Source of the DNA: a virus
Lineage: Duplodnaviria > Caudoviricetes
DNA: 64,000 bases
Reading direction: 5' to 3' (one strand)
Virus record (IMG/VR): IMGVR_UViG_2565956658_000004
Location: 39,937-103,936 of that record
The notes below the pieces were generated by a model, which was not told the origin of the DNA, made no database searches, and saw only the letters and a list, made by a program, of their open reading frames with translations. Below are positions 1-64,000 of this stretch, piece after piece (positions within the stretch are counted from its first letter, which is position 1; each line of letters opens with the position of its first letter). The position numbers were made by a program, and so were the translations under genes.

Positions 1-1198
1 CCCTACCAAATTAGCAACAAATGTTACACCAGCAGCAGCCAAACCTGATCCTGCAAAAACAAGTAATGCTGCAACCTCGGCAACCCAACCTAATTTAATG
101 ACAGGCGTAACTCCAGAAAAAGCAGCAACAGCAGTTTCATCTGATTTATCTCAGCAGAATACGAAGCAACCAGTTTCAATGTTTACAGATACATCGAATC
201 AGAATACTGCACAATCTGCTGGCAATCCTTACGCTATTCAGTCAAAGGGCAATAGTTTTAGTTATGCTGATCCACAAGCCGCAGCGCAGGCACGGGCAGC
301 AGGTGTTCCTGAACTTCAAGGCTCAGGTATTCAAACTGGATTAGGTATCCGTGGTGTTAAAGATTTTATGGCAAATACCCGTGAGATGGGAGCCAGTGAT
401 CAGCAAATACAAGCTGCTCTGGCTCGTCGAGAAATGAATTTGGGAATGCAGGGTTTTGGTGGAATTGCTCGACAGCTACAAGTACAAGAGCGTACACCAG
501 CGCAAGAAGCACAGTTGCAGACCGAAATCCAAAGAATAAGCACTCCAATAGCAGGTGCACGTGGCTTAACAGCAAGCCAGCGTAACCAGATTAATGACCT
601 ACAACAGGGTTATTCAAACCGTGAAAATGACGTTTATAAAACTTATGCTAACAATGCAGCAGCTTTACAGCGTGAAGCTATGGGGCAGGTAGGACAGAAT
701 TATCGTGCTGAGTTAGGTGAGCAAGGCGCAAATAGTCGTTTTAACTCTAATTTAGAACTTGATGCTCAGAAATTTAATGCTACGAATGATCTGGCCAACC
801 GTCAATTTAGTGCTGAACAGTTAAGCAACATGCCAGCACGTATGAAGCAACAAGCTGAATTGAATTTGCTTCAACAGTATGATGCAGCTCAGACTGATGA
901 AGAAAGAAAGCCGATTCTTGAAAAATTAGGGATGTTGAGAGGGCAGGCGCAGCAGCAAGTTGGTAAACTTACACCATTTAAGCAGTATGAAGTGGTTGAT
1001 GCAAAAGGTAATGTGACACAGCCAGCAAAAGATTATTTCATTGATGAACAAGGGCGAATTATCGACCCAATGGCAAATATGCAGTCGCAGCAAATTCCAC
1101 AAGCAGCGATTGAACATCTGCGCAAGAATCCAAATCAATCTACATATTTTGATGAAATGTTTGGTAAAGGCTCCGCTGCTAAATATTTGAAGGGGTAA
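1..1198 (+). CDS. Virion internal/DNA-ejection protein (5' end outside window)
   Basis: Frame is open from base 2; Q/A-rich helical sequence; C-terminal IPQAAIEHLRKNPxxxxYFDEMFGKGSAAKYL segment of the kind seen in podovirus ejection proteins; precedes the large polyvalent gene. Confidence 0.65.
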   Translation, partial: PTKLATNVTPAAAKPDPAKTSNAATSATQPNLMTGVTPEKAATAVSSDLSQQNTKQPVSMFTDTSNQNTAQSAGNPYAIQSKGNSFSYADPQAAAQARAAGVPELQGSGIQTGLGIRGVKDFMANTREMGASDQQIQAALARREMNLGMQGFGGIARQLQVQERTPAQEAQLQTEIQRISTPIAGARGLTASQRNQINDLQQGYSNRENDVYKTYANNAAALQREAMGQVGQNYRAELGEQGANSRFNSNLELDAQKFNATNDLANRQFSAEQLSNMPARMKQQAELNLLQQYDAAQTDEERKPILEKLGMLRGQAQQQVGKLTPFKQYEVVDAKGNVTQPAKDYFIDEQGRIIDPMANMQSQQIPQAAIEHLRKNPNQSTYFDEMFGKGSAAKYLKG

Positions 1199-1202
1199 AG
1201 AC

Positions 1203-1224
1203 CACCACCCGAAGGGTGGTTTTG
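1203..1224 (+). terminator. Intrinsic terminator
   Basis: ACCACCC-GAA-GGGTGGT followed by TTT just after the stop codon. Confidence 0.7.
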
Positions 1225-1276
1225 CTTACTAAATTTTATACAGATATGGTAAAATTGATGTTAGAGGTGAGGGTAC

Positions 1277-1831
1277 ATGCTGATTAATCGAGAACGTGAA
1301 AAAATCATAAATTTGGTGGCTTATTTTGCAGATAATGTAAATTATCTTGGCAAAACAAAGTTATTCAAATTGCTTTATTTTGTTGATTTCGAACATTACA
1401 AATTGACTGGTCGTAGTGTTACTGGTTTAGATTATTATGCATGGAAAATGGGACCAGTTCCTACAATGTTGTTTGATGAAATAGAACGACCTGAGCCAGA
1501 CATGCAGGAAAAGGTAAAGGTGCAGCAAAAGACTTTACAGAATAATAAAAAGATGTTCTGCATTGAGGCTATTGCTCAGTTTGATAGTCGATTATTTACC
1601 AAAAGAGAATTACGACTTATAGGGGAATTTGCTCAAAAATATAAAGAAGCGAAAGCGGAAGACATGGTTGAAGCCACTCATTTGGAAAATCTACCATGGA
1701 GTAAAATCTATAACTCCCCAACAGGCAAGCAGAAAATAATTCCATATGAGTTGGCATTAAGAACTCAAGAGTTGGAAGAAATGAAAGCCTTTATAAGTGA
1801 AAGACAAGATTTTATTGGTTTGTTTAAATGA
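1277..1831 (+). CDS. Panacea (DUF4065/SocA-like) antitoxin
   Basis: GKTKLFKLLYFxD...TG..Y.AW.MGPV and ATH....PW motifs. Confidence 0.85.
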   Translation: MLINREREKIINLVAYFADNVNYLGKTKLFKLLYFVDFEHYKLTGRSVTGLDYYAWKMGPVPTMLFDEIERPEPDMQEKVKVQQKTLQNNKKMFCIEAIAQFDSRLFTKRELRLIGEFAQKYKEAKAEDMVEATHLENLPWSKIYNSPTGKQKIIPYELALRTQELEEMKAFISERQDFIGLFK

Positions 1832-2241
1832 ATGATGTAGGTTCGGTTTTTCTTCATAAAGAATTTGAGTTTGCTGATGGTGGAAAAGCACAAAAATTCT
1901 TTGTAGTTATTGGTAGGCATAATGGGGTTGTGATTGCTGCTAAAACAACTTCACAGCAACATGGGCGTGGGATTAGTTATGGCTGTCAACCTTCAGACAG
2001 ATTCCATAATTTTTATCTACCTACAGGTAGTTGTTACTTTGACAAGTGTACATGGGTTTGTCTTGATGAATTTTATGAGTTTTCGGACTCTGAGTTATTT
2101 AATGCAAGGTTTAGTGGCACGGTTCGATTTACTTGTACTCTTGATGCTGCACATATGAAAATATTACAGGACTGCGCAAAGGAGAGCGAAGACATAACAT
2201 CAATTCAGGAAAATATTATTAATAATAGCATTGTGCAATAA
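1828..2241 (+). CDS. Putative PemK/MazF-like toxin paired with the Panacea antitoxin
   Basis: F.F.DG...KFFVVIG...KTTSQ pattern; 4-bp overlap (ATGA) with the antitoxin gene. Confidence 0.6.
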   Translation: MNDVGSVFLHKEFEFADGGKAQKFFVVIGRHNGVVIAAKTTSQQHGRGISYGCQPSDRFHNFYLPTGSCYFDKCTWVCLDEFYEFSDSELFNARFSGTVRFTCTLDAAHMKILQDCAKESEDITSIQENIINNSIVQ

Positions 2242-2363
2242 AATTATTAATCATCTGCGTGATTAATAAGAATTGTTTAAAGAATGGTTCAAAACTTTGC
2301 ATGGAATGGAAATAGAGTTAAAATGAACAAAATATGCATATTTTTTAGACATAAGGTGGTTCA

Positions 2364-3101
2364 ATGGTAGCCCCGATACCGAAAACAAAAGCAGTCGAAT
2401 TGTTAGCGGAACTTTCTAGCTATGAGAGATTGCAAGTTGTCATGTCTGAATTTAATACAAATAAATTTTTAAGAGATATTAAAAAACTATTTGATAGTAA
2501 GGTAGACATTGCTAATTTGTGGATATGTAAAGGGTTTGTTTATTCTTTATCTAATCAACCTGAAGCGATGGTTGATGCTTTTAGAAATGCACAAAAATTA
2601 GGTGCAACTGATAAATACTCAATGTTCAACCAGGCTACACAATATATTCTTCATGGATATTATGAAAATGCCATCGAGGCATTAGTATTAAGTAAGGATG
2701 ATGTAGCCCAAGAACAGCTTGAAAGAATCGCTATCTCGACTTTTGATTATGATCAGATCGAACAGCATGACTTAAGTGTAGTGGCAAAAAATAATTTATT
2801 AAAAAGAAAATCAAGATTAGCTGAGCTAGGTATTGATATTAATGAGGCAAAGGTACTCATGAATGCTTTCTTTCAAATATTAAAAAGTCGTAAATGTAGG
2901 TTTGGTTTGGTACATCATGATACTAATCAAGACGAATATTATCTGCATTTTGAGGCTGTTACTGATATTGATATGACACATTCAGTTTTGAATGAGTTTG
3001 ACATTTATATTGCTGAGCATCCAGAGCTTTATAAAGTTAATTCTAAAATTAATATTGTACTCACGCCTATTTCATCAATTAGACATAATTCTGTAGCGTA
3101 A
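2364..3101 (+). CDS. Hypothetical TPR-like protein, partner of the downstream HEPN gene
   Basis: Helical-repeat pattern (W..KG.VY......EAM.DAF..A..L); 1 bp from the HEPN gene. Confidence 0.5.
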   Translation: MVAPIPKTKAVELLAELSSYERLQVVMSEFNTNKFLRDIKKLFDSKVDIANLWICKGFVYSLSNQPEAMVDAFRNAQKLGATDKYSMFNQATQYILHGYYENAIEALVLSKDDVAQEQLERIAISTFDYDQIEQHDLSVVAKNNLLKRKSRLAELGIDINEAKVLMNAFFQILKSRKCRFGLVHHDTNQDEYYLHFEAVTDIDMTHSVLNEFDIYIAEHPELYKVNSKINIVLTPISSIRHNSVA

Positions 3102-3102
3102 C

Positions 3103-3510
3103 ATGAGTTTTAAGCCACAACATAGACTGAGTTATGCTCTCGAGCTTTATGATTCTGAATTTTCAGGTGAGGTACATAATCGATGTATCATTCATCAAGC
3201 ATATTACGCAGCTTTGAATCAGGTTCAATACGAAATTGAGAATCGACTTTTTTTTATTGTTGATGATGAGGATCGCAAAAAGCAGTCACACAAGGCGTTT
3301 ATAGATGCCTGTGAAAATCAGTTGGGAAAATTGGTTGCTGGTGATGTCCGTAGACAATTGTTGGTCTCTATTGTCAATAACTTGCGTAGAGCAAAAAGAC
3401 TGCGAGAAACTGCTGATTACAGATTAGATTCAAATATTGATAAAACCAGTGCTCAGGTTGCATTAAGACATGCTCAGGAAATATTTGATACTCTAGAGCA
3501 ATTTGATTGA
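3103..3510 (+). CDS. HEPN-domain protein (putative RNase toxin)
   Basis: R....QAYYAA, SH..FI and R.TADY motifs. Confidence 0.8.
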   Translation: MSFKPQHRLSYALELYDSEFSGEVHNRCIIHQAYYAALNQVQYEIENRLFFIVDDEDRKKQSHKAFIDACENQLGKLVAGDVRRQLLVSIVNNLRRAKRLRETADYRLDSNIDKTSAQVALRHAQEIFDTLEQFD

Positions 3511-3538
3511 AAAAAAACCTGCAATTGCAGGGTTTTTA
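3510..3538. terminator. Bidirectional terminator
   Basis: A-run, CCTGC-AATT-GCAGG, T-run between convergent genes. Confidence 0.7.
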
Positions 3539-3570
3539 ATAGTTGATTCGCAAGTCGAATGATGTCAACA

Positions 3571-4386
3571 CTATTTGATTTGATTCATGACACTTTGCAC
3601 TTGTTCTTTAGTTAAAGGCTTCATTTTTTCATTCATACAAGCACTATAATCTTCAATAATCATATTTTCTTGTTTAGTAATTAATTCATCTTTTAGACAA
3701 CGATCCTTTTCACATTTACTGTTTCGCACTAGCTTCTTAAAATCATCATATCTTTTAGTATTCGCATTTTTGGTTTTTAAAATATTAAATAATTTCTCTG
3801 AGTAAGCTAAATATTTCTCTCTATTTCTAGGGTTTATAACTTGATCAGGGTCTTGTCCAATTAACGAATGTAATAGATGCCCAAACTTAGGTGCATATGC
3901 TCTTTCTTGCTTTGAATTTAATTCTCCATCAGTATGGGCATATGCATCCGCATATGCATGTATCAATAGCCCCGCTTTCCATATATCTTCAGGATCTTTT
4001 AGGTTGTTTTTTATTGCATTTTCTATAGATTTTCTTCTAGTTTTAATATCCTCACTATTGCCACCATGCAATGAGTGAAGTTTAGTTACTACATCGTTGG
4101 TAAATTCATTACTTGCAAAAGGAAACTTATTTTTAACTGCATTCACAATTGCATCGTATTTTTTATAAGCATCAGGATATTGTGAGAAATAAGTTAACGC
4201 CATTGTATCTGAGATGTTTCTTCCAGCTATTCTAGATACCATATAAGATGTAGTTGAGTGCCCCACGCTACTTGATTTATTAGTACTTGGAGCACATTCT
4301 ATTACTGCATCGAAAGGACTTAGTTCACCAGCAAAGGCCGTTGAACTAAAAAGCGATAACAAGCTAAGTAAAAGAACTTTTTTCAT
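3571..4386 (-). CDS. Secreted putative Zn-dependent hydrolase (phospholipase C/P1 nuclease-like)
   Basis: Signal peptide MKKVLLLSLLSLFSSTAFA; GH..T, SQYPD, LH.LH, HAYADAYAH and GH..DPD metal-ligand motifs. Confidence 0.5.
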   Translation of the reverse strand: MKKVLLLSLLSLFSSTAFAGELSPFDAVIECAPSTNKSSSVGHSTTSYMVSRIAGRNISDTMALTYFSQYPDAYKKYDAIVNAVKNKFPFASNEFTNDVVTKLHSLHGGNSEDIKTRRKSIENAIKNNLKDPEDIWKAGLLIHAYADAYAHTDGELNSKQERAYAPKFGHLLHSLIGQDPDQVINPRNREKYLAYSEKLFNILKTKNANTKRYDDFKKLVRNSKCEKDRCLKDELITKQENMIIEDYSACMNEKMKPLTKEQVQSVMNQIK

Positions 4387-4479
4387 TTTTATTCCCCTTA
4401 TGTATATAAAATTTAATAATAAACAGACATATGAGGGGAAAGTCAAACTTATTTTTCTGGCGCTTCTTTGCTTGCCTTA

Positions 4480-4567
4480 TTTCTAAATCATCTGTGAGAT
4501 GAACAACCATGGGTAAATCGCAATCGTATTCAACAAACTTTTCTAAATCATCTATGCGATGAACAAC
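4480..4567 (-). CRISPR. Type I-F mini-array 1 (2 repeats, one 32-nt spacer)
   Basis: Minus-strand 28-nt repeats GTTGTTCATCGCATAGATGATTTAGAAA (4540-4567) and GTTGTTCATCTCACAGATGATTTAGAAA (4480-4507) with TCATC/GATGA stem and TTTAGAAA handle; spacer 4508-4539 is exactly 32 nt. Confidence 0.9.
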
Positions 4568-4700
4568 TAGAGAAATCTAACAACAATCTCTCTAGCTTCA
4601 TTAAGATAGCACAACTTTTGCTGTGCCACCTTTTTTTTGTACAGGTGGTTAATTCATTGTTTTCAATGAAATTAATTTAGCGACCACTTGCAGGGTTTTT
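4568..4700 (-). promoter_or_regulatory. Leader/promoter of mini-array 1
   Basis: Extended -10 TGcTATCTT (4611-4603); AT-rich IHF-like AAACAATGAATTA; A-run-GG tract like those in I-F leaders. Confidence 0.5.
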
Positions 4701-4706
4701 TATCGA

Positions 4707-5591
4707 CTATTTGCCTCTAAAAAATTTTATCAATTCAGATTGTTTAAGGTGATAAGGGTAATCTTGCATTATCCTTGCATCTATTTCTTTAGTTCGTTCA
4801 ACTCCTAAAGTCAAACTAGCTGAAAATGCCCCATCAGAAAAATGACTTTGGATATCTGATGCCATTTTTGGATTGAGTAATCTGATCGAGTCTGAGTAAC
4901 AAATCCACCATCTAGAAACCCACATCATATGTAACGCTGTATTATTTGCATGGCTCTCAAAGTTTGGGCTCTTCGATTGATATTTTTTTTCTGCATTGCT
5001 ATACAGCGCAATCAAATGGTGAACATACTCAACTGCAACAGGAATTGATTCAAATGGGATTTCGTCAATGTGCTCAACATTGAAGCGCTGGTGAACAAGT
5101 TTATATGCATCGCTGTAACTTAAATGCTTGGTCTTAGCTACAAGCATGTTTACAGCATTGGTTAGCGGTTCTCGGTCAGATTTATGCGTTTTGGCTAAAA
5201 ATTCCTTACGGACAAAATAGCAATCTTCAAGCTGCTCGAATACTTCCCAAGCTTGGTCAGTGTCGAGCATTTTAGCGTGTCGTGCTGCACCGCGTTCTGT
5301 CCAGAGGGTCAACACACGTGTTTTGGATGAAATTTGTGTGTGAATATTATTCACGAGCAAATCATTTGTGAGTAGCTTTAAACTACTCACAAAATCTTTG
5401 AGTTCTTGGCCAGCAATTTTGAAGAAGTGTTTACCCTCAACAAAACGTTGTTTGTTGTTTGAAAAGTTTTTACGAATATTGTCTGTGTCGGTGCCATAGA
5501 AGCCGGAAAGCATTTCGGTAGTAATAACAGGAATGGATTTGAAGTTTATAATTGATACTTGCGTATCATTGATTTGTGCTAAACTTGCCAT
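4707..5591 (-). CDS. Phage antirepressor (ORF6N N-terminal domain plus P22 Ant-like C-terminal domain)
   Basis: PVITTE.L..FYG...I..NF..NK.RF.EGKHFF and LWTERGAARHAKMLDTDQAWEVFE.LEDCYF motifs; YKLVHQRFNVEHIDE. Confidence 0.9.
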   Translation of the reverse strand: MASLAQINDTQVSIINFKSIPVITTEMLSGFYGTDTDNIRKNFSNNKQRFVEGKHFFKIAGQELKDFVSSLKLLTNDLLVNNIHTQISSKTRVLTLWTERGAARHAKMLDTDQAWEVFEQLEDCYFVRKEFLAKTHKSDREPLTNAVNMLVAKTKHLSYSDAYKLVHQRFNVEHIDEIPFESIPVAVEYVHHLIALYSNAEKKYQSKSPNFESHANNTALHMMWVSRWWICYSDSIRLLNPKMASDIQSHFSDGAFSASLTLGVERTKEIDARIMQDYPYHLKQSELIKFFRGK

Positions 5592-5661
5592 GTCAGTTTT
5601 CCTTGTTCGGAAGTTGATAACTAGCCCCATAAATCTTGGTCGAGGAGTGGGGCTTTTTTTT
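5591..5661 (+). ncRNA. Putative sar-like antisense RNA against the antirepressor RBS
   Basis: Extended -10 TGcTAAACT (5577-5585) inside the first antirepressor codons; AGCCCCA...TGGGGCT-T7 terminator ending about 5661. Confidence 0.6.
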
Positions 5662-5725
5662 ATCCCCATTGGGGATGTATTTAATTTATAACCACAAAAA
5701 CCTATTGTCAATCCCCAATGGGGAT
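5662..5725. promoter_or_regulatory. Two 15-bp palindromic operators between ant and arc
   Basis: ATCCCCATTGGGGAT (5662-5676) and ATCCCCAATGGGGAT (5711-5725). Confidence 0.8.
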
Positions 5726-5770
5726 ATTACTATTAATTTAATAAATCGAAATTTTGTTAGAGAAATAGAT

Positions 5771-6133
5771 ATGGCTAGAAATCTTGATGTTGAATACAAG
5801 ATGCGTATGACGCAAGAGCTTAAGGAAAAGATTGTTGAATCAGCAAAATTTCATAACCGTTCTATGAATGCTGATATTGTTGCGAGAATTGAACAAAGTT
5901 TTGAGCCTGATTTTTTTAAAATAACAAAATTGAATGACTTAGAAGAACCCGCAGCCTCCATCGAAATTGGTGCTATAACAATTGGTTTGTATGAATCTCA
6001 ATACAAAGAGATCAAACTAACGCAACTAGGTCTTAATTATTGGCTCTTAAGTTACCATGCTGTTTTGTGTCATCTAAGAGATGAGAGTGCCAAGCAACTT
6101 ATTGAGCTGGGTTGTGCCTACACCACATTGTAA
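5771..6133 (+). CDS. Arc/Mnt-family ribbon-helix-helix repressor
   Basis: YKMRMTQELKEKI.E.AK..NRSMNADIVARIEQSF. Confidence 0.9.
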   Translation: MARNLDVEYKMRMTQELKEKIVESAKFHNRSMNADIVARIEQSFEPDFFKITKLNDLEEPAASIEIGAITIGLYESQYKEIKLTQLGLNYWLLSYHAVLCHLRDESAKQLIELGCAYTTL

Positions 6134-6182
6134 ATCTAGATTTTAAAGAGGATATAAACATATTCAGTATTTTAAATCATGA

Positions 6183-7313
6183 TTAATTACACTGCACCAT
6201 ACCACCAATATCTCGACACACCCCACCATTTTGCTGAAAATAAGTGCCATTATTGCCTGCATATCGGTTGCCTTGGTTATCCCAACACCCTGATCCATCG
6301 CAACTCGTCATATGCGTGGACTGTGGTGCTGGAGCGGGGGTGGTCATTGGTGTTGAGTTGTTGATGGTAGTGTAATCATCGTAACGAGTTTTAGAACTTG
6401 AGTAGCTGTCGGTATTTTGATAATAATCGTTTGAAGTTAGAGAGCTTGTATCCTCTGTAGAGCGTGTACGATAAACGTACTTATTGCTATTGCTGTCATC
6501 GTATGAATGGTAATTGTTTGAATAACTTGACGTAGTTCCCAAATTATTATTTTGTCTTTCTTGTTGAGGTGGTGTGGTTGTTCCGTTATTCAAATCCATT
6601 TCCCGAGGCTTCACATCATGATTCTGTGGGTTTTGTTGCACAAACTGAGCAAAAGGGTTTTCTTCTTTCTTTTCTTGTGGCTTAACAAATTGAGCAAACG
6701 GATTCTGTTGATTAGTGGTTTGCTGTAGTTGATTATCTTGAGTTGGGTTTTTCCGCTGCACTAAGCTCGAACCAACAGCTATAAAAATAAAGGTAGTAAC
6801 AAATAAAATCACTGTGGCGCTAACTAGTGGTATCCACCAAGATTTTTTTTGATATCTATTATTTAAAGTTTCCTTAACATATTTTGTCTGTTTTCTTGCA
6901 TAGGCGAAATACCAAATAATGATATACCAAAAGCCTAAACCTCTTGCTACAGTTGTGGATTGCTCAAGATTAGCATCGGCTAAATACGAAAGAAAATTAA
7001 TGAATAAAATAAATACAATGGTAAAAATCAACCAGTTTCTCGCATTACTCGCTTCATTTGAGTTGCCGAGAGCTTGCCAATTTTTCATTTGTAAAAATGA
7101 ACCGAAAATAGGAGTAAACAGTAAGCTCCAATTTGCAGCCGCATTTGGATTCCACAATTCGATTTGTTTTTTTCTTGGTTGCGGTGATTCTGTTTTTATT
7201 GGCTGTTGATGTGTTTGTGCAGGCTGAATATTTTTAATTTCTAATTTATTACCACAGCTACTACAAAACTTAGCATCGTTACTATTCGTTTGCCCACATT
7301 GATTACAGAACAT
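6183..7313 (-). CDS. Zinc-ribbon inner-membrane protein carrying a copy of the ejection-protein N-terminus
   Basis: N-terminal CxxC..CxxC, 3-4 TM helices, then NPFAQFVKPQEKKEENPFAQFVQ, a S/T/N-rich linker and a Cys-rich C-terminus. Confidence 0.75.
   Translation of the reverse strand: MFCNQCGQTNSNDAKFCSSCGNKLEIKNIQPAQTHQQPIKTESPQPRKKQIELWNPNAAANWSLLFTPIFGSFLQMKNWQALGNSNEASNARNWLIFTIVFILFINFLSYLADANLEQSTTVARGLGFWYIIIWYFAYARKQTKYVKETLNNRYQKKSWWIPLVSATVILFVTTFIFIAVGSSLVQRKNPTQDNQLQQTTNQQNPFAQFVKPQEKKEENPFAQFVQQNPQNHDVKPREMDLNNGTTTPPQQERQNNNLGTTSSYSNNYHSYDDSNSNKYVYRTRSTEDTSSLTSNDYYQNTDSYSSSKTRYDDYTTINNSTPMTTPAPAPQSTHMTSCDGSGCWDNQGNRYAGNNGTYFQQNGGVCRDIGGMVQCN
6636..6706. repeat. 71-bp inverted repeat, copy 1
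   Basis: Reverse complement of 7454-7524 with one synonymous mismatch. Confidence 0.95.
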
Positions 7314-7453
7314 TTCCCCACCAAAAAATTTAATAATTATATAAAGTTACGATAGAGTATTTTTTAAACTTCTTCAATACACCCCTCTAAGGTTCGACCA
7401 TTTTCATTATAAAAATCATGATAGACGCATATTTTAGGAGTGCGTCATGTCTG

Positions 7454-7524
7454 AGAATCCTTTTGCTCAATTTGTTAAGCCACAAGAAAAGAAAGAAGAA
7501 AACCCTTTTGCTCAGTTTGTGCAA
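7454..7524. repeat. 71-bp inverted repeat, copy 2
   Basis: Encodes the N-terminal NPFAQFV repeats of the large virion protein. Confidence 0.95.
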
Positions 7525-10500
7525 AAAAGTCCTGAACAAGACAAAGAACAAGGCAAAGACTTTCTAGGTCATGCTCAAGATGCAGGTGCATCTTTAATGA
7601 AAGGTCTGGCGGCTGTGCCAGAAGCAATTGTTGGTCTAGCTGACATACCGACTGGTGGACGTGTTGGTAAATTTATTGAGCAAGATGTTGGTTTAGATTT
7701 AAAGGGAACAAAAGAATATTGGAACGATAAACATACCGACCAATACAAGGCCCAACAGAAACAGTTTGATCAAGCCGATGGAATTGTTGATAAAGCAAAA
7801 GTTGTTCTGACCAATCCGTCAATGATTGCAAATACGGTTGTTGAGTCCGCTCCATCAATGCTACTGGGTGGTGCAATTGGTCGTGGTTTAAGCTTGGCAA
7901 GTAAAGCTATTACCCCGATTGCTGGTGGTGCCATAGGTGAGGGTGCTGTCATGGCTGGGCAGCAGGTAGAAAATATACGTCAGCAAACTGATGATAAATT
8001 ATTGACACCTGAACAATCGGGCCTGTCTATTGCCACGGGTGCTTTAGGTTCATTGTTTGGCTATGCTGGTGGTACGATTGCCAAAAAGTTTGGCTTTGAC
8101 GATATTAATACTGCAATGGCATCAGGGCGATTAAACTCACAGCAGGTTGCTGGAGAAATTCAAAAAATACCATTAAAAAGTATCCCAAAATCCATTATTG
8201 GTGGTGCGATTACCGAGGGTTTACTGGAGGAATTGCCACAGTCTGTTTCCGAACAACTTTTACAGAATATTGCTTTAGATAAACCTCTGGATGAGGGGGT
8301 GGATTCTGCAATTGTTATGGGAACATTGGCAGGTATGGCAATGGGTGGCGGAATGAATACTTTTTCTGCCCCTAGTCATTATTTGCAGAATAGTAGGGCT
8401 TATAACGAACAGCAGGCTCTGGCAGCACAAGAAGAACAACGATTAGCTGCGGAATCACTGGCGCAAGAACAGCAGCAATTAACTCAACAACAGCAAAAGT
8501 TATTTGGTTTTGGCAAAGAACCTGATACATCGATGAATGTAGATGATGTATATGCGAAAACAGGTATTCCACCAAACCCTGTAATTGATGAAAGTAAATT
8601 ATTGCCTAATGCGCTCAGCTATGAAAATGGTATTGATTACCAGCCACCACAGATAAATAGTGGGCTGACATCTGGTAATGAAGTACCACCAAATGCTGAT
8701 GACATACCTTATGCACCACAGCAGATGCACGATACATGGTCTTTGGCTAATGAAGCACAGCAGGATTATGGGAACTCAATCGAGTTTGGTGCACCTGAAT
8801 CTAAATCCCGTAATTTAGAATCACAAATTCAGTTTAATGATACGTTTGGTCAAACTACACCTGATCCAGTGGTTGACTACAATGCATTGAGTCCATTTAG
8901 TAATGTACAGCAACCCTTTGTTGATCAGACAAAATTATCTGAGCGGTTAGGAATAAATCCGAATGCTGGCCCAATGTCATCAGCGGCAGCGTTAGCCGTA
9001 GACAGTGGTGCATCACCAATATTCCAGACACACCAGCCGTTGCCACAGAACAACAACCACAAACGTTATTAACTACACAGACTGAACCAGCACAAGAACC
9101 AGCCTCAAAGCCAACTTTTGCAAGTGACCATCCTACGGGTTCCGTCACCTATGCCCAGGACATTGCGAATCAGGCATTGCAACAGTATCAGGGAGATACA
9201 TCAGCTTTGACCAGTAAAGGTTCGTTTGGGCATAGTGCTGCAACTGAGTTGATCTATTCTAAAAATTCACCATCGTACAGTGACGTTCAGGTTGAGGATG
9301 CTGGAGACAAAGCCATTGTCAAGCTGACCAACGCAAGAACAGGTCTGGTTGAGGAGAGATCGTATCCACATGAGTTGGTACGTTTTAATCAATTTTTGGA
9401 TGGGGTAAGTCCTGATGTTTCACCAAATACCCAAGCGAATGATGTTGGCACGGGAACACCAACGCAGACAGATAGAACTATTTCGTCAAATACAAACGCA
9501 CGATTCAATAGTGAAACTCAGGCAACAGGCGCACATGAAGAATCAACGGGAGAAAACTTAAAATCCAATGCTGTAAATCCAATTCAAATTACATCAGAAA
9601 AAATCGCTCAACTGGAACAACAACTTTCAGAAACTAAGTCTGTTCCACAACGAAACCCTATTAAGCAGCAGATTGGTGAGTTAAATTCTCAACTGGAAAA
9701 TCAGGGACGTGCATCATGGGAAAATATGTCACCTGAACAGCGTCAGGCTGTGGTAGGGCAGATTGATACCAATATGCCTTTGGGAATGAAGAAGAGATTA
9801 CCTACAGCAGAATGGGACAGGATTGGCCCAGCAGTTAAGGAAAAGTTGATTGGAGTGATGGGACAGTCTTTTCAGCCATTTTCACAGATCGATACTAGTG
9901 CCCATGAAGCAGCAACAAGTCATTTAAACGATATACCTCAACCTACGCAAGCACAGATCGAAGCTGGTAACTATAAGAAAGGTCATGTACGAATACATGG
10001 TTTAGATATTTCGATTGAGAATCCAAAGGGTTCAACACGTTCGGGTACACGTCCAGATGGTACTGAATGGTCACACGATATGAGTGATCATTACGGTTAT
10101 ATAAAACGTACAAAAGGTGCGGATAATGAGCATATTGATACCTATATCGGTAATAACCCTGATTCAGACCAAGTTTATATTGTCGATCAATTAGATCAGC
10201 AAACGGGTAATTTTGACGAGCATAAAGTGATGCTTGGGTTTGATAATCAGGATGCAGCAACCAAGGCATATCAGTCCAATTTTGACAAAGGATGGAAAGT
10301 AGGCCCGATTCGTTCAATGAACATAGAGCAGTTTAAAGATTGGTTAAAGAATGAAGATACTTCAAAGCCTGTTGCGGATATTAAAATTTCTAATTCTAGT
10401 CAAAGTGCGTTATCTGAGCCAGTTGCACCAAAAAATATAAAAGAAGGCATTGAGAATATTCGCGCTGAACAAAATCGTCAAAAGGTTTTGGTTGATATGC

Positions 10501-11421
10501 ACAATAGTGTTTATGGCTTGGCATCGAATGAACAATTGCAAGAGTCGCTGAAACACTTAAATAAAGAAATCGTGAAAGCTCAAAAGCAAAGTGAGAACGA
10601 GGTTGTAAATGGAAAGCGTAGTACACGCAAGGCAGTTGCAGCAGGTGCTTTAGATCGATTTTTAAAAAATCGTGTAGATTTGGAAATGTATATCAAAGCA
10701 CGTAAGAATGGGGAGTTAAAGCAACGAAATAAAAAAATAGATGACTTTAGTAGAAACACTAAATTAACTCGTATGATCCAAATTCAATCTCAGTCAGAAA
10801 TTGACCAAATACATTTTATCCCAAGTCACCTGATGGATTCAGTGAATAGACTTGGAGATGTGGTCAATGATTTGGCATCGATGAGGACTGATAGCATCAA
10901 AACAAATCATGAATATGCTGTTAAATTGTTGAATGAGATTGTCAAGTCGAATCCAAATGTACTTGTACATATTGTTTCAGATTTGAATAGTATTGAAGAC
11001 ACCTCTATTCGAGCAAATTTAACAGCTGGTGGATTTTTTGTACCAGAACAAAATACTGTTTATATCTATCCTAGTTCTGAAGCGTGGAATAGTTCAGCGT
11101 TAGAGTTATTGAACCATGAGTTGGTACACTCTATTACTGAACAATATATTTCAAAAGGTCTAATGTCTCTTGAAGATATTGGTCATTTGGATAATTTTAT
11201 AAATATAATTAATGACTATCGAATTTTGAGTTATGAAAAGTTATCAGATGATGTTCGAGACAGGCTCGATTATGCAGTAACTACAAACCCTCATCATGAA
11301 ATTCTTTCTGTCGGGGTCGCAGAAACAGCAGTTCGTCAAGAATTGAAAAACATCATTGGTGAAGATGGTCTTCAGCAGTTATATAAAATATTCACGAATA
11401 TATCCATAAAGGAAAAGCAAT

Positions 11422-11628
11422 ATGAGCAACATGAACAAAGAGGAAATTCGGGAAGAAATTCGAAAGGAAACGATAAAGATGTATCAAAGTCTGCCAGTGG
11501 AATCTCAGAAAAAATTCAAAAAGGATTTGTCAAAGCTGAGTCAGACAATGGAATCAAACGAGATACGGGGAATCCGAGCGGAGATTTATCAGGAAATGAA
11601 AACTCTGAATATTCAAATACCCAATTAG
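11422..11628 (+). CDS. Possible overprinted small helical protein inside the polyvalent gene
   Basis: RBS-like AAGGA before ATG; amphipathic 68-aa sequence; the main frame here is low-complexity. Confidence 0.4.
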   Translation: MSNMNKEEIREEIRKETIKMYQSLPVESQKKFKKDLSKLSQTMESNEIRGIRAEIYQEMKTLNIQIPN

Positions 11629-14600
11629 AAGCGGATAACAATTTTGAATGGACTGAATCAATCAACAGGGTGTTTGGGATTTTCACTCAAAACAGAGCGA
11701 TTGAGCACATCATTTCTTTTTTTAATCATTTCAAAATGTCCACTACACAAGATGCTTCGATTAGTGGACGTATTAAGGTCACTTTGGGTAGGGCTAACCT
11801 CAACAATGTTGGTGATTTGGATACCGCGAGCTTTACGGTTCAAGTTGTTTCTAGTTTTAATAAGCTTCCTAAAATCATACAAGATAATGCCACTTATCAA
11901 GATGAAAACGGAGTAACCAACAATTATAGCGTAAGCGGTGTTTGGCATAATGACACGCTCTATATAGTCACTGATCAGATATATGGAAATATAGAACAAC
12001 AGCTTACTACATCTGATGCATATGAAGAATTATTAGCACATGAAGTTATAGGACATTTTGGTGTTCAGCAATTATTTGGTGATGAATATCAATCAAAGTT
12101 TCAGCAGTTATATAACGTACTTGGTGGAATAGATGGTATTCGGAACATAGCAAAAAATAATGGTGTCGATATGCAGCAATTTGAAAGTGCTTATATAGAC
12201 CCGTTTAAAAAAGGTGTAGAAGAAGGCTATTACAGTGCCCTGGATGCTCAACAAGCAGTTGTGGGAGAGTTATTCGCATTCATTGCACAGAACGCAGAAA
12301 CACGACCATTTGTGCGGCAAAAATTAAAAGAAGTCATTGGCTATATCCGTCAATGGTTTAGAGATCATGGGTTTAGCAAATTCTTATCACGCTACAACGA
12401 TGCTGATTTGATCATGTTTTTATCAGAAGCACGGAAAGCTGTTGTAGATCGTCGTTATTTTGGAAAATTTAAAGATCAGACTATTTCAACTAATAATAGC
12501 GATAAATTATTTAGCCGCGGTCAGTCTACAACCCGTACAGATACCACAGTAAAACAGGTACGAGATAAACTTGTTTCACGATTTGGTGAAGAAACGATTT
12601 CAAAACTGGAAATACAGGAGAAGTTAAATATTCTTGATACCTATGAAAAGGCAGGTGTTGAGGGTTTTTATCAAAGTGGCAAGGCAACTTTAATTGCAGA
12701 TGCCTTAACCAATGACACAATTATCCCAACATTTCTACATGAATTAGGTGGTCATGGGGGATTCCAGAATATGATGGATGCCAAACAGTACGATGATTTA
12801 ATGCATCAGTTTGATCGTCTAGTGGCACAGAACAACCCGATTGCACTTGAAGCTAAACGCCTTGCTGAACGGGAAACAGATCCAGAAGTACAGCATCTTG
12901 AAATGCTACCTTACTTACTGACCTTAGCATCCAATAACCAGATTAAAAATGCAGTTCATAAAGGTAATGTAAAACGCTTAATTTCGGATTTGAAATCCAA
13001 AATTAAGGCTTGGGTTTATGACCGTTTGGGGGTAAACCTAAATCTTGATACAAATGATATTGTTGCATTAGCTGAACGAATGATTGATAAAGGTACTACT
13101 AAGGCAGCTCAAAGCAATCAGCCTTTATATAGTCGCCAGCCTATTAATAGTGCAATTAACAGACTAAGCCAAAACATTAAACAAATGTCAGTTAAGTCAA
13201 TTAAGGACAAAACAGGTTATAAATGGACTGATTGGTTGGGGATAGGGCTATCTAGTTTAGGTCGTCGTCAGCTTACTGAAATTTATAGCAAAATTTTACC
13301 TCAACTCAACAAATATAATGAGCTTGCGGCACAAATGGATGCTGATAAAAATGATGCTGGTGCTGAAGCTGATAGTATCGTGCGTGAGTGGGCTAATCTA
13401 AAAGATGAAAATCAGCTTGCAGAATTGATGCACGATGCAACTTTAGCCAAGATTGACCCATCAAAACCGTATGTGAGTGGCGATAGCATTTCTAAATATA
13501 AGCAGTTGCGTGATGATTATAATTCATTATCGCCAGAAGCACAGGCAATGTATTTGAAAGCCCGTGATGCGTATAAAAAGCATTATGCGAAAGTCCATCA
13601 GGCGATTAAAGAGCGTATTTTACGTTCTGAATTAACCAATCATAAAAAAGCTGATTTGTTGAAACAGATGGATAACCAGTTTTTTGGTTATACAAAAGGG
13701 GTGTATTTTCCATTAGCACGCTTTGGTAAATATGTGGTCGTGATGCGTAACCAGAATGGTGATGTAGAATGTGTTAGCCGCGCCGAAACCATGGGAGAAG
13801 CACAAGCGTTACGTTCTGAACTTATGCAGAAATACCCTAATTTTAAGGTAGATCGAGTAATTCTTGATAAAGAGTTTAACGCATCTCGTGATGCCGTTGG
13901 TCGTGGGTTTATGACCAGTCTATTTGCAGAGGTAGATAATTTAGGTTTATCAACTGCGGAACAGGCTGAATTTGAAGATACCCTAAGCCAGCTTTATTTA
14001 TCTTCTATGCCCGATTTGAGTTGGGCGAAACACGGTATCCATCGTAAAGGTACGGCTGGATTTAGCCAAGATGCCCGTCGGGCATTTGCACAAAATATGT
14101 TTCATGGGGCTGGATACCTTGCAAAGTTACGCTATGGTGATCAACTTGCAGAGCAGCTTGATGATATGCAGAAATATGCAACAGAGCAGGGCAAACAGGA
14201 TGACACGTATGACCAGCCAACCGCCCAGCGTGTCATTGATGAGATGAATAAACGTCATGATTTATTGATGAATCCTAAATCTCATCCATTATCCAGCGGC
14301 TTAACAAGTCTAGGATTTATATATTATCTAGGTCTATCACCTGCGGCAGCAATGGTCAATTTATCGCAAACTACTTTGGTTGCTTATCCGATTATGGGTG
14401 CAAAATGGGGCTTTGATAAAGCAGCAACAGAACTGTTAAAAGCGTCAAATGATTTTAGAAAAGGTGTTGAGTTCCATAAAGTTAAATGGGAGGGAACTAA
14501 AACAGACTTATATAAAACCATAAGTGCTGATATTTCAAAATTTCTAAATAAGGATGAAAAACAGGCTTATGATAGTGCTGTGGCAAGTGGTGTAATTGAT

Positions 14601-15920
14601 GTGACACAAGCACATGATTTAGCTGGCATTGCTCAAGGTGAAGATAGCGGCATTATGTGGAAAACACGTCCAATTATGCGTGCAGCAAGTGTTATGTTCC
14701 ACAACGCAGAACGATTTAACCGTGAAGTGACCTTTATCGCTGCTTATCGTCTTGCACGTCAATCAGGTTCAAACCATGATGCAGCCTATACCCAAGCGGT
14801 AGATGCAACGTATAAGGGGCATTTCGATTATAGTTCTGGCAATCGCCCACGTATCATGCAAGGTAATGTGGCTAAAGTTCTTCTGTTGTTTAAACAGTTC
14901 GGTCAGAACATGATTTACACCTTGGCTCGTCAGACATATCAGTCAATAAAAGGTGAAACGGACGCACAGCGTAAAGAAGCCCGTAAGTCACTCGGTGCAA
15001 TTTTGGCAATGCACGCAACTTTTGCAGGTGTACTTGGTCTACCTGGTGTTTGGCTTATCATGGCTATTGCATCAGCATGGGGTGGAGATGATGACGAGCC
15101 ATGGGATGCAGAAGTGGCATTGCGTAATTATCTTGCTGAAGCATTCAACCCAACTATTTCAAATATGTTGATGAAAGGTGCACCACGTGGTGTTGGTATT
15201 GATCTGTCTGGTCGTGTTGGTATTAACAATCTTTTATTACCAGATGTACAAGAGGGATTAGAGGGTAAACGTTGGGCTGAATCTGCTATGGCTGGTGCAT
15301 TAGGACCAGTAGCAGGCATTGGTACAAATTTAATTAAAGGTGGTCAGGAGTTATCAGATGGGCATACATTGCGTGGTATGGAAACTATGCTACCTGTATT
15401 TCTGAAAAACTTTGCCAAGACCTATCGCTATGGTGATGAGGGTGTTCAAGACAAAACTGGTATATCCATTATGGATGAAGTCAGCTCTATGGATTTACTT
15501 GTTCAGGGTATGGGCTTCTCACCATCTGATGTGCGTACAGCGAATGAGGGTAAATCGGCAATTTACCAATTAAATCGAAAGCTAAACGAACGTCGTAGCC
15601 GATTAGTGACATTATGGTCACGAGCGAAAATGATGAATGATCAAAACGAAATGGATAAAATCTGGGAAGAAATCCAACAGTTTAATGAGAAAAATCCATC
15701 TCGACGTATTAATAGAATCAATCTAAACCAAAGCTATAAGAATCGGAAAAATCGTATTGATAAAGCTGAGGATGGTATTTATCTCAGTAGAAATCGCCAA
15801 GATGCCCGTGAAGCTGGTCGTTTTGCGTTTGGCGAGTAACCCTCTGTAAGCCTCGAATAAATATCCAAATTCAATAAAACTCTGCGTTAAGACGTGGGGT
15901 TTTTTTATTAGGTGAAAAAA

Positions 15921-16301
15921 ATGCAGGAAAATACAATTCCTTGGGTTCTAAAATTAGTGCCTGCTGTTGTTGGGGCAATATTAGCACTTGTATTGAGTGG
16001 TGATATTGATAAAAACGGAAAAATTCAAGTTTCGCTTGGTGTTATTGGAAAGTTTCTAGCAAGTGTAACTGTTAGTTTGTACGGTGGTTCAGCATTTATC
16101 GAGCACTTTGATCTATTAAATAAATCAACAATGTATCAAGGATTTGTGATGTTGATTTTTGCTGTTTTTGGACTGTTAGCTATTGGTATTATTTACCAGT
16201 CTATTGCATTAATGCAAGGTAAGCCGCTTTTTGAAGTAATAGGTGAAATAAAAGCAGCCTTTATCTCAATTCTTGGCAATGGCAAGGGTGGGAACCAATG
16301 A
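15921..16301 (+). CDS. Holin
   Basis: Three TM helices; overlaps the lysozyme start. Confidence 0.75.
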   Translation: MQENTIPWVLKLVPAVVGAILALVLSGDIDKNGKIQVSLGVIGKFLASVTVSLYGGSAFIEHFDLLNKSTMYQGFVMLIFAVFGLLAIGIIYQSIALMQGKPLFEVIGEIKAAFISILGNGKGGNQ

Positions 16302-16918
16302 GTATTGATCAATCTCAGCAAATTGCTCAAGCGTACTCATGGCTTAGAGCAATGTCGGGGGGTAAACTTACTCAAAAGCAAGTTGAGGCAGGTGATGCCG
16401 TTATTGCAGTAAATGGACTTCAGACTTTTGCAAACCTAATAGGTTTCAAACTTGATTCTACAGTTACAGGTCAGTTTGATATTTCAGAAAATGGTTTTGC
16501 AATCATACGTGAGTTTGAAGGATTTCGCGCACAAGCATATTTAGACACGGGTGGGGTGTGGACCATTGGATATGGAACAATTAAATATCCAAATGGTATA
16601 CGAGTTAAAAAAGGGGATACTTGCACGCAAGGTCAAGCAGAACTTTGGCTCAAAAACGATTGTGCATGGGTTGATGCTTGTCTTGATAAGTATGTTAAAA
16701 CAACTATTAATCAAAACCAATTTGATGCTTTATCCTCATTTGTTTATAACGTGGGCGAACCTTCATTTATAAAAAGTACGATGCTTACTCTCATTAATAA
16801 AGGTGAGCTGCAGAACTCAGCGCTACAATTTGATCGTTGGGTTTTTGATAATGGAAAAAAAATTGACGGTTTAGCGAATCGCCGTGCTAAAGAAAAGGCA
16901 CTATTTCAAAAAAAGTAA
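16298..16918 (+). CDS. Endolysin (GH24 lysozyme)
   Basis: FEG...AY.D.GGVWTIGYG, NQFDAL.SFVYNVG, GL.NRR..E..LF. Confidence 0.95.
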   Translation: MSIDQSQQIAQAYSWLRAMSGGKLTQKQVEAGDAVIAVNGLQTFANLIGFKLDSTVTGQFDISENGFAIIREFEGFRAQAYLDTGGVWTIGYGTIKYPNGIRVKKGDTCTQGQAELWLKNDCAWVDACLDKYVKTTINQNQFDALSSFVYNVGEPSFIKSTMLTLINKGELQNSALQFDRWVFDNGKKIDGLANRRAKEKALFQKK

Positions 16919-16930
16919 TTCACCATTGCA

Positions 16931-16965
16931 AACGCTCATTATCTTCACTGATAGTGAGCGTTTTG
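16931..16965 (+). terminator. Intrinsic terminator after the lysis genes
   Basis: AACGCTCATTATC...GATAGTGAGCGTT-TT hairpin. Confidence 0.65.
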
Positions 16966-16987
16966 GTATATTTTATAATGAAATAAC

Positions 16988-17015
16988 TTGAAAAATAGTC
17001 ATGCTATGGTAGTTT
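16988..17015 (+). promoter_or_regulatory. Sigma70-like promoter of mini-array 2
   Basis: TTGAAA-16 nt-TAGTTT with TGn extension; predicted +1 about 17021-17022. Confidence 0.55.
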
Positions 17016-17017
17016 CT

Positions 17018-17105
17018 AATAACTACCATAAAGGTAGCTTAGAAAGTATTTCGGTCATATTTCACTGTACCGTTTACGTTAACTGTCGTATAGACAGCTT
17101 AATTT
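17018..17105 (+). CRISPR. Type I-F mini-array 2 (2 degenerate repeats, one 32-nt spacer)
   Basis: AATAACTACCATAAAGGTAGCTTAGAAA (17018-17045) and GTTAACTGTCGTATAGACAGCTTAATTT (17078-17105), each with an intact 5-bp stem and 5-nt loop; spacer 17046-17077 is 32 nt. Confidence 0.85.
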
Positions 17106-17442
17106 TTAAATCTTTAGACTACCCAGCATTTTATTGTTATACCAGCTCATGAGTTCACGATGCTCATTGATATATTTATATCTTGGGGACTAGGGAATAC
17201 ATAGATTGGGTGATTGATCTCTGATTTGTGCATCTGCATACGCTTAATCTACTTTTGAGCAAAGTTATGAGAAAAGTCCGATGACAAACATTATTTTCCA
17301 CTAGAAAGTTTTCAGATGTTGTGTGATGCTTATTTTATATAAAAAGAAATATTTATGGATTGAGAAATAATATTTAGTCATAGCTTGTTTGTTTTTGATT
17401 AATTACTTACGTTCTTGAAAATAAAGAAAAGAGGGTTGGAAA

Positions 17443-18387
17443 ATGGTTTTAATTAAATATATACATTTAAGCTTGGTTCTTTGTGGCTTTGGGTTTATAA
17501 CCTCTGCTTTTGCTGGAAATGATAATTTTAAGACCATTGAATCTAATGAATTTATTGCTCGAACTAGTAATGATTGTGGTCTAGTTGAGAAAGTAAAAGG
17601 TAATTCTAAATACAAATCAGTTCGCATAGAGTCTGTAAAACGCGACATATGGGAAGGAATTTGTGTAGATGGGCTAGCTTTGGGTCCTGGTAAAATTATA
17701 AATCGCAATGCTAATGGTGAGACAACTGGACTCTCAGAAATGTGGATGTTGTACGGTAGGCCTATAGGACAGATCAAAACAACTTATATTTCTAGATATA
17801 ATTCCCCAGATTTACATACTGAGGGGTTTTATTGGAATGGAGAAGGCTATTCTCGAAGGGGAAATACAAAGTTATCTGAAGAAACACAAGCTGATCGCGA
17901 TAACCTATTTATTAATTATCAGCCCAGAGAGGCAACTAAGTGGATTAGCTTTGGACTGAATGCTAATTGTTATGATTCTAAGAGTCAAACAACTGGTCCT
18001 TGTATTGCTGAAATGCACCATACAAATACAGATAATTTCGAAGATGGTGTTACTCGTTACTTTTGTAAGAGTAATGAGTGTGAAGGAAAATGGCGTGAAT
18101 TAACTGACAAGTTGGTTTCCGAATATGAATTATTTGAACGAACTCATACAGCGGAGGTAGAGGCTGCAAAAAAAATAGTTGAACCTATTTTACTAAAAGC
18201 TAGAGCCGATAAACAAAAAGCTGAAGCTGAAGCTGAAGCAGAGTTAATTGCTATGGAAAATAAACGGAAGGCACAGATTGAGCAACGTCAGAAAGAATTC
18301 AGTCAGGCTAATCTGGCAAAAATACCTGTAGCTAGTCCAGCATTAGAAGAACTTATCAGAAGAACACTGAATGGAGGAGGGAAATAA
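17443..18387 (+). CDS. Secreted hypothetical protein (cargo)
   Basis: Signal peptide ending AFA; WEGxCVDGLAxGxG motif; coiled-coil C-terminus. Confidence 0.7.
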   Translation: MVLIKYIHLSLVLCGFGFITSAFAGNDNFKTIESNEFIARTSNDCGLVEKVKGNSKYKSVRIESVKRDIWEGICVDGLALGPGKIINRNANGETTGLSEMWMLYGRPIGQIKTTYISRYNSPDLHTEGFYWNGEGYSRRGNTKLSEETQADRDNLFINYQPREATKWISFGLNANCYDSKSQTTGPCIAEMHHTNTDNFEDGVTRYFCKSNECEGKWRELTDKLVSEYELFERTHTAEVEAAKKIVEPILLKARADKQKAEAEAEAELIAMENKRKAQIEQRQKEFSQANLAKIPVASPALEELIRRTLNGGGK

Positions 18388-18388
18388 A

Positions 18389-19195
18389 ATGTCTAAATTG
18401 AATATTGTGCGTACATTTACACTCTCAATTTTAATTTTTACTCCATCTATTTATGCGGAAACAAGAAGTGAAATGTTTGCCAGAATAGCGGAAGAAGGTC
18501 GTAAGAATAACAAATGGACATCAGAAGCAGATTGTAAAGCTGAACAAGAAGTAGTCAGAAAATTTCGTTTTAGAGGAGCTACTACTTGTGATGATCGAAC
18601 TGGGAATAATACTGAGCAATCCATCGCTGCAGCATTAAGAGCGCCATGGGAATCTAGATATAGTGGTAAAGTTCAAGGAGCCCTAGTTTCGACAAGTGAA
18701 TTAAAAGAAAGTGTTATTTACTTATATAAAGCTGCTGATGAAGAAGATCAGAAAAAATACAATATTCATTCAGTCAGTAGAGGTGATCAATGCACAGTTG
18801 CATTATATAGATTGACTGCATGTGCATATCAAACTGCTGCCATGAGAAAGGATAGCATAGCAGCAGTTTCTCCAGAGGTAGCAAAAGCAAAATTAGAATC
18901 TCAATGCTCGACTCAATCAATTGAAAAAGCCAACTTAGAATTGCAAAAGATTGATCAGCGAATTGCAGACTATTTAGCATCTTCTGAGGGTAAACAATTA
19001 GCGAATGCAACCCCATCATTGCAGGTTGTAATGTGGGGAACAAGTGAACAAGCCAAAATTATGAAAAAATATTGCCCTGATGCAGATGCATTTAAACAGG
19101 AAATAGCTGATCGAATGGTATCTTATGAGGGTGCTCTAAGAACATGTCGTCAAATTCAATCAAGCCCTGAGGTATGTGGACCTGTAGCACCTTAA
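18389..19195 (+). CDS. Secreted Cys-rich hypothetical protein (cargo)
   Basis: Signal peptide-like N-terminus, eight Cys, strong RBS GGAGG. Confidence 0.7.
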   Translation: MSKLNIVRTFTLSILIFTPSIYAETRSEMFARIAEEGRKNNKWTSEADCKAEQEVVRKFRFRGATTCDDRTGNNTEQSIAAALRAPWESRYSGKVQGALVSTSELKESVIYLYKAADEEDQKKYNIHSVSRGDQCTVALYRLTACAYQTAAMRKDSIAAVSPEVAKAKLESQCSTQSIEKANLELQKIDQRIADYLASSEGKQLANATPSLQVVMWGTSEQAKIMKKYCPDADAFKQEIADRMVSYEGALRTCRQIQSSPEVCGPVAP

Positions 19196-19298
19196 AGCCT
19201 GACTGTGAAATTGCCTTAATATACAATCTATTGTGGCTTTTACAATTCAAATTCATTAAATTGTGGGTAAATAAGGACAAGTCAAAAGTTGTCGTCTG

Positions 19299-19943
19299 TT
19301 AGTGTGTGTTTGGTCGGAATTTATGCATGTCAGCTTTTGGTGCGGCTGTGAACTCATCCACTGGCATTTCAAAGAAAAAGTCTCTTGCTTGTTCATGGCT
19401 ACAGTTAAGCCAATCATTGCGACGATCTCGTGGTATTACGATGATTGATCGTTTCTCGTCATCTAATGCATGAAATTGATTCATGAATGGGTGTAGATCT
19501 GAATTGATCGTCAACATCGACATTGATCTATATTCAACGCCATCAATAACCGCATATTCATAAATGCCTGCGACGGTAAACGGCATTTCATCTCTACGAT
19601 AAATTCCATACCAGTGAGACTTTCCATCTATGTATTTTGGTTCAAAAATAGTCTCAACTGGAATTAAGCAAAATTGGCTTTTCTTCCATGCATTTCTAAA
19701 ACTTGGCTTTTTTTCTACAGTCTCAGTTCTAGCATTGTATGTATTCTTAGCTTTCTTAATATCATCTAACCACGGTGCAACTAGACCAAATCTGGCCAAG
19801 CGCCATTCTATGTTGCCGCGCTTGGAGAAAAGGATAGGGGCCTCATAGTTAGGGTAGATGTCAGCTTTATAGTCAAAAGTAGGCTCAAATAGATTTAATA
19901 ATTGAGCGCGGCTTCTGGCAATTGGTTTGTAGTTGGCACACAT
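19299..19943 (-). CDS. SOS response-associated peptidase (SRAP/HMCES family)
   Basis: N-terminal MC, NAR.ET..KPSF..AW, CLIP....EP, FH...DEKRS. Confidence 0.9.
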   Translation of the reverse strand: MCANYKPIARSRAQLLNLFEPTFDYKADIYPNYEAPILFSKRGNIEWRLARFGLVAPWLDDIKKAKNTYNARTETVEKKPSFRNAWKKSQFCLIPVETIFEPKYIDGKSHWYGIYRRDEMPFTVAGIYEYAVIDGVEYRSMSMLTINSDLHPFMNQFHALDDEKRSIIVIPRDRRNDWLNCSHEQARDFFFEMPVDEFTAAPKADMHKFRPNTH

Positions 19944-20109
19944 GAATCTGGCCTCAATAGTGATAACAATAACTATGAACATTTTATATGTATTGTTGGT
20001 TGCTAGTTTGGTTATAAATGAGATATTTGATGATGTAAAAAGAATGCTCTTTATGGTTTGTAGGGGGAGGTGAGTCCTTTATCAAGAGATTAAATTTTTA
20101 AAATTCAGA

Positions 20110-21306
20110 TTAATAACTATAAAAGAATAAAACTAATGTATAGATAAATAGAGCTATAGATATAATAATAGAGGATGTCATCTTTCCTACAGTCCAGTTA
20201 TTCTTTCTATCCAGTTCTTTTGAAATTTTTCCTATTTCCTTAGCCTCATCAGCAAACTTAACTTTTAAATTTTTAAAAACATCAGTGTATTCATTTTTAA
20301 GCTCTTTTAAAGTTGAATATTGGCCAAGAATATTTAAAATTAATACCACAACCATGCATAGTACCGTCATAAGAACAACAAAATTTCTTGTAAAGTCAAA
20401 ATTCTGCTCAGCGTTATTTTTAATTTGAGCTGTTGCAAACCAAATTCCTGCAGGGATAGCCAACATTTTTGTAGCTACAGAATCAAAAGTATCGTTTATT
20501 TTTTTTGTGTATTCAGTTCTTTTCTCATTATATTCTTTCCTTACCTTGTCAAAGCTATAGTCATCAACAAAGCTTTGATAGCTATGAAGAATATTAGTAA
20601 TAAGTGGATTGAGATGTCTAATCATATGGCTGAAACGGTCTTTCTCATCAATATCTTTGATAAACCCCGTTACTTCTTTACACATTAAATGAATGATTGC
20701 TTCTCTATGCATATCTTTATTCATTAATGTCTCAAGAGTTTGTATGTCCAAACACTCTTTGAGATCATTTTCTGTAAGTGTGAATTTAAACTTATAAGAG
20801 CGATTGAAAAAAATTGTGCCTTGATCACTCTTAGTATTCTCTGATAAAAAATTTATAAATTCATATATTTTATAAAGGTTTAAATAATTAAGATAATTTT
20901 CATCCGTAGAGTCTTTATTAAAAAGCATCTGTGAAGATGTAAAAAATAAGTCCTTAATTGGATTAATAATATAATGGGGATAAGACAATAATTCATCCCA
21001 GTTGTAACAGATGATGAAATCATCACCATTGTTGATGTTATTTTTTTCAAGTTTGATTTCATAAGTGTATTCTGGAAAAAAGTGGCGGTCCTTAATTCCG
21101 TCTAAACTTGCAGTAGGGCTAATAAGAACATTATTTTTTTTTATACGTAGGGAACTATCTGCTAAACCAGCGCTACTTAATTCATTTAATTTTTCTAAAA
21201 TTTCAGAGTTTAATGCAATCCAACCAATAAATTTATCATGAGTATCCTCCCTATCTTTTAAAGATAGTAAGATATTCTGATACGTAGTTACTGTGTTGAT
21301 TGTCAT
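20110..21306 (-). CDS. Membrane protein with three C-terminal TM helices, partner of the NdpA-like gene
   Basis: YSFDKVR.E, KMLAIP, TM segments; ATGA overlap with the upstream gene. Confidence 0.65.
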   Translation of the reverse strand: MTINTVTTYQNILLSLKDREDTHDKFIGWIALNSEILEKLNELSSAGLADSSLRIKKNNVLISPTASLDGIKDRHFFPEYTYEIKLEKNNINNGDDFIICYNWDELLSYPHYIINPIKDLFFTSSQMLFNKDSTDENYLNYLNLYKIYEFINFLSENTKSDQGTIFFNRSYKFKFTLTENDLKECLDIQTLETLMNKDMHREAIIHLMCKEVTGFIKDIDEKDRFSHMIRHLNPLITNILHSYQSFVDDYSFDKVRKEYNEKRTEYTKKINDTFDSVATKMLAIPAGIWFATAQIKNNAEQNFDFTRNFVVLMTVLCMVVVLILNILGQYSTLKELKNEYTDVFKNLKVKFADEAKEIGKISKELDRKNNWTVGKMTSSIIISIALFIYTLVLFFYSY

Positions 21307-22385
21307 TCGTCATCATCTAAATTGGGTTTGGTGCCATTCTTAGCATGGTCGATTTCCTCTAAGAATTTAGGGTTAAGTAGAGTTTCATCTATTTCAATTT
21401 TACCATTTTTGCGATCAATTTGCTTACCTATAAGGTGACGAGCGACACTTAATGACACATCCTTATTGCTGCTGCTTATTTTTTTGAAGTCTCGTAAAAC
21501 CCCCTTACTAATTTTTATATGATTAGACAAATTATGTTTATCACTAGCGTGTTTGAAAAAATCTTCACTTCTTTCAGGAAAAAGACGTTTAGCCACATGT
21601 TCAAGAAGCACATCTTCATTATTTTTTAATTTCTCGGTAATAAAAACATGCGCTTCAGACAATTTCATGTCTGTCTGCGTATGATCTAGTTTCAATTCAT
21701 CTTTAATGAAACTTTCAATTGCGGATTTTAAGCCTCTTGTTTCCTCTCTAGGGGCATTTTTATCGACAGCACATCCAATGAATTTTTCAAAATAATCACG
21801 GACTTCATTTGCATTACCCTTTTTAAATCGAATATATCTTTGGGATAACCCTTCAATCCAATCATTAATATTTATTGTTGCACCCAAATGCAATTTTTCA
21901 ATATCTAATATTTCTCTAGCAATGAAATTTAAATCTTGATCTACGTCAGTACCTTTGGTTTTGTTGATAACTGCAATAGCAAGTTTAACTTGATCAGCAA
22001 CTTGATATTCAAAGAAAACTAAATAACCGCCATTGATGCGCTTATCATTCTTTAATATTTCTTCAAAATGTGTAGCAAGTTCAATTGTTAGTTGCACGAA
22101 ATCCTCACATGACGTGCTTCCAACATAGAAATTTTTTAATTTTTGTTCAAATGCTGGCTCGACCTCAGGATCATCATTTACAGCAAATTCACCTACATAA
22201 AGACTAGCTTTGGTAAACAGTTGTATCAAATCAACTTTTAAATCAGCATCTAATTTAGAAATATCATTCTCTTTGTCCTTGATCTTTGAAATGATATTAT
22301 CATCTGAATTTTCACCATTGGAATCATCAGTTTTATAACTTTTTGCGCGTCTAATTTCATGCGTTATAATATGTTGTATTGACAT
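21303..22385 (-). CDS. Nucleoid-associated protein YejK/NdpA-like
   Basis: MSI.H.I.HEI, GGYLVF.EY, LHLGA.IN..W, YI.F, V.DYF..FIGC motifs. Confidence 0.8.
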   Translation of the reverse strand: MSIQHIITHEIRRAKSYKTDDSNGENSDDNIISKIKDKENDISKLDADLKVDLIQLFTKASLYVGEFAVNDDPEVEPAFEQKLKNFYVGSTSCEDFVQLTIELATHFEEILKNDKRINGGYLVFFEYQVADQVKLAIAVINKTKGTDVDQDLNFIAREILDIEKLHLGATININDWIEGLSQRYIRFKKGNANEVRDYFEKFIGCAVDKNAPREETRGLKSAIESFIKDELKLDHTQTDMKLSEAHVFITEKLKNNEDVLLEHVAKRLFPERSEDFFKHASDKHNLSNHIKISKGVLRDFKKISSSNKDVSLSVARHLIGKQIDRKNGKIEIDETLLNPKFLEEIDHAKNGTKPNLDDDE

Positions 22386-22790
22386 TTTTACCCCGAAGTA
22401 TTTAAAACCGTTTTCAAAATATCTGTATATTATCCAATGTATAATTTTGAATCTATAATAATTATAACTTTTACTCTTGAATATTAATATTAATAGATAC
22501 TTCACCACATTTAACTTGTACAAAGCATAAAAGAAGTTGCATTTCGACTTATGAAAATTCAGCAGTCGATTTAGACAGCCTTACAATAGATTCTTCCTTA
22601 ACACACAAAGCATTGGAAATAGAAGTGAATGAAGTGCCACCAAAACTTTTAGCGCTATATTTTTAACATCGTTCGGCTTATACTGCCCCGAACTTTTCGT
22701 ACATTTTTTCCACAGTAATCAGAAATATACAAAATTCCTAGATTTTTGCTCATATCAATAATCGATTGAAAAAATTAAAAGATATATTAA

Positions 22791-23198
22791 TTAAGTTCTG
22801 AACATACCTAAAAAAACATAAGCAGCGTAAAAAAGAGCTCCAAATATGAATGTATAAAACTGTAAAGTATTTTTGAAACTCATCATATTTACACATTCAT
22901 TTAGTTGGTGATAGAGACATAGCTTTTCCTGAGGGTTAACAGATTGTATAAATAAAGCATTGATATTTGCGAGCTTTGCATATGTTCCCAAATACGATGC
23001 ACCAAAGCAAAAACTTGAACTAATTAATAAAAGAGAAATTAGTGGTAAGTACATAATAGTTGACCACTTTTCATCTTTAATCTGAGTCAAAATATAGCCG
23101 ATTGATGCCGTTGAGACAGTAAGAAGCATGAATGCTGTTTTTTCCAAAATTGCTTTATTAATCTTATGTAATTCAAGAACAGACTCTTTGTTTGACAT
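22791..23198 (-). CDS. Small three-TM membrane protein
   Basis: Three hydrophobic helices; low GC. Confidence 0.6.
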   Translation of the reverse strand: MSNKESVLELHKINKAILEKTAFMLLTVSTASIGYILTQIKDEKWSTIMYLPLISLLLISSSFCFGASYLGTYAKLANINALFIQSVNPQEKLCLYHQLNECVNMMSFKNTLQFYTFIFGALFYAAYVFLGMFRT

Positions 23199-23344
23199 CT
23201 TTAATCTCATATAAGGTTATAATAATTCGATAATAATTACAGAAGAGTGTTCAATTCTTCACTTACTTAGCTGTAAAATTCCAATCTGAATTGGTTACTA
23301 AAGTCTACTAGCTATCACCAACATTGGCCTAATCTTGAATCACT

Positions 23345-24225
23345 TTACAAGACATTTTGTCTTTGATCTCCTAAAACAATTTCTTCTATCTCATTCATCG
23401 CTGCTCGAAGCTTCTTATCACTAATTTGAACATAGCCTGCTGTGACATCATTTTGATCTTCGTTCTTGTGATTCAGTAGTTTTTTAATTGTATATTTCCC
23501 ATAGTCCAGACTTTCAGCAATTGAACCATAGGTACGGCGTAGATCATGGAAAGTAAACTGGATACCACAACTTTCATTGATCTTGGCTCTAACTTTTGAA
23601 ATATTTGTTATGTGACCAGATTCAGATTTTGCAGAAGGGAAAACCCAATCTACAGTGATTTGCTTTCGACGCTTCTTCATCAACTCCCAAAGAAAATCAC
23701 CCATAGGAAGAGTATGAGGTTCATTATTCTTTGGATCTATTGAGGTGATATAACCATATTTTAAATCTACAGCAGACCATGCCAGCGATTCACACTCTTC
23801 TCGTCTAAAACCAGTAAGGATCAAAGTGATAAGAAAGTCTTTATTGGTCTCAAGCTGCTGGCCACGATCATCAAAGTTTAATACAGCATTAATCCAATCA
23901 GGTAGCTTATCTTCATTGATATATGAGCTACGTCTACGAATTTTATTCCAAGACTTTTTAGCTGTTAAAGTTTTAACTGGGTTGAGTGGGGGAATGATAG
24001 ATTGTTCATCATCATCCAAATAGTGTTCGATCGAAAAGTTATAAATTGCTCGAAAGACCCGCATACACATATTGGCTTGAGCTTTACTATTAACTGATAG
24101 TTCCTTATGTTTTTCTTGAACCATGGTTCTAGTAATGTCTTTAAGCTTAGTATCCTTCCAGTCTTTTAAGTAGCCATTAACTACATCACTATAATCTTCC
24201 AACGTACGCGGTTTTAATGTGCGTT
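23345..24225 (-). pseudogene. int: Tyrosine integrase, C-terminal part (interrupted)
   Basis: TGFRREE, K, HDLRR, LLNH and GYV catalytic residues; joins in frame to 58699-59059. Confidence 0.92.
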
Positions 24226-24383
24226 TGATGCGCGCCGAGATAATTTAGCCAAAATATTGAGATAAATAGCACATCATTTCATTTCATCTAATGAAAAATA
24301 ATTTCATTATTGTTTATACGCAATCAATCCAAACTTATTACCACAGAACTGCACAAAGTCATCTAATTTATTAACAATTAAAT

Positions 24384-25043
24384 TCATGCTGTACGTCTCC
24401 AGCGAGCATCGACAATACTTGGTTGAACGTTATTGTGAGGGTTTCCTGAGCCTGATAAACCTGTCCTATCCGTAGATGAACCATTTTTATCTGCCGTTAT
24501 GTGACTCGCCAAATCAGCCAGACCAATCCTAGACGTACCAGAATATTCAAGAACTCCATGATCATGCTCAGGCATTTCATCAGTTGTGAGCTGGTGTGTA
24601 TATTCGCCAAATTCAGTGCCAACAATTTTTGTCCATGCTGGATCATCTGCTTGCGTTGATAAACCAACAGATGCTTTACCTTCGGCATGTCGCACCCATG
24701 TCGTGCCCACGAATCGCACGTTTGGGTCTATTGCTGAAATACCAAAGTCAATGATTACGCCCACTGGATAAATAAAATCCACAATATTTTCAACAAACTC
24801 TTCTAAGAGAGTTGTGCGGTCAGAGATTCCTTTTACAACAGTAAAAACTTGATTCTTTTGACTTGGATTTAAGGGAATACCAAAACCTTCAATGACATTA
24901 GCCAGCTCTTCCTGAACATGGTTACACCAAGACGGATCAATATAGGTCGCATCTTGTCCTGAAACGTCTGCATTATCATGAAAACCTTTTTTACCGACTC
25001 CATTCACATCAGGACGTGCGTTTGCAGTATCAATTCGTTTCAT
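24384..25043 (-). CDS. Short tail fibre/baseplate protein
   Basis: MKRID...GFHD...AT.....W.N.VQEEL..VIE N-terminus; YPVG...HQLT..EMP.H.H...PHNNVQP collar motif. Confidence 0.8.
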   Translation of the reverse strand: MKRIDTANARPDVNGVGKKGFHDNADVSGQDATYIDPSWCNHVQEELANVIEGFGIPLNPSQKNQVFTVVKGISDRTTLLEEFVENIVDFIYPVGVIIDFGISAIDPNVRFVGTTWVRHAEGKASVGLSTQADDPAWTKIVGTEFGEYTHQLTTDEMPEHDHGVLEYSGTSRIGLADLASHITADKNGSSTDRTGLSGSGNPHNNVQPSIVDARWRRTA

Positions 25044-25576
25044 TAAATCACCTCAAGGTCATAGCGAATGTACGCTGGTAAATAGTTATAAATAATGCAG
25101 TCCAAATCTGCTTCGACTGGGCTTTGTAAAACCAATTTGACTTTGTAGCGCAGTTGATCAGTGTTCACTGGTGAATTGCATGGAGCAGTACATTGCATCG
25201 GTCTGTACTTAACTAGCTCAATCAAATGCACATTAAAAATTACAAGCAGTTGTTCTAAATATTCAGTGTTTAGAACGTTCTTTGTATTTCTAATCCAGTT
25301 AACAGCTGCGAGACGTTGTTCTATTGTTTGAGTCACATTTGTTTGGCATTTCAACGGCAAACCATATTCTTTTTCATATTCTTCCAGCAGCTCGACTGGA
25401 ATAGATTCAAGAACATTTAAAAGGCGTTTTGCATCGAGATCACATTGAGCTAATGCTTTAGCGTGTCCATAAATGTCTTTAGAAATATTTGAATTAGGTG
25501 CACGTTCATAGCCACCGACAGGCATCAACTGGCGTAAAACCATTTCATATAGCTTTGTGGTTTCTTCTAAAGTCAT
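25043..25576 (-). CDS. Baseplate protein (Mu gp48/YmfQ-like)
   Basis: LL.EYE..YGLP motif; position. Confidence 0.8.
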   Translation of the reverse strand: MTLEETTKLYEMVLRQLMPVGGYERAPNSNISKDIYGHAKALAQCDLDAKRLLNVLESIPVELLEEYEKEYGLPLKCQTNVTQTIEQRLAAVNWIRNTKNVLNTEYLEQLLVIFNVHLIELVKYRPMQCTAPCNSPVNTDQLRYKVKLVLQSPVEADLDCIIYNYLPAYIRYDLEVI

Positions 25577-26619
25577 GGCGCAGCACTCACTGTTAAAACA
25601 CCGAGACGAAGCCAATAAGTGTGAAAAGGATCAACAGTAGGTACGATGTTTGAAGATGGGGTCAATTCAAGATCGGTCACACCAGCAACCGCAACAATGC
25701 GTGAAGTTAATATGGCTGCTTGATATGGTTCAACAGGATCAATCTCAGCAAAGTAATCACGAATGACTTTTCTGACACTATCTAAATCAGCTGTACCTGA
25801 GACAATTGCAGTCACTGGAACTAATTGTTCTGTTGGTGAATAAACTCGGCAATCAGCCCAAAAGCCTGCATAACTATCAAGTACCAGTTGTGCAGCATCT
25901 ATCAATGCTTGGCTTGGTAATGTTGGCGGATTACCAACTGCTGTGATTGCTATATCAAGCGATCCTAAGCCGCGTCGCTTCGGATATGGATAAACGTTAT
26001 GCACGTTTGCAACTGTCTTTAATACCGAAATCAAATCTTCAGAACGGTCACGCGATAAACCAAGTTGTTTGGTTTCAAGTAGACGAGCACGCCAATCTTC
26101 TAATTCTTCCTGATCAGTACCACCTCCAATTGAAGCATCTGTTGCAGTACCACTTAGACCAGCTGCTGGACTAACAAAAAGTAATGTACCTGTGAAATTC
26201 CAACTCGCTCCAATACGATCCGCAACAACATCTATAGATATTGCTGTGTTTGCTAATAGCTCGGTGTCACTTACAACAGACCAGTAATGCGACTTACCAT
26301 CGGTCAACTTTGTACCAGCAGCAATAGTCAATGCAATATTAGAGGTTGCTAAAACAGTACCTGAAGCTTGTGTTCCACCGAGTCGTGGACGACCTAATTC
26401 ATCCGCATGAATATAAAGAAACGGCTCATCAGCAGTGGAGATAAATAACTGTTTCTGTATATAGACTTGATGATGGTATAAGCCTTCAACAATTGAGGCT
26501 GTACCGTCCGCACGAATACCAGCATCGCTATCATCTGAAATGACTAAACCTGTTAGATTTCGAATTTCTTGAGTAATCAGATTGCGAATCTGAGCAAATG
26601 TTTTAACTGGATAAGCCAT
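25573..26619 (-). CDS. Baseplate J (Mu gp47-like)
   Basis: GG.D.E.LE.WR.R and YP.RRGLG motifs. Confidence 0.9.
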   Translation of the reverse strand: MAYPVKTFAQIRNLITQEIRNLTGLVISDDSDAGIRADGTASIVEGLYHHQVYIQKQLFISTADEPFLYIHADELGRPRLGGTQASGTVLATSNIALTIAAGTKLTDGKSHYWSVVSDTELLANTAISIDVVADRIGASWNFTGTLLFVSPAAGLSGTATDASIGGGTDQEELEDWRARLLETKQLGLSRDRSEDLISVLKTVANVHNVYPYPKRRGLGSLDIAITAVGNPPTLPSQALIDAAQLVLDSYAGFWADCRVYSPTEQLVPVTAIVSGTADLDSVRKVIRDYFAEIDPVEPYQAAILTSRIVAVAGVTDLELTPSSNIVPTVDPFHTYWLRLGVLTVSAAP

Positions 26620-26620
26620 A

Positions 26621-26983
26621 TCAACCACCAACTGCAACAAAATAAGGAATCGTTTGCTTTTCACCAGTCAATCGAGTGATCTCAATCTTTAAATCAATAC
26701 GGCTTTTAACCGACTGAGCTGCTGATACGACTAGACTTTGCAAACGATTCGGAACTAAATCCATCAAAGCTTCCTCAGCATATTGTTTTACTGTTTGAAC
26801 CATACGGGGTACGTCTTTTGAACGTTTCAATGTATAAAATCGACTACCAAGATTAGGATCAGCCCAATAGCGTCCACGATGAATATTGAGTCTCTGGCAA
26901 ACGACCTGAACAACATCATCATTGAATGCAGCATCTAAACTGGTAAGAACGTAGTCTTTCGTTTCTAAATTAATAGTTCCCAT
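26621..26983 (-). CDS. Baseplate wedge (Mu gp46-like)
   Basis: YWADP.LGSR...L.RSK...YAEEAL. Confidence 0.9.
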   Translation of the reverse strand: MGTINLETKDYVLTSLDAAFNDDVVQVVCQRLNIHRGRYWADPNLGSRFYTLKRSKDVPRMVQTVKQYAEEALMDLVPNRLQSLVVSAAQSVKSRIDLKIEITRLTGEKQTIPYFVAVGG

Positions 26984-26986
26984 GAA

Positions 26987-27484
26987 TTACTCCATTTTTG
27001 GATTAGCTATTGGACTGTTACCATGTAAATGTTCGTTATAAACATCACGCATGCCTTGCATTGAGCCTGTTTTGTCTAAGACTTCTTTTTCTGATTCGAT
27101 ATTTTCTGAAACTTTTAAACCGCCAATAATCTCGACATCGCCCATCATTTTTATGCCTGACTCATGTAGTAGAACTTGATGCCCAAACTGGTCATAAATA
27201 CAGGTTTCACCCTCAGCAACGTTGACAACAACAGCACCGCCTGTGGTTGCGATCACAACCGATTTAGATGTTTTCCCCTGAAGTGGAATAACGACAACTT
27301 TTGCTGAATCTGGAATGTGTGAGTTGAAGCCGACTTGCTGAATAAGTTCAACTTCTTGCAGCGTTTCATCTGTAAAACCCTTGAGCTGCAATACTTTTGA
27401 ACCACCGCGAGCAACAATCCCCAAGAATGTTTGGCGTATTTGTGAACCAGCTTTTTGAATGCGAGAACTAAGAGATTTCATCAT
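26987..27484 (-). CDS. Baseplate spike (Mu gp45-like)
   Basis: Q.GF.S..P, GE..IYD..G, C-terminal H.H. Confidence 0.88.
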   Translation of the reverse strand: MMKSLSSRIQKAGSQIRQTFLGIVARGGSKVLQLKGFTDETLQEVELIQQVGFNSHIPDSAKVVVIPLQGKTSKSVVIATTGGAVVVNVAEGETCIYDQFGHQVLLHESGIKMMGDVEIIGGLKVSENIESEKEVLDKTGSMQGMRDVYNEHLHGNSPIANPKME

Positions 27485-28589
27485 TGCTGCTGATCTCCTT
27501 TGTTGCTTTTGCCTTTTTAGATTTCTTTTTAGTTTTTGCTTGAGGGTCTTTATAGATCAGTGGCTGTGCCCAGTCGCCTTGACGCTTGAGATTCAGCTTT
27601 GTGGTTTTGCCTTTATCGCGTGATAAATAAAAAGTGCGACCTAAAACCGCCCATTTTCCTGTCGCACGGCTGAGAGCATTGGTTTCAACAGTGACATAAA
27701 AACCAGCACGCCAGAGCTTGCCATCAATCACCCAATCATCAACTGTAGCGGTCAGACCATAGGCTGCTAGATTGTTATCTTTAATGATTTTATCGAGCGC
27801 TGCGTCTGCTTCAGCTTTGGTCTCAACATCACCAAGCGTCACGATTTTTAAACGATTAAAGCCGTATTGAGTTGGTGCTGTCGCTTCAGACAAAATTGAT
27901 TGTGCTTCACCGTCTTGGCTCATCACTTTGATCTGACTAAATACACCAGAAACGTCATTGGTATATTGCAAATCAAGTACATTGTTATTGTTATCCAATG
28001 GCTTGATTAGACGCAGCGTTTCTTGAACTTGATAAGGATTAGCGAATGGATCACCAATACTGATCGAACCGTCAGGCTCAAGCCATACGTGTTGACCAGT
28101 GACCTGAGCAGCCTTTGCAATTGCATCCCACAATGACTCACTTGGCTCGACAGAGACTTTATTCTTCAGCCAACTATTATTCTGAATCCGCACATCATGA
28201 ATGACTGAAGAGAGATCACCAGCCAACACAAAACGTTCTAATAGTTCCTCAAGCGTGATCTGACGACCATTGAAAATAGGCACTGAGCAATCGATCAACT
28301 GACCAGCCAAATCACGCCCAGAAATTTGCAATCCATAACCATCACGGCTGACAGCTTCTTCTATGCTGTCAGCAATGGAAGTTAAAATTACTTCATCGTT
28401 ATAAAACAACTGAATTTTGGCAGCACCTTGAACGCTATCAGGTAAGGGCTGACTATCTGGACGAAATAAAGTTAAATTCCAGTTGTCCGCTGGTGTTTCA
28501 ATCTGACTATCAGCAGTGACATTATCCCAACCGCTAATTTCAACATCTCCGATCACAAGGCGGATTTGATTGCCTGAATTATCTTGCAT
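27468..28589 (-). CDS. Baseplate hub (Mu gpP/gp44-like)
   Basis: SGRD..G.L.DCS motif. Confidence 0.9.
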   Translation of the reverse strand: MQDNSGNQIRLVIGDVEISGWDNVTADSQIETPADNWNLTLFRPDSQPLPDSVQGAAKIQLFYNDEVILTSIADSIEEAVSRDGYGLQISGRDLAGQLIDCSVPIFNGRQITLEELLERFVLAGDLSSVIHDVRIQNNSWLKNKVSVEPSESLWDAIAKAAQVTGQHVWLEPDGSISIGDPFANPYQVQETLRLIKPLDNNNNVLDLQYTNDVSGVFSQIKVMSQDGEAQSILSEATAPTQYGFNRLKIVTLGDVETKAEADAALDKIIKDNNLAAYGLTATVDDWVIDGKLWRAGFYVTVETNALSRATGKWAVLGRTFYLSRDKGKTTKLNLKRQGDWAQPLIYKDPQAKTKKKSKKAKATKEISSNDEIS

Positions 28590-29763
28590 AGACAGTCAAC
28601 TCCATGCCGATCTGAAGTACTGCTGGATTAAATAAATCAGGATTTAGACGACGGATTTCATCTGCACGATCCATGTCGCCATAAAGCGAATGAGCAAGCC
28701 AATGCAAGGTGCATGGCACTAAAATTTTTGTGGTTGTAATTGGTGGACGTACTTCAATCAACTCTTGAATCTGTACATGAATTTGATCAGAAACATTTTT
28801 AAAGACTTGAACCTGAGCAACAGATTCAAAGAGCAAATCTGTAGCAGCTTGCTCTCGCTCGGTTTTAATCGTTTGTTGAATTTGCTGACGAACCTGTTGA
28901 CGAATGATCGCAAGCTCAACTGGTGTAAAGCTGACTTGTTTTTTATCAGCCATCTCTTTGCGGACTGAAGAAACGACTTTTTGCGTAGCAGTAACAGTAC
29001 TTGCAATTTGTGTTGCACGCCATGTTTGCTTCAGCTCTGGTAGATCATCATCTTGAAAAAGTTTTTCAAAACGCTTCACTCTTTTGAATAGGTCACGCCA
29101 TTTTGCGATTGCTGAAATATTAGTATCAAAGGTCGCTAATTTAGTGACTTCATCAACAAGTCCAACAATGCTTTCAGCTGGTGACAAAACAGATTCAATT
29201 GTACTTTTTGCAAGACCTAAATACTGACGTGCAGTTGTGACCGCATTTTTGATGTTATTGACAACAGTAAAAAACTTGTTTGGATCAGTCTTTTCTAGCT
29301 GATCAAGTGATTTATCTAGTGCAGCGGCTGGTGTCTTGGTGATTACTGCAACATCAACAGTTGCAGGCGTGGAGACTGGAATAAATAAAGGACGTTCTTT
29401 GTCTTCGGCTTGAATAAACTTGATTGAAATTTTACATGTATCGACTTCTTCAGCGACATGACCGATTTGATAATCTTCAACAGAGACTTTCATCACACCA
29501 TGAATTGGGTGAATTAGCTCACCTGACCCAGTAGCGATCAATGCTGCCCGAAGCGCATCCATTTCTGTTTTATAGTCTTCACCAGCAAAAATAGCCTCAA
29601 TACTAATTCTTAGTGGGTTGTTGCCCATATCTTCAATTGAGGCTTTGTTTGAATATGGTGCTTGTTTGACTGCCAATGATTTAGAGCCAGAGTCATTTGT
29701 AGATATACACTCGAACGGTACGCCTCTAAAACTTGCATCTTGCAGATCATCTTTCCAGCCCAT
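28579..29763 (-). CDS. DNA circularization protein (Mu gpN-like)
   Basis: W...LQDASFRGVPF, EDMG, G.LIHP..G. Confidence 0.92.
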   Translation of the reverse strand: MGWKDDLQDASFRGVPFECISTNDSGSKSLAVKQAPYSNKASIEDMGNNPLRISIEAIFAGEDYKTEMDALRAALIATGSGELIHPIHGVMKVSVEDYQIGHVAEEVDTCKISIKFIQAEDKERPLFIPVSTPATVDVAVITKTPAAALDKSLDQLEKTDPNKFFTVVNNIKNAVTTARQYLGLAKSTIESVLSPAESIVGLVDEVTKLATFDTNISAIAKWRDLFKRVKRFEKLFQDDDLPELKQTWRATQIASTVTATQKVVSSVRKEMADKKQVSFTPVELAIIRQQVRQQIQQTIKTEREQAATDLLFESVAQVQVFKNVSDQIHVQIQELIEVRPPITTTKILVPCTLHWLAHSLYGDMDRADEIRRLNPDLFNPAVLQIGMELTVYAR

Positions 29764-29816
29764 AACAATAAACCTCACTTTAGTGAGGTTTATTGTGCGA
29801 AAAACTGGTCTTTTAT

Positions 29817-29835
29817 ATTAGGCGGAAAGGCTTCC
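29817..29835 (-). promoter_or_regulatory. Late-promoter activator motif, copy 1 of 6
   Basis: ATTAGGCGGAAAGGCTTCC; other copies start at 32993, 38817, 42462, 43173 and 47369. Confidence 0.8.
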
Positions 29836-29837
29836 AT

Positions 29838-32000
29838 TTAATTTTGACCATAAGATAATAGCCCCACGCCATGACGTTTTTCTTCAGTTCGGGCATGTTG
29901 TGAAATTTGATCCATCAATGAACCGCCATTCAAGTTAATGACAGGCTTATTTTGTTGAGTGACATTGATTAAAGTACTTAACTTCGTGCTCAAGTCTTTA
30001 CTTAATTGATTTTGTTGTTGCTGTTCAGAAATCATTTGCTCATATTTAGCATTTGCTTCAAGTGTTGCCTGAGCCTCATCATTTCCACCCAATGCAAGAA
30101 GCTGAGTTATTTTTTCACCGATCCAATCATCCGCTTTTTGACCTGTTTCAGTTTGCATATACATATTACGGATTGCTGTACCAACTCCGTAACCCAATGC
30201 CCCTGATAAGACCACTTGACCAGCTGTAACTGCAAAAGTGCCACCTCGACCTAAAGCTGCGCCAGCTGTAACACCACCACCTCCTGCACGCATTCCTAGA
30301 GCAGCAACACCACCAGCTGCTGCAACTGCTGTTAAGCCTAGAACAGCGGCTGAGGCGGCGGCGGCAACTCCAGCATTCGATGAAGCAAAATCTGCAATAC
30401 CTTGTTTTAAATCACCCAACCAACCAGCTACACCATTATAGTTATCAACACGTGCATTAAATCGAGCAGTATCTAATGCGCTATCTTTACCGTACTCTTG
30501 AGCAGCTTGACGATCATGTGATGTTTGAATTGTACCAACTGAATCATTGATACCTTTTTCAAGATAGTCTTTAAATCCACCTTTTTCCATATTCATGGTG
30601 ATTCCCATGAATGCCATCAATGCTTGTTTATTATGAAAAATTTTGCCAATCTCAGATTGAGCCGCAATTTGTGTTGCTGCCTGTACATTTTCTAAATATT
30701 CAGCATTATTACCCGATGACAATGCTTTTTGAGCTTTGGTCTGATATTCACGATATAAAGGGCTTTTTTGCATTTGTCTGTTCATGAGCATTGCCGCAGC
30801 TTCAACTTCACCAACACCTTTCTCACGCATATTCGCAGCATAGGTTGTCCAATCAAATCCTTTGCGCTTCTTACTTACACCATAGGCAGCAATTGGATCG
30901 CCAGCATCTACTTTAATATGCTTAGCAAAAGAGAGTCCGAGATGGTATTGGCTAAATGAACCAAGCAAATCAGATAAATTAACTGCTGCACCCTCAGCTG
31001 TACCTGCGGTCTTCTTACTAAGTTGCATCATGACAAGCAAATCTTTGTAGCCATTCTCGCCGATATAACCTGCATTTTTACCTTGAGTGAGTAAATCTGG
31101 CATATATCGAGCCATATCACGTAGTTCAAATGATCCTAGCTGACCAGCTTTCATTGCTTGATCATTTGCACGTGTCAAATTAGTCAAACCAAAATTACGT
31201 TGAGCAACAGTCATTAATGCAACATGATCTGCATCAGCACCTGATGCGAACCCAGTACGACTAACTTGCAGCATTACATCTTTTAACTCTTTAAAATCGT
31301 AAACGTTTGAAGCCGTTAAAGTATTCAGCGCTTGCACCATCTGCTGAGGTGATGACCCACCTTTAATCGTTGAATTACGAACAAAGCCCTCCATCTCAGT
31401 TACTTTATTATTAAAGTCGGGTACAGACATCTTTTGTCCTGCAAGCGCTGTATCTGTCGCAAGGCTCATTTGACGCATATAATCGCGAGGGTCTTTTAAA
31501 TAATTTGCGCCGATCATTCCAGCAGCATAAGTACCGCCTGCGATTGCGGCTGTTGTGCCGATGATATTATTACCGCCTGTACCGCCAGCACGAGCATTAT
31601 CGCGTTGCACTTGACCGATCTGTTGTAATTCGTGCCGCAGACGTTCAGCTTCTCTTACTTGTGACCGCAATGCATTAACTTGCACTTGGCATGTACGTTC
31701 TTGCTGTCTAAGTTGTTGTGTAATTAGACTTGATGATCGCTGTTGTTGCTGAAGTATTTGGGCAAGCAAACGATTTGTTTGCACCATACTTTGACCAGTA
31801 CGCAATTGTTGTTGCCCATATCGACCACCTTGTTGTACAGATGAATTAATTTGTTGCTGTGTGCGTAATATCTGATCTAAATTACCTTTTTGCTGTTGTT
31901 GAGCCTGATTAATATTCAGATTTAACCGTTGTACTTGCTGTGCAGCCTGTTGACCGCGTATTTGAAGCGTCAATGAAACTGTAGAATTACTACTACTCAT
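29838..32000 (-). CDS. Tail tape measure protein
   Basis: GQLGSFELRDMARY.P.L motif; Q/A-rich; position. Confidence 0.9.
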   Translation of the reverse strand: MSSSNSTVSLTLQIRGQQAAQQVQRLNLNINQAQQQQKGNLDQILRTQQQINSSVQQGGRYGQQQLRTGQSMVQTNRLLAQILQQQQRSSSLITQQLRQQERTCQVQVNALRSQVREAERLRHELQQIGQVQRDNARAGGTGGNNIIGTTAAIAGGTYAAGMIGANYLKDPRDYMRQMSLATDTALAGQKMSVPDFNNKVTEMEGFVRNSTIKGGSSPQQMVQALNTLTASNVYDFKELKDVMLQVSRTGFASGADADHVALMTVAQRNFGLTNLTRANDQAMKAGQLGSFELRDMARYMPDLLTQGKNAGYIGENGYKDLLVMMQLSKKTAGTAEGAAVNLSDLLGSFSQYHLGLSFAKHIKVDAGDPIAAYGVSKKRKGFDWTTYAANMREKGVGEVEAAAMLMNRQMQKSPLYREYQTKAQKALSSGNNAEYLENVQAATQIAAQSEIGKIFHNKQALMAFMGITMNMEKGGFKDYLEKGINDSVGTIQTSHDRQAAQEYGKDSALDTARFNARVDNYNGVAGWLGDLKQGIADFASSNAGVAAAASAAVLGLTAVAAAGGVAALGMRAGGGGVTAGAALGRGGTFAVTAGQVVLSGALGYGVGTAIRNMYMQTETGQKADDWIGEKITQLLALGGNDEAQATLEANAKYEQMISEQQQQNQLSKDLSTKLSTLINVTQQNKPVINLNGGSLMDQISQHARTEEKRHGVGLLSYGQN

Positions 32001-32004
32001 TTAA

Positions 32005-32549
32005 TTACTCCGTCCGAGGCTTCGAGTTTTTACGCTCAGTTGCAACATAAGTTTTTGTATTTGATGAAGGTGATACATGAGTATTTTGTTGCCGCTCACG
32101 TTCAAGTTTAGCTTTTGCCGATTGAATTAAATCTGCTTTTTCAGCCAAAAATGCCAATGCATACTGCATTGGCATTTTTTCAGCATCTTTTAAATCAATG
32201 CCAGCTTGATGTAATAAAGCAATCAGCTGGATGGGTTCTCTAAACTCTCGGCGTTGAGCTTTAGTTGCAACTCATAATCCATCTCTTCAAATTTTTTAAA
32301 ATTCGCTGAAGATGTATCAGCTAACATTTCATAAGTTACCTGATACTTATTACCTTTATCATCAATCAACTGAATTTTTGCTACCATTTCATGTATTGCA
32401 AAATATTGACCTTCTGTCGCTAAAGTGCGCGCAGCGATAAGTTCACCAGAACTTACATCAGTCAACTCAAACTTTTTGCACTTAACAGCTTTATCTTTAA
32501 CTAAAACAGTCATCGCTACTGCTAATGCACCAATTATACTTAATCTCAT
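32005..32549 (-). CDS. Tail assembly chaperone (32223-32549) with a -1-frame GT-type extension to 32005
   Basis: Lies between tube and tape measure; -1 frame open from about 32270 to the stop at 32005. Confidence 0.7.
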
Positions 32550-32560
32550 TTTTCACCCAA

Positions 32561-32938
32561 TTAGAAAGTTTCTTTCAAATAGTCCATTGCAAACAATGTT
32601 AAATCGCGCATGGTTTCACCATTCACATCGTAAGAATCACCAATGTCTTGTACTTCGCAATCAATATAGGTTTCACGAAAACCACCGTCAGGTGACTCAA
32701 TTGAAATACGTGCATCTTCAATACTGTCCCAGTCAACAGTATCTTTGCTGTTTGGAATTACGACAGAGCAAGTCAAGTCATATAACGTGACACCCTTAGA
32801 TTTATATTTAACTTTCATCTTGCGATTCATCGTCGCAATACGTTTGTTACCTGTGGTTTTTTTTGCACTAAACTTTGAACAGTCATAGTCCTGACCGTCT
32901 ACGCTCATTACAATTGAACCGACTGCTTGTTCAGCCAT
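32561..32938 (-). CDS. Tail tube protein
   Basis: Size, beta-rich sequence, position after the sheath. Confidence 0.8.
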   Translation of the reverse strand: MAEQAVGSIVMSVDGQDYDCSKFSAKKTTGNKRIATMNRKMKVKYKSKGVTLYDLTCSVVIPNSKDTVDWDSIEDARISIESPDGGFRETYIDCEVQDIGDSYDVNGETMRDLTLFAMDYLKETF

Positions 32939-33060
32939 ATTGAGAGACCTCATAAAATCATGAGGCTATTGTGATAAAAATGATTGCTGATTATTAGGCG
33001 GAAAGACTTCCATAAAAATTAAGGCTGCAAAAGCAGCCTTAATTTTCTATCAGAATACGC

Positions 33061-33861
33061 TTAGTAAACGTCCAAAGTACCAGCAATGACATGCATTCCA
33101 CGTACCCAATCCGCAGGAATTTTCGCATTAGCACGATAGCGATCTGTTGCATCTTCAGTAACTGTTAATTCATCTGCACGTGCACGTACATTCTGCAAAA
33201 TCTCTGCATCATCAAGCTGAACTAAACGTTTCAGAATAATAGAGCGTACATTTCGACGTTTTGCTCCTGTATTTTTACGACGACGTTCTTTTGCCAAGTC
33301 AGTACGAAGTACTTTACGTGTGTAGTCAACGACGAGAGCACCATTAATGTCTAACATTAAATCATCATCAGCACCCGAATCAGGATTAATACGATAAGTT
33401 GAAACAGCGCGAACGATTTCAGGTAAACCATCAACACCAGTATCGATCATGCAAACACCGCGATTCAAAGCAAGTTCAATACGGTCAAACTTAAGCTTAT
33501 ATTGATCAGCAACCGCAGTGATACCGCCAAGGTTCACACCATCAAACGGCAAAGCTGGATCATTTGAATCTGCTAATGCAGCAGCCATTGCTCCAGCTAA
33601 CTCAGCTTCTTGACCGATTGCACCATGATAACAAACGCATAAAACGCGATATGAAGTCTTCACTGGAGCTTGTTCAGCAAAATTTTCAGCTGCTTCAATA
33701 TTAGAAAACGGAATAATGATAATTGCTGGCTTGTGATTGATTGCATCACTTACAGAGTTTAAGTGAGCAATCCAAGCCAGTGTCTCCACACCAGCAGATG
33801 GAGGTGCAGACAATGCGATGATTGTGTGCCCAAGTGGTGCAATTGTTTCTTGAATTGACAT
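33061..33861 (-). CDS. Tail sheath, C-terminal part (Mu gpL-like)
   Basis: DPA.PF, IVRAVSTY..N, DY.R, GMHV.A motifs. Confidence 0.88.
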   Translation of the reverse strand: MSIQETIAPLGHTIIALSAPPSAGVETLAWIAHLNSVSDAINHKPAIIIIPFSNIEAAENFAEQAPVKTSYRVLCVCYHGAIGQEAELAGAMAAALADSNDPALPFDGVNLGGITAVADQYKLKFDRIELALNRGVCMIDTGVDGLPEIVRAVSTYRINPDSGADDDLMLDINGALVVDYTRKVLRTDLAKERRRKNTGAKRRNVRSIILKRLVQLDDAEILQNVRARADELTVTEDATDRYRANAKIPADWVRGMHVIAGTLDVY

Positions 33862-33863
33862 TT

Positions 33864-34352
33864 TTAATCCTCAACATTTGTTGAACCTGAGTTAGCATAA
33901 CCACAACTATGTATCAGTGTCGGAACTGCACCATCCAATGATTTCAACATCGGATACAAATCAATAGCTGTTAGACCATTTACACTGATGAGTTGTTCTG
34001 ATGGCGTTTCAATAAATAAGAAATCTATTGGTCTACTTTGATTCGCCCAGTTTTCGTTATTCTGATCAACACCTGATAGCGTGTTTTCATCTACACTCAA
34101 GCGAAATACAGAATAAATAGTTGCCCAGCCATCAACTGGATTACCTAAATACTCATAACCTGCTGCGCGTATTAGCTCTGAAAAAATTGCTGCATATGTA
34201 TAAATACGCTGTGTATCAGAATTAAAACTTGCAGTTTTTGTAGTAGCTACATTATTTTCAGTAACTTCAAAACTTAAATAATAAACAGCGTCAGGAACAC
34301 TTGTAAAAAAATCAGGAAATGATGTGTTTATTGATGTTGCTAAACAATTCAA
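33864..34352 (-). CDS. Unknown domain, probably appended to the sheath N-terminal fragment by a -1 frameshift
   Basis: In the -1 frame downstream of G_GGA_AAG (34373-34367); only a TTG start of its own. Confidence 0.65.
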   Translation of the reverse strand: MNCLATSINTSFPDFFTSVPDAVYYLSFEVTENNVATTKTASFNSDTQRIYTYAAIFSELIRAAGYEYLGNPVDGWATIYSVFRLSVDENTLSGVDQNNENWANQSRPIDFLFIETPSEQLISVNGLTAIDLYPMLKSLDGAVPTLIHSCGYANSGSTNVED

Positions 34353-34624
34353 ATTTCCGCTTGAGACTTTCCCAAGCCCTGCACATCCATAAAACGATTA
34401 GTTGCGATTGCAGCTGCAACCATACGACCAACAACACTGTTTTCACCAAAAGTAGTATCAGCCTTTGCTTTACTGTCAAGGTTGACGGGCATAGTTGTAC
34501 TTTCAGGCTGATTGTCATCAGTAACAAATAAGATTTTGTGCTTATTTTGCGGTAAACCTGAACGTTGAGTGTTCGTATTTACTTCAAAATATTGACCAGG
34601 CGTTTTGATGAGTGGAATAGACAT
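34349..34624 (-). CDS. Tail sheath, N-terminal fragment (91 aa)
   Basis: IKTPG.Y.E.NT...GLP.N...IL and A...FG..S...RM motifs; RBS AAGGAG. Confidence 0.8.
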   Translation of the reverse strand: MSIPLIKTPGQYFEVNTNTQRSGLPQNKHKILFVTDDNQPESTTMPVNLDSKAKADTTFGENSVVGRMVAAAIATNRFMDVQGLGKSQAEI

Positions 34625-34639
34625 TTTCAACTCCTTTTA

Positions 34640-35317
34640 TTACGAAGTTTGAGTTGTTAATTCAGTCGAGAAAACAGTGCTTACATTTGCAAAATGCGCA
34701 CTTAACCAGATTCGTTTCAAGTCAGCTTCAGCAATCGTAACAATGCGCTCTTTCAACAAATTATTGTTTAAATCAGAAACACTTAAAACAACAGTATCAA
34801 TCGCTGTGCGCTCAATTCGTGCTGTGTAAGTCGTATTGTCTTGCAAATCAACTTTATGTTCATCTGACCAATCTCGTCCAGAAATTAACCGCGCAGCTAA
34901 TTCATTCTGAAAAATCACAGCGCCGAGATCGCCCCAACTTCCATACTTCGTACCATCATCAACAGCAAAAGCAAAATAAGTAATGTCAGCAGATGCGAAC
35001 TTAAAGCCGACCGTTGCTGATTCACCAATTGCGAGTGATTTCTTTGCAAATAAACCGTTGTAAGTGCTACCTGTTCCTTCTTCTTCAAACAAACCACCTG
35101 TATAGCTAATGACACCATTTACTAGGACTGCATTAGTCAACTCCCAACCATTGTTGTTAGGGGTTTCAGGTTCAGGCAATGTAATTGTGCCACCTAGGTC
35201 TTCAACTGCTTTAAATAGTGCATTCAGTTTTAAAACATCTGCACCTGTCGCTTGATCACGACCAGTAATTCTGACTGTCATATCTAAATTAACCTCAGTA
35301 TTAATTTCAAAATTCAT
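34640..35317 (-). CDS. Hypothetical virion-associated beta-rich protein
   Basis: Between gp37 and the sheath; Pro/Glu linker then a beta-rich domain. Confidence 0.55.
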   Translation of the reverse strand: MNFEINTEVNLDMTVRITGRDQATGADVLKLNALFKAVEDLGGTITLPEPETPNNNGWELTNAVLVNGVISYTGGLFEEEGTGSTYNGLFAKKSLAIGESATVGFKFASADITYFAFAVDDGTKYGSWGDLGAVIFQNELAARLISGRDWSDEHKVDLQDNTTYTARIERTAIDTVVLSVSDLNNNLLKERIVTIAEADLKRIWLSAHFANVSTVFSTELTTQTS

Positions 35318-35324
35318 TTCTATC

Positions 35325-35933
35325 TCACGGTTTCAATTCGACTAGATCAGATGCATGTACAACATCTTGATCATTGTCAAAGTAATAGTCGGCATTAACA
35401 CGTAATAAATCTTCTTCAGTCGCTTCTTCTTCACGCACGCGATCTGACGCTTCAATAACGTATTGGGTATGAAATTCTTGCGATAAAACGTTGATGGATT
35501 GACTACGAGTTTTGGTATTAAAAATGGTTATAGTGCGCCCAAGCGTAAGTGGTGCAAGACCTTTTACATCAACAGATGACAAATCATTGCCGATCAAAAG
35601 TTTTTGTACATGCTTGAGCATCAAGAAAGTACCAATATCTTGACCAGCACCATGACGTTGGGCTTCTTCATTTCGCACAGAGCGAGCACCAACCAAAACA
35701 ACGAATGTCACTGGATATTCAGTCGTGTTATGACTAGTTTTTTTTGGCGTACCTGAACCTTGGAACGTTACCCAAATCGCTGGAAATGTATCAACCCAAG
35801 CCAAAGTACCGTCATCAAACTCGCCGCCATAAGTTTTGATTTGACGTATCCATGTCCAGATTCCTTGTTGAACCTGTCGAGCCAAGACATCTTTAATGCC
35901 TTGCTCAACAATCGATAGGTCTAGATCTACCAT
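35325..35933 (-). CDS. Mu gp37-like (DUF1834) protein
   Basis: TYGGEFD, PAIWVTF.G, R.E..QR.G. Confidence 0.88.
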   Translation of the reverse strand: MVDLDLSIVEQGIKDVLARQVQQGIWTWIRQIKTYGGEFDDGTLAWVDTFPAIWVTFQGSGTPKKTSHNTTEYPVTFVVLVGARSVRNEEAQRHGAGQDIGTFLMLKHVQKLLIGNDLSSVDVKGLAPLTLGRTITIFNTKTRSQSINVLSQEFHTQYVIEASDRVREEEATEEDLLRVNADYYFDNDQDVVHASDLVELKP

Positions 35934-36355
35934 GACCGCCCCCCAAAATCGCGACGACCAACAACAAGAATGACATTGTTAGAAGAGGTATCTGTAGGGG
36001 CAGATTCGCCAGCTGGTGCACCACCCAAACCCATTTCACCTTTTGAAATTGATTTAAGTTTTTTGCAAGCATCGTCATAGCGAATTTTGATTGGATCATT
36101 TTCAGTAATGGTCTGAGTACAAGCATGATAGCGAGCCATATGACAAGCAATATTGACCAAAAATGGAGGAGTAACTTGTAACGGTAGCGGATAGCGACCT
36201 TGCAACCAACCATCAATTTCACTATTTGCTTCTTCAATCGCTGCATTCAGTTTGTTGTAGTTAATTACATCTTGATAAGGTGCTTCATTATCAGTGAGCT
36301 GGATAATTTCACGCTCACCAAACTTTCCGATCATCGCAGCTACCGTTACATACAT
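35927..36355 (-). CDS. Mu gp36-like head-tail adaptor (DUF1320)
   Basis: MY.T......FG.RE..QLTD, A..EID.WL..RY.LPL. Confidence 0.9.
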   Translation of the reverse strand: MYVTVAAMIGKFGEREIIQLTDNEAPYQDVINYNKLNAAIEEANSEIDGWLQGRYPLPLQVTPPFLVNIACHMARYHACTQTITENDPIKIRYDDACKKLKSISKGEMGLGGAPAGESAPTDTSSNNVILVVGRRDFGGRSW

Positions 36356-36358
36356 AAC

Positions 36359-37285
36359 TTATGCTCCAGTTGAACCAACAGCCATTTGCCACAACCCATA
36401 TCCCGCTGCACCACGTGCTTCAGCACCGTATTTAAACTTTTTACGCATAAATACAGAATCACTTGATGTATCAGTTTGCTGTACAAATACAGGCTTCTTA
36501 CGAGGCTGAAAGATAATGGCTTTGACTGGCTTGGTTGAATCATGCAAGTGCCACTCAGTGTCGGTTTTTAACCAACCCACAACGAGAACTTTTGCAGTAG
36601 CTTTATAAGGATTAGGCTTACCATCTTCCAAACGATCATTCGTCATTAATGCATTTGCAATATCTTCCAAAGCTGGAGGCACAATCAACAAACTCGGTTT
36701 TAAGTTCAGTGGGCGACCTTCTTCATCTTTCACGCTACGCAGCATAGTACGCGCAGCGCCATAACTCGCTTTGGCAGCAGCCAATGAATCAATGCTCAAA
36801 GGCACATTCAGACGATTTGAAACTAGCTTTTTATTTTTACCTTCACCGACTTCATGATTCGTCGCGTAAAACGTTTTACCGTCGTAGCACTGCTCACTAA
36901 AACCATTGGTTAAAGTAGTAAAGACAAGTTCATCTGCCCATTGCTTTGAAGACTCACCAGCCATTTCAGTTTGTGGCTTGTAGATACCTAAATTGTCATC
37001 TTCAATATCATTACGATCAATTTCAACGGTTGCTTCAAAATCATCATTGATGATGGTGTATGCATGACCTGATAACTGTTTTACAACTTTATCGCCGATC
37101 CATTTGCGAAGTTTTGGAAATTTATCAATCCATGCATATGTGTTAGATGCGCCACTGCTAGGTACTTGCATTGCGACTTGATCCCATTGGCTTTCAGCTG
37201 CTTCAAATGCAGCATCAAAAACCTTTTTAAGACTGGTTGCTAATGCATTCACTACACGTTGAGCAGTTTGTTCATTAAAAATCAT
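36359..37285 (-). CDS. Major capsid protein (Mu gpT-like)
   Basis: NTYAW...P.LR.W.G, FE.TV...R.DIEDD.LG.Y, GYG.WQMA. Confidence 0.95.
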   Translation of the reverse strand: MIFNEQTAQRVVNALATSLKKVFDAAFEAAESQWDQVAMQVPSSGASNTYAWIDKFPKLRKWIGDKVVKQLSGHAYTIINDDFEATVEIDRNDIEDDNLGIYKPQTEMAGESSKQWADELVFTTLTNGFSEQCYDGKTFYATNHEVGEGKNKKLVSNRLNVPLSIDSLAAAKASYGAARTMLRSVKDEEGRPLNLKPSLLIVPPALEDIANALMTNDRLEDGKPNPYKATAKVLVVGWLKTDTEWHLHDSTKPVKAIIFQPRKKPVFVQQTDTSSDSVFMRKKFKYGAEARGAAGYGLWQMAVGSTGA

Positions 37286-37288
37286 TGG

Positions 37289-37708
37289 TTAAATCTCCAC
37301 CCAAACGCAATCTTCAAATTGCGTATCAAAACCCACAAAACGACCAGCAAGAGAACGTGTGCCACCACCATCAGTTTTGGCAATGGTCTGGTTATCTTGG
37401 ATATAAACCTGAACACCCAAATTTGCTTGAGCGACTGGATCTGTCGATGAATTACGCACTAAGAATTGCTTATTACGTTGCACTAAGCCCCACATATCAC
37501 CATTTGCACCTGTGTTTTCCGTACTCCCGTCCCAAACACCCAAACAAATCTGATCTGCACCACCGACATCATCAGAAGCGATACCATGCCCAGTACTATC
37601 AATGACTGCAAAAGTGCCTTGTAAAACAAGCGCTGTTGCCAACAATGGAATTGAAATCAAATCTCCATCCCGAACTTCAGTAATAATTGCAATTTCAGTT
37701 TTAGCCAT
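37289..37708 (-). CDS. Head decoration/cement protein
   Basis: N..GA.GD...VYI.D.QT.AKT.G.GTRS.AG...VWVE. Confidence 0.75.
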   Translation of the reverse strand: MAKTEIAIITEVRDGDLISIPLLATALVLQGTFAVIDSTGHGIASDDVGGADQICLGVWDGSTENTGANGDMWGLVQRNKQFLVRNSSTDPVAQANLGVQVYIQDNQTIAKTDGGGTRSLAGRFVGFDTQFEDCVWVEI

Positions 37709-37720
37709 GAAAGTTTCTCC

Positions 37721-38785
37721 TTAAAGCCCTAATTGCCCATCAATTGCGATAGCGATTTCATCAGGCTGGCTTTGTTGTTGCTGTTGACCACCAACAAGAG
37801 TTACAGAACTGGTTTGGCGCTGTGATAAAGCCGCAATTTTTGGCAAGCTTTCAATATGGGTTTTAATAAAATCAGGATTGGTTTTTGCCTGATCTTTCAC
37901 CCAGTCAATAGTTGCTGCGCCAGTTAAACGTCCGTCACTACATGCTGCTACGATTAGATCATCAATTTCTTTTGCTTTGGCTTGCGCTACTGATGTACCA
38001 GCCCGATTCACAGCTTCCTGATAGACAGCGATTGGCACGAACTGAGTGAGATCAGGAGTAGATTGGCTATTTGCTGCAATTTTAAGTTGATCAATTGCTG
38101 CAATTGCGTCAAAAAGGTTCTGACTGTTAGCAGCGAGTGCAACACCTGTTTTTTCTTTAATTTGCTGCTGAAGCTTGCTAAGTTCTGCCAAGATTTCTTC
38201 CGCAGTAGCGGATAACGGCAGATTTAGCATCCAGCGCAATTGTTCTAATAACTCATCCATTTTGGAATCCTGTGATAAATTTTGGGCAAAAAACTCCTGA
38301 GCTGCCGCAGCAAGTTTTGCTTCAGGCAACTGATCTAATGCAGGGGTATTTGTTAGGGCGACATTAATCAGAGTGGTGATTGCACCAGTGCTGTCATACA
38401 AGAACACTGGCGAGATGTATTTGTATTCTTGTGCTTCAATATGGTCTTTGGCTTTCTGTAGCCATTCAAAGTTCGTACTACATAATCCGACTCCTTCAAT
38501 GTAGGTGAAACCAGCAGATTTTAACCATCCCGCAGCTGGAGCTGGATCACCAGTTTGTTTCGACTTTAAAGTGGCATGTTCGTAATCGATGACTGTATCT
38601 ATCTTGCGCTGGTTTAAAGCAGCAACAATTTGTCGACCACGTTCTGGAGTCAAAATCCAGTGTGGGGCATCATAAGGGCGACCATCAATTTCACTGCGAA
38701 AGACACCTTCAGGAATCAATACAAAGTGATCTGATAATGCGGATAAGTCGAATGAGCACGAAGCTGCGAGTAATGTCTTTTTCAT
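37721..38785 (-). CDS. Prohead protease/scaffold (Mu gpI/Z-like)
   Basis: DGRP, IDYEH, APAAGW, Y.YISPVF, ALTN.PAL; internal MDELLEQL scaffold start. Confidence 0.93.
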   Translation of the reverse strand: MKKTLLAASCSFDLSALSDHFVLIPEGVFRSEIDGRPYDAPHWILTPERGRQIVAALNQRKIDTVIDYEHATLKSKQTGDPAPAAGWLKSAGFTYIEGVGLCSTNFEWLQKAKDHIEAQEYKYISPVFLYDSTGAITTLINVALTNTPALDQLPEAKLAAAAQEFFAQNLSQDSKMDELLEQLRWMLNLPLSATAEEILAELSKLQQQIKEKTGVALAANSQNLFDAIAAIDQLKIAANSQSTPDLTQFVPIAVYQEAVNRAGTSVAQAKAKEIDDLIVAACSDGRLTGAATIDWVKDQAKTNPDFIKTHIESLPKIAALSQRQTSSVTLVGGQQQQQSQPDEIAIAIDGQLGL

Positions 38786-38843
38786 GCTGACAGCATTGCA
38801 CTGACAGCAAATTATTATTAGGCGGAAAGACTTCCATTTATTT

Positions 38844-39338
38844 TTATGGATTAAATATTTTATGCCAGTAGTGATCTACATCAATGAAAACTTCTTTTTC
38901 AGCTTCAGGTTGCATATTGCCATCCGTATCAATTGGCATATAAGGACGTGCAGGAATATCACCGAAGGGAATCGGTGCACCACGACTCGTTTTTCCTGAT
39001 TCACCTTTCTTGATACCAAAATGCATGGCGGCTGCATAGGGCATATTATTACTAATCACTGCTTCATCTTGAGTATGACTGGTGACAACTCTGGCTCTTA
39101 GATCACCAGAGCACTGTAAGACACCACTGTATTTTATGCCTTTACGCTCATAGATTTTTAACGTCACTGCCGAGCGTCCTGCCCATTGTGGGCGACCGCC
39201 CATATCAAAATTATCATCTGTCACTGTTGCAAAAGTTGTAGCAATTGCTGCGGCTAATGGTGATGTATTAAGTAAATGACCAGCAACTTGATTAAGACGA
39301 TCAACCAGTGCTTGATCGTTGATTTTTATAGCGCTCAT
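38844..39338 (-). CDS. Virion morphogenesis protein (Mu gpG-like)
   Basis: F...GRP.W, YAA.HFG, IPARPY. Confidence 0.9.
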   Translation of the reverse strand: MSAIKINDQALVDRLNQVAGHLLNTSPLAAAIATTFATVTDDNFDMGGRPQWAGRSAVTLKIYERKGIKYSGVLQCSGDLRARVVTSHTQDEAVISNNMPYAAAMHFGIKKGESGKTSRGAPIPFGDIPARPYMPIDTDGNMQPEAEKEVFIDVDHYWHKIFNP

Positions 39339-39354
39339 AATTTATACTATTCCT

Positions 39355-39432
39355 GAGATGGTAGTTTCCAAATAGAACGGTTACAGGCGAAAGCTATGTA
39401 TTATGCTGTGCAAGTCAGCCACCATCTCACAA
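39355..39432 (+). ncRNA. Putative tRNA-shaped RNA without an anticodon loop
   Basis: TTGATT-18-TATACT promoter (39319-39348); GAGATGG/CCATCTC stem; D-like and T-like arms; GAAA-capped middle arm. Confidence 0.55.
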
Positions 39433-40767
39433 CTATCTAATCTTTTCATAAAGACCGCCCTGCAAGCTTCCAGCTACAACATCATCTTTAATCTTAAAAA
39501 TACTCACAATTTCCATCACGCCATTTTTTGAACGTATTGATAACTTAATCACTTCATTTGGCGCATTTTTCTGAAGTGCTGGTAATAGATACAACACACT
39601 TTGATTATCAACATCCCAAATGACTTGCTGTGCTTGTGGAATAAGCTTAGGTAAAGCGATCCATTCATCCAACGTTGGCGCATTGCCAGCTGCACCATGT
39701 CGTTGAGCTTTTTGACCAACAAGCAAATGGTCTGAAATTGTAAGAATTGGGCTTTCTACTGCAACACTCTTTTTTGCCAAGAATTGAATATCTTGCATAT
39801 CAACTACACCAACGGTATTAGTTTTATTTTGCTGCTTGCCAAAACTGATGGCGTTTTTAACAAATGCCTCATGCGCTTTAATACGTGGTGCGCTTAATAA
39901 CATTTGTTGCACTTGTTGCAAACCTTTCTGAGCACCGAGCAGATTGGCAGCTCGCTTGGTCAGTTCAACATCGAGTAAATAGCTCGCTGCTGGATGACTA
40001 TTAAAGCCAGCCGTAGGCGAGAAATAAGTGACTTGTCCATCCGCTTGCTTGATACGAATACGCGTCTGTGTAGCAACAGCATCCTGACCAGTAAAACTAC
40101 TTTTTCCAATCACAACCTGATGTTGATCAATATCTTCAGGTTTAGTTTCAACAACATTTAAATCCAAAGCCTCAACATCACTGGCACGACGTGCACGAAT
40201 TTTACATTGACAGCCAAACTCAGTTGGTGGGTAGGCATAAAGCCAAAAGGGATCATCATAACGACGGGTTTCACCATTCCGTGCTAAATGTACTTTGCGC
40301 GGATTAGTAATCGAAATATGTACCCATTCCCACAATGGGCGAGTATCAACACTTGCCATCATTGACTTATAGCGCCCAGCTGCAAGACTCTTATGGACAT
40401 TGGTATCAAATATGGTTTTAAGACGACGTGGGCTACCAAGCTGAACTGTTTGATTAACACCAGCAGGATTAATAACTGTCTGTTTTCCCCACCAACCTTT
40501 TTGCTGCAAGACTGGTGTAATTGCGGCTTTCCATTGTTCTAAATTTTGACCTTGTTCCAGTGCAGTAATCAGTGACTTTCTGATGTCTTGTAGCAGATCA
40601 ATACGAGCAACTTTAGCAACAGTAAAAGCACGGCTATGCGCTTCATCAAGCGTCTCATGCCAGTCCCAGCCAATTTTAAAACCTTTCGATTTTAAATAAG
40701 AAATTGCATCTTCAGGCGGCAACTTAAATAGAGCGTTCAGTTCTGGGCGTGAAGGGACATTAGCCAT
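39433..40767 (-). CDS. MuF (gp30-like) head protein with a C-terminal extension (putative PBECR-type nuclease)
   Basis: AFTVAK, RL.TI..TN, PP..FGC.C MuF motifs plus about 150 extra residues (K..RH...N..T..EW..LP..I....V.WD). Confidence 0.85.
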   Translation of the reverse strand: MANVPSRPELNALFKLPPEDAISYLKSKGFKIGWDWHETLDEAHSRAFTVAKVARIDLLQDIRKSLITALEQGQNLEQWKAAITPVLQQKGWWGKQTVINPAGVNQTVQLGSPRRLKTIFDTNVHKSLAAGRYKSMMASVDTRPLWEWVHISITNPRKVHLARNGETRRYDDPFWLYAYPPTEFGCQCKIRARRASDVEALDLNVVETKPEDIDQHQVVIGKSSFTGQDAVATQTRIRIKQADGQVTYFSPTAGFNSHPAASYLLDVELTKRAANLLGAQKGLQQVQQMLLSAPRIKAHEAFVKNAISFGKQQNKTNTVGVVDMQDIQFLAKKSVAVESPILTISDHLLVGQKAQRHGAAGNAPTLDEWIALPKLIPQAQQVIWDVDNQSVLYLLPALQKNAPNEVIKLSIRSKNGVMEIVSIFKIKDDVVAGSLQGGLYEKIR

Positions 40768-42406
40768 TTTCTGCTTCTGCCTCCGCACTCAAGCGACCAA
40801 ACACTTCAGCTGCAAAAAATAGTTGTGTCAGTTTTTCCTGAAGTGCAGGTTCATCTTCAGTTGGATATAGCTCAGCCAGTACAGCTAAAATTTCATCATC
40901 ATTTTGACCAGCTTGGATTTTGGCAATTAAGCCTTTAGTCCAAGCTTCAGCAGTTTGTTGTGCTTGCTTTGCTTGATCATTGAGTAAGAGCTGAATAGCT
41001 TGTTCTTCAAGTGGGATTTGATTATTTTCTGCAATCAACCCATTGAGCAGTTGAGGCAAATAAGTATTCACTGCCAAATTAGGTACGACAGGATTTTGAT
41101 TCAATGCCGCCCAACGTTGTGCATCTGCTAAGCGTTCAGCTACAAGTTGTACTTGGCGTTGAACTCCCAATACAGGCTCTTGATCATCAGCAGGTTCAGG
41201 AATACCAAGCTTCTCATGCGCCCATGTCCGCGGAATTTTGAAGCCAATTTCTACAAGCTTTGGCAATGCTTCACTAAAGACTTCCATATCTTCAGTATCA
41301 GTCGTGTCAAAGTAAAATGACGGGTAACGATCAGGTGAAATTTCAGAGTAATTTAATTGCATTAAATACTTGATCAAACAATCATTGATTGATCGTGCAA
41401 GTTGCTTAGCATCAGATTTGACTAGTTTCTCAAATTGAATCTCATGGGTTTGGCTTTGTGCATTAGTTGATGTTTTACCATCCGCTTGAGATAACAAAGT
41501 CCCCCCGACAATGACTTTTGATTGTGTATGTTCACACCACTTAATCAAGTCAAAATGGTTTTTAGTGTCACCGTCAGTAGCTTGTTCAAAATCAATTGCC
41601 ATGCCAGTGGGAATAATGCCACCAGCATTCCGCCCAATACTCATGACTGCACGAAGCAATGTCATTTTTTCTTTTTCTGTCGCACCACTTGGGTATTTAC
41701 CAATCTTGCTTGGTAGACCGTAAGTTTCTAAAAACTCCATCACATCGCGGATGCCATAGTTTTTAAATAGAAATGACCAACTCAGAACACGATGCAAACC
41801 AGAGCGAGCGATATAACCAGACTTAGCCTTATGCCGATGGATGAACCAGCCGAAATCCCAAAAGTCAGCGCCCTCATGCGATCCATCATTCAGGCGCAGC
41901 TCATTCGGCTTGTCATAAGGTGTCATGAAGTTACGGGGGTTTACATACTCAAAGCTTTTAGGCAGCCACAAGTTACCCAGTTGATGCCATTCGATCTCTT
42001 GGCAGGAGTAGCCATGACCAGCAGCATCCATTGCATCGAATAAAAACATCTCAAAATCTTTGATGTCGTCAATCCATTCAGCAACTTCTTCAGCAATTTT
42101 TCTTTCTGCTTCAGAGGCATTCTTTGGTGGATTAACTCCCCATGACAGACCGTTAATACCTTTCTTACGTTTATCCATTTCGCTAAAAATATGACCATCA
42201 CGCTCTTCCATATCGCAAAACAGATCAGCCTGTGCTTGTAAGTTACCTTGCTCAGCATTGGTCAAAAGCTGGTGCAACCTTTGTGGTGTCAAACCTACAA
42301 CAGGATGCTCTTGCCACTGATTTGCTAACCATGCGACATCAGCAGTTTGGTTCTGCTCCAGTGCTGTACGATCTTGAGTTTTGGATTGAGATTTTTTCTT
42401 AGCCAT
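40760..42406 (-). CDS. Portal protein (DUF935, Mu gp29-like)
   Basis: DMEERD.H, FLE.YGLP...GKY, SK...GGTL. Confidence 0.95.
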   Translation of the reverse strand: MAKKKSQSKTQDRTALEQNQTADVAWLANQWQEHPVVGLTPQRLHQLLTNAEQGNLQAQADLFCDMEERDGHIFSEMDKRKKGINGLSWGVNPPKNASEAERKIAEEVAEWIDDIKDFEMFLFDAMDAAGHGYSCQEIEWHQLGNLWLPKSFEYVNPRNFMTPYDKPNELRLNDGSHEGADFWDFGWFIHRHKAKSGYIARSGLHRVLSWSFLFKNYGIRDVMEFLETYGLPSKIGKYPSGATEKEKMTLLRAVMSIGRNAGGIIPTGMAIDFEQATDGDTKNHFDLIKWCEHTQSKVIVGGTLLSQADGKTSTNAQSQTHEIQFEKLVKSDAKQLARSINDCLIKYLMQLNYSEISPDRYPSFYFDTTDTEDMEVFSEALPKLVEIGFKIPRTWAHEKLGIPEPADDQEPVLGVQRQVQLVAERLADAQRWAALNQNPVVPNLAVNTYLPQLLNGLIAENNQIPLEEQAIQLLLNDQAKQAQQTAEAWTKGLIAKIQAGQNDDEILAVLAELYPTEDEPALQEKLTQLFFAAEVFGRLSAEAEAENG

Positions 42407-42665
42407 AGCGCAAACACAATTCGAGGATTTTGCACCATTATTGTTTTTTGACTTTTTTAAAATTAGGCGGAAAGGCTTCCATTTATTTTAAGAATTTTAC
42501 TTCGCCTAAAACACGCGATTTTAGCGACTCAAAATCAGATACGATTCATTCATGCAGAATTGACTTTAAATCGCTTAAAACCGCTTTATAAACATTTATA
42601 AATCTATATTTAACCCGTCTGGTATGTGATATAAAAAATCCTCATAACAATACAGAGAAACAGCC

Positions 42666-42950
42666 ATGGCAAAATACAAAATCGCTCATCTATGTGAACA
42701 AGGTCAAGACATGATAATTGTACCACTTGAAAACAATTTTCATCATGCAACTGGGGCAGACCAACAAAATACAATTGATTATTTGCAGGCGTGCTCAATC
42801 GACGCAGGCTTAGCTGGCAAAATTGTTCCTGTTTGGTTGCATGGAGGGCGTGTGTACTTTATTGCACCTACACCATGGCATCCATTTTTTAAATCATTGA
42901 GTTGGGATAGTATTTTATACAACCTCAATAAAGAACTTATTTGTGATTAG
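42666..42950 (+). CDS. Hypothetical cargo protein
   Basis: Opposite strand to the late operon; own AT-rich upstream region. Confidence 0.65.
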   Translation: MAKYKIAHLCEQGQDMIIVPLENNFHHATGADQQNTIDYLQACSIDAGLAGKIVPVWLHGGRVYFIAPTPWHPFFKSLSWDSILYNLNKELICD

Positions 42951-43116
42951 CTAGTTTCTCCAGTTGTAAAAGTGCATCTTCAAGCTGTGCTTTTACAACT
43001 GCGATAGTGTTTGGATCAAGAGGCTGAACACCACCTTTTTGATCCCCATCTTGAAACCTTGAAAATTGCACATCATGATTAATTTCCACAATGACACGGG
43101 TATGCTGGATTACCAT
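42937..43116 (-). CDS. 59-aa hypothetical protein under a late-promoter motif
   Basis: ATG 43116 to TAA 42937 (MVIQHTRVIVEINHDV...); downstream of the motif copy at 43173. Confidence 0.45.
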   Translation of the reverse strand: MVIQHTRVIVEINHDVQFSRFQDGDQKGGVQPLDPNTIAVVKAQLEDALLQLEKLANHK

Positions 43117-43212
43117 CTTTATGAAACCTTTTTTCTAAAAGTATCTTTACATTAAAGCTTTTAATAAAAAAGATTAGGCGGAAACTATTCCATTTATTTT
43201 AAAGAGACCACC

Positions 43213-43518
43213 ATGAGCCAAACTAAAATTGCATATTTGGTCAATCAAAATAAAATTGCATCAAATATTAAAGACACAACAGAGAATAAAGACCTCGCAT
43301 TTGACCAAATGCTGGAGACTTCACTCTATGAAGCCTTTGCCGTTGGATATGAAGTCAATCAGGAAAAAATAAATGAGATGCTTTATTTTATTGAAGAACT
43401 CTTACCAAGCCTTGCAGAAGAACCAAAGTTGCAAATGGCATATGGCTTGGCATTGGAGTTTTTACGCAAATTTAAAAAATTAAAATCAGAAAACTACCAA
43501 CAGCCGACATCTGAATAA
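43213..43518 (+). CDS. Hypothetical cargo protein
   Basis: 101-aa ORF with RBS, convergent with terminase. Confidence 0.55.
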   Translation: MSQTKIAYLVNQNKIASNIKDTTENKDLAFDQMLETSLYEAFAVGYEVNQEKINEMLYFIEELLPSLAEEPKLQMAYGLALEFLRKFKKLKSENYQQPTSE

Positions 43519-45128
43519 AACTCATCCCAATCATCAGCATCTCGATTTTCTTCACGAGATGGAAGTCCCATAAATTCGATTGGACTTGAAAGGTGCAGAC
43601 TCGCAAACCATCCTAAAATCATTGCAACTGCACCATCACCATGACGATACAACTCAGGGTCTTTAATATCTTTCGCACGAGCTTTTGACACCATGTAAAT
43701 CCCGTCTACCTCCTCAATCGCCGAACAGTCATTTTTCAAATCAGCATCGATTGGTAAGTCAATCATATCCTCCTCAAAAGCTGTGACAAGCTTTGGAGTC
43801 CATAAACCATACCATGCTCGACTGAGCTTAATTTGATGCACCATGTGTTCACCAAATTTCTCTGCTGTATTTTCTGCTAAGGTCTCACCATTACCAGTCG
43901 CATCCATAGCGATACCACCAAATCTTGGTAAACGTTCCAACATATACCAAAGAATTTTTTGCTGTAGGCGTGAAGGTACTTTGTGCATCTCAATAACAAA
44001 AGGAGCGATACGACGTAAGTCCTGAGCAATAAAGAAAGGCAGAATAAAACTAAAGTCACGATGTCGTGCATAATCCTGTCCAGCACAATGCTGTTTACTC
44101 TTATCTAGCTTTTGCAATTCAGGTTCTAAGTAGCGTTGAATCCAGTCATCAATATAAGCATCACGTTCATCAGGTGTTAATTCCGTAAAATCATCACCAA
44201 GACTTAAACGTAGAACAGTTCGAGCCTTAGTCATTGCACGTTCAACCCAAAGCGTGGGCAAACACACTGACGATCCATCACGTGGAATAGCATCAAGTTC
44301 CTCACGCATGGCAGCCTTACGACTTCCATAAGCTTTACGGATTTTTTTGTACCATTTTTCTTTACCTTCAAGCGTGGCTTCTTTGCCTTGCATAAAGCAA
44401 ACACGCTCATATAAACCATTTTCTACAGCATCATCAAAAGTCACCACATGGACTTTGGCATCCTCTCCAAAGACTCCATTTTCAATATCTTTTACAAACT
44501 GGTTGAAAGGATTATTTTTGCCATTATGTGAACTAATAACAGAGATACGACCACCCCAAATGAGTAGTGCTGTTGCTGCTTCCATTACACCTTGTACATT
44601 CGGATGAAAGGCTGCTTCATCAATCACAACTTTACCTTGTAAACCACGAATGTTTTCTGGGCGACTTGATAAAGCCACAATTTGAAAACCACTAGCATAT
44701 CGAATACGGTAAGCGGTTATCTGCCGTGTTTCACCTTTGTCATTTTGGTCTTCAAAGAGAAACTCTTCAATCTGAACAATTTGCCCTTGTGCCTCAGCAA
44801 TTACTCGCGAAAACTTGGCACAGTAACCAATAAATTCAAGACCTTTTTCTTTGGTATCGCCAATGTAGTAGACGCTCATGCCACCAGCATCTTTACTCGC
44901 AGCGGCAGTAAAAACAGCATCAAAGCTCTCAGCGAAAGTAATCCCTGTACGACGACCTTTAGGGCACGCCTTAATATCTGTCTTAATCTTTAACCATTCG
45001 ACTTGGTGTTTCATTAAAACACCTTCTTCAAAAGGATTGAGATTGTTAGGCAAATTACGAGCACGCTCTGGAAGTTCATCCCAGTCAACGATCCGTACAG
45101 TGTCCGTGCGAGGCTTCAATGCTGTCAT
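43494..45128 (-). CDS. Terminase large subunit (Mu gp28-like)
   Basis: K.RRTGIT, IDEAAFH, G.DYAR..D, HGD.AVA. Confidence 0.93.
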   Translation of the reverse strand: MTALKPRTDTVRIVDWDELPERARNLPNNLNPFEEGVLMKHQVEWLKIKTDIKACPKGRRTGITFAESFDAVFTAAASKDAGGMSVYYIGDTKEKGLEFIGYCAKFSRVIAEAQGQIVQIEEFLFEDQNDKGETRQITAYRIRYASGFQIVALSSRPENIRGLQGKVVIDEAAFHPNVQGVMEAATALLIWGGRISVISSHNGKNNPFNQFVKDIENGVFGEDAKVHVVTFDDAVENGLYERVCFMQGKEATLEGKEKWYKKIRKAYGSRKAAMREELDAIPRDGSSVCLPTLWVERAMTKARTVLRLSLGDDFTELTPDERDAYIDDWIQRYLEPELQKLDKSKQHCAGQDYARHRDFSFILPFFIAQDLRRIAPFVIEMHKVPSRLQQKILWYMLERLPRFGGIAMDATGNGETLAENTAEKFGEHMVHQIKLSRAWYGLWTPKLVTAFEEDMIDLPIDADLKNDCSAIEEVDGIYMVSKARAKDIKDPELYRHGDGAVAMILGWFASLHLSSPIEFMGLPSREENRDADDWDEFYSDVGCW

Positions 45129-45694
45129 TATTTAATACCTAATACTTTTTCACGCCAGAACTGAATTTGCTCTTCACCCATACCTTGTGAAACAGCGGCT
45201 TTTTGTAGGTTTGCATCTTGTTCACGCAGCAGCTCTTCACGCGCTTGGCGGCGAATCTCATCACGGTTTTCCATTGCTTTTGACTTAGTCATTATTGCTG
45301 CACGTGCAGCACGCGCTAAAGCTCCAACATCGTCAATATCCATTTTGGGTTTTTCTGGGTCATCACCTGTATTTGTCAGCTCATCCATCGCTCGCTTGGT
45401 GACAACTGCTTGCACAGCCTGAGCCAACAACATGCCACCTTTATCATCAGGGTCTTCGCCAAATTCCTTGACCAAAACTTCGGACATGGCAGCGATCTGC
45501 CGAAACTCTTTAGCTTCAGCAACATAATTCTGTCTTTCACGCCCAAGAGCAGATCGACTTGGAATACAATCAGCTGGAAATTCAGCACGAATTTCGTCCA
45601 ACATTTCATTTAATGTCAGCTTATCTTCTTCCAGCATCTTATAAATAAGCTGGCGTTGAGCATCAGAAACTTTATGTATAAATGACTTAGCCAT
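45128..45694 (-). CDS. Terminase small subunit (DUF3486, Mu gp27-like)
   Basis: PSRSALGR motif; position. Confidence 0.85.
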   Translation of the reverse strand: MAKSFIHKVSDAQRQLIYKMLEEDKLTLNEMLDEIRAEFPADCIPSRSALGRERQNYVAEAKEFRQIAAMSEVLVKEFGEDPDDKGGMLLAQAVQAVVTKRAMDELTNTGDDPEKPKMDIDDVGALARAARAAIMTKSKAMENRDEIRRQAREELLREQDANLQKAAVSQGMGEEQIQFWREKVLGIK

Positions 45695-45701
45695 GCTTCA
45701 C

Positions 45702-45995
45702 CTATGCAGATGGACGCTTTACGCCATGAGTAATGACTAGACCTTTTGCAACATCAGCACCACGTTCAGTCAGCTTTACAACAAACACTGTTCCTAGATT
45801 TTCTTCAATTTCAAGTAAACCTTGCTCAGCTAACCAATGCAGTTCTGTACGCAGTTGATCACGACTGAAGCTGTGACCATATCGAGTGATGAAATCATGC
45901 AACACGGATGAGTTTGAGCGATAAGTTGGCAATTCTGATAATGAGCGCAATACAACTAGGCGCATATCTTCTTTTAAAGCATCTGCATAACGCAT
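45702..45995 (-). CDS. Winged-helix protein (Mu gp26-like)
   Basis: RL..LR.L, SRD.L...L.WL.EQGL, LTERG.DVA.G.....GV.RP. Confidence 0.85.
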   Translation of the reverse strand: MRYADALKEDMRLVVLRSLSELPTYRSNSSVLHDFITRYGHSFSRDQLRTELHWLAEQGLLEIEENLGTVFVVKLTERGADVAKGLVITHGVKRPSA

Positions 45996-46000
45996 AATTA

Positions 46001-46306
46001 TTAATCCTTATGATGCAGCAAATAATCATTCACACGATCCACTGCTTTTGCTAAAGGGGCTATAACTTCTTTTAACCCCGCAACTGATTCTTTAAGCGCT
46101 TTCATATCGCCAGCCATGTCGCTAATAACTAGATGATCAGGCATGTTTTTGACACGCTCTTCCAATCGACTTAAACGCTCTTTGGTTTCTTGCAATTCCT
46201 TATCTTTTGCTGCCTGACGATTAGAAATAAACACATAGACAGCAAGACCAAAGTTAAAGAGAAAGCTGACAAGATAAAAAATTAAACCGTAGTTGGATGG
46301 CTGCAT
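46001..46306 (-). CDS. DUF2730-like membrane/coiled-coil protein
   Basis: N-terminal TM, RL..LE..V..MP, DYLL. Confidence 0.75.
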   Translation of the reverse strand: MQPSNYGLIFYLVSFLFNFGLAVYVFISNRQAAKDKELQETKERLSRLEERVKNMPDHLVISDMAGDMKALKESVAGLKEVIAPLAKAVDRVNDYLLHHKD

Positions 46307-46836
46307 TATTTCCCTCGGCTTTGATTAATGAAGCGACCTACAAAGCCAAGCAATGCCAAAGCAGCAGTAACTTTTGACTGAGAAGCTTCAGGAACTAATG
46401 CAAGGACTTCTGGAGGGATACCAGCAACAGAAACATAAGCGATCAGACCAAACGCCCATGTCGAAACCCATTTCCATGCTGTATGCCAATTATTAACTAA
46501 TAAACCATCATGAAAATCTGAGACACCAAGCATTGGTATAAACTGCCGTGCCTGTTCTTCATTTATTGCTTTTAGCTCATCAATATGTTTTTGATGTTTC
46601 TTTGCCTGATCAAGTAGTTGCTGTTTGTAGGTTTTGATCAACTCATCGCTTTGCTGTAAATCAGAGTTATAAATAGCACGGGCAATTCGACAGCCTTCTT
46701 CTCGTGCTCGCTTATGAGTAGCATCCAACTCATCTATAAACCGACTGCGATCTGACCGTAAAAGTTGTAGTAAACCTTGCTCATAAGCAATTCGTTCTTC
46801 AGCTTTAACTAACTGGCGTAAAGGACTCTTTTTCAT
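46306..46836 (-). CDS. Putative holin with a soluble N-terminal extension
   Basis: LVNNW..AWKW.S two-TM C-terminus ending RFINQ; next to the endolysin. Confidence 0.6.
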   Translation of the reverse strand: MKKSPLRQLVKAEERIAYEQGLLQLLRSDRSRFIDELDATHKRAREEGCRIARAIYNSDLQQSDELIKTYKQQLLDQAKKHQKHIDELKAINEEQARQFIPMLGVSDFHDGLLVNNWHTAWKWVSTWAFGLIAYVSVAGIPPEVLALVPEASQSKVTAALALLGFVGRFINQSRGK

Positions 46837-46849
46837 AACTCAGCCCTCA

Positions 46850-47314
46850 TTAAATTTCAAAATGAGGCGAATCATATTCACCAGATTCACGATATTTGCC
46901 GTCATTATCCCAGTCAGCACCCCAACGGATCGACACACCTAATTCCTTTGCTGCTGCAAACATGGCTTTAGCAACTTTGTCGAATTTAGTCGCATCCTCC
47001 CAATCCACAGGGTATGGCACTAGATCGACAGCGTGACCAGTGACATGCTTGCTAGAAAGTGGATTATTTAGCCAAGTGACTTTTGCTAGTTTTGGTTGTG
47101 CATATTGAGCTGGCACGCCCTTGGTTAGGCATTGTTCTGCTGTGCGACCTTTACCATAATTGATAAAGCATTGCTCTTTTGAACGAACACCTTCGATCAC
47201 TAGAAAATCTTGCTCAGTGATCTCGATTGCACGTTTCACGACAGCTTCAAGTCTTGCATCAAGTCCAACCAAACGGCTTAAACTTAATTTAGATAAAATG
47301 TATTTTTTGCTCAC
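46850..47314 (-). CDS. Endolysin, M15-family peptidase
   Basis: EG.RS.E.Q, SKH..GHAVD, RWG.DW, D.PHFE. Confidence 0.92.
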   Translation of the reverse strand: MSKKYILSKLSLSRLVGLDARLEAVVKRAIEITEQDFLVIEGVRSKEQCFINYGKGRTAEQCLTKGVPAQYAQPKLAKVTWLNNPLSSKHVTGHAVDLVPYPVDWEDATKFDKVAKAMFAAAKELGVSIRWGADWDNDGKYRESGEYDSPHFEI

Positions 47315-47393
47315 AACAAAAAACCTCATCAAATGATGAGGCTAGTTTGTATATTTGAAACGTTTTATATTAGGCGGAAAGACTTCCGTTTAT

Positions 47394-48014
47394 TCACCTA
47401 TTTTCTGGTAAATCGAACATTCCAACTAAATAAGGGGCATTAGTTGTACCACCAATGGCATTATTAAAACCAATTTTACCAATTACAACACCACAAAAAG
47501 TTACACTAGAATTTGCAACCAACTCTCCAGTGGAACCAACAGCTAATACTCGTGTGAAATCTGTATAATTACTTGCAAGACCAGCATGATATGATGGAAA
47601 ACCACCAGAGCGATCTACCTGAATCTCAACAATAGTCCCACTCACACATAAACGCTTACCACGTTCATTAAATGAATCTTTTAAAATTTTCCCGCGTGTA
47701 CTGGAATCAAGAACTTTAATATCTCCAATTTTTGTATGCTTATTATCCATCCAAAAGGCTAGTACACCAGCAGATGCAGGAAAAGCATCAAACTCATCTG
47801 ACATTGTCGGTTTAACCATCTCAATTACGTCTGTCAAAGTATCTTTTGACAAAATGCGTTCAACACCCTTTTCAGCATCACTTTTTTCTTCAGCGACTGG
47901 CTGTGCGATAGCAGGCTGAGTCATATTTTCATTATTAGATTCAGAATTTGGTTGTTTGGAACATCCAACTAAAACTGTTGCTGTTAGTGCAACAACTAAT
48001 AAAAACTTTTTCAT
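47394..48014 (-). CDS. Lipoprotein in the repressor operon (possible superinfection exclusion)
   Basis: Lipobox LVGC; OB-fold-like GK....SGTIVEI. Confidence 0.7.
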   Translation of the reverse strand: MKKFLLVVALTATVLVGCSKQPNSESNNENMTQPAIAQPVAEEKSDAEKGVERILSKDTLTDVIEMVKPTMSDEFDAFPASAGVLAFWMDNKHTKIGDIKVLDSSTRGKILKDSFNERGKRLCVSGTIVEIQVDRSGGFPSYHAGLASNYTDFTRVLAVGSTGELVANSSVTFCGVVIGKIGFNNAIGGTTNAPYLVGMFDLPENR

Positions 48015-48034
48015 TGATTATTCCTTAAAAGAGA

Positions 48035-48454
48035 CTAGCCTTCAAACTTGGCACTATTTGCTACTGCTACAGCCAACATTCCTATAATAAATAACATTCC
48101 GACAAATATTGACGAGGTAAATTGAAGCAAAACAAAAGCGAAAGCCAAACATCCTAAACCAATAAACCAAACTTGACTTACCCGTTTATCAAAAAAAGCT
48201 TTACGTCTATCTCTATCCATTTTGTACCAGTAATCTGCCAAATCGAACTTACAATATTCGCATTCTTTATTATCTTTATAGATCCATTTTCTACAACTTT
48301 GACGTGGACATTGTATTGCTTCCGCACTATAAGGCTCTGGAGGAATAAAGGTAGAATAATTTATTAGAGTATTTTCGACACCCGTCATCTTACCGCCTAT
48401 GAGTTGTTCAACACTCATATCAACGGATTGGTAAACTGTTTTTCTTTCATTCAT
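48035..48454 (-). CDS. Zinc-finger membrane protein
   Basis: CP...C...C..C followed by two TM helices. Confidence 0.7.
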   Translation of the reverse strand: MNERKTVYQSVDMSVEQLIGGKMTGVENTLINYSTFIPPEPYSAEAIQCPRQSCRKWIYKDNKECEYCKFDLADYWYKMDRDRRKAFFDKRVSQVWFIGLGCLAFAFVLLQFTSSIFVGMLFIIGMLAVAVANSAKFEG

Positions 48455-48473
48455 GGTACACCACCTGAGAGTC

Positions 48474-48935
48474 TTATTTATTCTTTATCCCCACAATTGA
48501 TCCACCATGTTGATTTTCAATATTAATCGAACTATTTTGTTGTGATGCAAAGTGGTTATGCTGCTGATTATTATCACCAATTTGCTGACCTTTTACACTA
48601 TTTTTATTATTTTTTACGACAGTCTTTGTCGCTTCACTATCTCCACCTAATAAAAGCATTAATATTCTGTTTCGAAGTACAGGATTAGCTTGACGATATT
48701 TTTCAAGAATTAGAGCTTCGTCCGTAGGCAATGATGCTTCTTCCCCATAGATCAAATAATCAAAAGAATAACCAGTAATCGTTTGCAATTTACTCAAAAA
48801 ATCTATGTCGGGTGATCTTTCATCATTTTCATATCGCTGCAATGTAGCCGTGCCAATCCCCAATTTGTCCGCAAAAAGTGCTCTTGATTCACCCCCACGA
48901 ATATTACGGATACGACTACCAATAGAAGAACTCAT
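48474..48935 (-). CDS. Prophage repressor (XRE HTH)
   Basis: IG.RIR.IR..SR..FA..LGI...TLQRYE..ERSP; divergent from the early operon. Confidence 0.88.
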   Translation of the reverse strand: MSSSIGSRIRNIRGGESRALFADKLGIGTATLQRYENDERSPDIDFLSKLQTITGYSFDYLIYGEEASLPTDEALILEKYRQANPVLRNRILMLLLGGDSEATKTVVKNNKNSVKGQQIGDNNQQHNHFASQQNSSINIENQHGGSIVGIKNK

Positions 48936-48970
48936 AAAAAACTCAATATTTATCTAAATTGATTGATTTG

Positions 48971-48988
48971 TTAATCCAATTGGATTAA
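48971..48988. promoter_or_regulatory. Perfect 18-bp palindrome, putative repressor/Ner operator
   Basis: TTAATCCAATTGGATTAA in the divergent control region. Confidence 0.65.
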
Positions 48989-49048
48989 ATTAAATTTATA
49001 AAGATTCAACTTTAATCAATTTCAATCGCACACAAGGGGTCACTATCT

Positions 49049-49234
49049 ATGTCGATTAAAACAACTGATCAGGTCAAACAAGACTTTGAAAACAAGGGAT
49101 TAACGGTCTCTGCATGGGCAACAGAGCGTGGTTTCGCTCCACAAGATGTTTACAAAGTTCTTAATGGTCAAGCGAAATGCAAGCGAGGTAAAGGTCACGC
49201 TATTGCAGTTCAGCTTGGAATCAAACCAGCTTAA
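49049..49234 (+). CDS. Ner/Cro-like DNA-binding protein (BcepMu gp16-like)
   Basis: T..QVK..F...G.T...WA..RGF....V..VLNG....RGKGH.IAV.LGIK. Confidence 0.88.
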   Translation: MSIKTTDQVKQDFENKGLTVSAWATERGFAPQDVYKVLNGQAKCKRGKGHAIAVQLGIKPA

Positions 49235-49297
49235 TTCGTTTAAACGTTCTTTAGAACGTTAGCACATTTTTGCACAAATTTGCACAAGGTTAAATAC

Positions 49298-49456
49298 ATG
49301 AAAAAAGAAGACTTCATCTTGACTGTTGTATTTGTTTTTGTTGTGACCTTTGGTTACTTCGGTTGGTACATGGCGGAGCTAGATAACGAGTTACTTCAAC
49401 AAGAACTCACTTCGCTCAAATACACCAGCAGCGAAATTCGAGGGCTAAATAAATGA
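49298..49456 (+). CDS. 52-aa membrane peptide
   Basis: MKKEDFILTVVFVFVVTFGYFGWY...; ATGA overlap with the next gene. Confidence 0.55.
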   Translation: MKKEDFILTVVFVFVVTFGYFGWYMAELDNELLQQELTSLKYTSSEIRGLNK

Positions 49457-49743
49457 GCACAGTTAAATCAGCAGAAAAAGTTCTCAAAGTATTAAAGGCT
49501 TTGCGAGGACACAGCTTACAAGGTGTATCAAATCAAGATCTTGCAAAACAACTGAATGAATCTCCAGCCCAAATTCACCGCCAATTACAGACCCTTATTT
49601 CCGAAGGCTTAGCGAAACAGGAAGAAGACGGTTCATTCACTTTGGGGACAGCTGTAGTGCAAATCGCAAAAGCACACGATACAGAAATGGAGCGCGCCAA
49701 AGCACGCATAGCAGAAATCGAACAACGCACTCGTGTGTATTGA
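49453..49743 (+). CDS. IclR-type HTH protein
   Basis: KVL.VLKAL.GHSL.GVSN..LA..L. Confidence 0.8.
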   Translation: MSTVKSAEKVLKVLKALRGHSLQGVSNQDLAKQLNESPAQIHRQLQTLISEGLAKQEEDGSFTLGTAVVQIAKAHDTEMERAKARIAEIEQRTRVY

Positions 49744-49750
49744 GGTCTTC

Positions 49751-50671
49751 ATGGATTTTGAACAAGAAACTACAGAAGTCATTACCTCTGATTACGCAAA
49801 GAAGATTGGTGGCTTAGCAGCCCAGTTAGGCTATGAAGGTGCTTTAACAGTTGGTGCGCTTGAAGATGAAATTCGCTTCTACCAACAACGCTCAGTTGAA
49901 GCTGTATTGGAGCTTGGTAAACGTCTTTTGATCTTGAAAGAGATCACTCCACACGGAGAGTTCACCAAACGTATTGACATGCTCGGTATAAGCAAACGTA
50001 CAGCGCAACGTTTTATGTCTGTTGTACTTAAATTTTCAAAAACGACAACGTTGTCGCTTTTGGAAAAATCAGGTAGTGGTTCAAAGCTTCTTGAATTAAT
50101 GGTTTTAGATGACGATGATATTGATGTCATTGATCAAGGTGGCAGCATTGGCGATGTATCACTAGATACGATTGAAACCATGTCTGTACGCGAGCTTAAA
50201 AAAGCGTTACGTGATGCAAAATCTGATATTGAAGCTAAAGAACAGGTCATTAAAACTAAAGATCAAAAAGCAAACGAACTGCTTGAAGAAAACACCAAGC
50301 TTAAAAGCCCAGTACAAATTAAAAAACGTGCTGAGACTGAGCAGCAACAACTTGCTAAGAAAGCTTTAGAAGAAATTAGTGCTGCATGCTTAAAGATGCA
50401 TAACGACACGGTACGTTTCACCAATGAAATTAACTCTGTTATCGATGCAATTGAAGAAAACGGTTTGTATCACATTCAAGAACAACTTGAAGCAAACGTG
50501 ATTGCAGCCTTTCAGCAAATCGCACAAACAAGTGTAGCACTTGGAATTCAGATTGATTTTGAAGCAATGGTTTCACCTAGCTGGATGGCTGATGACTCGA
50601 ACAAAGACGGAATGGGTGTTGAAGAGCTTCAGCAACTTCAGCACAACGTCGAAACATTGTTGGAGTCTTAA
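49751..50671 (+). CDS. DUF3102-domain protein
   Basis: ELGKRLL.LKE..PHGEF......GI..R.AQRFM. Confidence 0.85.
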   Translation: MDFEQETTEVITSDYAKKIGGLAAQLGYEGALTVGALEDEIRFYQQRSVEAVLELGKRLLILKEITPHGEFTKRIDMLGISKRTAQRFMSVVLKFSKTTTLSLLEKSGSGSKLLELMVLDDDDIDVIDQGGSIGDVSLDTIETMSVRELKKALRDAKSDIEAKEQVIKTKDQKANELLEENTKLKSPVQIKKRAETEQQQLAKKALEEISAACLKMHNDTVRFTNEINSVIDAIEENGLYHIQEQLEANVIAAFQQIAQTSVALGIQIDFEAMVSPSWMADDSNKDGMGVEELQQLQHNVETLLES

Positions 50672-50673
50672 TC

Positions 50674-52413
50674 ATGGCGACTCCAAACTTAGCGAAACAA
50701 GACTACTTACGTGATATTGCAGCCAAACTTACTGCTGCTAAGTTTGGTGGCAAAGCTGACATTATCAAAACTGCATGTGACACATTAAATATCAGTCGCC
50801 CACAGCTTTATCGTGAACTTGAGACAGTCGGCTTCAAGTCAGAACGTAAACAACGTTCAGACAAAGGCAAAACGGTTGTTCCAATTGAAGTTGCGGAAAT
50901 GGTTGGCGGAATGGTGCATGTGGCAACACGTGCAAATGGTAAAAAGACTTTACCAGTAACCACTGCACTAGAAATTTTAGTTGCAGATGGTAAAGCGCCT
51001 AATGTTAGCGCTGCAACGATTGCACGTGTGATGAAGCAAAATATGTGTCATCCAAAGCAATTAGCAACACCAACAGCTCACACACAACAAAAGTCTTTGC
51101 ACCCAAATCATGTATGGCAAGTTGATGCTTCAGTCTGTGTTCTGTTTTACCTCCCTCGCGGTGGTATGCAAGTCATGGACGAGAAAAAGTTCTACAAGAA
51201 CAAACCATCAAACGTAAAGAAAATTGAGAATGACCGTGTTATTCGATACGTCATCACAGATCACTTTAGCGGTTCAATTTATATCGAGTATGTCTACGGT
51301 AGTGAAAGTGCGGAAAACCTCACTGAAATTTTCTTAAATTGCATTCAGAAACGTTCAGTACAAGAGCCGATGCATGGTGTGCCATTTATCCTCTATACCG
51401 ACAAAGGCTGTTCCAATACATCAGGACTATTCAAGAATTTACTTGAGCGCCTAGACGTTACTTTTATTCCTCATGCGACAGGAAATTCGCGCGCAAAAGG
51501 TCAAGTCGAAAACGGCAATAACATTGTTGAGACTCAATTTGAAGGACGTTTACGTTTTATCAAAATTGAGAGCTTAGAGCAGCTTAATGCGACTGCTGCG
51601 AAGTGGCGCATGATGTGGAATGAAACCAAAACCCATAGCCGTACTAAACGTACTCGTAATGCAGTTTGGCAAACCATTTCTAACCAACAATTACGCATTG
51701 CTCCAGCACTTGAACTTTGCAAAGAGCTTCTAACTACAACACCTGTTGAACGTACCGTAACAGGTAATTTGACCATTCCATACGCAATCAAAGGCTATGG
51801 ATCACACGACTACGATGTGCGCCATGTTGATGGCGTTTACCCAAAAGCCAAGCTTCAAGTTGTGGTAAATCCATACCGTGCACCTTGTATTGATGTACTC
51901 ACAATTAATCAACATGGTGAAGAAATCGCATACACATGCGAACCGATGCAAACTGATTGGGTTGGCTTCAGAAATGATGCAACGGTTATTGGTGAAACAC
52001 CAGCAGCAATGCCTCAAAGCAACATCGATGCAAAACGCAAAAGCATTCTCAAAAATGCTTATAACGCTGACACGCTGGAGCAAGTTGATAAGGCAATTGC
52101 TAAGAAAGAAGTTGCCTATAAAGAACTCAACGCGATGGCTGATGTCGATGCAACCGAAGTTCCTACTTACATCAAACGTGCTGGCGAGCAAATGACGACT
52201 CAACAACAACGTCGCCAAGTTGCACCAGTCAATTTGATCCAAGCTGCGAAGCAGATTCGCGGCATGGTTGGTGATCTGTGGACACCTGAACATTACAAAG
52301 CACTTCAGCAGTCATTCCCGAATGGTGAAGTTCCACAAGAAGTAATTCCAGACATTATTGAGGGCATCAAAGCCCAATCCGAAAAACCTAAATTACGTGT
52401 GGTTGGAGAGTAA
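50674..52413 (+). CDS. DDE transposase (MuA-like)
   Basis: RK.RSDKG, HPNHVWQVDAS, GVP..LY.D.G, RAKGQVE. Confidence 0.95.
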   Translation: MATPNLAKQDYLRDIAAKLTAAKFGGKADIIKTACDTLNISRPQLYRELETVGFKSERKQRSDKGKTVVPIEVAEMVGGMVHVATRANGKKTLPVTTALEILVADGKAPNVSAATIARVMKQNMCHPKQLATPTAHTQQKSLHPNHVWQVDASVCVLFYLPRGGMQVMDEKKFYKNKPSNVKKIENDRVIRYVITDHFSGSIYIEYVYGSESAENLTEIFLNCIQKRSVQEPMHGVPFILYTDKGCSNTSGLFKNLLERLDVTFIPHATGNSRAKGQVENGNNIVETQFEGRLRFIKIESLEQLNATAAKWRMMWNETKTHSRTKRTRNAVWQTISNQQLRIAPALELCKELLTTTPVERTVTGNLTIPYAIKGYGSHDYDVRHVDGVYPKAKLQVVVNPYRAPCIDVLTINQHGEEIAYTCEPMQTDWVGFRNDATVIGETPAAMPQSNIDAKRKSILKNAYNADTLEQVDKAIAKKEVAYKELNAMADVDATEVPTYIKRAGEQMTTQQQRRQVAPVNLIQAAKQIRGMVGDLWTPEHYKALQQSFPNGEVPQEVIPDIIEGIKAQSEKPKLRVVGE

Positions 52414-52415
52414 TT

Positions 52416-53609
52416 ATGAGCACATTAAAACAGCTACTTAAACAAAACGGCATTGCTCAAAGCTCACTCTGCAAACCACTTGGAGTAAGCACAGCAACAG
52501 TCAATCTTTTTGTAAATCATGGTCAACGACCAAAAAAGAACCTTGAGCAATTCCAGTCTCTATTTACTGAGATTTTGGAAGCAAAAGGAATTGCAGCAGA
52601 TCAAATTCAACAAGCATTAAAGACTGCATCTAACACTGAAAACGACCTGAGCAGTGCCAGCTGCGCAAGAGCACCGTTAGATGCAGCCACCCCACTTGAG
52701 GAGCAGCTTATGCTACTACGCAAACAAACCCTAACACCAGCAGCAAAGAAAAATTTCAAGCTGTTTAAAAATATCTTCACGGAAAATATTCGTAGCTCTA
52801 GTGAGTTGTTCAACAATGGCGACATCAACTATGTGCGTGAGTCAATGTGGCAAGCGGCAAAAGGAAACTCTTCCTTTATCGCTGTAGTAGGTCAATCAGG
52901 TGCTGGAAAAACCACACTACGTCGTGAACTTATTGATCGTATAGAACGTGAGCGCGAACCAGTTGTTGTAATTGAACCGTATGTCTTGGCGACTGAAGAC
53001 AACGACATCAAAGGTAAAACCCTCAAAGCATCACACATTGCTGAAGCGATCTTGGCAGCACTTGCACCGAGCACCAATGCAAAACGTTCACCAGAGGCGC
53101 GTTTTCGCCAAATCCACAACTTGCTGAAAGAAAGCAGCCGTGCTGGGCATCATCACTTATTGATTATTGAGGAAGCTCACAGCCTACCAATTCCAACACT
53201 CAAGCACCTTAAACGATTCATTGAACTTGAGAACGGTTTTACACCTTTACTCAGCATCATTTTGATCGGTCAAGATGAACTAAAAATCAAGCTTGCGGAA
53301 AACAATCAGGAAGTACGTGAGGTTGTTCAACGCTGTGAAATCGTCACGCTTGAACCATTCACCCAAACCACATTAGTTGACTATTTAAAGCATCGTTGCA
53401 AAGCAGCAGATCGCAATCTTAGTGACTTTATTGACGAGTCAGGACTCGATGCAATCTCTACAAAATTGACACGTAACGTTGGACGCAAGAACCAACACGA
53501 AAGCCTTTTATATCCACTTGCAGTCGGCAACCTCATCACAGGTGCAATGAACGTTGCTGCCGATCTTGGTGTCCCAGTCGTGACTGGCGACCTAGTGATG
53601 GAGGTCTAA
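52416..53609 (+). CDS. Transposition ATPase (MuB/ExeA-like) with N-terminal HTH
   Basis: Walker A GQSGAGKT, Walker B LIIEEAH. Confidence 0.93.
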   Translation: MSTLKQLLKQNGIAQSSLCKPLGVSTATVNLFVNHGQRPKKNLEQFQSLFTEILEAKGIAADQIQQALKTASNTENDLSSASCARAPLDAATPLEEQLMLLRKQTLTPAAKKNFKLFKNIFTENIRSSSELFNNGDINYVRESMWQAAKGNSSFIAVVGQSGAGKTTLRRELIDRIEREREPVVVIEPYVLATEDNDIKGKTLKASHIAEAILAALAPSTNAKRSPEARFRQIHNLLKESSRAGHHHLLIIEEAHSLPIPTLKHLKRFIELENGFTPLLSIILIGQDELKIKLAENNQEVREVVQRCEIVTLEPFTQTTLVDYLKHRCKAADRNLSDFIDESGLDAISTKLTRNVGRKNQHESLLYPLAVGNLITGAMNVAADLGVPVVTGDLVMEV

Positions 53610-53611
53610 AT

Positions 53612-53824
53612 ATGGCTGATTTTGCAGATGTAGCAGCAGACATTGCTCAAACCGATCTTGATCACACTTTACAGAACGCTCGGCGCATTGAATTTCCAAG
53701 CTATTTCGAGTGTGAAGAATGCGGTGCGGAAATTCCTGAGCAACGACGCAGACTCGGCAGCGTGACTTTATGCATCGGTTGCCAAACTGTTTTTGAAGCT
53801 AAGCAAAAGCACATACGAGGATAA
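53612..53824 (+). CDS. TraR/DksA C4 zinc-finger protein
   Basis: MADFAD.A, CEECG.EIP..RR......CI.CQ. Confidence 0.92.
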   Translation: MADFADVAADIAQTDLDHTLQNARRIEFPSYFECEECGAEIPEQRRRLGSVTLCIGCQTVFEAKQKHIRG

Positions 53825-53923
53825 CTCCATGCGCCTTAAATTTGATGAAAAACATATCGGCTGGGCAATTATGGCTGTTCTCTTCATTGCCTCAATTCTT
53901 GCAATTTTTCGGGAGCTAATGTC

Positions 53924-54124
53924 ATGAAAAATAACAAGCAACTAAACAATAAACGTGCTCAGTTCACCAAGGATTTAGACAAGCTTATTAGCGGTGATTA
54001 TGTGCTTGTGCCTAAACAGCCTACCGATGAAATGGAGCGAGCTGGTATAGCAGCTGGTGCTGGTTTTCTTGCAATCAAGATATTCAAAAAAATGGTTGAA
54101 GCTGCACAAGAGGCATCGATATGA
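53924..54124 (+). CDS. Hypothetical protein
   Basis: YVLVPK.PT.EM phage motif. Confidence 0.65.
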   Translation: MKNNKQLNNKRAQFTKDLDKLISGDYVLVPKQPTDEMERAGIAAGAGFLAIKIFKKMVEAAQEASI

Positions 54125-54822
54125 AAACTAGATGCCCAGCTTGCGGTGCAACATGCAGTCTTGATGCATTACTTGGTCATGGTGATGCAAGCCAAGCATT
54201 TGTTGCTTCACTTAATTTGACAGGCGACTTGGCAAAACCGCTTGTGAAGTACTTGGCATTGTTCCGCTCCGAAAGCCGTGACTTAACTTTTGAACGTACA
54301 GCTAAATTGCTTAGTGAAATTACGCCTGACATTTTAGCTAAACAAATCAAACGAGGTCATCACTCATATCCTGCGCCAATGGGCGCATGGGTTTGGGCGA
54401 TCAATACCATTCTTGAGCGTCGTGACCAAGGCAAACTGCAATTGCCATTCAAAAATCATGGCTATCTGTATGAGGTCATCACTTCATATAAGCCTGAATA
54501 TGCGCCAGTGCAAGAAGCAAAACTACGACCATCACATGCAGCTTCTCAAGCTGCTCGTGCCAAAACAGATGCTGAACGTGCAATCGATCAGGCTGAACAT
54601 GAGCGCCAAAAGCATGAACGTCCAGCAGTCCCATTTTCAGAATTACTTAAAAAAGCCAATGAAGAGCGCAAAGCTATAGAGCAAAGCACTCTTAATGGCA
54701 TTCCACAAGAACAACTTTTCGCATACGTCGCAAAGAACAAGCGTGATGGTGAATCCCACAAACAATGCTTTGACCGTTTAAAAACAGCGGAATTAGAGCA
54801 AGAACAAGGAGCAACACAATGA
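54121..54822 (+). CDS. Conserved Mu-like-phage early protein
   Basis: CPACGA..SLD.L, YL.LFR, LP.KNHGYL.EV. Confidence 0.75.
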   Translation: MKTRCPACGATCSLDALLGHGDASQAFVASLNLTGDLAKPLVKYLALFRSESRDLTFERTAKLLSEITPDILAKQIKRGHHSYPAPMGAWVWAINTILERRDQGKLQLPFKNHGYLYEVITSYKPEYAPVQEAKLRPSHAASQAARAKTDAERAIDQAEHERQKHERPAVPFSELLKKANEERKAIEQSTLNGIPQEQLFAYVAKNKRDGESHKQCFDRLKTAELEQEQGATQ

Positions 54823-55436
54823 CTATTAATACTATTCCAGAAGGCTATTGGGAGAATGCATCAGGCTCTTTAGTACCTGAAGCAAATGTCAAAGCGATTG
54901 ACAAATTACGTGATCAAACTGTTCGTCAGCTTCATGAAAAAGCAAAAGAAATCCACGAGCTTTTAAAAAAATTCAAAGTGGATGGCTTTGCTGATATTGC
55001 CAGCTTTATCCAAATTTCAACCGATCAATATGGTGCAAAAGTTGGTGGCACAAAAGGCAATGTTTCTCTCATGAGCTTTGATGGACGCTTAAAAATTCAA
55101 CGCAATATTGCAGAAACCATCAATTTTGATGAACGCCTGCAAGCAGCTAAACAACTCATTGATGAATGCCTTGAAGAATGGACTGAAGGCAGCCGTGATG
55201 AGATCAAAGTCATTATCAATGCCGCATTTAATGTGGACAAAAAAGGAGAAATCAGCACAGCAAAAGTACTTGGTTTAAAACGACACGACATCGATCACCC
55301 GAAATGGCAGCAAGCCATGCAAGCGATCTCGGACAGCATCAACATTATCGGCAGCAAAGCTTACCTACGTTTTTACACTCGCGATGACTCAACAGGTGGC
55401 TACTTGCCACTTTCACTCGACATTGCATCTATTTAA
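54819..55436 (+). CDS. DUF3164-family protein
   Basis: GG.KGNV.L.SFDG, FDERLQAAK.LIDEC. Confidence 0.9.
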   Translation: MTINTIPEGYWENASGSLVPEANVKAIDKLRDQTVRQLHEKAKEIHELLKKFKVDGFADIASFIQISTDQYGAKVGGTKGNVSLMSFDGRLKIQRNIAETINFDERLQAAKQLIDECLEEWTEGSRDEIKVIINAAFNVDKKGEISTAKVLGLKRHDIDHPKWQQAMQAISDSINIIGSKAYLRFYTRDDSTGGYLPLSLDIASI

Positions 55437-55454
55437 TTACAGGAATTTTTAAAC

Positions 55455-55727
55455 ATGAATAAGTCAGAACTAATTAAACACATTGCTTCTCAAGCTGGTC
55501 TTACACAATCACAAGCAACAGCTGCTCTTCAGGCAGTTGAAACGGGTGTGATTGAAACACTTACCAATGGTGGTGAAGTCACTTTAGTCGGCTTCGGCAC
55601 TTTCAAAGTGACTGATCGTGCAGCTCGGACAGGTCGCAACCCAAAAACTGGTGAAGAACTGCAAATTGCAGCTTCAAAAGTACCAACTTTCAAAGCTGGT
55701 AAAGCATTCAAAGAGGCATTGAATTAA
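55455..55727 (+). CDS. HU-family DNA-binding protein
   Basis: MNKSELI, GFGTF.V..RAARTGRNP.TG. Confidence 0.97.
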   Translation: MNKSELIKHIASQAGLTQSQATAALQAVETGVIETLTNGGEVTLVGFGTFKVTDRAARTGRNPKTGEELQIAASKVPTFKAGKAFKEALN

Positions 55728-55909
55728 TGACAACAAAAGTCAATCACTTGGACGAATCACTTGAAAAGAAAGGTTTGAGATTAGTCAGAAAATTCAACAT
55801 CTGCGGATATTTCGAGTACCACGTAGTGAACTTAGCTAACCAAACAATTGCTAAAGACACCGTTGCTCATCATGCAATTAACCGAGCGATAAATACGCTC
55901 CAAGCTTAA
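55727..55909 (+). CDS. Hypothetical protein
   Basis: Translationally coupled ORF in the early operon. Confidence 0.5.
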   Translation: MTTKVNHLDESLEKKGLRLVRKFNICGYFEYHVVNLANQTIAKDTVAHHAINRAINTLQA

Positions 55910-55938
55910 ACGAAACATATATCGAAGGTACTTAAAAG

Positions 55939-56238
55939 ATGGAAAACCAACATACACAAATCAGAGGCTATCGTGATCTTTCCAAAGAAGAAATTGATTT
56001 GATGAATGAAATCAAAGCTAAAGGTGCAGAATTGGGTGCTTTAGTTGAAAAGTTATTTGATCACACACGTCAACAAATTGATGCGGCTAATGCACACGGT
56101 ACTCAAACAGGAGATTTCTCTGAGTTTCAGCGTTTAACAGATGCTGAACCGCATCACTGGGTAGCAACTGGCGCTACCAATTTACAGCAAGGCTTGATGG
56201 CTTTAACACGTGCAGTTGCTCAACCAACAACATTCTAG
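55939..56238 (+). CDS. acb2: Anti-CBASS sponge protein Acb2
   Basis: MENQH..I.GYRDLS.EEIDLMNEIK and AEP..W...G.T.LQ.G.MAL.RAVAQP..F match the Acb2 family pattern. Confidence 0.9.
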   Translation: MENQHTQIRGYRDLSKEEIDLMNEIKAKGAELGALVEKLFDHTRQQIDAANAHGTQTGDFSEFQRLTDAEPHHWVATGATNLQQGLMALTRAVAQPTTF

Positions 56239-56309
56239 GCGAAACACAGGCATTCATGCCTGTGTCTACTGGATGTCGTGATCCAGTACTGACGAGCAGC
56301 GAGGATTTT

Positions 56310-56561
56310 ATGAGTAATGATGCAGAGCTTTTAATTGATGGAGACCGTGACCATGTGTACTTGATTATGGACGGTAAAGAATATCCTGAACTTAACGATG
56401 ATGATCTCATTCCTGAACGTGGGTATGTTCTCGATACGTTTGACGATATCTCAACTATGGAAGGTATTAACGGTTTATTAGTGGGCGTGAAATATAGCAC
56501 TGTGAAAAGTTTTAAAACAGTTAGGAAAGTTTTTAGCGCAATTCCAACAGGAGCAAAATGA
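56310..56561 (+). CDS. Hypothetical acidic protein
   Basis: RBS GAGG then ATG. Confidence 0.55.
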   Translation: MSNDAELLIDGDRDHVYLIMDGKEYPELNDDDLIPERGYVLDTFDDISTMEGINGLLVGVKYSTVKSFKTVRKVFSAIPTGAK

Positions 56562-56739
56562 TGATCAGCATTGAAGATCTAGTAAATTTACCTGAAGAAA
56601 TTAAGACCAGCATTGGTGAAATTCCATGAAAGAAAGACCAATCAGCCGACGCAGAAAACGCAAGTTAAGCAAAAAAGGTAAATGCGTTTACTGGTCAAAA
56701 CATCTTGAAAGCTACGTATATGTTATGGAGCAAAAATAA

Positions 56740-57453
56740 ATGAGTATGAATCGTGAAGAAGCAATTCTTAAAATAAAAAAATGTTTAGCTCTAGCTAAAT
56801 CAGCAAATGAAAATGAAGCTGCTATTGCACTACGCCAAGCTCAGTCTTTAATGCGTGAATTTCAAATCGATCCTGATCTGCTAGATATTGTTGAGGCTAG
56901 TTGTGAAAGTAAAGCAACTAAGATTCCGCAAGCTTGGGAGGCAAGTTTGGTTTTGACAATTGCGAGAGCTATGCAATGTAAACCAATTTTTAGCTCTGGC
57001 AGCAGTACTTGGGGCATCAAAGCATCATGGACATTTATAGGTGTTGATCCAGCACCAGAAGTTGCCTCTTATACATTTGATGTCTTATATCGTCAGATTA
57101 CACGTTCAAGAAAAAGCTTTATTGAAACAGCCTTAAAACGTGTCACTGTCAAAAAAAATAAGGTGGCTCGTGCTGATTTATTTTGTGAAGGCTGGGTGGA
57201 TTCTGTCAAGCGCTTAATAAAAGACTTAAATATTGAAGTACCAGCAAATACCAGTCAGCGCATAGAAAAACATATGGATCAGTCTCGCGGAAAACTGGAT
57301 TCATTTACACCAAAAGACCGAAACAAAGGTAAAGCATTTAATGACCGTGCTGCCAATGACTATCATGCTGGCAAACTGTCAGGAAAATCAGCACAACTTA
57401 ATCAAGCCATGAATGGTGGTAAACAATTCGAAAAATTAGGAGCTGGCTCATGA
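56740..57453 (+). CDS. DUF2786-domain protein
   Basis: KIKKCLALA.S.NE.EAA.AL..AQ.LM. Confidence 0.88.
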   Translation: MSMNREEAILKIKKCLALAKSANENEAAIALRQAQSLMREFQIDPDLLDIVEASCESKATKIPQAWEASLVLTIARAMQCKPIFSSGSSTWGIKASWTFIGVDPAPEVASYTFDVLYRQITRSRKSFIETALKRVTVKKNKVARADLFCEGWVDSVKRLIKDLNIEVPANTSQRIEKHMDQSRGKLDSFTPKDRNKGKAFNDRAANDYHAGKLSGKSAQLNQAMNGGKQFEKLGAGS

Positions 57454-57650
57454 TTTTAGCTTTCTTTGCTGTGTTTCTACTTGGTTTATACCACTGCTTT
57501 AATGAAGCGAAGCTTGCTTGGATCACACGTAACAGCACAGGTTTAACTGTGTTTGAGCGTCGTTCATATATTTTAAAAGCAGGCTCATCAATATCACTGG
57601 CAGTACTTGCATTAATTGGTCTATTTGATGCTGCTAAGGGAGTGTTTTGA
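57450..57650 (+). CDS. Small membrane protein
   Basis: Two hydrophobic segments; ATGA overlaps. Confidence 0.55.
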   Translation: MILAFFAVFLLGLYHCFNEAKLAWITRNSTGLTVFERRSYILKAGSSISLAVLALIGLFDAAKGVF

Positions 57651-58099
57651 TCATGCCGAAATTTAATAAAAAACTAAATTTGATCAAACTTATTCATGTA
57701 GCTAAAACAAAACTTGGTCTTGATGATGAAGTCTATCGTGACATTCTCCAAAGTACGACTGGCAAAGATAGCTCTAAACTTTTAACACCAGCACAACTTG
57801 AAGCTGTGTTAGATCGACTCAAGCAACTTGGCTTTGCCGTTGAATCAAAAGAAAAGACTGATGTTAAAAACTTAGCTAGTGATGTACAGAGTAAATTGAT
57901 TCGTCATTTGTGGCTTCAACTATACGAAGCTGGTCAAGTCAAAAACGGCAGTGAAAAAGCGCTGGCTAAATTCATTGAGAATCGTGTGAAAGTAAGTGCC
58001 TTACAATTTTTAAGCACTGAAAGCGCAGACATGGTGATCAACCATTTACGTCAATGGTGTAAGCGCTGCAACATTGAACGCATTACTGTGGAAGCATAG
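57647..58099 (+). CDS. gemA: GemA (Mu gp16/DUF1018) family protein
   Basis: IKLIHVAK..LGLD.E.YR..L...TGK.S, KLIR.LW. Confidence 0.9.
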   Translation: MIMPKFNKKLNLIKLIHVAKTKLGLDDEVYRDILQSTTGKDSSKLLTPAQLEAVLDRLKQLGFAVESKEKTDVKNLASDVQSKLIRHLWLQLYEAGQVKNGSEKALAKFIENRVKVSALQFLSTESADMVINHLRQWCKRCNIERITVEA

Positions 58100-58109
58100 G
58101 AGGTATATT

Positions 58110-58559
58110 ATGGCTTATCGTCCTCACATTACTGATGCACAGCAAGTTTTCACAGACGATGAGATCATTAACTTGATGCCTAAAAACTTTATCTTCATTG
58201 CACGCTTGATTAAGGTCGAAAATGCACTGAATTTAATTGATGCCTTTGGTGGTACTAAAGTCTTCATTCCAAAGCGTCAAGCATTAAACGTCCATTCTGA
58301 GCTTGCACAAGTGATAGGCTTGAACAGACTCCAAATGCTTGCAGATCAGCTTGGAAATGAAACCATCGAAGTACCAATGGGAACGCCTATAACCGTTGCT
58401 ATGCGAAACAGAGCGATCCGCGAACAAGCACCAACGATGTCAAAAGAAAAGCTCGCTCGTAAATTCAGCGTGACACTGCGTACAATTCGCAGTATTGTAA
58501 ACTCTGAAGAGAAGCTAAATGTTCATGAAGACCCCAATCTTGACTTATTCAGTGAATAA
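58110..58559 (+). CDS. Mor/C-family transcription activator
   Basis: FGG..V.IP, RN..IR, LARKF..T.R.IR.I. Confidence 0.85.
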   Translation: MAYRPHITDAQQVFTDDEIINLMPKNFIFIARLIKVENALNLIDAFGGTKVFIPKRQALNVHSELAQVIGLNRLQMLADQLGNETIEVPMGTPITVAMRNRAIREQAPTMSKEKLARKFSVTLRTIRSIVNSEEKLNVHEDPNLDLFSE

Positions 58560-58619
58560 AAAAAGCGGACTAATAATCCGCTTTCTAATTTCACAGAATG
58601 AAAAACATTTTCAAAAGTC

Positions 58620-58666
58620 ATCCCACTCAATCCCACAATATCCCATCAAATCCCACAATTATCTCG
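58620..58666. repeat. Four ATCCCA units at 10-bp period plus the inverted end motif
   Basis: ATCCCA at 58620, 58630, 58640 and 58650; AATTATCTCG at 58657. Confidence 0.8.
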
Positions 58667-58698
58667 TTACTCTTATATATTTATAATATTAGTAGTCA

Positions 58699-59059
58699 TG
58701 CGTTCCTCAATATATACCTGGTATGCCTCATATAAGGTTGGTTGAGACTTTTCAATATCAAAAATTGATTTAGCATCTGCAATTTTCTTCTTTTTCTTAT
58801 CTATTGGTTTTATACCCATCGTCATATCTAAAAGAGCTTCTTGAGCCAATACTCTTGCTTGAGACAGAGTAATTTGACCATGAATACCTAGAGTAGACCG
58901 AGTAGACCTGCCATTAACCTTTTTTTCAACGATATAAGTTTTATATGATGTATTTACACGCACAGCAAAGCCAATTAACTCACTATCACGATAAATCGCA
59001 GGAATTAATTCGAGTTGATCAATAAATGACTTAGTTAGCTTTACTCTGTTTGCAGACAT
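58699..59059 (-). pseudogene. int: Tyrosine integrase, N-terminal arm-binding domain (interrupted)
   Basis: KLTKS.ID, RD..L.GF.VRV...KTY, TLG.HG.ITL..AR..A. Confidence 0.92.
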
Positions 59060-59114
59060 GAGCTAGAATCCGCTTGTTTCACAACATTTAGCATCATATT
59101 ACAATATTCTTTGC

Positions 59115-59133
59115 GGTCTACTATAGGTCTACT
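59115..59133. promoter_or_regulatory. Putative integrase arm-type sites
   Basis: Direct repeat GGTCTACT at 59115 and 59126; GTCTACTA also at 23303. Confidence 0.55.
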
Positions 59134-59219
59134 CAAGAAAAAACTTGTAATTAAAAATGATTTTCGCTAATATTGGATTCAAGCTGAATTGTAGAGAATA
59201 CAAACAGTTATAAAGTATA

Positions 59220-59296
<77 letters not shown>

Positions 59297-59302
59297 TATA
59301 TC

Positions 59303-59337
59303 AAACCTCGTAACTATTTGAGTTATGAGGTTTTTTA
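59303..59337 (+). terminator. Terminator-like hairpin after the tRNA
   Basis: AACCTCGTAACT...AGTTATGAGGTT-TTTT. Confidence 0.7.
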
Positions 59338-59696
59338 GTGCCTATTGATTGTGTTTCTCACTGCTTTTTATAGACCGCAATGTGGTCTATCGGTTCGATA
59401 ATCCGATGGTCTATCTGTCTGATTGCCTACACAGTGCCTACATATATTCTATGATTTACCCCCAGATCGTTTTCCAAGCATTTTGTCTTGCCATGCGATT
59501 TAGACGTGTCGATGAATCCATGCTTTTGATGTCATCGCATCGTAAAACGCATGGGAAAACATGATGTGTATGGGGGAATTGTGAGATTGCTTGGATTCCT
59601 CGTTTGGGGCAGGAGTTCTAGGGGAAATTGCTGAATGGCGTGGGGGAGTTTTGCTTGTAGAGAACATATCTGCCAGCTTTGCCATTCAGTCTTGTA

Positions 59697-60596
59697 TTAG
59701 TTGATATATGCCTTTAGCCCATCCATCAATTCGCTTTGCAAGCTGTCAGGACTGACGACATGAATATGTGGCATCCAATAGCGAATTAGTGAAAGAAGCT
59801 GTAGTGAACTGACATACTGACTACTGATGAGCAAAGCACCATTATCCATTTCTTTGACAATCTGTTGGAGCGGTAACAGGCTTCGTTGTCGAAAATGATC
59901 TGCAACTTCGGCACTAATGGTTAAAATGGCTTCCTGTTTGTCCTGTCCAAACCAGATACTTTCTTCTGCTTCTAATTGAGTCAGGATTTCTTTGCTATGT
60001 TGGAAAATGGGTTGATCATTGTGAACAACAACATCTTTGACAAAGCTGAGACGGTAGGCTTTTAACTTCTCATCTTTGACGGCTGCCAAATACCAACAGC
60101 TACGATGATTGATGAGCTTATAGGGTTCAAGTAGATGATAGCCACCTTTATAATACAGTGTGATTTTGTGACGATTTAGAATTGCAGGTTCAAGCCGTTC
60201 AAACAAGGCTTTGAACTTTGTACCATCTTCATTAAATTGTCCTTTGCTTTCATACACAGATTTTGCATTTTCATTCAAGATACGGCGTAGGAATTGTCTA
60301 TCCATATTTGGGAATAAATCAGAGACACCTGAAAGCATGGAAAAATGACGAATATCATCATCATTCAACTGCCCTAAATAGTTATCGGGGAGGGTATAAA
60401 GTCCTTGCTCGTTCAATCCCAGCATCGGTAATGCCACCATTAAACGCTCATTAATATCACGTTGTATAGTGCGTTTACTCACGCCATATTGTTCGGCAAG
60501 CTGTTTGGTATCCAGTGCTTTACCCTCATTTAGTTGGCATAGCATATCAGTAATACGTATTGCTAGTTTTACATGCTCATTTTCATTATCTGTCAT
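59697..60596 (-). CDS. wHTH-WYL-WCX transcriptional regulator
   Basis: LAE.YGVS.RTIQRD, EPYKL....WYL.A, YRL motifs. Confidence 0.93.
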   Translation of the reverse strand: MTDNENEHVKLAIRITDMLCQLNEGKALDTKQLAEQYGVSKRTIQRDINERLMVALPMLGLNEQGLYTLPDNYLGQLNDDDIRHFSMLSGVSDLFPNMDRQFLRRILNENAKSVYESKGQFNEDGTKFKALFERLEPAILNRHKITLYYKGGYHLLEPYKLINHRSCWYLAAVKDEKLKAYRLSFVKDVVVHNDQPIFQHSKEILTQLEAEESIWFGQDKQEAILTISAEVADHFRQRSLLPLQQIVKEMDNGALLISSQYVSSLQLLSLIRYWMPHIHVVSPDSLQSELMDGLKAYIN

Positions 60597-60629
60597 TTGA
60601 TTTGTCCAAAAATGAATTTTCCTATATCT

Positions 60630-60661
60630 ATGGTATCTACATAGATAGACAGGTGATGTCG
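60630..60661 (-). promoter_or_regulatory. WYL-box promoter A (faces wyl)
   Basis: CGACATCACCTGTCTA-N10-TACCAT on the minus strand. Confidence 0.7.
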
Positions 60662-60734
60662 CTATTCATAAAAATCATGCCATATCCCTCTGAAAGCTAT
60701 TATTTGATTCTTTTTCCCATTGTCCTATTTGCAA

Positions 60735-60766
60735 CGACATCACCTGTCTATCCCTCCTGTTAGTCT
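60735..60766 (+). promoter_or_regulatory. WYL-box promoter B
   Basis: CGACATCACCTGTCTA-N10-TAGTCT. Confidence 0.72.
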
Positions 60767-60829
60767 TTAAATATCAGTAACAAGATGACTTTACGAATAC
60801 CAAATTTCATTCATAAAGTAGAAAATAAT

Positions 60830-60848
60830 TGTACCTTTATTGGGTACA
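60830..60848. promoter_or_regulatory. Putative XRE operator
   Basis: TGTACC-N7-GGTACA; related copies at 62229, 62256 and 62278. Confidence 0.65.
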
Positions 60849-60930
60849 AATTGTTATGATTTTTATGACTAAAAATACAACTACCTAGTTTGGTTGGAGA
60901 GTCAATCCATCATTATACAAGGAGAAAACA

Positions 60931-61137
60931 ATGGCACATTATGAAGACCAATCTGACATGTTTATGAAAAGAGCTGAAAGCTGCAAAAAGAATGGAGATC
61001 GTTTCTATGCTCAAGCAAAGCAAACAAGTAACAAAGATCAATACAACCAGTTGATGGCGCAAGCTCAAGCCCATTATCAAAGTCAAAAAGAGAATGAAGC
61101 CAAAGCCAAACAACATGCAGGTAAAACTTGGAAATAA
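60931..61137 (+). CDS. 68-aa helical hypothetical protein
   Basis: RBS AGGAG; first gene after promoter B. Confidence 0.75.
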   Translation: MAHYEDQSDMFMKRAESCKKNGDRFYAQAKQTSNKDQYNQLMAQAQAHYQSQKENEAKAKQHAGKTWK

Positions 61138-61191
61138 TCCAAGAATTTACAATGAATACGTCAAATTATTATTTAGAAAAGGGGTAATTTT

Positions 61192-61470
61192 ATGAGTAAC
61201 TTGGAAAAAGTTGTAAAAGCATCAACAGATCTGACATCAGGATTAGTCACAAGAACGACACAGAAGAATTCAGATGGAAGTACAACGACAACAACTGAAG
61301 TAGAACCAAGTAAAGGTGGAGCTATTGCAGGTGCAATGGCAGGTATGGCTGTAGGTTCAATGATTCCTGTTGTTGGTACAGCAATAGGTGGAGTTGTTGG
61401 GGGGCTAATAGGTGGTATTTTTGGACCATCAGATAAAAGTGATAAATCTCATCAGAATAATAATGAGTAA
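61192..61470 (+). CDS. Glycine-zipper membrane protein
   Basis: GAIAGAMAGMAVGS.IPVVGTAIGGVVGGLIGG. Confidence 0.8.
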   Translation: MSNLEKVVKASTDLTSGLVTRTTQKNSDGSTTTTTEVEPSKGGAIAGAMAGMAVGSMIPVVGTAIGGVVGGLIGGIFGPSDKSDKSHQNNNE

Positions 61471-61592
61471 TATTGCATCAGATTGTCAGAATGAGTCGAA
61501 ATATGATTTCTTCTCAGTCTGACAATTACTCATGTAATTAAGAAAGTTTTGCTCACATATTATTTTCATGGTCTATAACTAGAGGAGTGACC

Positions 61593-61739
61593 ATGAAAAA
61601 ATTTTGCTTAGTATTTCGGATTATTTCTAGCGTGCAATTCAATCCATTCTATAAGTCTATTGCGAAGATCATTTATAAAATCGTAGACAGGTTTGTAGAA
61701 AAGATTCCATATTTTTCCAACTCTTTATTTATCCAATAA
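61593..61739 (+). CDS. 48-aa ORF with a hairpin-embedded start
   Basis: AGAGGAG RBS; TTTTCATGGTC/GACCATGAAAA stem. Confidence 0.4.
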   Translation: MKKFCLVFRIISSVQFNPFYKSIAKIIYKIVDRFVEKIPYFSNSLFIQ

Positions 61740-61753
61740 GGGGGAATAGATAT

Positions 61754-61978
61754 ATGGAAGTTTTACAGCAATGGCTGATAGAGCAGCGTGAAAAAAGGAA
61801 ATTAACGATTCAACAGCTCGCACAAAATCTGAATAAACCTGTTTCATATATACACGACATTGAGCAGGGACAACATATTTTAGAGATCGTTGAATTTTTA
61901 CGATATTGCCATGCTTTGGAGGTTGATCACAATCTTGCTATTGAGATTATTCAAGATGAATTGCAAAAACAATCTTAG
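61754..61978 (+). CDS. XRE HTH protein
   Basis: R....LT...LA..L.KP.SYI..IEQG...L..VEF. Confidence 0.88.
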   Translation: MEVLQQWLIEQREKRKLTIQQLAQNLNKPVSYIHDIEQGQHILEIVEFLRYCHALEVDHNLAIEIIQDELQKQS

Positions 61979-62229
61979 CCCTTTGCTTTGTTGATTTCTT
62001 CCTGAATTAAATCCAATCCAGTTTGGGGATTGATTCCAAGCGTATTGCAATACCAAACATATTCCACAATATCCAAACGTCTTTCACCTTGTTCGACTTT
62101 TTGTATGTACGAATGGGGTTTATCCATGCGTTCAGCCAAGCTACGCATAGAAAGATGGTGTAATTTGCGTTCACTCTTGAGCCAATCGATCAGAGTTCGC
62201 ATCTCGTCAGTATAAATACTATTTGTCAT
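61975..62229 (-). CDS. XRE HTH protein, convergent paralogue
   Basis: LS.R.LA....PHSYI.KVEQGERRLD.VEY. Confidence 0.92.
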   Translation of the reverse strand: MTNSIYTDEMRTLIDWLKSERKLHHLSMRSLAERMDKPHSYIQKVEQGERRLDIVEYVWYCNTLGINPQTGLDLIQEEINKAKG

Positions 62230-62340
62230 GTACCTATTTTGAATACATTAAATAATGTACCCAAAATAGATACAAAAAGTACCTAAATTGGGTGCTGATC
62301 TTAAACAATTCTAACCAACCGCTATGTAGGAGAAAATATC

Positions 62341-62816
62341 ATGGGGTTTATGAACAACCTAGCTGCAAGTGTGCTTTCAATTGCAGCTAATTCAAGTGAT
62401 CCTGAAATACAGCAGTCGGCAGAATCATTAAATAATTTACGTGTTGCCACTATTGGCTATACGGATAATGAAAAACAGCAGATTGCAGCCGCAGAAGAAG
62501 CTAAACGTATTGAGGAGCAACAAGCAGAAGAGGCTCGTCAAAAAGCCGAAGCTGAAAAACAACAAGCAGAACAAAACGTCTAGTATTATATATGCAAACC
62601 ACTGAATATAAGCAAAATCTCTGGGTCAATCATAGGAGAAATATCAGAGACATGGCTATACAATTTAAACTTCCACAGGTCATTTTGGCGCAATGCGGCA
62701 ATGCAGTGAGTCAGGAATGTGCCAATCCTATGGCAGTAAATTTTATACAGAAGCTCGATGCTGATGCCAAAAATGAGCTGAAATGGGCATCTAAAAATGA
62801 TTGGAAGATTCGTTAG
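62341..62816 (+). pseudogene. Hypothetical gene split by a 1-nt frameshift near 62575
   Basis: Adding one A to CAAAACGT joins ORFs 62341-62583 and 62592-62816. Confidence 0.45.
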
Positions 62817-62844
62817 AAATATTGCTGTCATACAGAATGGATAA

Positions 62845-62876
62845 CGACATTACCTGTCTACTTGACCTGTTAGTCT
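62845..62876 (+). promoter_or_regulatory. WYL-box promoter C
   Basis: CGACATTACCTGTCTA-N10-TAGTCT. Confidence 0.72.
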
Positions 62877-62958
62877 GTAGATCACAACAGCAGAAATGCA
62901 AATGATGAATAATTCAAATTAATTCATCTAATTTTAAATCTTGATCACAGGGGTATAT

Positions 62959-63411
62959 ATGAAAAAATTTCTTTTAGTTCCAATGCTTTTTCTATGTGCT
63001 AATGGAGTCTATGCTGCTCCAAATATATGGCAAATGGGATATGGACAAGGTATCGCAGAATATTCAATTCAGGATGCCAAAGGGCAAACTTTATGGGTTA
63101 ACTGTAATATTGGAGCAGGAGATGAATATGATCATTCTGTACTGTTCGAGACAAAGACCAAGAGTTATGAAAATACAGACTCTAACTATCCACTCACTTT
63201 TCTCTTAGATGGCAAAACTGAAGTTGCACCATCAGGAACGACCAATTGGCGCAATGGTGCAAATGCTTGGTATGAGTTTTCTCAAGGTATTTCAAAAGCC
63301 AAGAAAATAGAAGTATTCGTCAATAATAAAAAGATGACTACATTTACGCCAGTTGCGAGCAGCATTAAAAGCGTTGCGAAAAATATCTCATCTTGCAAAG
63401 CAAAATGGTAA
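62959..63411 (+). CDS. Secreted hypothetical protein
   Basis: Signal peptide MKKFLL...VYA; W..GYGQG..EY. Confidence 0.8.
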   Translation: MKKFLLVPMLFLCANGVYAAPNIWQMGYGQGIAEYSIQDAKGQTLWVNCNIGAGDEYDHSVLFETKTKSYENTDSNYPLTFLLDGKTEVAPSGTTNWRNGANAWYEFSQGISKAKKIEVFVNNKKMTTFTPVASSIKSVAKNISSCKAKW

Positions 63412-63441
63412 ATCATTTAACTAAAATCAAAGGATTCAATT

Positions 63442-63747
63442 ATGAAATTTCTAAATCTAGTCGCTGTCATTTCTATGCTCTCTATGTCTTCTGCATACGC
63501 TGCGACATTAAATGTAAAAATGAAGAAAAATACTCAGTGGGGAGAAGAATCTGCTCAATTAGCGACTGATAAAGGGCTGATTTCCATTTATGCTATGGAA
63601 TTAACCAAGAAACAGGCAAATGATCTAAATATGCTGAGAAAAGGTAATTGCGCTCAAATCAAAGCCAAAGATCAGACCTTAGAAAAATCTGATGGTGTAA
63701 TATCTATTATGGAATTTGAGTCTGCAAAAACAGTAAAGTGTAAATAA
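63442..63747 (+). CDS. Secreted hypothetical protein
   Basis: Signal peptide ending AYA; two Cys. Confidence 0.78.
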   Translation: MKFLNLVAVISMLSMSSAYAATLNVKMKKNTQWGEESAQLATDKGLISIYAMELTKKQANDLNMLRKGNCAQIKAKDQTLEKSDGVISIMEFESAKTVKCK

Positions 63748-64000
63748 ACCTGATGCTGTATTCATAAATTGTAATCGTCCTCATTTGGCATAGATATTAT
63801 TTTCATGGTGATTCAATCAAGGAGCAAACACCATGAAAAAACATTATCCAGAGCTTGAACAAGTATGTGAGGTTATGGACAACATTCCTCATCCCAAGTG
63901 TCAAAACTTGGCGAATAGTATCCGTACCTGTAATAGGATTGATGCCAGTTATCAGGAAAAAGCTGCTGCTGTACTGATTGCAGTCTTACAATTTATTTAA

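What the first reader, a model, noticed from the sequence alone, without database searches (positions are those of the whole stretch)
4448..4700. Cas-less type I-F CRISPR mini-array 1 in the prophage
Seen: two 28-nt repeats with a Cas6f-type stem and a TTTAGAAA handle, flanking a 32-nt spacer (crRNA sense AGTTTGTTGAATACGATTGCGATTTACCCATG). A leader with an extended -10 lies upstream. About 32 nt follow the last repeat (TAAGGCAAGCAAAGAAGCGCCAGAAAAATAAG) and could be an orphan second guide. No cas genes occur in the window. From memory, the repeat closely resembles the Acinetobacter I-F repeat GTTCGTCATCGCATAGATGATTTAGAAA. Inference: the phage borrows host Cascade to attack competitors, to repress a promoter, or to act as an RNA anti-CRISPR. 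I saw no protospacer in the window by eye.
Basis: partly seen in the sequence, partly recalled or inferred. Interest (0 to 1): 0.8.

Follow-up and report, generated by a model that had tools for sequence, protein, structure and literature searches.

The report
Prophage-borne type I-F CRISPR mini-array
An Acinetobacter prophage carries a tiny CRISPR array with no cas genes, most likely to arm the host's own CRISPR machinery against rival phages; this trick is already known from other viruses, so it is a good new example and not a new principle.

Summary
Window 4480-4567 (minus strand) holds two 28-nt type I-F repeats around one 32-nt spacer. These are the only two copies in the 103,936-bp provirus record. 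Cas6f, Csy3 and Cas1 were not found in that record.

The repeat differs at positions 4 and 5 only from the native repeat beside the cas genes of A. baylyi-type I-F loci. It differs at one position from a native intergenic array.

A 70-nt leader block is 58/70 identical to the leader of a three-repeat mini-array in an A. venetianus RAG-1 prophage. It includes a conserved TGnTAnnnT extended -10. In both prophages the array lies directly behind an anti-repressor gene.

RAG-1 has a cognate I-F system. Its first spacer matches Acinetobacter-phage-like viral contigs 31/32 with a 5'-CC PAM.

A freshwater metagenome contig carries the window's spacer plus two more.

No target was found for the window's own spacer anywhere. 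No crRNA-mimic (Cracr-type) target was found in 60 Acinetobacter I-F loci.

Best reading (0.55): a canonical crRNA that uses host Cascade against rival elements. It is a new member of a known kind. The "orphan second guide" is not supported.

The parts
4540..4567 (-). Repeat 1 (leader-proximal), GTTGTTCATCGCATAGATGATTTAGAAA. Stem is T6-C10 paired with G16-A20, loop is GCATA, and the 8-nt handle is TTTAGAAA.
   Evidence: It differs from the native A. baylyi repeat at positions 4 and 5 only, and from a native intergenic array repeat (L057) at position 12 only.
4508..4539 (-). Spacer, 32 nt, crRNA sense AGTTTGTTGAATACGATTGCGATTTACCCATG.
   Evidence: No protospacer was found. A freshwater metagenome contig holds the same spacer.
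4480..4507 (-). Repeat 2 (distal), GTTGTTCATCTCACAGATGATTTAGAAA. It has two substitutions, both in the loop; stem and handle are intact.
4568..4637 (-). Conserved leader block of 70 nt, 58/70 identical to the leader of the RAG-1 prophage mini-array. It is not detectably related to native array leaders.
   Evidence: z = 20.6 against the RAG-1 leader (0 of 2000 shuffles reach the score), z about 0 against native leaders. Sequences.
4603..4611 (-). Extended -10-like element TGCTATCTT, 35 nt upstream of repeat 1 (RAG-1 has TGCTACCTT at the same distance). A second element found in the window only, TGTTAGATT, lies at 4582-4574.
   Evidence: It was not called by the two-hexamer scan, and promoter activity is not shown.
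4605..4638 (.). Conserved 11-bp hairpin (4605-4615 paired with 4620-4630). On the + strand it is followed by eight T (4631-4638), so it looks like an intrinsic terminator for antisense transcription. On the - strand it overlaps the -10-like element.
   Evidence: (terminator-like site on the + strand). It is kept in RAG-1 through paired changes (sequences, read by eye).
4448..4479 (-). This is flank, not part of the module.
   Evidence: No third repeat or hairpin follows (10/28 matches). It is unrelated to the flank of the RAG-1 array. Only chance-level matches were found elsewhere.
4707..5711 (-). Anti-repressor gene (ORF6N/BRO, phrog_2127) directly upstream on the same strand. No minus-strand terminator was found between it and the array.
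   Evidence: The RAG-1 array has the same arrangement: a phrog_2127 gene at L012 611-1558 and the array at 1684-1831.
3571..4386 (-). Downstream gene on the same strand, 271 aa. A signal-peptide-like N-terminus was read by eye and not tested. There is a weak DUF6765 match. The gene is not linked to the array in its one relative.

Best explanation
This is a genuine, phage-carried type I-F CRISPR mini-array that relies on the host's Cas proteins.

Proposed mechanism, with each step marked:
- The minus strand is transcribed from the conserved extended -10 in the leader and/or by read-through from the anti-repressor gene (inferred).
- Host Cas6f cuts at the 3' base of each repeat hairpin. This yields one 60-nt crRNA: an 8-nt UUUAGAAA 5' handle, the 32-nt spacer, and a 20-nt 3' hairpin taken from the distal repeat (inferred from established I-F biology and from the near-identity of the repeat to native host repeats).
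- The crRNA is loaded into the A. baylyi-type I-F Cascade of the lysogen. With Cas2/3, Cascade destroys incoming DNA that carries 5'-CC followed by the protospacer (inferred).
- The beneficiary is the prophage: rival phages or other mobile elements are excluded from its host.

What is shown: the array anatomy, the match to native repeats, a leader-plus-repeat module shared by two different prophages with different spacers, and an interference-grade phage target (31/32 with CC PAM) for the sister array, whose host has a cognate system.

What is not shown: expression, processing, the target of the window's own spacer, and whether this prophage's own host has an I-F system.
For: Anatomy:
- Canonical 28/32/28 layout with a 60-nt period. 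The stems are intact and the only repeat changes are in the loop of the distal copy.

Match to host systems:
- The repeat differs at 2 of 28 positions (4 and 5, outside stem and handle) from the repeat next to cas6f-cas1 in A. baylyi (99 copies). It differs at 1 of 28 from a native array between cas2/3 and cas8f.
- A. baylyi-type cas8f is found in 20 of 247 Acinetobacter species genomes.

Shared module:
- The 70-nt leader is 58/70 identical to that of a 3-repeat, 2-spacer array in an A. venetianus RAG-1 prophage. In 2000 shuffles none reached this score.
- In both prophages the array is directly downstream of a phrog_2127 anti-repressor gene.
- The spacers differ completely between the two arrays.

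Sister array:
- RAG-1 has Cas6f and a cas8f 74% identical to the A. baylyi one. Its native repeat differs from the mini-array repeat at 3 positions.
- RAG-1 spacer 1 matches L065 and L066 at 31/32, and 13 sites match with 3 or fewer mismatches. Every such site is directly preceded by CC.
- L066 resembles Acinetobacter phages: 52 of 62 matching records.
- RAG-1 itself has no second copy of that sequence.

Variation in a relative:
- A 726-nt freshwater metagenome contig (X8) is anchored in both flanks. It holds the window's spacer at the distal position plus two further 32-nt units towards the leader.

Literature:
- The kind is established. Viral mini-arrays have repeats like the host's and spacers that mostly target related viruses. 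This was validated for archaeal viruses (passages of PMC11656645).
Against: - No protospacer was found for the window's spacer in any of these: INPHARED phages (15 weak records, best E 0.9); PLSDB plasmids; IMG/VR; JGI metagenomes (one hit, 21/32, no CC PAM, an unrelated gene); 247 Acinetobacter genomes (0 of 247 at 3 or fewer mismatches over 32 nt or over the first 24 nt); its own provirus.
- The host genome of this provirus is not available, so a cognate I-F system in the actual lysogen is not shown. Only 20 of 247 species genomes have that type.
- The distal repeat, which supplies the Cas6f hairpin of the single crRNA, has a loop (TCACA) whose first base differs from the native repeat variants listed, which begin with G. 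The effect on Cas6f is unknown.
- In the X8 contig the leader-proximal spacer is a gapped variant of the window's spacer (longest common subsequence 29 of 32, shuffle mean 19.7, maximum 24). One internal repeat also carries the distal-type loop. This looks more like cassette duplication or recombination, or two guides for variants of one site, than stepwise acquisition. It is reminiscent of Cracr arrays.
- RAG-1 spacer 2 and the three spacers of L004 have no hits.
- Expression is not shown. The one 'RNA?' contig over 4363-4583 comes from a library whose RNA nature is only a guess.
Confidence: 0.55

Rival explanations
1. Cracr-type or regulatory crRNA-like RNA. The guide pairs only partially with a host promoter (cas, creT or another defence gene). 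Host Cascade binds there without cutting, which silences host immunity or a CRISPR-guarding toxin. The RNA also competes with host crRNAs for Cas proteins.
For: - Such elements are described in phages and prophages, including ones aimed at Acinetobacter I-F loci (Liu et al., bioRxiv 10.1101/2024.10.29.618823: abstract, passages and section 7 read; Shmakov et al., bioRxiv 10.1101/2023.03.03.530964: passages).
- Native regulatory mini-arrays with CC-flanked partial targets do sit between cas2/3 and cas8f in the A. baylyi-type loci examined here.
- The X8 relative carries two related guides, as Cracr arrays do for variants of one target.
- No full protospacer exists in any collection searched.
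- The same prophage has a second cassette with degenerate repeats at 16988-17105.
Against: - 3.1 kb upstream of cas8f in 20 A. baylyi-type loci, and 2.25 kb upstream of csy1 in 40 PF09611-type loci, were scanned for CC plus an unbroken PAM-proximal run of matches (every sixth position ignored).
- The best results were one run of 9 (L062) and one run of 10 at the same homologous site in two genomes (L074, L092). That site lies more than 1 kb upstream of csy1 and is judged to fall inside cas2/3 coding sequence. By my estimate these are about chance level.
- The spacer shares no start with the three native guide sequences read.
- The spacer is the canonical 32 nt, whereas the paper reports shorter spacers for I-F Cracrs.
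- The repeats are near-perfect, not degenerate.
- The sister array's spacer is a 31/32 phage match.
- No acr gene is evident beside the array, but AcrIF24 was not specifically searched.
Confidence: 0.2
2. Inert passenger. A piece of CRISPR array was picked up by recombination and is now carried without function, either because the host lacks a cognate system or because the single crRNA has no living target.
For: - Only one spacer, and no target anywhere.
- The distal repeat is mutated at two loop positions.
- The host's cas status is unknown, and only 20 of 247 species genomes have the matching I-F type.
- The module is rare: apart from the window's own record, the exact repeat pattern was found in 5 IMG/VR contigs, of which only 2 look like phage-borne mini-arrays.
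Against: - Leader, promoter-like element, hairpin and repeats are conserved between two different prophages while the spacers differ.
- The stems and handles of both repeats are intact.
- Relatives in metagenomes keep the module with more or other spacers.
- The sister array has a live-looking target and a cognate host system.
Confidence: 0.15
3. Decoy. The transcript acts mainly by soaking up Cas6f and Cas7f (Racr-like) or by diluting host crRNAs. This would protect the prophage or its lytic progeny from host I-F immunity whatever the spacer is.
For: - Racrs are repeat mimics in prophages that bind Cas6f and Cas7f (Camara-Wilpert et al. 2023, PMC10651486: abstract and passages).
- Liu et al. 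report competition with host crRNAs as part of the Cracr action (abstract).
- The repeat would be a good Cas6f substrate by its likeness to native repeats.
Against: - Racrs are solitary repeat units, and the inhibitory product lies upstream of the cut. In that paper, adding a repeat and a spacer turned RacrIF1 into a functional crRNA.
- This element is a complete repeat-spacer-repeat unit with a canonical spacer, so it should give a normal Cascade complex and not an aberrant one.
- Spacer turnover among relatives is not expected for a pure decoy.
Confidence: 0.05

Closest known systems
Virus-borne CRISPR mini-arrays used in inter-virus conflicts (review PMC11656645, passages read; Medvedeva et al. 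2019, PMC6858448, seen as a search listing and start of abstract only)
   Same: One or two spacers, no cas genes, carried by a virus, and repeats like those of host arrays. In the sister RAG-1 array a spacer is aimed at another phage of the same host genus.
   Different: The validated case is from archaeal viruses. Here the system is a bacterial A. baylyi-type I-F. The module has its own conserved leader that is unrelated to native leaders, and it sits behind an anti-repressor gene. The window's own spacer has no known target.
Cracr RNAs and prophage regulatory mini-arrays (Liu et al., bioRxiv 10.1101/2024.10.29.618823; Shmakov et al., bioRxiv 10.1101/2023.03.03.530964), which mimic host CreR/CreA (Acinetobacter I-F CreTA, Wang et al. 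2023, PMC10097628, passages)
   Same: A prophage-borne I-F repeat-spacer-repeat unit in Acinetobacter that depends on host Cas6f and Cascade. A metagenomic relative has two related guides.
   Different: - Canonical 32-nt spacer and near-perfect repeats, not short guides and degenerate repeats.
- No partial target was found in 60 I-F loci.
- The sister array has a near-perfect phage protospacer.
- No acr neighbour was seen.
Racr RNA anti-CRISPRs, solitary repeat units (Camara-Wilpert et al. 2023, PMC10651486)
   Same: A Cas6f-type hairpin in a prophage, outside any cas locus, behind a promoter-like element.
   Different: There are two repeats with a full spacer, so a normal 60-nt crRNA is expected. 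The base pair at the foot of the stem is T6-A20, as in the native Acinetobacter repeats. It is not the C6-G20 pair of the Pectobacterium system studied there.
Native A. baylyi-type I-F arrays of Acinetobacter
   Same: Repeat identical at 26-27 of 28 positions, 32-nt spacers, and CTCTA directly before the first repeat.
   Different: No adjacent cas genes, only two repeats, and a leader not detectably homologous to native leaders (z about 0). It is located in a prophage accessory region.

Membership tests
Type I-F CRISPR array | 28-nt repeat with a 5-bp stem, 5-nt loop and 8-nt 3' handle; 32-nt spacers; 60-nt period | tested here: met
Type I-F CRISPR array | Repeat matches repeats that flank I-F cas genes in the same genus | tested here: met
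   It differs at positions 4 and 5 from the repeat next to cas6f-cas1 in A. baylyi, and at position 12 from the L057 intergenic array.
Type I-F CRISPR array | cas genes adjacent or in the same record | tested here: not met
   Cas6f, Csy3 and Cas1 gave 0 matches in the 103,936-bp record. It is therefore an orphan array. The host chromosome was not available.
Type I-F CRISPR array | Leader homologous to native leaders | tested here: not met
   Global alignment against two native leaders gave z about 0 (1046 and 1712 of 2000 shuffles reached the score). Only the last 5 nt (CTCTA) are shared.
Type I-F CRISPR array | Cas6f-processed 60-nt crRNA | not testable with these tools
   The only runs available were contigs. 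One contig from a library guessed to be RNA covers 4363-4583.
Viral mini-array for inter-virus competition | Carried by a virus, one or two spacers, no cas | tested here: met
   IMG/VR provirus record, phage genes around the array, one spacer.
Viral mini-array for inter-virus competition | Host has a CRISPR-Cas system with the same repeat | tested here: inconclusive
   The window's host genome was not available. This feature is met for the sister array: RAG-1 has Cas6f and cas8f, and its native repeat is 3 nt different.
Viral mini-array for inter-virus competition | Spacer matches another virus with the right PAM | tested here: inconclusive
   The window's spacer has no match in six collections. 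The sister array's spacer 1 matches 31/32 with CC in L065 and L066.
Cracr / regulatory crRNA-like RNA | [quoted passage not shown] | tested here: not met
   60 loci were scanned. The best results were a run of 9 and a run of 10 (the latter at one homologous site in two genomes), judged to lie inside cas2/3 coding sequence and not at promoters. Targets elsewhere in the host were covered only by the 24-nt, 3-or-fewer-mismatch search (0 of 247).
Cracr / regulatory crRNA-like RNA | Degenerate repeats and, for I-F, a shortened guide | tested here: not met
   Repeats are 28/28 and 26/28 against the module consensus, and the spacer is 32 nt. The criterion is taken from passages of the preprint.
Cracr / regulatory crRNA-like RNA | Linkage to acr genes such as acrIF24 | not tested
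   The neighbours are an anti-repressor and a 271-aa protein of unknown function. No search with an AcrIF24 sequence was made.
Racr (solitary repeat unit) | A single repeat-like unit without a canonical spacer and second repeat | tested here: not met
   Two repeats flank a 32-nt spacer.

The most novel reading that the evidence does not exclude
The conserved block (hairpin, extended -10, 35-nt leader and I-F repeat) may be a small portable 'spacer platform'. It would move between unrelated Acinetobacter prophages into the slot behind their anti-repressor genes. It would let a prophage use both the host's interference machinery and its adaptation or recombination machinery to keep its own private list of rivals up to date. 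That list could include paired guides for allelic variants of one target site, as in the metagenomic relative.
Probability: 0.25. Interest if true: 0.6.

Novelty: new member of a known kind. Interest (0 to 1): 0.4.

Why it matters
The finding adds a clean bacterial example to the known class of phage-borne CRISPR mini-arrays. The example has a defined host system (A. baylyi-type I-F) and a sister array with a host and a target in hand.

It is easy to test. A. baylyi is naturally transformable and carries the cognate system. The module could be put into it and challenged with a CC-flanked protospacer.

It also gives a contrast within one prophage. There is a canonical mini-array at 4480-4567 and a cassette with degenerate repeats at 16988-17105. 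This pair could help separate 'use the host's CRISPR' from 'silence the host's CRISPR' strategies.

For phage work on Acinetobacter, such arrays are a hidden source of phage resistance in lysogens.

Tried and rejected
Targets of the window's spacer, all negative:
- INPHARED phages: 15 records, best E 0.9, none from Acinetobacter.
- PLSDB plasmids, with the whole array plus flank as query. Hits were repeat matches to Acinetobacter plasmid arrays, plus 25/28 matches (E = 4) of the flank to Escherichia and Salmonella plasmids, which I take as chance.
- IMG/VR: the full spacer with every sixth base free and the first 23 nt with three free positions, 0 matches each.
- JGI metagenomes: one hit, 21/32, preceded by AC and not CC, inside an unrelated open frame. 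This is about the number expected by chance for 20 fixed bases, by my estimate.
- 247 Acinetobacter species genomes: 0 matches at 3 or fewer mismatches over 32 nt and over the first 24 nt.
- Four named genomes.
- Its own provirus, ungapped (best 21/32; shuffles mean 20.7) and gapped (score 16; shuffles mean 14.9, maximum 17).

Other negatives:
- The 27 letters of the extra X8 spacer: 0 matches in IMG/VR.
- RAG-1 spacer 2: only its own array.
- The RAG-1 array against isolated phages gave only a 29/32 match in a Curvibacter phage (E 0.01), plus one lesser match in a Ralstonia phage. I take the Curvibacter match to be in the same kind of 18-bp-repeat gene.
- The L004 array against phages: nothing.
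- 566 native spacers from the loci held, against the provirus: none at 26/32 or better.
- The leader against 247 genomes: 26 genomes with short matches of 19-52 nt only. The search was too insensitive even to recover RAG-1.
- The relative of the downstream 271-aa protein (37% identity, L026) has no array.
- Rfam at a permissive threshold: 10 weak matches, none to a CRISPR repeat family.
- My first impression from the MAFFT alignment, that the prophage leader derives from the native leader, was rejected by the shuffle test.
- A resemblance between the leader and the A. baylyi regulatory target site (note) has no CC PAM and was dropped.
- L005/L006, L007 and L008 in IMG/VR are large arrays. L005 and L008 have native-type leaders. 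I set all four aside as host arrays inside provirus calls.
- Reads: no cover in parts of X13, X14 and X15 is not evidence of anything. The 'RNA?' runs are guesses.
- One script failed because of unsupported blastn scoring settings and returned nothing. It was replaced.

Supplementary tables that may list this very element could not be seen. These are Table S10 of Shmakov et al. and Tables S2 and S3 of Liu et al.
Full report
**What is there**

On the minus strand of the window there are two 28-nt direct repeats, at 4540-4567 and 4480-4507, 60 nt apart. They flank a 32-nt spacer at 4508-4539. The leader-proximal copy reads GTTGTTCATCGCATAGATGATTTAGAAA. The distal copy differs at two positions, both in the loop.

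Allowing three mismatches, the repeat occurs twice in the window and never in 100 shuffles. It occurs twice in the whole record, and a scan at up to seven mismatches also found only these two. Each repeat is predicted to fold into a 5-6 bp stem followed by the 8-nt TTTAGAAA handle.

The record is an IMG/VR provirus of 103,936 bases, and the window is its last 64,000. Cas6f, Csy3 and Cas1 profiles find nothing in the record.

**Whose repeat it is**

A scan of one genome per prokaryote species found the repeat pattern only in Acinetobacter, in 10 stretches from 8 assemblies. In A. baylyi DSM 14961 the repeat GTTCGTCATCGCATAGATGATTTAGAAA occurs 99 times in the stretch held. It starts about 1 kb downstream of cas6f, behind cas1.

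The prophage repeat differs from it only at positions 4 and 5. Those positions lie 5' of the stem. The stem, loop and handle are identical.

These loci have cas2/3 divergent from cas8f-cas5f-cas7f-cas6f-cas1 (gene names by size and order, with Cas6f by Pfam). In some of them a second array lies between cas2/3 and cas8f. Its repeat begins GTTGTT or GTTATT and is one base away from the prophage repeat. The prophage repeat therefore lies within the natural variation of one Acinetobacter I-F lineage.

That lineage's cas8f is present in 20 of 247 species genomes. The other lineage, detected with Pfam Csy1, is present in 49 of 247. In the one genome of that lineage whose array was read (Acinetobacter sp. 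A47) the stem is different.

**Context**

The array lies in the gap between two minus-strand genes. Upstream is an ORF6N/BRO anti-repressor at 4707-5711 (Pfam E 7e-19; phrog_2127 E 1e-67). Downstream is a 271-aa protein at 3571-4386; its N-terminus looks like a signal peptide by eye. An Arc-like gene is divergent from the anti-repressor. The wider region holds accessory genes, including a Panacea-domain protein and a weak HEPN match.

No minus-strand terminator-like site was found between the anti-repressor gene and the array, or between the array and the next gene. The DNA of the array region has no counterpart in 50,697 phage records. Only the anti-repressor gene matches, mostly Acinetobacter phages among the best hits.

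**A shared module**

In IMG/VR the repeat pattern occurs in six stretches on five contigs.

- Three of the contigs carry large arrays, and two of the stretches (L005, L008) have native-type leaders. I set these aside as host arrays swept into provirus calls.
- Two contigs carry mini-arrays among phage genes.
- One is L003, which is the same DNA as L012 from A. venetianus RAG-1. It has three perfect copies of exactly the window's repeat and two 32-nt spacers unrelated to the window's.
- The 70 nt before its first repeat are 58/70 identical to the window's (z = 20.6; 0 of 2000 shuffles reach the score). Neither leader is detectably related to native leaders (z about 0).
- The shared block contains an 11-bp hairpin that is kept through paired changes. 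It also contains an extended -10-like TGCTATCTT (TGCTACCTT in RAG-1), 35 nt before the first repeat in both. Upstream of the block, and downstream of the last repeat, the two loci are unrelated.
- In both loci the array follows a phrog_2127 anti-repressor gene on the same strand. The RAG-1 locus also has a baseplate gene and an Hdf-like gene nearby.
- The second contig, L004, has four degenerate repeats, three spacers and a different leader. It lies between a regulator/anti-repressor pair and a tape-measure gene.

**Does the family have targets and a host system?**

RAG-1 has Cas6f (E 1e-25) and a cas8f 74% identical to that of A. baylyi. Its native array repeat is three bases away from the mini-array repeat, with the same stem and handle.

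The first 20 nt of RAG-1 spacer 1 occur in two further IMG/VR contigs. Extended to full length, the match is 31/32 in each, with the one mismatch at position 31. L065 has 4 sites and L066 has 9 sites with three or fewer mismatches. Every one is directly preceded by CC, the I-F PAM (PAM as stated in PMC10097628).

The sites lie in an 18-bp-periodic gene next to a Sak4-like gene. Of the 62 phage records that match L066, 52 are Acinetobacter phages. RAG-1 has no copy of the sequence other than the spacer. This is what an interference-competent guide against a rival phage looks like.

RAG-1 spacer 2 and the L004 spacers have no matches.

**The window's own spacer**

Nothing was found. The searches covered isolated phages, plasmids, IMG/VR with relaxed patterns and 247 Acinetobacter genomes. 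They also covered JGI metagenomes (one chance-like 21/32 hit without PAM) and the provirus itself, ungapped and gapped.

**Relatives in sequencing runs**

The stretch 4300-4800, or part of it, is held by 20 listed runs from 12 studies. Four were laid.

- X14, a wastewater run, has contigs identical to the window on either side of a stretch without cover (about 4272-4499).
- X8, a freshwater run, has a 726-nt contig (depth 5.5). It lies on 4205-4571, then has 27 other letters, then lies again on 4479-4808. This means flank, repeat, the window's spacer, repeat, a new 32-nt unit, repeat, another 32-nt unit, repeat, leader. The window's spacer is thus retained at the distal end of a four-repeat array.
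- Two details temper the simple reading of spacer acquisition at the leader end. First, the leader-proximal unit aligns to the window's spacer with six single-base gaps and no mismatch. Rebuilt from that edit list, its longest common subsequence with the spacer is 29 of 32 (shuffle mean 19.7, maximum 24 of 3000), so it is a related guide. Second, the internal repeat next to it carries the same loop variant as the window's distal repeat, which suggests duplication or recombination of a whole cassette.
- X13 has a contig with a 91%-identical leader and first repeat that continues into 162 letters not on the window.
- A 237-nt contig of X15 covers 4363-4583. The library is only guessed to be RNA and the contig is a strand-switching chimera, so it says little.

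**Testing the anti-CRISPR regulator reading**

Recent work describes phage mini-arrays whose guides imitate host regulatory guides and make Cascade repress cas or toxin promoters. I therefore looked for such targets.

Native regulatory mini-arrays do exist in these loci. In A. baylyi, A. calcoaceticus and RAG-1 a pair of degenerate repeats between cas2/3 and cas8f encloses a guide. The PAM-proximal part of that guide matches a nearby CC-flanked site. This agrees with the published Acinetobacter CreTA.

The window's spacer shares no start with these three guides. Two sets of loci were scanned for CC plus an unbroken PAM-proximal run of matches, ignoring every sixth base:
- 20 A. baylyi-type loci, 3.1 kb upstream of cas8f each. 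Best result: one run of 9.
- 40 loci of the other lineage, 2.25 kb each. Best result: one run of 10 at a homologous site in two genomes, more than 1 kb upstream of csy1.

I judged both to lie within cas2/3 coding sequence, and I estimate them to be about chance level. The canonical spacer length and near-perfect repeats also argue against this class. The related pair of guides in X8 and the lack of any full target argue for it.

**The 'orphan second guide'**

The 32 nt after the distal repeat are followed by 28 nt that match the repeat at 10 positions and have no stem. The flank is not shared with the RAG-1 array. Its only outside matches are chance-level. It is ordinary flank.

**Verdict**

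The element is a real, cas-less, phage-borne type I-F mini-array, and it belongs to a small module family shared by at least two Acinetobacter prophages.

- Most likely (0.55): it supplies one canonical crRNA to the host's Cascade to exclude a rival element.
- Live alternatives: a regulator or anti-CRISPR role (0.2), or no current function (0.15).
- A pure decoy role is least likely (0.05).

The kind is known, and the scan has noted crRNA-mimic arrays in prophages of other genomes. I file it as a new member of a known kind, with moderate interest.

Supplementary tables that might already list this element could not be read.

Noticed in passing
window 16988-17105 (+ strand): A second CRISPR-like cassette from another repeat family. 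It has a repeat-like stem CTACC/GGTAG with a CTTAGAAA handle, a 32-nt guide, then GTTAACTGTCGTATAGACAGCTTAATTT. Both repeats are degenerate, which is the look of a crRNA-mimic (Cracr/CreA-like) gene. Its guide found no CC-flanked seed in 60 Acinetobacter I-F loci, and its first 20 nt are absent from IMG/VR.
   Followed up: partly
L023 about 11020-11200 (A. baylyi), L025 (A. calcoaceticus), L024 10531-10615 (RAG-1): Native regulatory mini-arrays between cas2/3 and cas8f. Each has two degenerate repeats and a guide whose PAM-proximal part matches a nearby CC-flanked site upstream of a hairpin and a small open frame. They look like CreTA or CreR modules as published for Acinetobacter. In some genomes a long array takes the same place (L048, L057), in line with a passage of Shmakov et al..
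   Followed up: partly
L066 3393-4217 (-) and L065 about 5935-6092: A phage gene built of many 18-bp (hexapeptide-like) tandem units. One spacer therefore finds 4 to 9 near-identical CC-flanked protospacers in one gene. A Curvibacter phage has a similar repeat gene annotated as an acyltransferase.
   Followed up: partly
window 4605-4638: The conserved leader hairpin is followed by eight T on the + strand, so it looks like an intrinsic terminator facing into the array from the antisense side. It may insulate the array from antisense transcription.
   Followed up: no
window 1277-3510: Accessory genes next to the array region: a SocA/Panacea-domain protein (E 5e-22), followed by three small open frames, one of which has a weak HEPN match. 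This may be a toxin-antitoxin or defence island inside the prophage.
   Followed up: no
window 7447-15839: A 541-aa protein and a 2220-aa protein follow the anti-repressor region. The 541-aa protein matches the N-terminal part of giant phage proteins (phrog_30335, E 6e-143; weaker matches to virion RNA polymerase and DarB-like families).
   Followed up: no

Follow-up and report, generated by a model that had tools for sequence, protein, structure and literature searches.

A prophage membrane protein carries, in its C-terminal tail, a copy, exact at the protein level, of the tandem motif at the N-terminus of the giant ejection protein encoded beside it. We put at about one in two the probability that this protein is a membrane-tethered tag mimic that interferes with ejectosome assembly, a SieA-like exclusion by motif mimicry read from sequence. 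The window analysed here is the whole stretch of 64,000 nucleotides (positions 39,937 to 103,936 of viral record IMGVR_UViG_2565956658_000004). In its bases 1 to ~22,000 lies the right end of a temperate podovirus prophage, F116-like (Hollowayvirus-like) and from an Acinetobacter-type host. Here, the gene of the 376-aa zinc-ribbon membrane protein (P0001; 6183..7313, minus strand; defined by the ORF list, translation, Pfam, and AF2) sits between Arc/Ant genes and the ejection-protein gene, from which it diverges.

The two genes share a long inverted repeat. A repeat search found arms at 6632-6706 and 7454-7528, each 75 nt long, 73/75 (97%) complementary, and spaced 747 nt apart. The minus-strand arm (6632..6706) is the tag copy in the membrane-protein tail (residues 204-226 plus flanking bases), and the plus-strand arm (7454..7528) is the original tandem NPFAQFV tag of the giant protein (residues 4-26 of the ORF from 7447); both were delimited by repeat search, alignment, and translation. 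In the DNA alignment, 7454-7524 and the reverse complement of 6636-6706 are identical at 70/71 nt, followed by a second mismatch and then three matching bases. The sole mismatch in this core, at 7461, is synonymous (proline codon CCT versus CCG), and the translations share 23 identical residues, NPFAQFVKPQEKKEENPFAQFVQ. Both the shared peptide and its single silent difference had been put forward in the original prediction, and both stand. The whole 103,936-bp record holds only these two copies of the repeat.

The repeat is also found outside this record. It adjoins both genes in Logan contigs from three other metagenome studies (X5, wastewater; X6, biofilm; X8, wastewater), which break at the repeat and cannot show orientation, expression, or absence. 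This bears on whether the repeat could stem from a chimeric join in one assembly. Such an artefact would fit the age of the record, whose data set is 2013-era, and the breaks at the repeat in short-read contigs, but the occurrence of the repeat in three other studies leaves the idea with a negligible chance of being right. Furthermore, in X8 the repeat unitig has twice the depth of its flanks (30.8 versus 14), and the tail recurs at 88% identity in a second protein cluster (P0091).

The comparison supports recent copying, as had been proposed. The membrane copy fits the giant allele of its own prophage, while the giant allele of a relative (G002) differs from it at four further sites. We suggest that a 69-75-nt in-frame patch would have been copied from the neighbouring giant gene into the membrane-protein tail, by gene conversion or templated insertion. 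The patch might instead be a neutral recombination scar, left by an inverted duplication or template switch between divergent genes and in frame by chance in a tolerant linker. Disordered linkers do tolerate insertions, and the exact copy is limited to one lineage (P0001/P0002, P0091, and the X5/X6/X8 contigs); in the alignment P0004, the nearest relative over the linker, is simply without it. The giant-gene cassette is itself newly placed beside the membrane gene: in blastn against five relatives (L003, L004, L005, L012, and L013), two homology blocks meet in the divergent intergenic region (7314..7446), where the membrane-gene block runs to 7396 and the giant-gene block begins at 7382. A scar is nevertheless quite unlikely. 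The patch coincides exactly with the two tags and the spacer between them, reads in frame and in the sense direction, and has 0 differences in contigs that diverge by ~1% elsewhere. It also lies at the tail position where independent tag variants, with no identity at the DNA level, occur in 13/32 other members of the family.

A further possibility is that the 747-bp segment between the repeats, with both promoters and both 5' ends, is invertible and forms a phase-variable switch. Inversion would exchange the N-terminal modules in frame and yield the zinc-ribbon/TM module fused to the giant protein, and an MSE-tag fused to the tail. Inverted repeats do flank the segment, and each arm is in frame with its gene, which would leave both products with an open frame. 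Source-run depth between the repeats is also low (25.8 versus 45-47 in the flanks), which is unexplained. We regard a switch as very unlikely, however, as no recombinase is present among the ORFs of window positions 1-20,000, and the nearest integrase-like ORF (23345-24202) lies beside the tail-fibre genes of a second prophage. In the present orientation, each protein aligns colinearly with its homologues on either side of the repeat. No reciprocal MSE-tag-tail protein occurs among 31 shorter matches, and no fused long form among proteins of 659-2000 aa. The second of these searches is weak, since a full fusion would be longer than 2000 aa, and the repeat is not phased by the contigs.

The tag belongs to a giant protein that is a predicted ejection protein. 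Judged by homology, this protein is a relative of T7 gp16 (IVP-D) and N4 gp50, fused to "polyvalent" effector domains. Its first frame (7447..9072, plus strand; 541 aa; PHROG, tblastn) contains the tag and a Gly-rich N-terminal domain homologous to H66 gp60 and to the N-terminal region of N4-type virion RNA polymerases, and matches phrog_30335 at 5.7e-143 and phrog_2206 at 2.6e-15; its tblastn identity to Hollowayvirus giant proteins is 54%. A second frame (8997..15839, plus strand, start approximate; Pfam, PHROG, open frame) encodes InPase (192 bits), LPD39 (155 bits), and a DarB-like C-terminal part. Across the giant protein, phrog_30335 gives E-values of 5.7e-143 and 0, and tblastn gives 54-57% identity to Hollowayvirus proteins of H66, F116, and PA8. 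By homology, it is of the H66 gp60 type, a polyvalent, IVP-D-like giant ejection protein. A place in the virion is predicted for it from the H66 record, in which gp60, but not gp59, is marked as a virion protein verified by mass spectrometry. Hardies et al. assigned H66 gp60 to the T7 IVP-D family (PMC4819975). The homologue in G002 has the same tag at its N-terminus.

The giant gene is not one continuous frame in this record. The original prediction took the protein starting at 7447 as a single ORF; in its place are two overlapping frames, 7447-9072 and ~8997-15839, with a 1-nt length difference near 9019 relative to the X5, X6, and X8 contigs. Therefore, the source gene of the tag may be defective in this record.

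The likely partner of the tag is encoded just upstream. We term this candidate ejection protein X, on the basis of its gene, which in relatives lies directly upstream of the giant gene; its homologue H66 gp59 abuts gp60. The window begins within X and holds its C-terminal 398 aa (2..1198, plus strand; phrog_11341; 637 aa in the record). X ends in an IPQAAI..FDxxFGxGAA module, QQIPQAAIEHLRKNPNQSTYFDEMFGKGSAAKYLKG (1085..1195, plus strand), which motif conservation and AF2 point to as a putative docking site for the NPF tag. AF2 models the module as three short helices at pLDDT 93-97, and it contains the single FDxxFG match of the record. Foldseek found nothing in the PDB at E <= 0.001 for the X C-terminal model, and X matches no Pfam family.

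Tandem NPF tags are a widespread N-terminal signature of long podovirus ejection proteins, to judge from the viral contigs that we scanned. With degenerate forms of NPFAQFV and NPFAKYAQP we found 63 loci. In 41 of these, the motif begins within residues 2-12 of a long ORF (250 or more residues left beyond the motif), mostly in tandem. PHROG labels among 22 of the tagged ORFs included virion RNA polymerase N-terminal region, DarB-like, internal virion transglycosylase, and "released from the phage upon host infection". This signature is new here, and NPFAQF, NPFAQFV, NPFxQF, and NPFAKF were found in no paper whose text was searched. Within the window, an NPFNQFV in the large terminase (43494-45128) was set aside because that terminase belongs to the second prophage and is absent from G001, G002, G004, and G006; a PDB sequence search with the same terminase gave no match.

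Tag and module are consistently found together. We examined the upstream gene in 27 of the 41 tagged loci, all from metagenomic phages; in 24/27, it ends in IPQAAI..FDxxFGxGAA, and its stop abuts the tagged start. A reverse scan, which searched by the C-terminal module without use of the tag, returned 60 C-termini, 57 with a readable next ORF. This ORF carries a strict tag in 42/57 loci and a loose tag in 54/57, and 50/54 loose tags are tandem. Types also match: across nine phages, four tag types pair with four X C-terminal module types, with 0 mismatches. The NPF tag occurs with IPQAAI..FG.GA..LKG (window, G002), LKPFxGxLD with VGTSNGKPVYED..GNRF (G001, G004, G006), KPWE[ES]F with GGYRFKGGNPADQNNWEK (H66, 8P, USP_25), and [WF]GxNDxxV with ..KGTQYMKDGQLRVKG (PA8). 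KPWE is confined to the tags in H66, 8P, and USP_25 (two each), with none in PA8. This co-variation may partly reflect linkage, because tag and module are neighbours on the DNA in most phages and could travel as one mosaic module. These data agree well with the earlier suggestion of docking between the NPF repeats and the ORF 1-1198 C-terminus, and we infer that the repeats bind the C-terminal module of X.

The membrane protein combines conserved and variable parts. From its N-terminus onwards, P0001 consists of a zinc ribbon, a membrane module made of helices, a disordered tail, and, at the C-terminus, a small Cys-rich domain. The zinc ribbon (residues 1-25, presumed cytoplasmic; 7239..7313, minus strand) belongs to Zn_Ribbon_1 (PF13240, residues 2-24; 27.8 bits versus a cut-off of 25), and its C3, C6, C17, and C20 are invariant in an alignment of 22 homologues. 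The membrane module (residues ~57-183; 6765..7145, minus strand) was delimited from the family alignment and AF2 helices at 56-65, 68-82, 85-111, 116-150, and 160-188. Residues 189-333 have pLDDT below 50 in AF2 and are read as disordered. The Cys-rich domain (~residues 336-376; 6186..6308, minus strand) was recognised by homology to secreted DUF4124 proteins and by AF2 strands, and shares 65-86% identity with the C-terminal ends of DUF4124 proteins that bear signal peptides. DUF4124 (PF13511) itself has no Pfam match in P0001 or X, and X has just local BLAST similarity to DUF4124 proteins. Searches of P0001 and X against Pfam, PHROGs, NCBIfam, and PADLOC returned only the zinc ribbon and unnamed PHROGs.

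The tail, with its tag copy, is probably periplasmic. This topology relies on the positive-inside rule and domain sharing: a very basic loop (141-158) precedes the last helix, and the Cys-rich end is common to signal-peptide proteins, so the tail should lie in the periplasm and the zinc ribbon in the cytoplasm. The copy does follow the last TM helix, and the periplasm-facing tail that the original prediction placed there agrees with both features. With four to five helices in the AF2 model, the number of membrane spans could also be even.

Tag-like motifs are common in the tails of related membrane proteins. The protein collection holds 81 homologues of P0001. The pattern N[PYR]F.[QK][FY] occurs in 11/34 tails, against 0.025 expected from shuffles. 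In an 8-mer comparison with tags from the reverse scan, which excluded P0001 and P0002, 13/32 tails beat all 200 shuffles, while 15/32 had no tag-like match (p>0.05). The tail motifs match tags of other phages and include NYFDQFD, NPFAKYVQP, EGNPFAKY, NRFEKY, NPFSDPNY, and LKPFYGKLD/KPFYGKLD. One protein with a different, single-TM anchor (P0093) has three tag-like motifs in a row. KPWE in tails may not be a mimic, because it lies inside a longer conserved family element, ..DW.NG.I.PP.

A tail motif need not equal the tag of the resident phage. Co-variation of the membrane peptide with the phage's own ejection N-terminus, which had been expected, holds in one of the three prophages with both genes, the window. 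The membrane protein of G002 has no tag, and that of G004 has NYFDQFD and KPWEMDW beside a resident tag of LKPFTGKLD. A scan of 247 genomes of the genus gave one full-length relative (G006), and prophage-by-prophage co-variation is therefore readable in these three prophages. Homologues without the copy had been named as an objection to a decoy role. The exact copy is indeed mostly absent, but many homologues carry other tag variants, and therefore the objection does not hold.

The membrane protein might use the tag as a shared docking motif without being an exclusion decoy, and act in ejectosome sensing and signalling or in lysis control. The target of its tail would then be X or some periplasmic host factor to which the tag binds too, and the zinc ribbon in the cytoplasm would pass on a signal for abortive infection or induction. 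The family alignment is compatible with such a role, as the zinc ribbon and membrane module are strongly conserved and the tails are modular, some with unrelated C-terminal domains. In G002 and G004, the gene is divergent from holin-like and lysozyme genes (a lysis cassette). The membrane module without tails also occurs in many bacterial phyla, according to a family-alignment scan of species-representative genome contigs that mainly returned distant membrane-module homologues in other phyla. We nonetheless consider this role unlikely: Pfam, NCBIfam, and PADLOC identify no effector or signalling domain, and several tag types in one tail are more easily explained by competition for several phage types than by lysis control.

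We favour the tethered mimic, for which we propose the following mechanism. During infection, the tandem NPFAQFV tag of the giant protein would dock on the three-helix C-terminal module of X when the proteins, once ejected, come together again in the periplasm and at the inner membrane. The lysogen would display the membrane-tethered mimic of this tag on its disordered periplasmic tail. By capturing the X C-terminus of related phages that infect the cell, the mimic would keep the ejectosome from being completed and stop the DNA from entering. The copy, its recurrence in other samples, the spread of the tag, its link to the X C-terminus, and the tag-like motifs in related tails are observed, whereas we infer the topology, the binding, and the exclusion. 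Speaking against the scheme, a simple sigma-70 scan of 5500-7700 returned five sites against 7.5 expected, none of them in the intergenic region.

The locus could also be one instance of a broader podovirus tag code, a tentative reading that we hold a little short of even. The code would comprise at least four cassettes, in each of which a tandem N-terminal motif of the last, largest ejection protein pairs with a 35-residue module of the tunnel protein encoded upstream. Prophage tails would be arrays of one to three copied or mimicked tag types, and an array of several tags might exclude several phage types at once. Gene conversion from the resident ejection gene, perhaps caught in the act in the window, would be one way to update such an array.

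The molecular basis of the SieA-type block of DNA injection by prophage membrane proteins is still unknown, and the periplasmic meeting of ejected proteins is known for only a few short-tailed model phages. This locus offers a concrete candidate answer to both, with a 7-residue tandem tag, a candidate helical module to bind it, and a membrane protein that carries the tag. If the tag binds the module, sensitivity to exclusion should be predictable from sequence, by comparing tag type with tail repertoire, and there would be an explanation for the way in which ejection-gene ends are exchanged as mosaics. Short motifs, rather than fold, would also serve to recognise a new class of anti-phage proteins. 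The question is relevant, too, when phages are chosen for use on lysogens of Acinetobacter and Pseudomonas.

Ltp of TP-J34 and gp15 of HK97 are lipoprotein and membrane Sie proteins of the envelope that act on siphovirus tape-measure proteins and stop DNA entry after adsorption. To our knowledge, neither these two proteins nor HxsA is a copy of a motif of the phage itself. The periplasmic HXS effector is also located in the envelope and stops DNA entry after adsorption, with HxsA proposed to bind DNA (PMC13128918). Polyvalent phage proteins, a kind thought to be packaged and injected, share InPase and LPD39 with the giant protein of the window, but the accessible text of the paper on them describes no N-terminal tandem tag, partner, or host-side mimic (PMC5512222).

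SieA of P22 is a close functional parallel to our proposal. It blocks DNA injection, and escape mutations fall in two ejection proteins whose interaction is required, in the C-terminal region of each; P22 sieA adjoins immunity-I type regulators, and a plasmid with sieA, orf59a, and mnt is mentioned (PMC10883804). SieA is a prophage-encoded inner-membrane protein of a temperate podovirus, as P0001 is predicted to be. However, SieA has 162-164 aa, whereas P0001 has 376 aa, with a zinc ribbon and a 190-residue tail that SieA lacks. SieA proteins are small, with three to four TM helices; P0001 has predicted membrane helices and a gene found in prophages. The SieA motif FxRYPxEAxxFNK (PMC10883804) is absent from P0001 by eye, and Pfam, PHROGs, NCBIfam, and PADLOC gave no related family. 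These motif and family searches set P0001 apart from SieA types A-C, as they are described in the accessible text, with no sequence relation. The SieA mechanism, as far as that text goes, is not known to involve mimicry, whereas the proposed active part of P0001 is a copied ejection-protein motif.

The contact that we propose between tag and module has counterparts in T7 and N4. In T7, the gp16-N "molecular tape" stabilises the C-terminal regions of gp15 in the periplasm (PMC8954989). In both T7 gp15:gp16-N and N4 gp51/gp50-NTD, the N-terminal part of the last large ejection protein binds and stabilises the C-terminal region of the tunnel protein encoded just upstream, and this contact forms once the proteins have been ejected, in the periplasm or at the inner membrane, as proposed for the window (PMC8954989, PMC13434306). 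The accessible text of these two papers describes no such tag code. In the window, by contrast, the contact would pair a short linear motif, present in tandem, with a three-helix module of 35 residues, the two being exchanged together as four cassette types.

The peptide shared by the membrane protein and the giant protein lies in an inverted repeat. A repeat search finds 75-nt arms at 6632-6706 and 7454-7528 (97% complementary). Base-by-base alignment of these arms bears out the predicted 70/71 nt match with one synonymous difference: within those 71 nt the sole mismatch, at 7461, falls at the third position of a proline codon (CCT versus CCG). The original prediction also holds at the protein level. 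The peptide NPFAQFVKPQEKKEENPFAQFVQ occupies residues 204-226 of the 376-aa membrane protein (6183-7313, minus strand), in the tail after its last helix, and residues 4-26 of the ORF starting at 7447, where it forms the tandem NPFAQFV-type tag of the giant protein. The whole 103,936-bp provirus record has only these two copies. The membrane and giant genes carry the same repeat in contigs from three other studies (two wastewater, one biofilm), and the tail recurs in a second protein cluster (P0091, 88% identity). Thus, the repeat is a real feature that is stable within a lineage. Misassembly, raised at the outset as a possible source of the copy, is contradicted by those contigs and by sequencing data set X8, where the repeat unitig has approximately twice the flank depth; we regard it as negligible. 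In run X1, probably the source data set, the 823-nt contig between the repeat copies (window 6669-7491) has a depth of 25.8, with 45-47 in the flanks and 75 in the repeat unitig; this low depth could reflect base-composition bias or a subpopulation difference. That the arms form an invertible switch is very improbable: there is no recombinase nearby, reciprocal products were not found in protein searches, and the current orientation is the colinear one.

The copy appears to be recent. By blastn, the window is homologous to relatives' membrane-gene loci up to 7396 and to their giant-gene loci from 7382 on. Two relatives, G002 and G004, have the lysis cassette as the divergent neighbour of the membrane gene and the giant gene at another place. 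This homology switch and the different arrangement indicate that, in the window lineage, the giant-gene cassette came to lie next to the membrane gene. The tail patch is exactly tag, spacer and tag, and replaces or extends the linker where the homologue P0004 has QQNN-NISVD. It agrees with the giant allele of the window itself, while the G002 allele differs at four further sites, which supports the suggestion of recent copying or gene conversion. We infer recent gene conversion or templated insertion between neighbouring divergent genes; that the product is a neutral scar seems unlikely. Only one of the three prophages with both genes, the window's, has a membrane peptide that agrees with its own tag. 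The G002 membrane protein has no tail motif of the tag type, and the G004 tail has an NPF-type-like motif and KPWE beside a resident tag of the LKPF type. These two relatives contradict the proposal that gene conversion as a rule keeps the decoy in step with the resident phage. Such a mismatch would be compatible with a protein that excludes other types of phage.

Degenerate IMG/VR scans point to the tag as a widespread N-terminal signature. They returned 63 loci (55 for NPFAQFV and 8 for NPF[AE]KY[VA]QP). At 41 of these, the motif begins 2-12 residues downstream of the initial Met, in an ORF that continues for at least 250 residues beyond the motif; most such ORFs extend past the locus edge, and the motif is usually doubled, 10-15 residues apart. 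The other 22 loci, mostly short frames or internal positions, are about as many as expected by chance. A PHROG scan of 22 tagged ORFs left 16 without a match. The others matched the virion RNA polymerase N-terminal region, DarB-like, transglycosylase or internal virion proteins, and phrog_2534, ‘released from the phage upon host infection’. The closest named relatives of the giant protein itself are Hollowayvirus giant virion proteins (F116, H66, PA8 and others; 54-57% identity). It has InPase and LPD39 domains (Pfam), which passages of PMC5512222 describe as domains of ‘polyvalent proteins’. In the relevant passages of Hardies et al. (PMC4819975), H66 gp60 is put in the T7 IVP-D (gp16) family and compared with N4 gp50. 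In the record, the giant gene is two overlapping frames, 7447-9072 and ~8997-15839 (split within 8997-9177), and contigs from the three other studies (X5, X6 and X8) have a one-base length difference near 9019; the split there reflects a genuine break of the frame or else an error in sequencing.

The tag co-occurs with a particular C-terminus on the upstream protein. We inspected the upstream gene at 27 of the 41 tagged loci, near-duplicates having been removed by eye. In 24 of the 27, the immediate upstream gene ends in a conserved IPQAAIDxLRxGxGTxAQFDAxFGPGAAxRALG, its stop mostly 0-8 nt from the tagged-gene start; the exceptions are L131, L151 and L117, the last being G002, with 3.8 kb between the two genes. 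Window ORF 2-1198 encodes the last 398 residues of a 637-aa candidate ejection protein, X, whose C-terminus ...QQIPQAAIEHLRKNPNQSTYFDEMFGKGSAAKYLKG is the sole such motif in the record and forms three short helices in the AF2 model (pLDDT 93-97). A reverse scan that did not use the tag (F-D-x-x-F-G-x-G-A-A) gave at least 119 loci, at least 60 of them with the motif 12-22 residues ahead of a stop codon. Among the matches listed, 57 had a readable next ORF; 42 of these ORFs start with NP[FY]xx[FY] (tandem in 41) and 54 with a looser tag form (tandem in 50).

Across Acinetobacter and Pseudomonas relatives, the bodies of X and the giant protein are homologous, and the X end and tag vary together. 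The window and G002 pair IPQAAI..[FY]F[DN]EMFG.G..KYLKG with tandem NPFAQFV; G001, G004 and G006 pair ..VGTSNGKPVYED..GNRF.. with tandem LKPF[ST]GxLD; phages H66, 8P and USP_25 pair ..GGYRFKGGNPADQNNWEK[VI] with tandem KPWE[ES]F; and phage PA8 pairs ..AEYEALPKGTQYMKDGQLRVKG with tandem [WF]GxNDxxV. No mismatched pair occurs among these nine. Shewanella phage Y11 has another X end and no obvious tag, and the start of the F116 record, where the annotated frame looks shifted, was left out of the comparison. The X end and tag are DNA neighbours in most phages, so linkage by itself could lie behind part of this co-variation; in the window, G002 and G001 the pairing is kept across a distance of 1.3-6 kb. 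The T7 and N4 literature offers, in the passages concerned, a structural precedent for the proposed contact between tag and X C-terminus: the T7 gp16-N ‘molecular tape’ is described as stabilising gp15 C-terminal regions in the periplasm (PMC8954989).

Two prophages adjoin each other in the provirus record. Prophage A, an F116-like podovirus, spans record 1 to ~62 kb; it begins in the record's first 40 kb, and its right end is window 1 to ~22,000. Its genes include a CI-like repressor, terminase, portal, major head protein and several large unnamed proteins; no tail sheath, tube or tape measure is recognised among them. Between X and the giant gene, which abut in other phages, window 1277-4446 holds moron-like genes: a SocA/Panacea antitoxin-type gene (1277-1831) with a small downstream ORF (1828-2241), an ORF pair with a weak HEPN match (2364-3101 and 3103-3510), and a DUF6765-like ORF on the opposite strand. 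Two perfect 16-nt palindromic arms at 5661-5726, TATCCCCATTGGGGAT and ATCCCCAATGGGGATA, at the junction of an anti-repressor ORF (4707-5711) and an Arc-like ORF (5636-6133), look like operator or terminator sites. Prophage B (~23,000 to ~48,000) has myovirus structural genes (sheath, baseplate, tape measure and Mu-type head genes). An integrase-like ORF (23345-24202) directly adjoins a tail-fibre gene (24384-25043). The prophage B large terminase (ORF 43494-45128) contains NNPFNQFVKD (~44,513, minus strand), a near-perfect tag within a folded enzyme; it is probably a chance match, since the expected number of loose matches in the record is one, although the Q-F-V agreement is striking.

The membrane protein is predicted to hold its tail outside the cell membrane. 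Its parts are, in order, a zinc ribbon (Pfam, 27.8 bits; cut-off 25), a helical membrane module, a tail of ~145 residues that is unstructured in AF2 (pLDDT <50 for 189-333), and a small Cys-rich beta domain; Pfam, PHROG, NCBIfam and PADLOC contain no family that names it. There are seven Lys/Arg in the loop before the last helix, seven in the N-terminal region and two in the loop after the first hydrophobic stretch. At the Cys-rich end, identity to the C-termini of ~200-aa DUF4124 proteins with typical N-terminal signal peptides is 65-86%. Both features argue for a zinc ribbon inside and a tail outside. Three true spans are likely, since the third hydrophobic stretch is short (~15 residues, Trp/Tyr-rich) and, in the alignment, shorter members of the family show it fused with the second one. 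The membrane module (motifs NWSLLFTP and YLQMKNW), unnamed in every family library searched, also occurs in genome contigs of Proteobacteria, Planctomycetota, Verrucomicrobiota and Victivallales (L022-L056), with N-terminal domains including GYF_2 or SHOCT in place of the zinc ribbon and the long tail usually absent. Secreted DUF4124 proteins ending in the same Cys-rich domain (P0053, P0067), one of which type is encoded by F116-like Pseudomonas phages, share two short stretches with X (residues 163-197 and 329-343 in P0086): E..Q..I...STP..G..GLTA.QR, 59% over 29 residues and present twice in P0053, and Y.VVDAKGNVT. Such proteins might represent another type of ejection-protein mimic.

Tag-like motifs recur in the tails of the family. 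Its 81 homologues have a conserved N-terminal module and modular tails. We examined 54 proteins; the anchor motif precedes the last helix in 35 of them, which together have 34 distinct tails. N[PYR]F.[QK][FY] occurs in 11 and KPWE in 12 of these (shuffle expectations 0.025 and 0.017), counts that are not independent events because relatives are counted together. The P0032 tail ends ELKPFYGKLDGEN. In an unbiased test, tails other than P0001 (the window protein) and P0002 were compared with the reverse-scan N-termini and six phage tags by best ungapped 8-mer, with 200 shuffles per tail. Thirteen of 32 tails beat all their own shuffles, and six more reached p = 0.01-0.05; the remaining 13, mostly with a different beta-rich C-terminal domain, had no match. 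Corresponding tail and tag 8-mers include NYFDQFDE and NYFDQFDS, NPFSDPNY and NPFSDPNF, NRFEKYGQ and NRFEKYNQ, EGNPFAKY and EGNPFAQY, and KPFYGKLD and KPFTGKLD. P0093 (204 aa; 637-kb contig, uncultured Acinetobacter) has a single N-terminal helix anchor and no zinc-ribbon module; it carries NPFLDPNYG, NLKPFYGKTDEE and QQKPWEVDW consecutively, then the same Cys-rich end. The KPWE matches are only suggestive of tag mimicry, because they are embedded in a longer conserved element (..DW.NG.I.PP).

The best-supported reading of these sequence comparisons is that the membrane protein acts as a tethered tag mimic in SieA-like exclusion. When a kin phage ejects its proteins, the mimic would compete for the C-terminal module of X. 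It is doubtful that the motif serves instead in sensing or in some other role. The strings NPFAQF, NPFAQFV, NPFxQF and NPFAKF were absent from the literature searched, and searches on superinfection exclusion with mimicry, decoy and ejection proteins yielded general reviews and unrelated work only. Exclusion via inner-membrane proteins that target ejection proteins is already known; the tag with its cognate module, the cassette co-variation and the tails displaying copied tags appear to be new. SieA of P22 is an inner-membrane protein, and escape mutations lie in C-terminal regions of the ejection proteins gp16 and gp20, according to passages of PMC10883804. The window protein resembles SieA as a proposed inner-membrane exclusion protein acting on ejection proteins, and differs from it in the specific molecular handle, the tag, that we propose for it.

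Follow-up and report, generated by a model that had tools for sequence, protein, structure and literature searches.

A degenerate, single-spacer type I-F repeat cassette in an Acinetobacter prophage, and the crRNA-like RNA that it may encode

Introduction

Why would a prophage without cas genes carry a single type I-F repeat-spacer-repeat unit behind its lysis genes, and what could the RNA made from it do? The question is raised by a short cassette in a 64-kb stretch of phage DNA (the window), which is the 3′-most part of an IMG/VR provirus record of 103,936 bp that includes no host chromosome; the relatives of its endolysin place the prophage in Acinetobacter. A first, sequence-only reading of the window took the cassette for a minimal gene for one crRNA, and we examined this proposal by comparison with the genus, with related phages and with published systems. 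If functional, the cassette would be an example, backed by comparison, of how a phage can hijack a host type I-F Cas system by RNA alone, in a genus for which I-F systems, CreTA modules and phage therapy are all being actively studied.

Results

The cassette is a non-random type I-F repeat-spacer-repeat unit

The cassette consists of two 28-nt repeats around one spacer, all on the plus strand and read directly from the sequence. Repeat A (psi-R1, 17018-17045, AATAACTACCATAAAGGTAGCTTAGAAA) begins with a degenerate 5′ end (AATAA), followed by the hairpin CTACC-ATAAA-GGTAG (17023-17037) and by an intact 8-nt handle, CTTAGAAA (17038-17045). After the 32-nt spacer (W2, 17046-17077), repeat B (the terminal psi-R, 17078-17105, GTTAACTGTCGTATAGACAGCTTAATTT) has an intact 5′ part of 20 nt, GTTAACTGTCGTATAGACAG, with a hairpin at 17083-17097 whose stem is CTGTC/GACAG, and then a degenerate handle, CTTAATTT, which runs into a T-tract. 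In these respects the sequence-only reading was accurate: it had described a repeat A with its stem and handle kept and its 5′ end decayed, a spacer of the same letters and length, and a repeat B that keeps its 5′ part and stem and has lost its handle. A Cas6f-type hairpin with a 5-bp stem and a 5-nt loop is kept in both repeats, as are the foot pairs C6-G20 and U7-A19, whose weight we take from the GC mutant in the accessible text of PMC10651486. The exact 8-nt handle, the 32-nt spacer and the period of 60 give the unit the repeat-spacer-repeat geometry of type I-F.

According to the type I-F processing rule, as given in the accessible parts of PMC10651486 and PMC10097628, the mature RNA is predicted to span 17038-17097 on the plus strand and to comprise 60 nt, that is, the 8-nt handle, 32 nt and a 20-nt 3′ hairpin. 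The decay of both repeats falls outside this predicted RNA, in line with what had been claimed. The hairpin of repeat B together with the tail CTTAATTTTT received a terminator-like score in a terminator scan, and a search of Rfam assigned no family to this site. No minus-strand ORF of at least 30 aa extends over the cassette. An ORF on the plus strand (16988-17152, 54 aa, TTG start) overlaps the cassette and has no counterpart in the homologous cassette described below (G194), whose length and spacers differ.

A repeat search paired repeats A and B at a spacing of 60 nt and returned a 10-bp inverted repeat, TATGGTAGTT/AACTACCATA. Each repeat is identical at 21/28 positions to GTTCACTGCCGTATAGGCAGCTTAGAAA, the commonest Acinetobacter I-F repeat, and the two are alike at 16/28. 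When both strands of the 64-kb window were scanned, repeats A and B were the only sites with at least 18/28 identities to this commonest repeat of the genus. None of 1000 first-order Markov shuffles contained a pair spaced at 60 nt, and single sites with at least 20/28 identities occurred at a mean of 0.046 per shuffled window. The repeat-spacer-repeat unit is hereby confirmed to be real and non-random. Neither Cas6f nor Csy3 is present in the 103,936-bp provirus record, and the proposal of a single I-F unit with both hairpins and without cas is upheld.

The prophage carries units of two I-F repeat families

We scanned the genomes of 247 Acinetobacter species, with one genome per species, and found Cas6f in 85 of them, so that cognate hosts are common. 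The arrays of the genus include GTTCACTGCC-N5-GGCAGCTTAGAAA, the type nearest to the cassette, and GTTCACTACCG[CT]ATAGGTAGCTTAGAAA, with at least one match in 71 of the 247 genomes. Next to the Cas6f genes, 88 I-F cas loci (1.02 Mb) were taken, and an array lay inside the retrieved stretch in 58 of the 88. The stem CTGCC/GGCAG with the handle CTTAGAAA accounts for 33 of these 58 cas-linked arrays and CTGCC/GGTAG for one; the others have the stems TGGCG/CGCCA (11/58), CCATC/GATGG (5/58), CGGTG/CACCG (3/58), TGACG/CGTCA (2/58), TCATC/GATGA with the handle TTTAGAAA (2/58) and ACGCC/GGCGT (1/58). The cassette belongs to the CTGCC or CTACC, CTTAGAAA repeat type (34/58), and the stem of repeat A, CTACC/GGTAG, is also present in natural Acinetobacter arrays.

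The same prophage carries another unit, mini-array 1 (4480-4567, minus strand), in which two near-identical repeats, GTTGTTCATC[GT]CA[TC]AGATGATTTAGAAA, surround a 32-nt spacer (W1). Its repeat agrees at 27/28 positions with the TCATC/GATGA, TTTAGAAA type. Since array 1 is of the TCATC type and the cassette of the CTGCC/CTACC type, two I-F repeat families are present in one prophage, as the sequence-only reading held, the former being the type of 2/58 and the latter that of 34/58 cas-linked arrays.

The cassette is flanked by the lysis module and the remnant of an integrase gene

Upstream of the cassette are a holin-like gene (15912-16301) and a phage lysozyme gene (16298-16918, Pfam PF00959), followed by the strong intrinsic terminator of the lysis operon (16930-16963, plus strand), which has a 14-bp stem and then a T-run. 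Homology to the nearest related prophages stops just past this terminator: the closest relatives (L002, L003 and L015, with 85-88% endolysin identity, and L005 and L082, with 78%) have the terminator in common, then diverge and have no cassette, and a homologous cassette is absent from the 160 endolysin loci scanned. Downstream, comparison with G194 reveals what is left of a tyrosine integrase gene after an internal deletion (17106-17240, minus strand). The cassette is interpreted as cargo between the lysis module and the integrase remnant of an Acinetobacter prophage. The genes at 17443-18387 and 18371-19195 gave no match in Pfam or PHROGs, hence no anti-CRISPR family by these, and their proteins look secreted. 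A wastewater metagenome contig from another sample spans 16300-17208 with about 97% identity over the span, in a listing that does not include the cassette letters.

One homologue shares the slot, the promoter geometry and the stems

The DNA search of the genus found a single homologous cassette, in genome G194, where it occupies the same slot, after the same lysis terminator and before the integrase. There, a promoter-like element (TTGACA, 16 nt, TAGTTT) has the same 7 nt to the stem as in the window and is followed by the repeat TATTACTACTGCATAAGTAGCTTAGAAA, a 32-nt spacer (G194a), the repeat ATTCACTGCCGCATAGGCAGTTTAAAAA, a 35-nt spacer (G194b) and the repeat GTTTACTACCGTACAGGTAGCTTAATTT. 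The tail TTAAATCTTT after the last repeat is common to G194 and the window, and the spacers of G194 differ from that of the window. Comparison of the two cassettes thus shows turnover, in which the slot and the flanks are constant and the spacers have changed. On the opposite strand, G194 has an intact tyrosine integrase of 304 aa, whose stop codon lies within the terminal repeat. Neither Cas6f nor I-F repeats were found in the G194 assembly.

We then compared the stems. Between the window and G194, the first hairpin has one fully compensated pair change (C-G to U-A) and the terminal hairpin has two (G-C to A-U and U-A to C-G), so that 3/10 pairs are changed on both sides and 0/10 are broken. 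In a comparison of two sequences that carries no statistical test, these compensatory changes are suggestive of stem conservation, and some of the stems could stem from recombination swaps with natural variants. Of the features whose conservation in related phages the sequence-only reading had named as a check, the stems are kept in the one homologue found, whose spacers have 32 and 35 nt.

Other searches for relatives gave less. The pattern TAACTRYCRTAWAGRYAGCTTA returned one solitary repeat (L001) in IMG/VR, and the matches to a leader-plus-repeat pattern (1 viral and 12 metagenomic) were dismissed as chance, there being no hairpin in any of them. A match in G155 was rejected as a homologue of the cassette and is an ordinary array.

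A putative promoter and an upstream anti-arm precede the first repeat

A putative promoter-like element (16988-17015, plus strand) lies directly before repeat A and consists of TTGAAA (16988-16993), 16 nt and TAGTTT (17010-17015), with an alternative extended -10, TGcTATGGT, at 17002-17010 on the same strand. The predicted +1, at about 17017-17023, would fall at the foot of the first hairpin. TTGAAA-16-TAGTTT was not listed by the promoter scan, its score of 8/12 being below the threshold, and it is weak by consensus. For the promoter that had been claimed before the first stem, there is hence a single point in favour, the geometry conserved in G194, and the below-threshold score (8/12) speaks against it.

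Within this element, TATGGTAGTT (17005-17014, plus strand) is a perfect complement of 17021-17030, that is, of the 5′ flank, the 5′ arm and the start of the loop of repeat A. Since this anti-arm lies upstream of the predicted +1, only RNAs initiated at a more upstream site would contain it. In minimum free energy folds, both Cas6f hairpins form in the RNA that starts at the predicted +1, while in read-through RNA from the lysis operon the anti-arm pairs with the first hairpin and displaces it. The folds therefore reproduce in silico that repeat A is masked by read-through, as had been predicted from the letters, and G194 has an independent anti-arm of its own. The latter, ATGCAGTAG, has 9 nt, is located 10 nt further upstream, pairs with its own, differently spelled arm and is non-homologous to that of the window. 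Both anti-arms are situated between the -35 and the -10 of the putative cassette promoter, each is matched by 1/500 shuffles, and an upstream anti-arm of more than 6 nt occurs in 0/12 of the host crRNA-like genes described below. As the two anti-arms occupy non-homologous positions and covary with their own stems, this suggests selection over inheritance.

The anti-arm, which the two phage cassettes have and these 12 host genes lack, could make processing dependent on the promoter, which goes beyond the published picture as far as the cited text describes it. In a model built on the folds, the start of transcription would set two modes: RNA from the cassette's own promoter would form the first hairpin and yield a complete, handle-bearing crRNA-like RNA in the lysogen, whereas in late read-through from the lysis operon the 9-10-nt anti-arm would capture the 5′ arm of the first hairpin, and Cas6f would then cut the terminal hairpin only, leaving a Racr-like decoy without a handle, by which the assembly of Csy would be jammed in lytic growth. 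We consider such a two-mode device decidedly unlikely as the function of the cassette.

The spacer resembles a repeat in its 3′ half, and a target was not found

The letters of the spacer suggest a composite origin. Positions 16-31 of W2 (TTCACTGTACCGTTTA) align with positions 2-16 of the I-F repeat (TTCACTG--CCGTATA) with a 2-nt insertion, a score reached by 13/2000 shuffles, and this likeness to the repeat is absent from the other three spacers (W1, G194a and G194b). The spacer may thus be made up of about 14-15 unique nt and a decayed repeat half, which would favour partial pairing, that is, binding without cutting.

We looked for targets in viruses, plasmids and Acinetobacter genomes. W2 had no exact match in IMG/VR, and with every sixth base left free it had no match in IMG/VR and 0 in the metagenomes; W1, searched in IMG/VR in the latter way, gave nothing. 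A blastn search of INPHARED with W2 gave one match (E=3), and none of the four spacers had anything better than E 0.3 there. A PLSDB match of W2 to four Acinetobacter plasmids (E=0.7) was rejected, as it has a 1-nt gap and is flanked by GG, not CC. In the 247 Acinetobacter genomes, W2 had 0 matches with up to 3 mismatches, and CC plus a 14-nt seed of W2 occurred in 0/247, compared with 17 matches in 17 genomes for the reversed control. Neither a self-target nor any CC-flanked seed of at least 8 nt exists in the 104-kb provirus record.

The cas loci gave no clearer candidate. The best CC-flanked W2 seed in the 88 I-F loci (1.02 Mb), which represent one genome per species and lie outside the true host's locus, had 9 nt, a length reached by 184/300 shuffled spacers, and the best agreement of W2 with 87 host psi-S sequences was 7/14. 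In summary, the spacer search with a CC-PAM check found no target in INPHARED, PLSDB, IMG/VR, the metagenomes or the 247 Acinetobacter genomes, and the partial-match search of the 88 cas loci ended at chance level. The view of the cassette as a targeting guide thus gained no support from W2 or from the three related spacers, none of which has a protospacer or PAM-flanked seed match in these collections.

Host cas loci contain crRNA-like genes of the same build

Inside the 88 Acinetobacter I-F cas loci, about 4-5 kb from the Cas6f end, we found solitary degenerate repeat units. In each, the stem is preceded at 7-12 nt by a -10 box, and the first unit is degenerate at its 5′ end with the stem and the handle CTTAGAAA intact. 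A spacer-like stretch of 14-27 nt follows, and then a second unit, in which the 5′ part and the hairpin are intact and the handle is degenerate. Among the 26 host units whose handle is perfect, 12 have a CC-flanked match of 12-20 PAM-proximal nt in their own locus, in most cases no more than about 250 nt away. As the same procedure recovered these targets, the negative result for W2 has some weight. The host units are crRNA-like genes of the CreA/CreR type, which have been characterised in Acinetobacter sp. WCHA45 (PMC10097628, accessible text). Their stems include CTACT/AGTAG and CTGTC/GACAG, the latter in the host genes of L278 and L301, and both variants are also found in the phage cassettes.

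As far as the WCHA45 CreTA module is described in the accessible text of PMC10097628, the cassette is like these host genes in its order of psi-R1, psi-S and psi-R2, in a promoter that abuts psi-R1, in the same variant stems and, by prediction for the cassette, in Cas6f-type processing that leaves an 8-nt handle and a 20-nt 3′ hairpin. It differs from them in location and spacer: the host genes lie in the cas3-csy1 region, their psi-S has 14-27 nt and their target is at most about 250 nt away, whereas the cassette lies in a prophage, with 32 nt and no nearby target. A role as the CreA antitoxin of a CreTA module was also considered and rejected, since the cassette follows a phage endolysin and the 104-kb record contains no CC-flanked seed of at least 8 nt.

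Discussion

Relation to published phage-borne elements

The kind of element to which the cassette belongs is already in print, as viral mini-arrays without cas, as Racrs, as I-F mini-arrays of Acinetobacter prophages and as Cracr arrays; the sources are compared here by their accessible text. Regulatory I-F1 mini-arrays have been reported in prophages of A. baumannii (A1429, AF-401) and Moraxella osloensis (Shmakov et al., bioRxiv 10.1101/2023.03.03.530964 = PMC10120712), with the hallmark that spacer-proximal repeat letters and stems are kept and the letters of the stem vary. The cassette resembles them in being prophage-borne, of Acinetobacter and of type I-F, in lacking cas, in a number of repeats within their two to three and in the hallmark decay, so that its decay with kept stems is an already published signature. 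Those arrays, compared here by description only, copy the autoregulatory spacer of a host, with a match to a cas promoter, whereas the cassette has no such match in the 88 loci.

The Cracrs are viral crRNA-like RNAs that hijack host Cas effectors and repress cas or creT promoters (Liu et al., bioRxiv 10.1101/2024.10.29.618823). There are 58 I-F candidates, and for one viral array of three spacers the predicted targets are I-F loci of A. baumannii. From what the accessible text describes, they are like the phage cassettes in being viral crRNA-like genes with degenerate repeats, sometimes with several spacers, as in G194, and the cassette has their trait, shared with the regulatory mini-arrays, of degenerate repeats in which the stems and the spacer-proximal letters are kept. 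Their defining match, of 9 or more PAM-proximal bp with CreA/CreR or with a cas or creT promoter, has as its nearest equivalent in the cassette a seed of 9, which is at chance level in 88 loci that do not include the true host's. Moreover, the I-F Cracr spacers are described as shorter than the 32 nt of the cassette (10.1101/2024.10.29.618823), and acrIF24/acrIF23, a frequent and non-obligatory neighbour in that account, was not recognised beside the cassette by Pfam or PHROGs.

Two further groups are more distant. The mini-arrays of virus competition (PMC11656645, as accessible) are likewise repeat-spacer-repeat units without cas in viruses or proviruses that need host Cas, but their repeats are identical to those of host arrays and their spacers match related viruses, neither of which is seen in the cassette (21/28 to the genus repeat, and no such match in the collections searched). 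The Racrs, for example RacrIF1 (accessible text of PMC10651486), share with it the intergenic prophage location, the mimicry of an I-F repeat, an own promoter (putative here) and the C6-G20 hairpin; there, a solitary repeat gives a handle-less RNA, whereas in the cassette the handle is intact and a spacer separates two repeats.

The RNA and its possible roles

We propose that the cassette is a fixed gene which is transcribed from its own promoter into a single crRNA-like RNA and which, as no cas genes accompany it, would have to use the type I-F system of the host. Transcription would begin where the first hairpin has its foot, Cas6f of the host would cut 3′ of both hairpins, and the 60-nt product (CUUAGAAA, 32 nt and the 20-nt hairpin) would assemble a Csy complex. 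That the cassette yields a functional RNA, which Cas6f of the host cuts at the two hairpins and which enters the host Csy complex, is in our judgement probable. As to its role, the build, which is like that of CreA/CreR and Cracr and unlike that of an adaptive array, and the approximately 14-15 unique nt of the spacer make it most likely that the RNA steers the host effector to bind, and not to cut, a promoter, while it would also compete with the crRNAs of the host. By analogy with the Cracrs, it may thus be a non-cutting regulatory or anti-defence guide that directs the host effector to a promoter of the host or of a rival element, a role that we assign tentatively, at a little under an even chance. 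In its favour are the non-randomness of the unit, the position of the G194 cassette in the same slot with the same promoter geometry and tail, the three compensated and no broken pairs, the architecture shared with the host crRNA-like genes, the recurrent stems, the low likeness of the two repeats to each other (16/28), the repeat-like 3′ half of the spacer, the published prophage mini-arrays and Cracrs as precedents, and the frequency of Cas6f in the genus (85/247). Against it stand the failure to find a target for W2 in the 88 loci, the 247 genomes and the 87 psi-S sequences, and the canonical spacer length of 32 nt. The weak promoter, a G194 assembly without Cas6f and I-F repeats, the absence of an anti-CRISPR family nearby and nearest relatives without the cassette weigh against the proposal as a whole.

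The exact geometry of 8+32+20 would also fit a full-length crRNA that forms a complete Csy complex and lets the host I-F effector destroy a rival phage or plasmid, in superinfection exclusion or in competition between elements. An arms race would predict the differing spacers of G194, and the canonical mini-array 1 in the same prophage agrees with such a use. We nevertheless find an interference guide rather doubtful, because a protospacer was found for 0/4 spacers (W2, W1, G194a and G194b) in the databases searched, the cassette repeats are far from those of host arrays, unlike those of the described competition mini-arrays, and half of the spacer looks repeat-derived. A spacer without a target in these databases, together with the degeneracy of both repeats (21/28), would suit a captured CRISPR fragment that is now a relic in decay without present function, as would the absence of the cassette from the closest relatives, the neighbouring integrase remnant and the weak promoter. 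Such a relic is unlikely, since the decay spares exactly the parts that the mature RNA needs; the three compensated changes and no disruptive change of the stems relative to G194, with conserved promoter geometry, the two independent anti-arms (1/500 shuffles each) and the approximately 97% identical contig from another sample that spans the region, with cassette letters outside its listing, point away from it as well.

The two hairpins can also be read as a decoy of the Racr type, in which the RNA would soak up Cas6f/Cas7f and block Csy assembly whatever its spacer. Both have the C6-G20 foot pair that RacrIF1 requires according to the accessible text of PMC10651486, and masking of the first hairpin in the read-through folds would leave a handle-less RNA that ends in the terminal hairpin, which is the inhibitory form described for RacrIF1. 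The Racrs are solitary repeats, however, and the cassette keeps a 5′ handle and a 32-nt spacing that a pure decoy would not need, and we regard this role as very unlikely. Lastly, the integrase ORF of G194 ends in the terminal repeat, its final residues being encoded by the tail CTTAATTTTTAAATCTTT, so that the conservation of the tail has more than one possible cause, and the terminal repeat might be the attachment site of the adjacent integrase, in an element that integrates into I-F repeats. This is weakened by the closest relatives of the integrase, G201 (55% identity) and G046 (45%), which have no repeat at their 3′ ends, and by G046, where the same lysis terminator is followed by unrelated sequence and then by the integrase; it is the least credible of the explanations and hardly to be expected.

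In the proposed crRNA-like gene, two traits go beyond the published picture, as far as the cited text gives it, in addition to the anti-arm. One is the presence, in a single prophage, of cassettes for two I-F repeat families, and the other is a spacer of canonical length of which half appears to be a decayed repeat.

A homologous cassette in G194, and candidate repeat-like units in viral contigs

The homologous cassette of G194, the only scanned Acinetobacter genome found to hold one, carries two spacers and lies at positions 1098-1248 of locus L174 (= G194:C95). Its second spacer is 35 nt long, and the handle of its middle repeat reads TTTAAAAA. An integrase ORF (L174 1226-2140) runs on the strand opposite to this cassette, and its stop codon is contained within the last repeat. 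Neither Cas6f nor an I-F array was found in the G194 assembly.

Two viral contigs carry candidate repeat-like units. In the IMG/VR contig L001, the solitary I-F-like repeat GTTTAACTGCCGTAAAGGCAGCTTAGAAG (11690-11719) is directly followed by a terminator hairpin, and looks like a solitary repeat unit of the Racr (RNA anti-CRISPR) type. In the Acinetobacter provirus L032, directly behind the lysis genes, positions 3690-3860 hold four hairpins (CCATCGCTTAGATGG twice, CTATCGTATAGATAG and CCACCGCTTAGGTGG); two of these hairpins, spaced 56 nt apart, are trailed by TTGAGAAATTAAT. These hairpins are possibly a different kind of repeat-mimic array that occupies the same genomic slot as the cassette.

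Host-encoded units and arrays

Degenerate mini-CRISPRs of the CreA/CreR type are host-encoded within the Acinetobacter I-F cas loci L252, L253, L261, L272, L278-L281, L287, L289, L301 and L326. Among the solitary units of such cas loci, 12 of 26 have a CC-flanked target of 12-20 nt within their own locus, usually less than ~250 nt away. Arrays of the CTACC/GGTAG repeat variant are present in the Acinetobacter genomes G011 and G012 (loci L165 and L166). Because neither genome gave a Cas6f match at E<=1e-10, these may be orphan arrays.

Cargo genes and other features of the window

Downstream of the cassette, two overlapping plus-strand genes (window 17443-19195) encode proteins of 314 and 274 aa, which have signal-peptide-like N-termini and no Pfam or PHROG family. 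The pair is cargo, flanked by the integrase remnant and by a SRAP-family gene on the minus strand (19299-19982).

Elsewhere in the window, ORFs of 541 and 2220 aa occupy 7447-15839 (plus strand), the former grouping with giant virion/DarB-like proteins (PHROGs: phrog_30335, E=5.7e-143). The second, Mu-like prophage part contains a type II hammerhead ribozyme (56237-56305, plus strand; Rfam, 57.6 bits against a gathering score of 37), and a tRNA-Met gene lies at 59220-59296.
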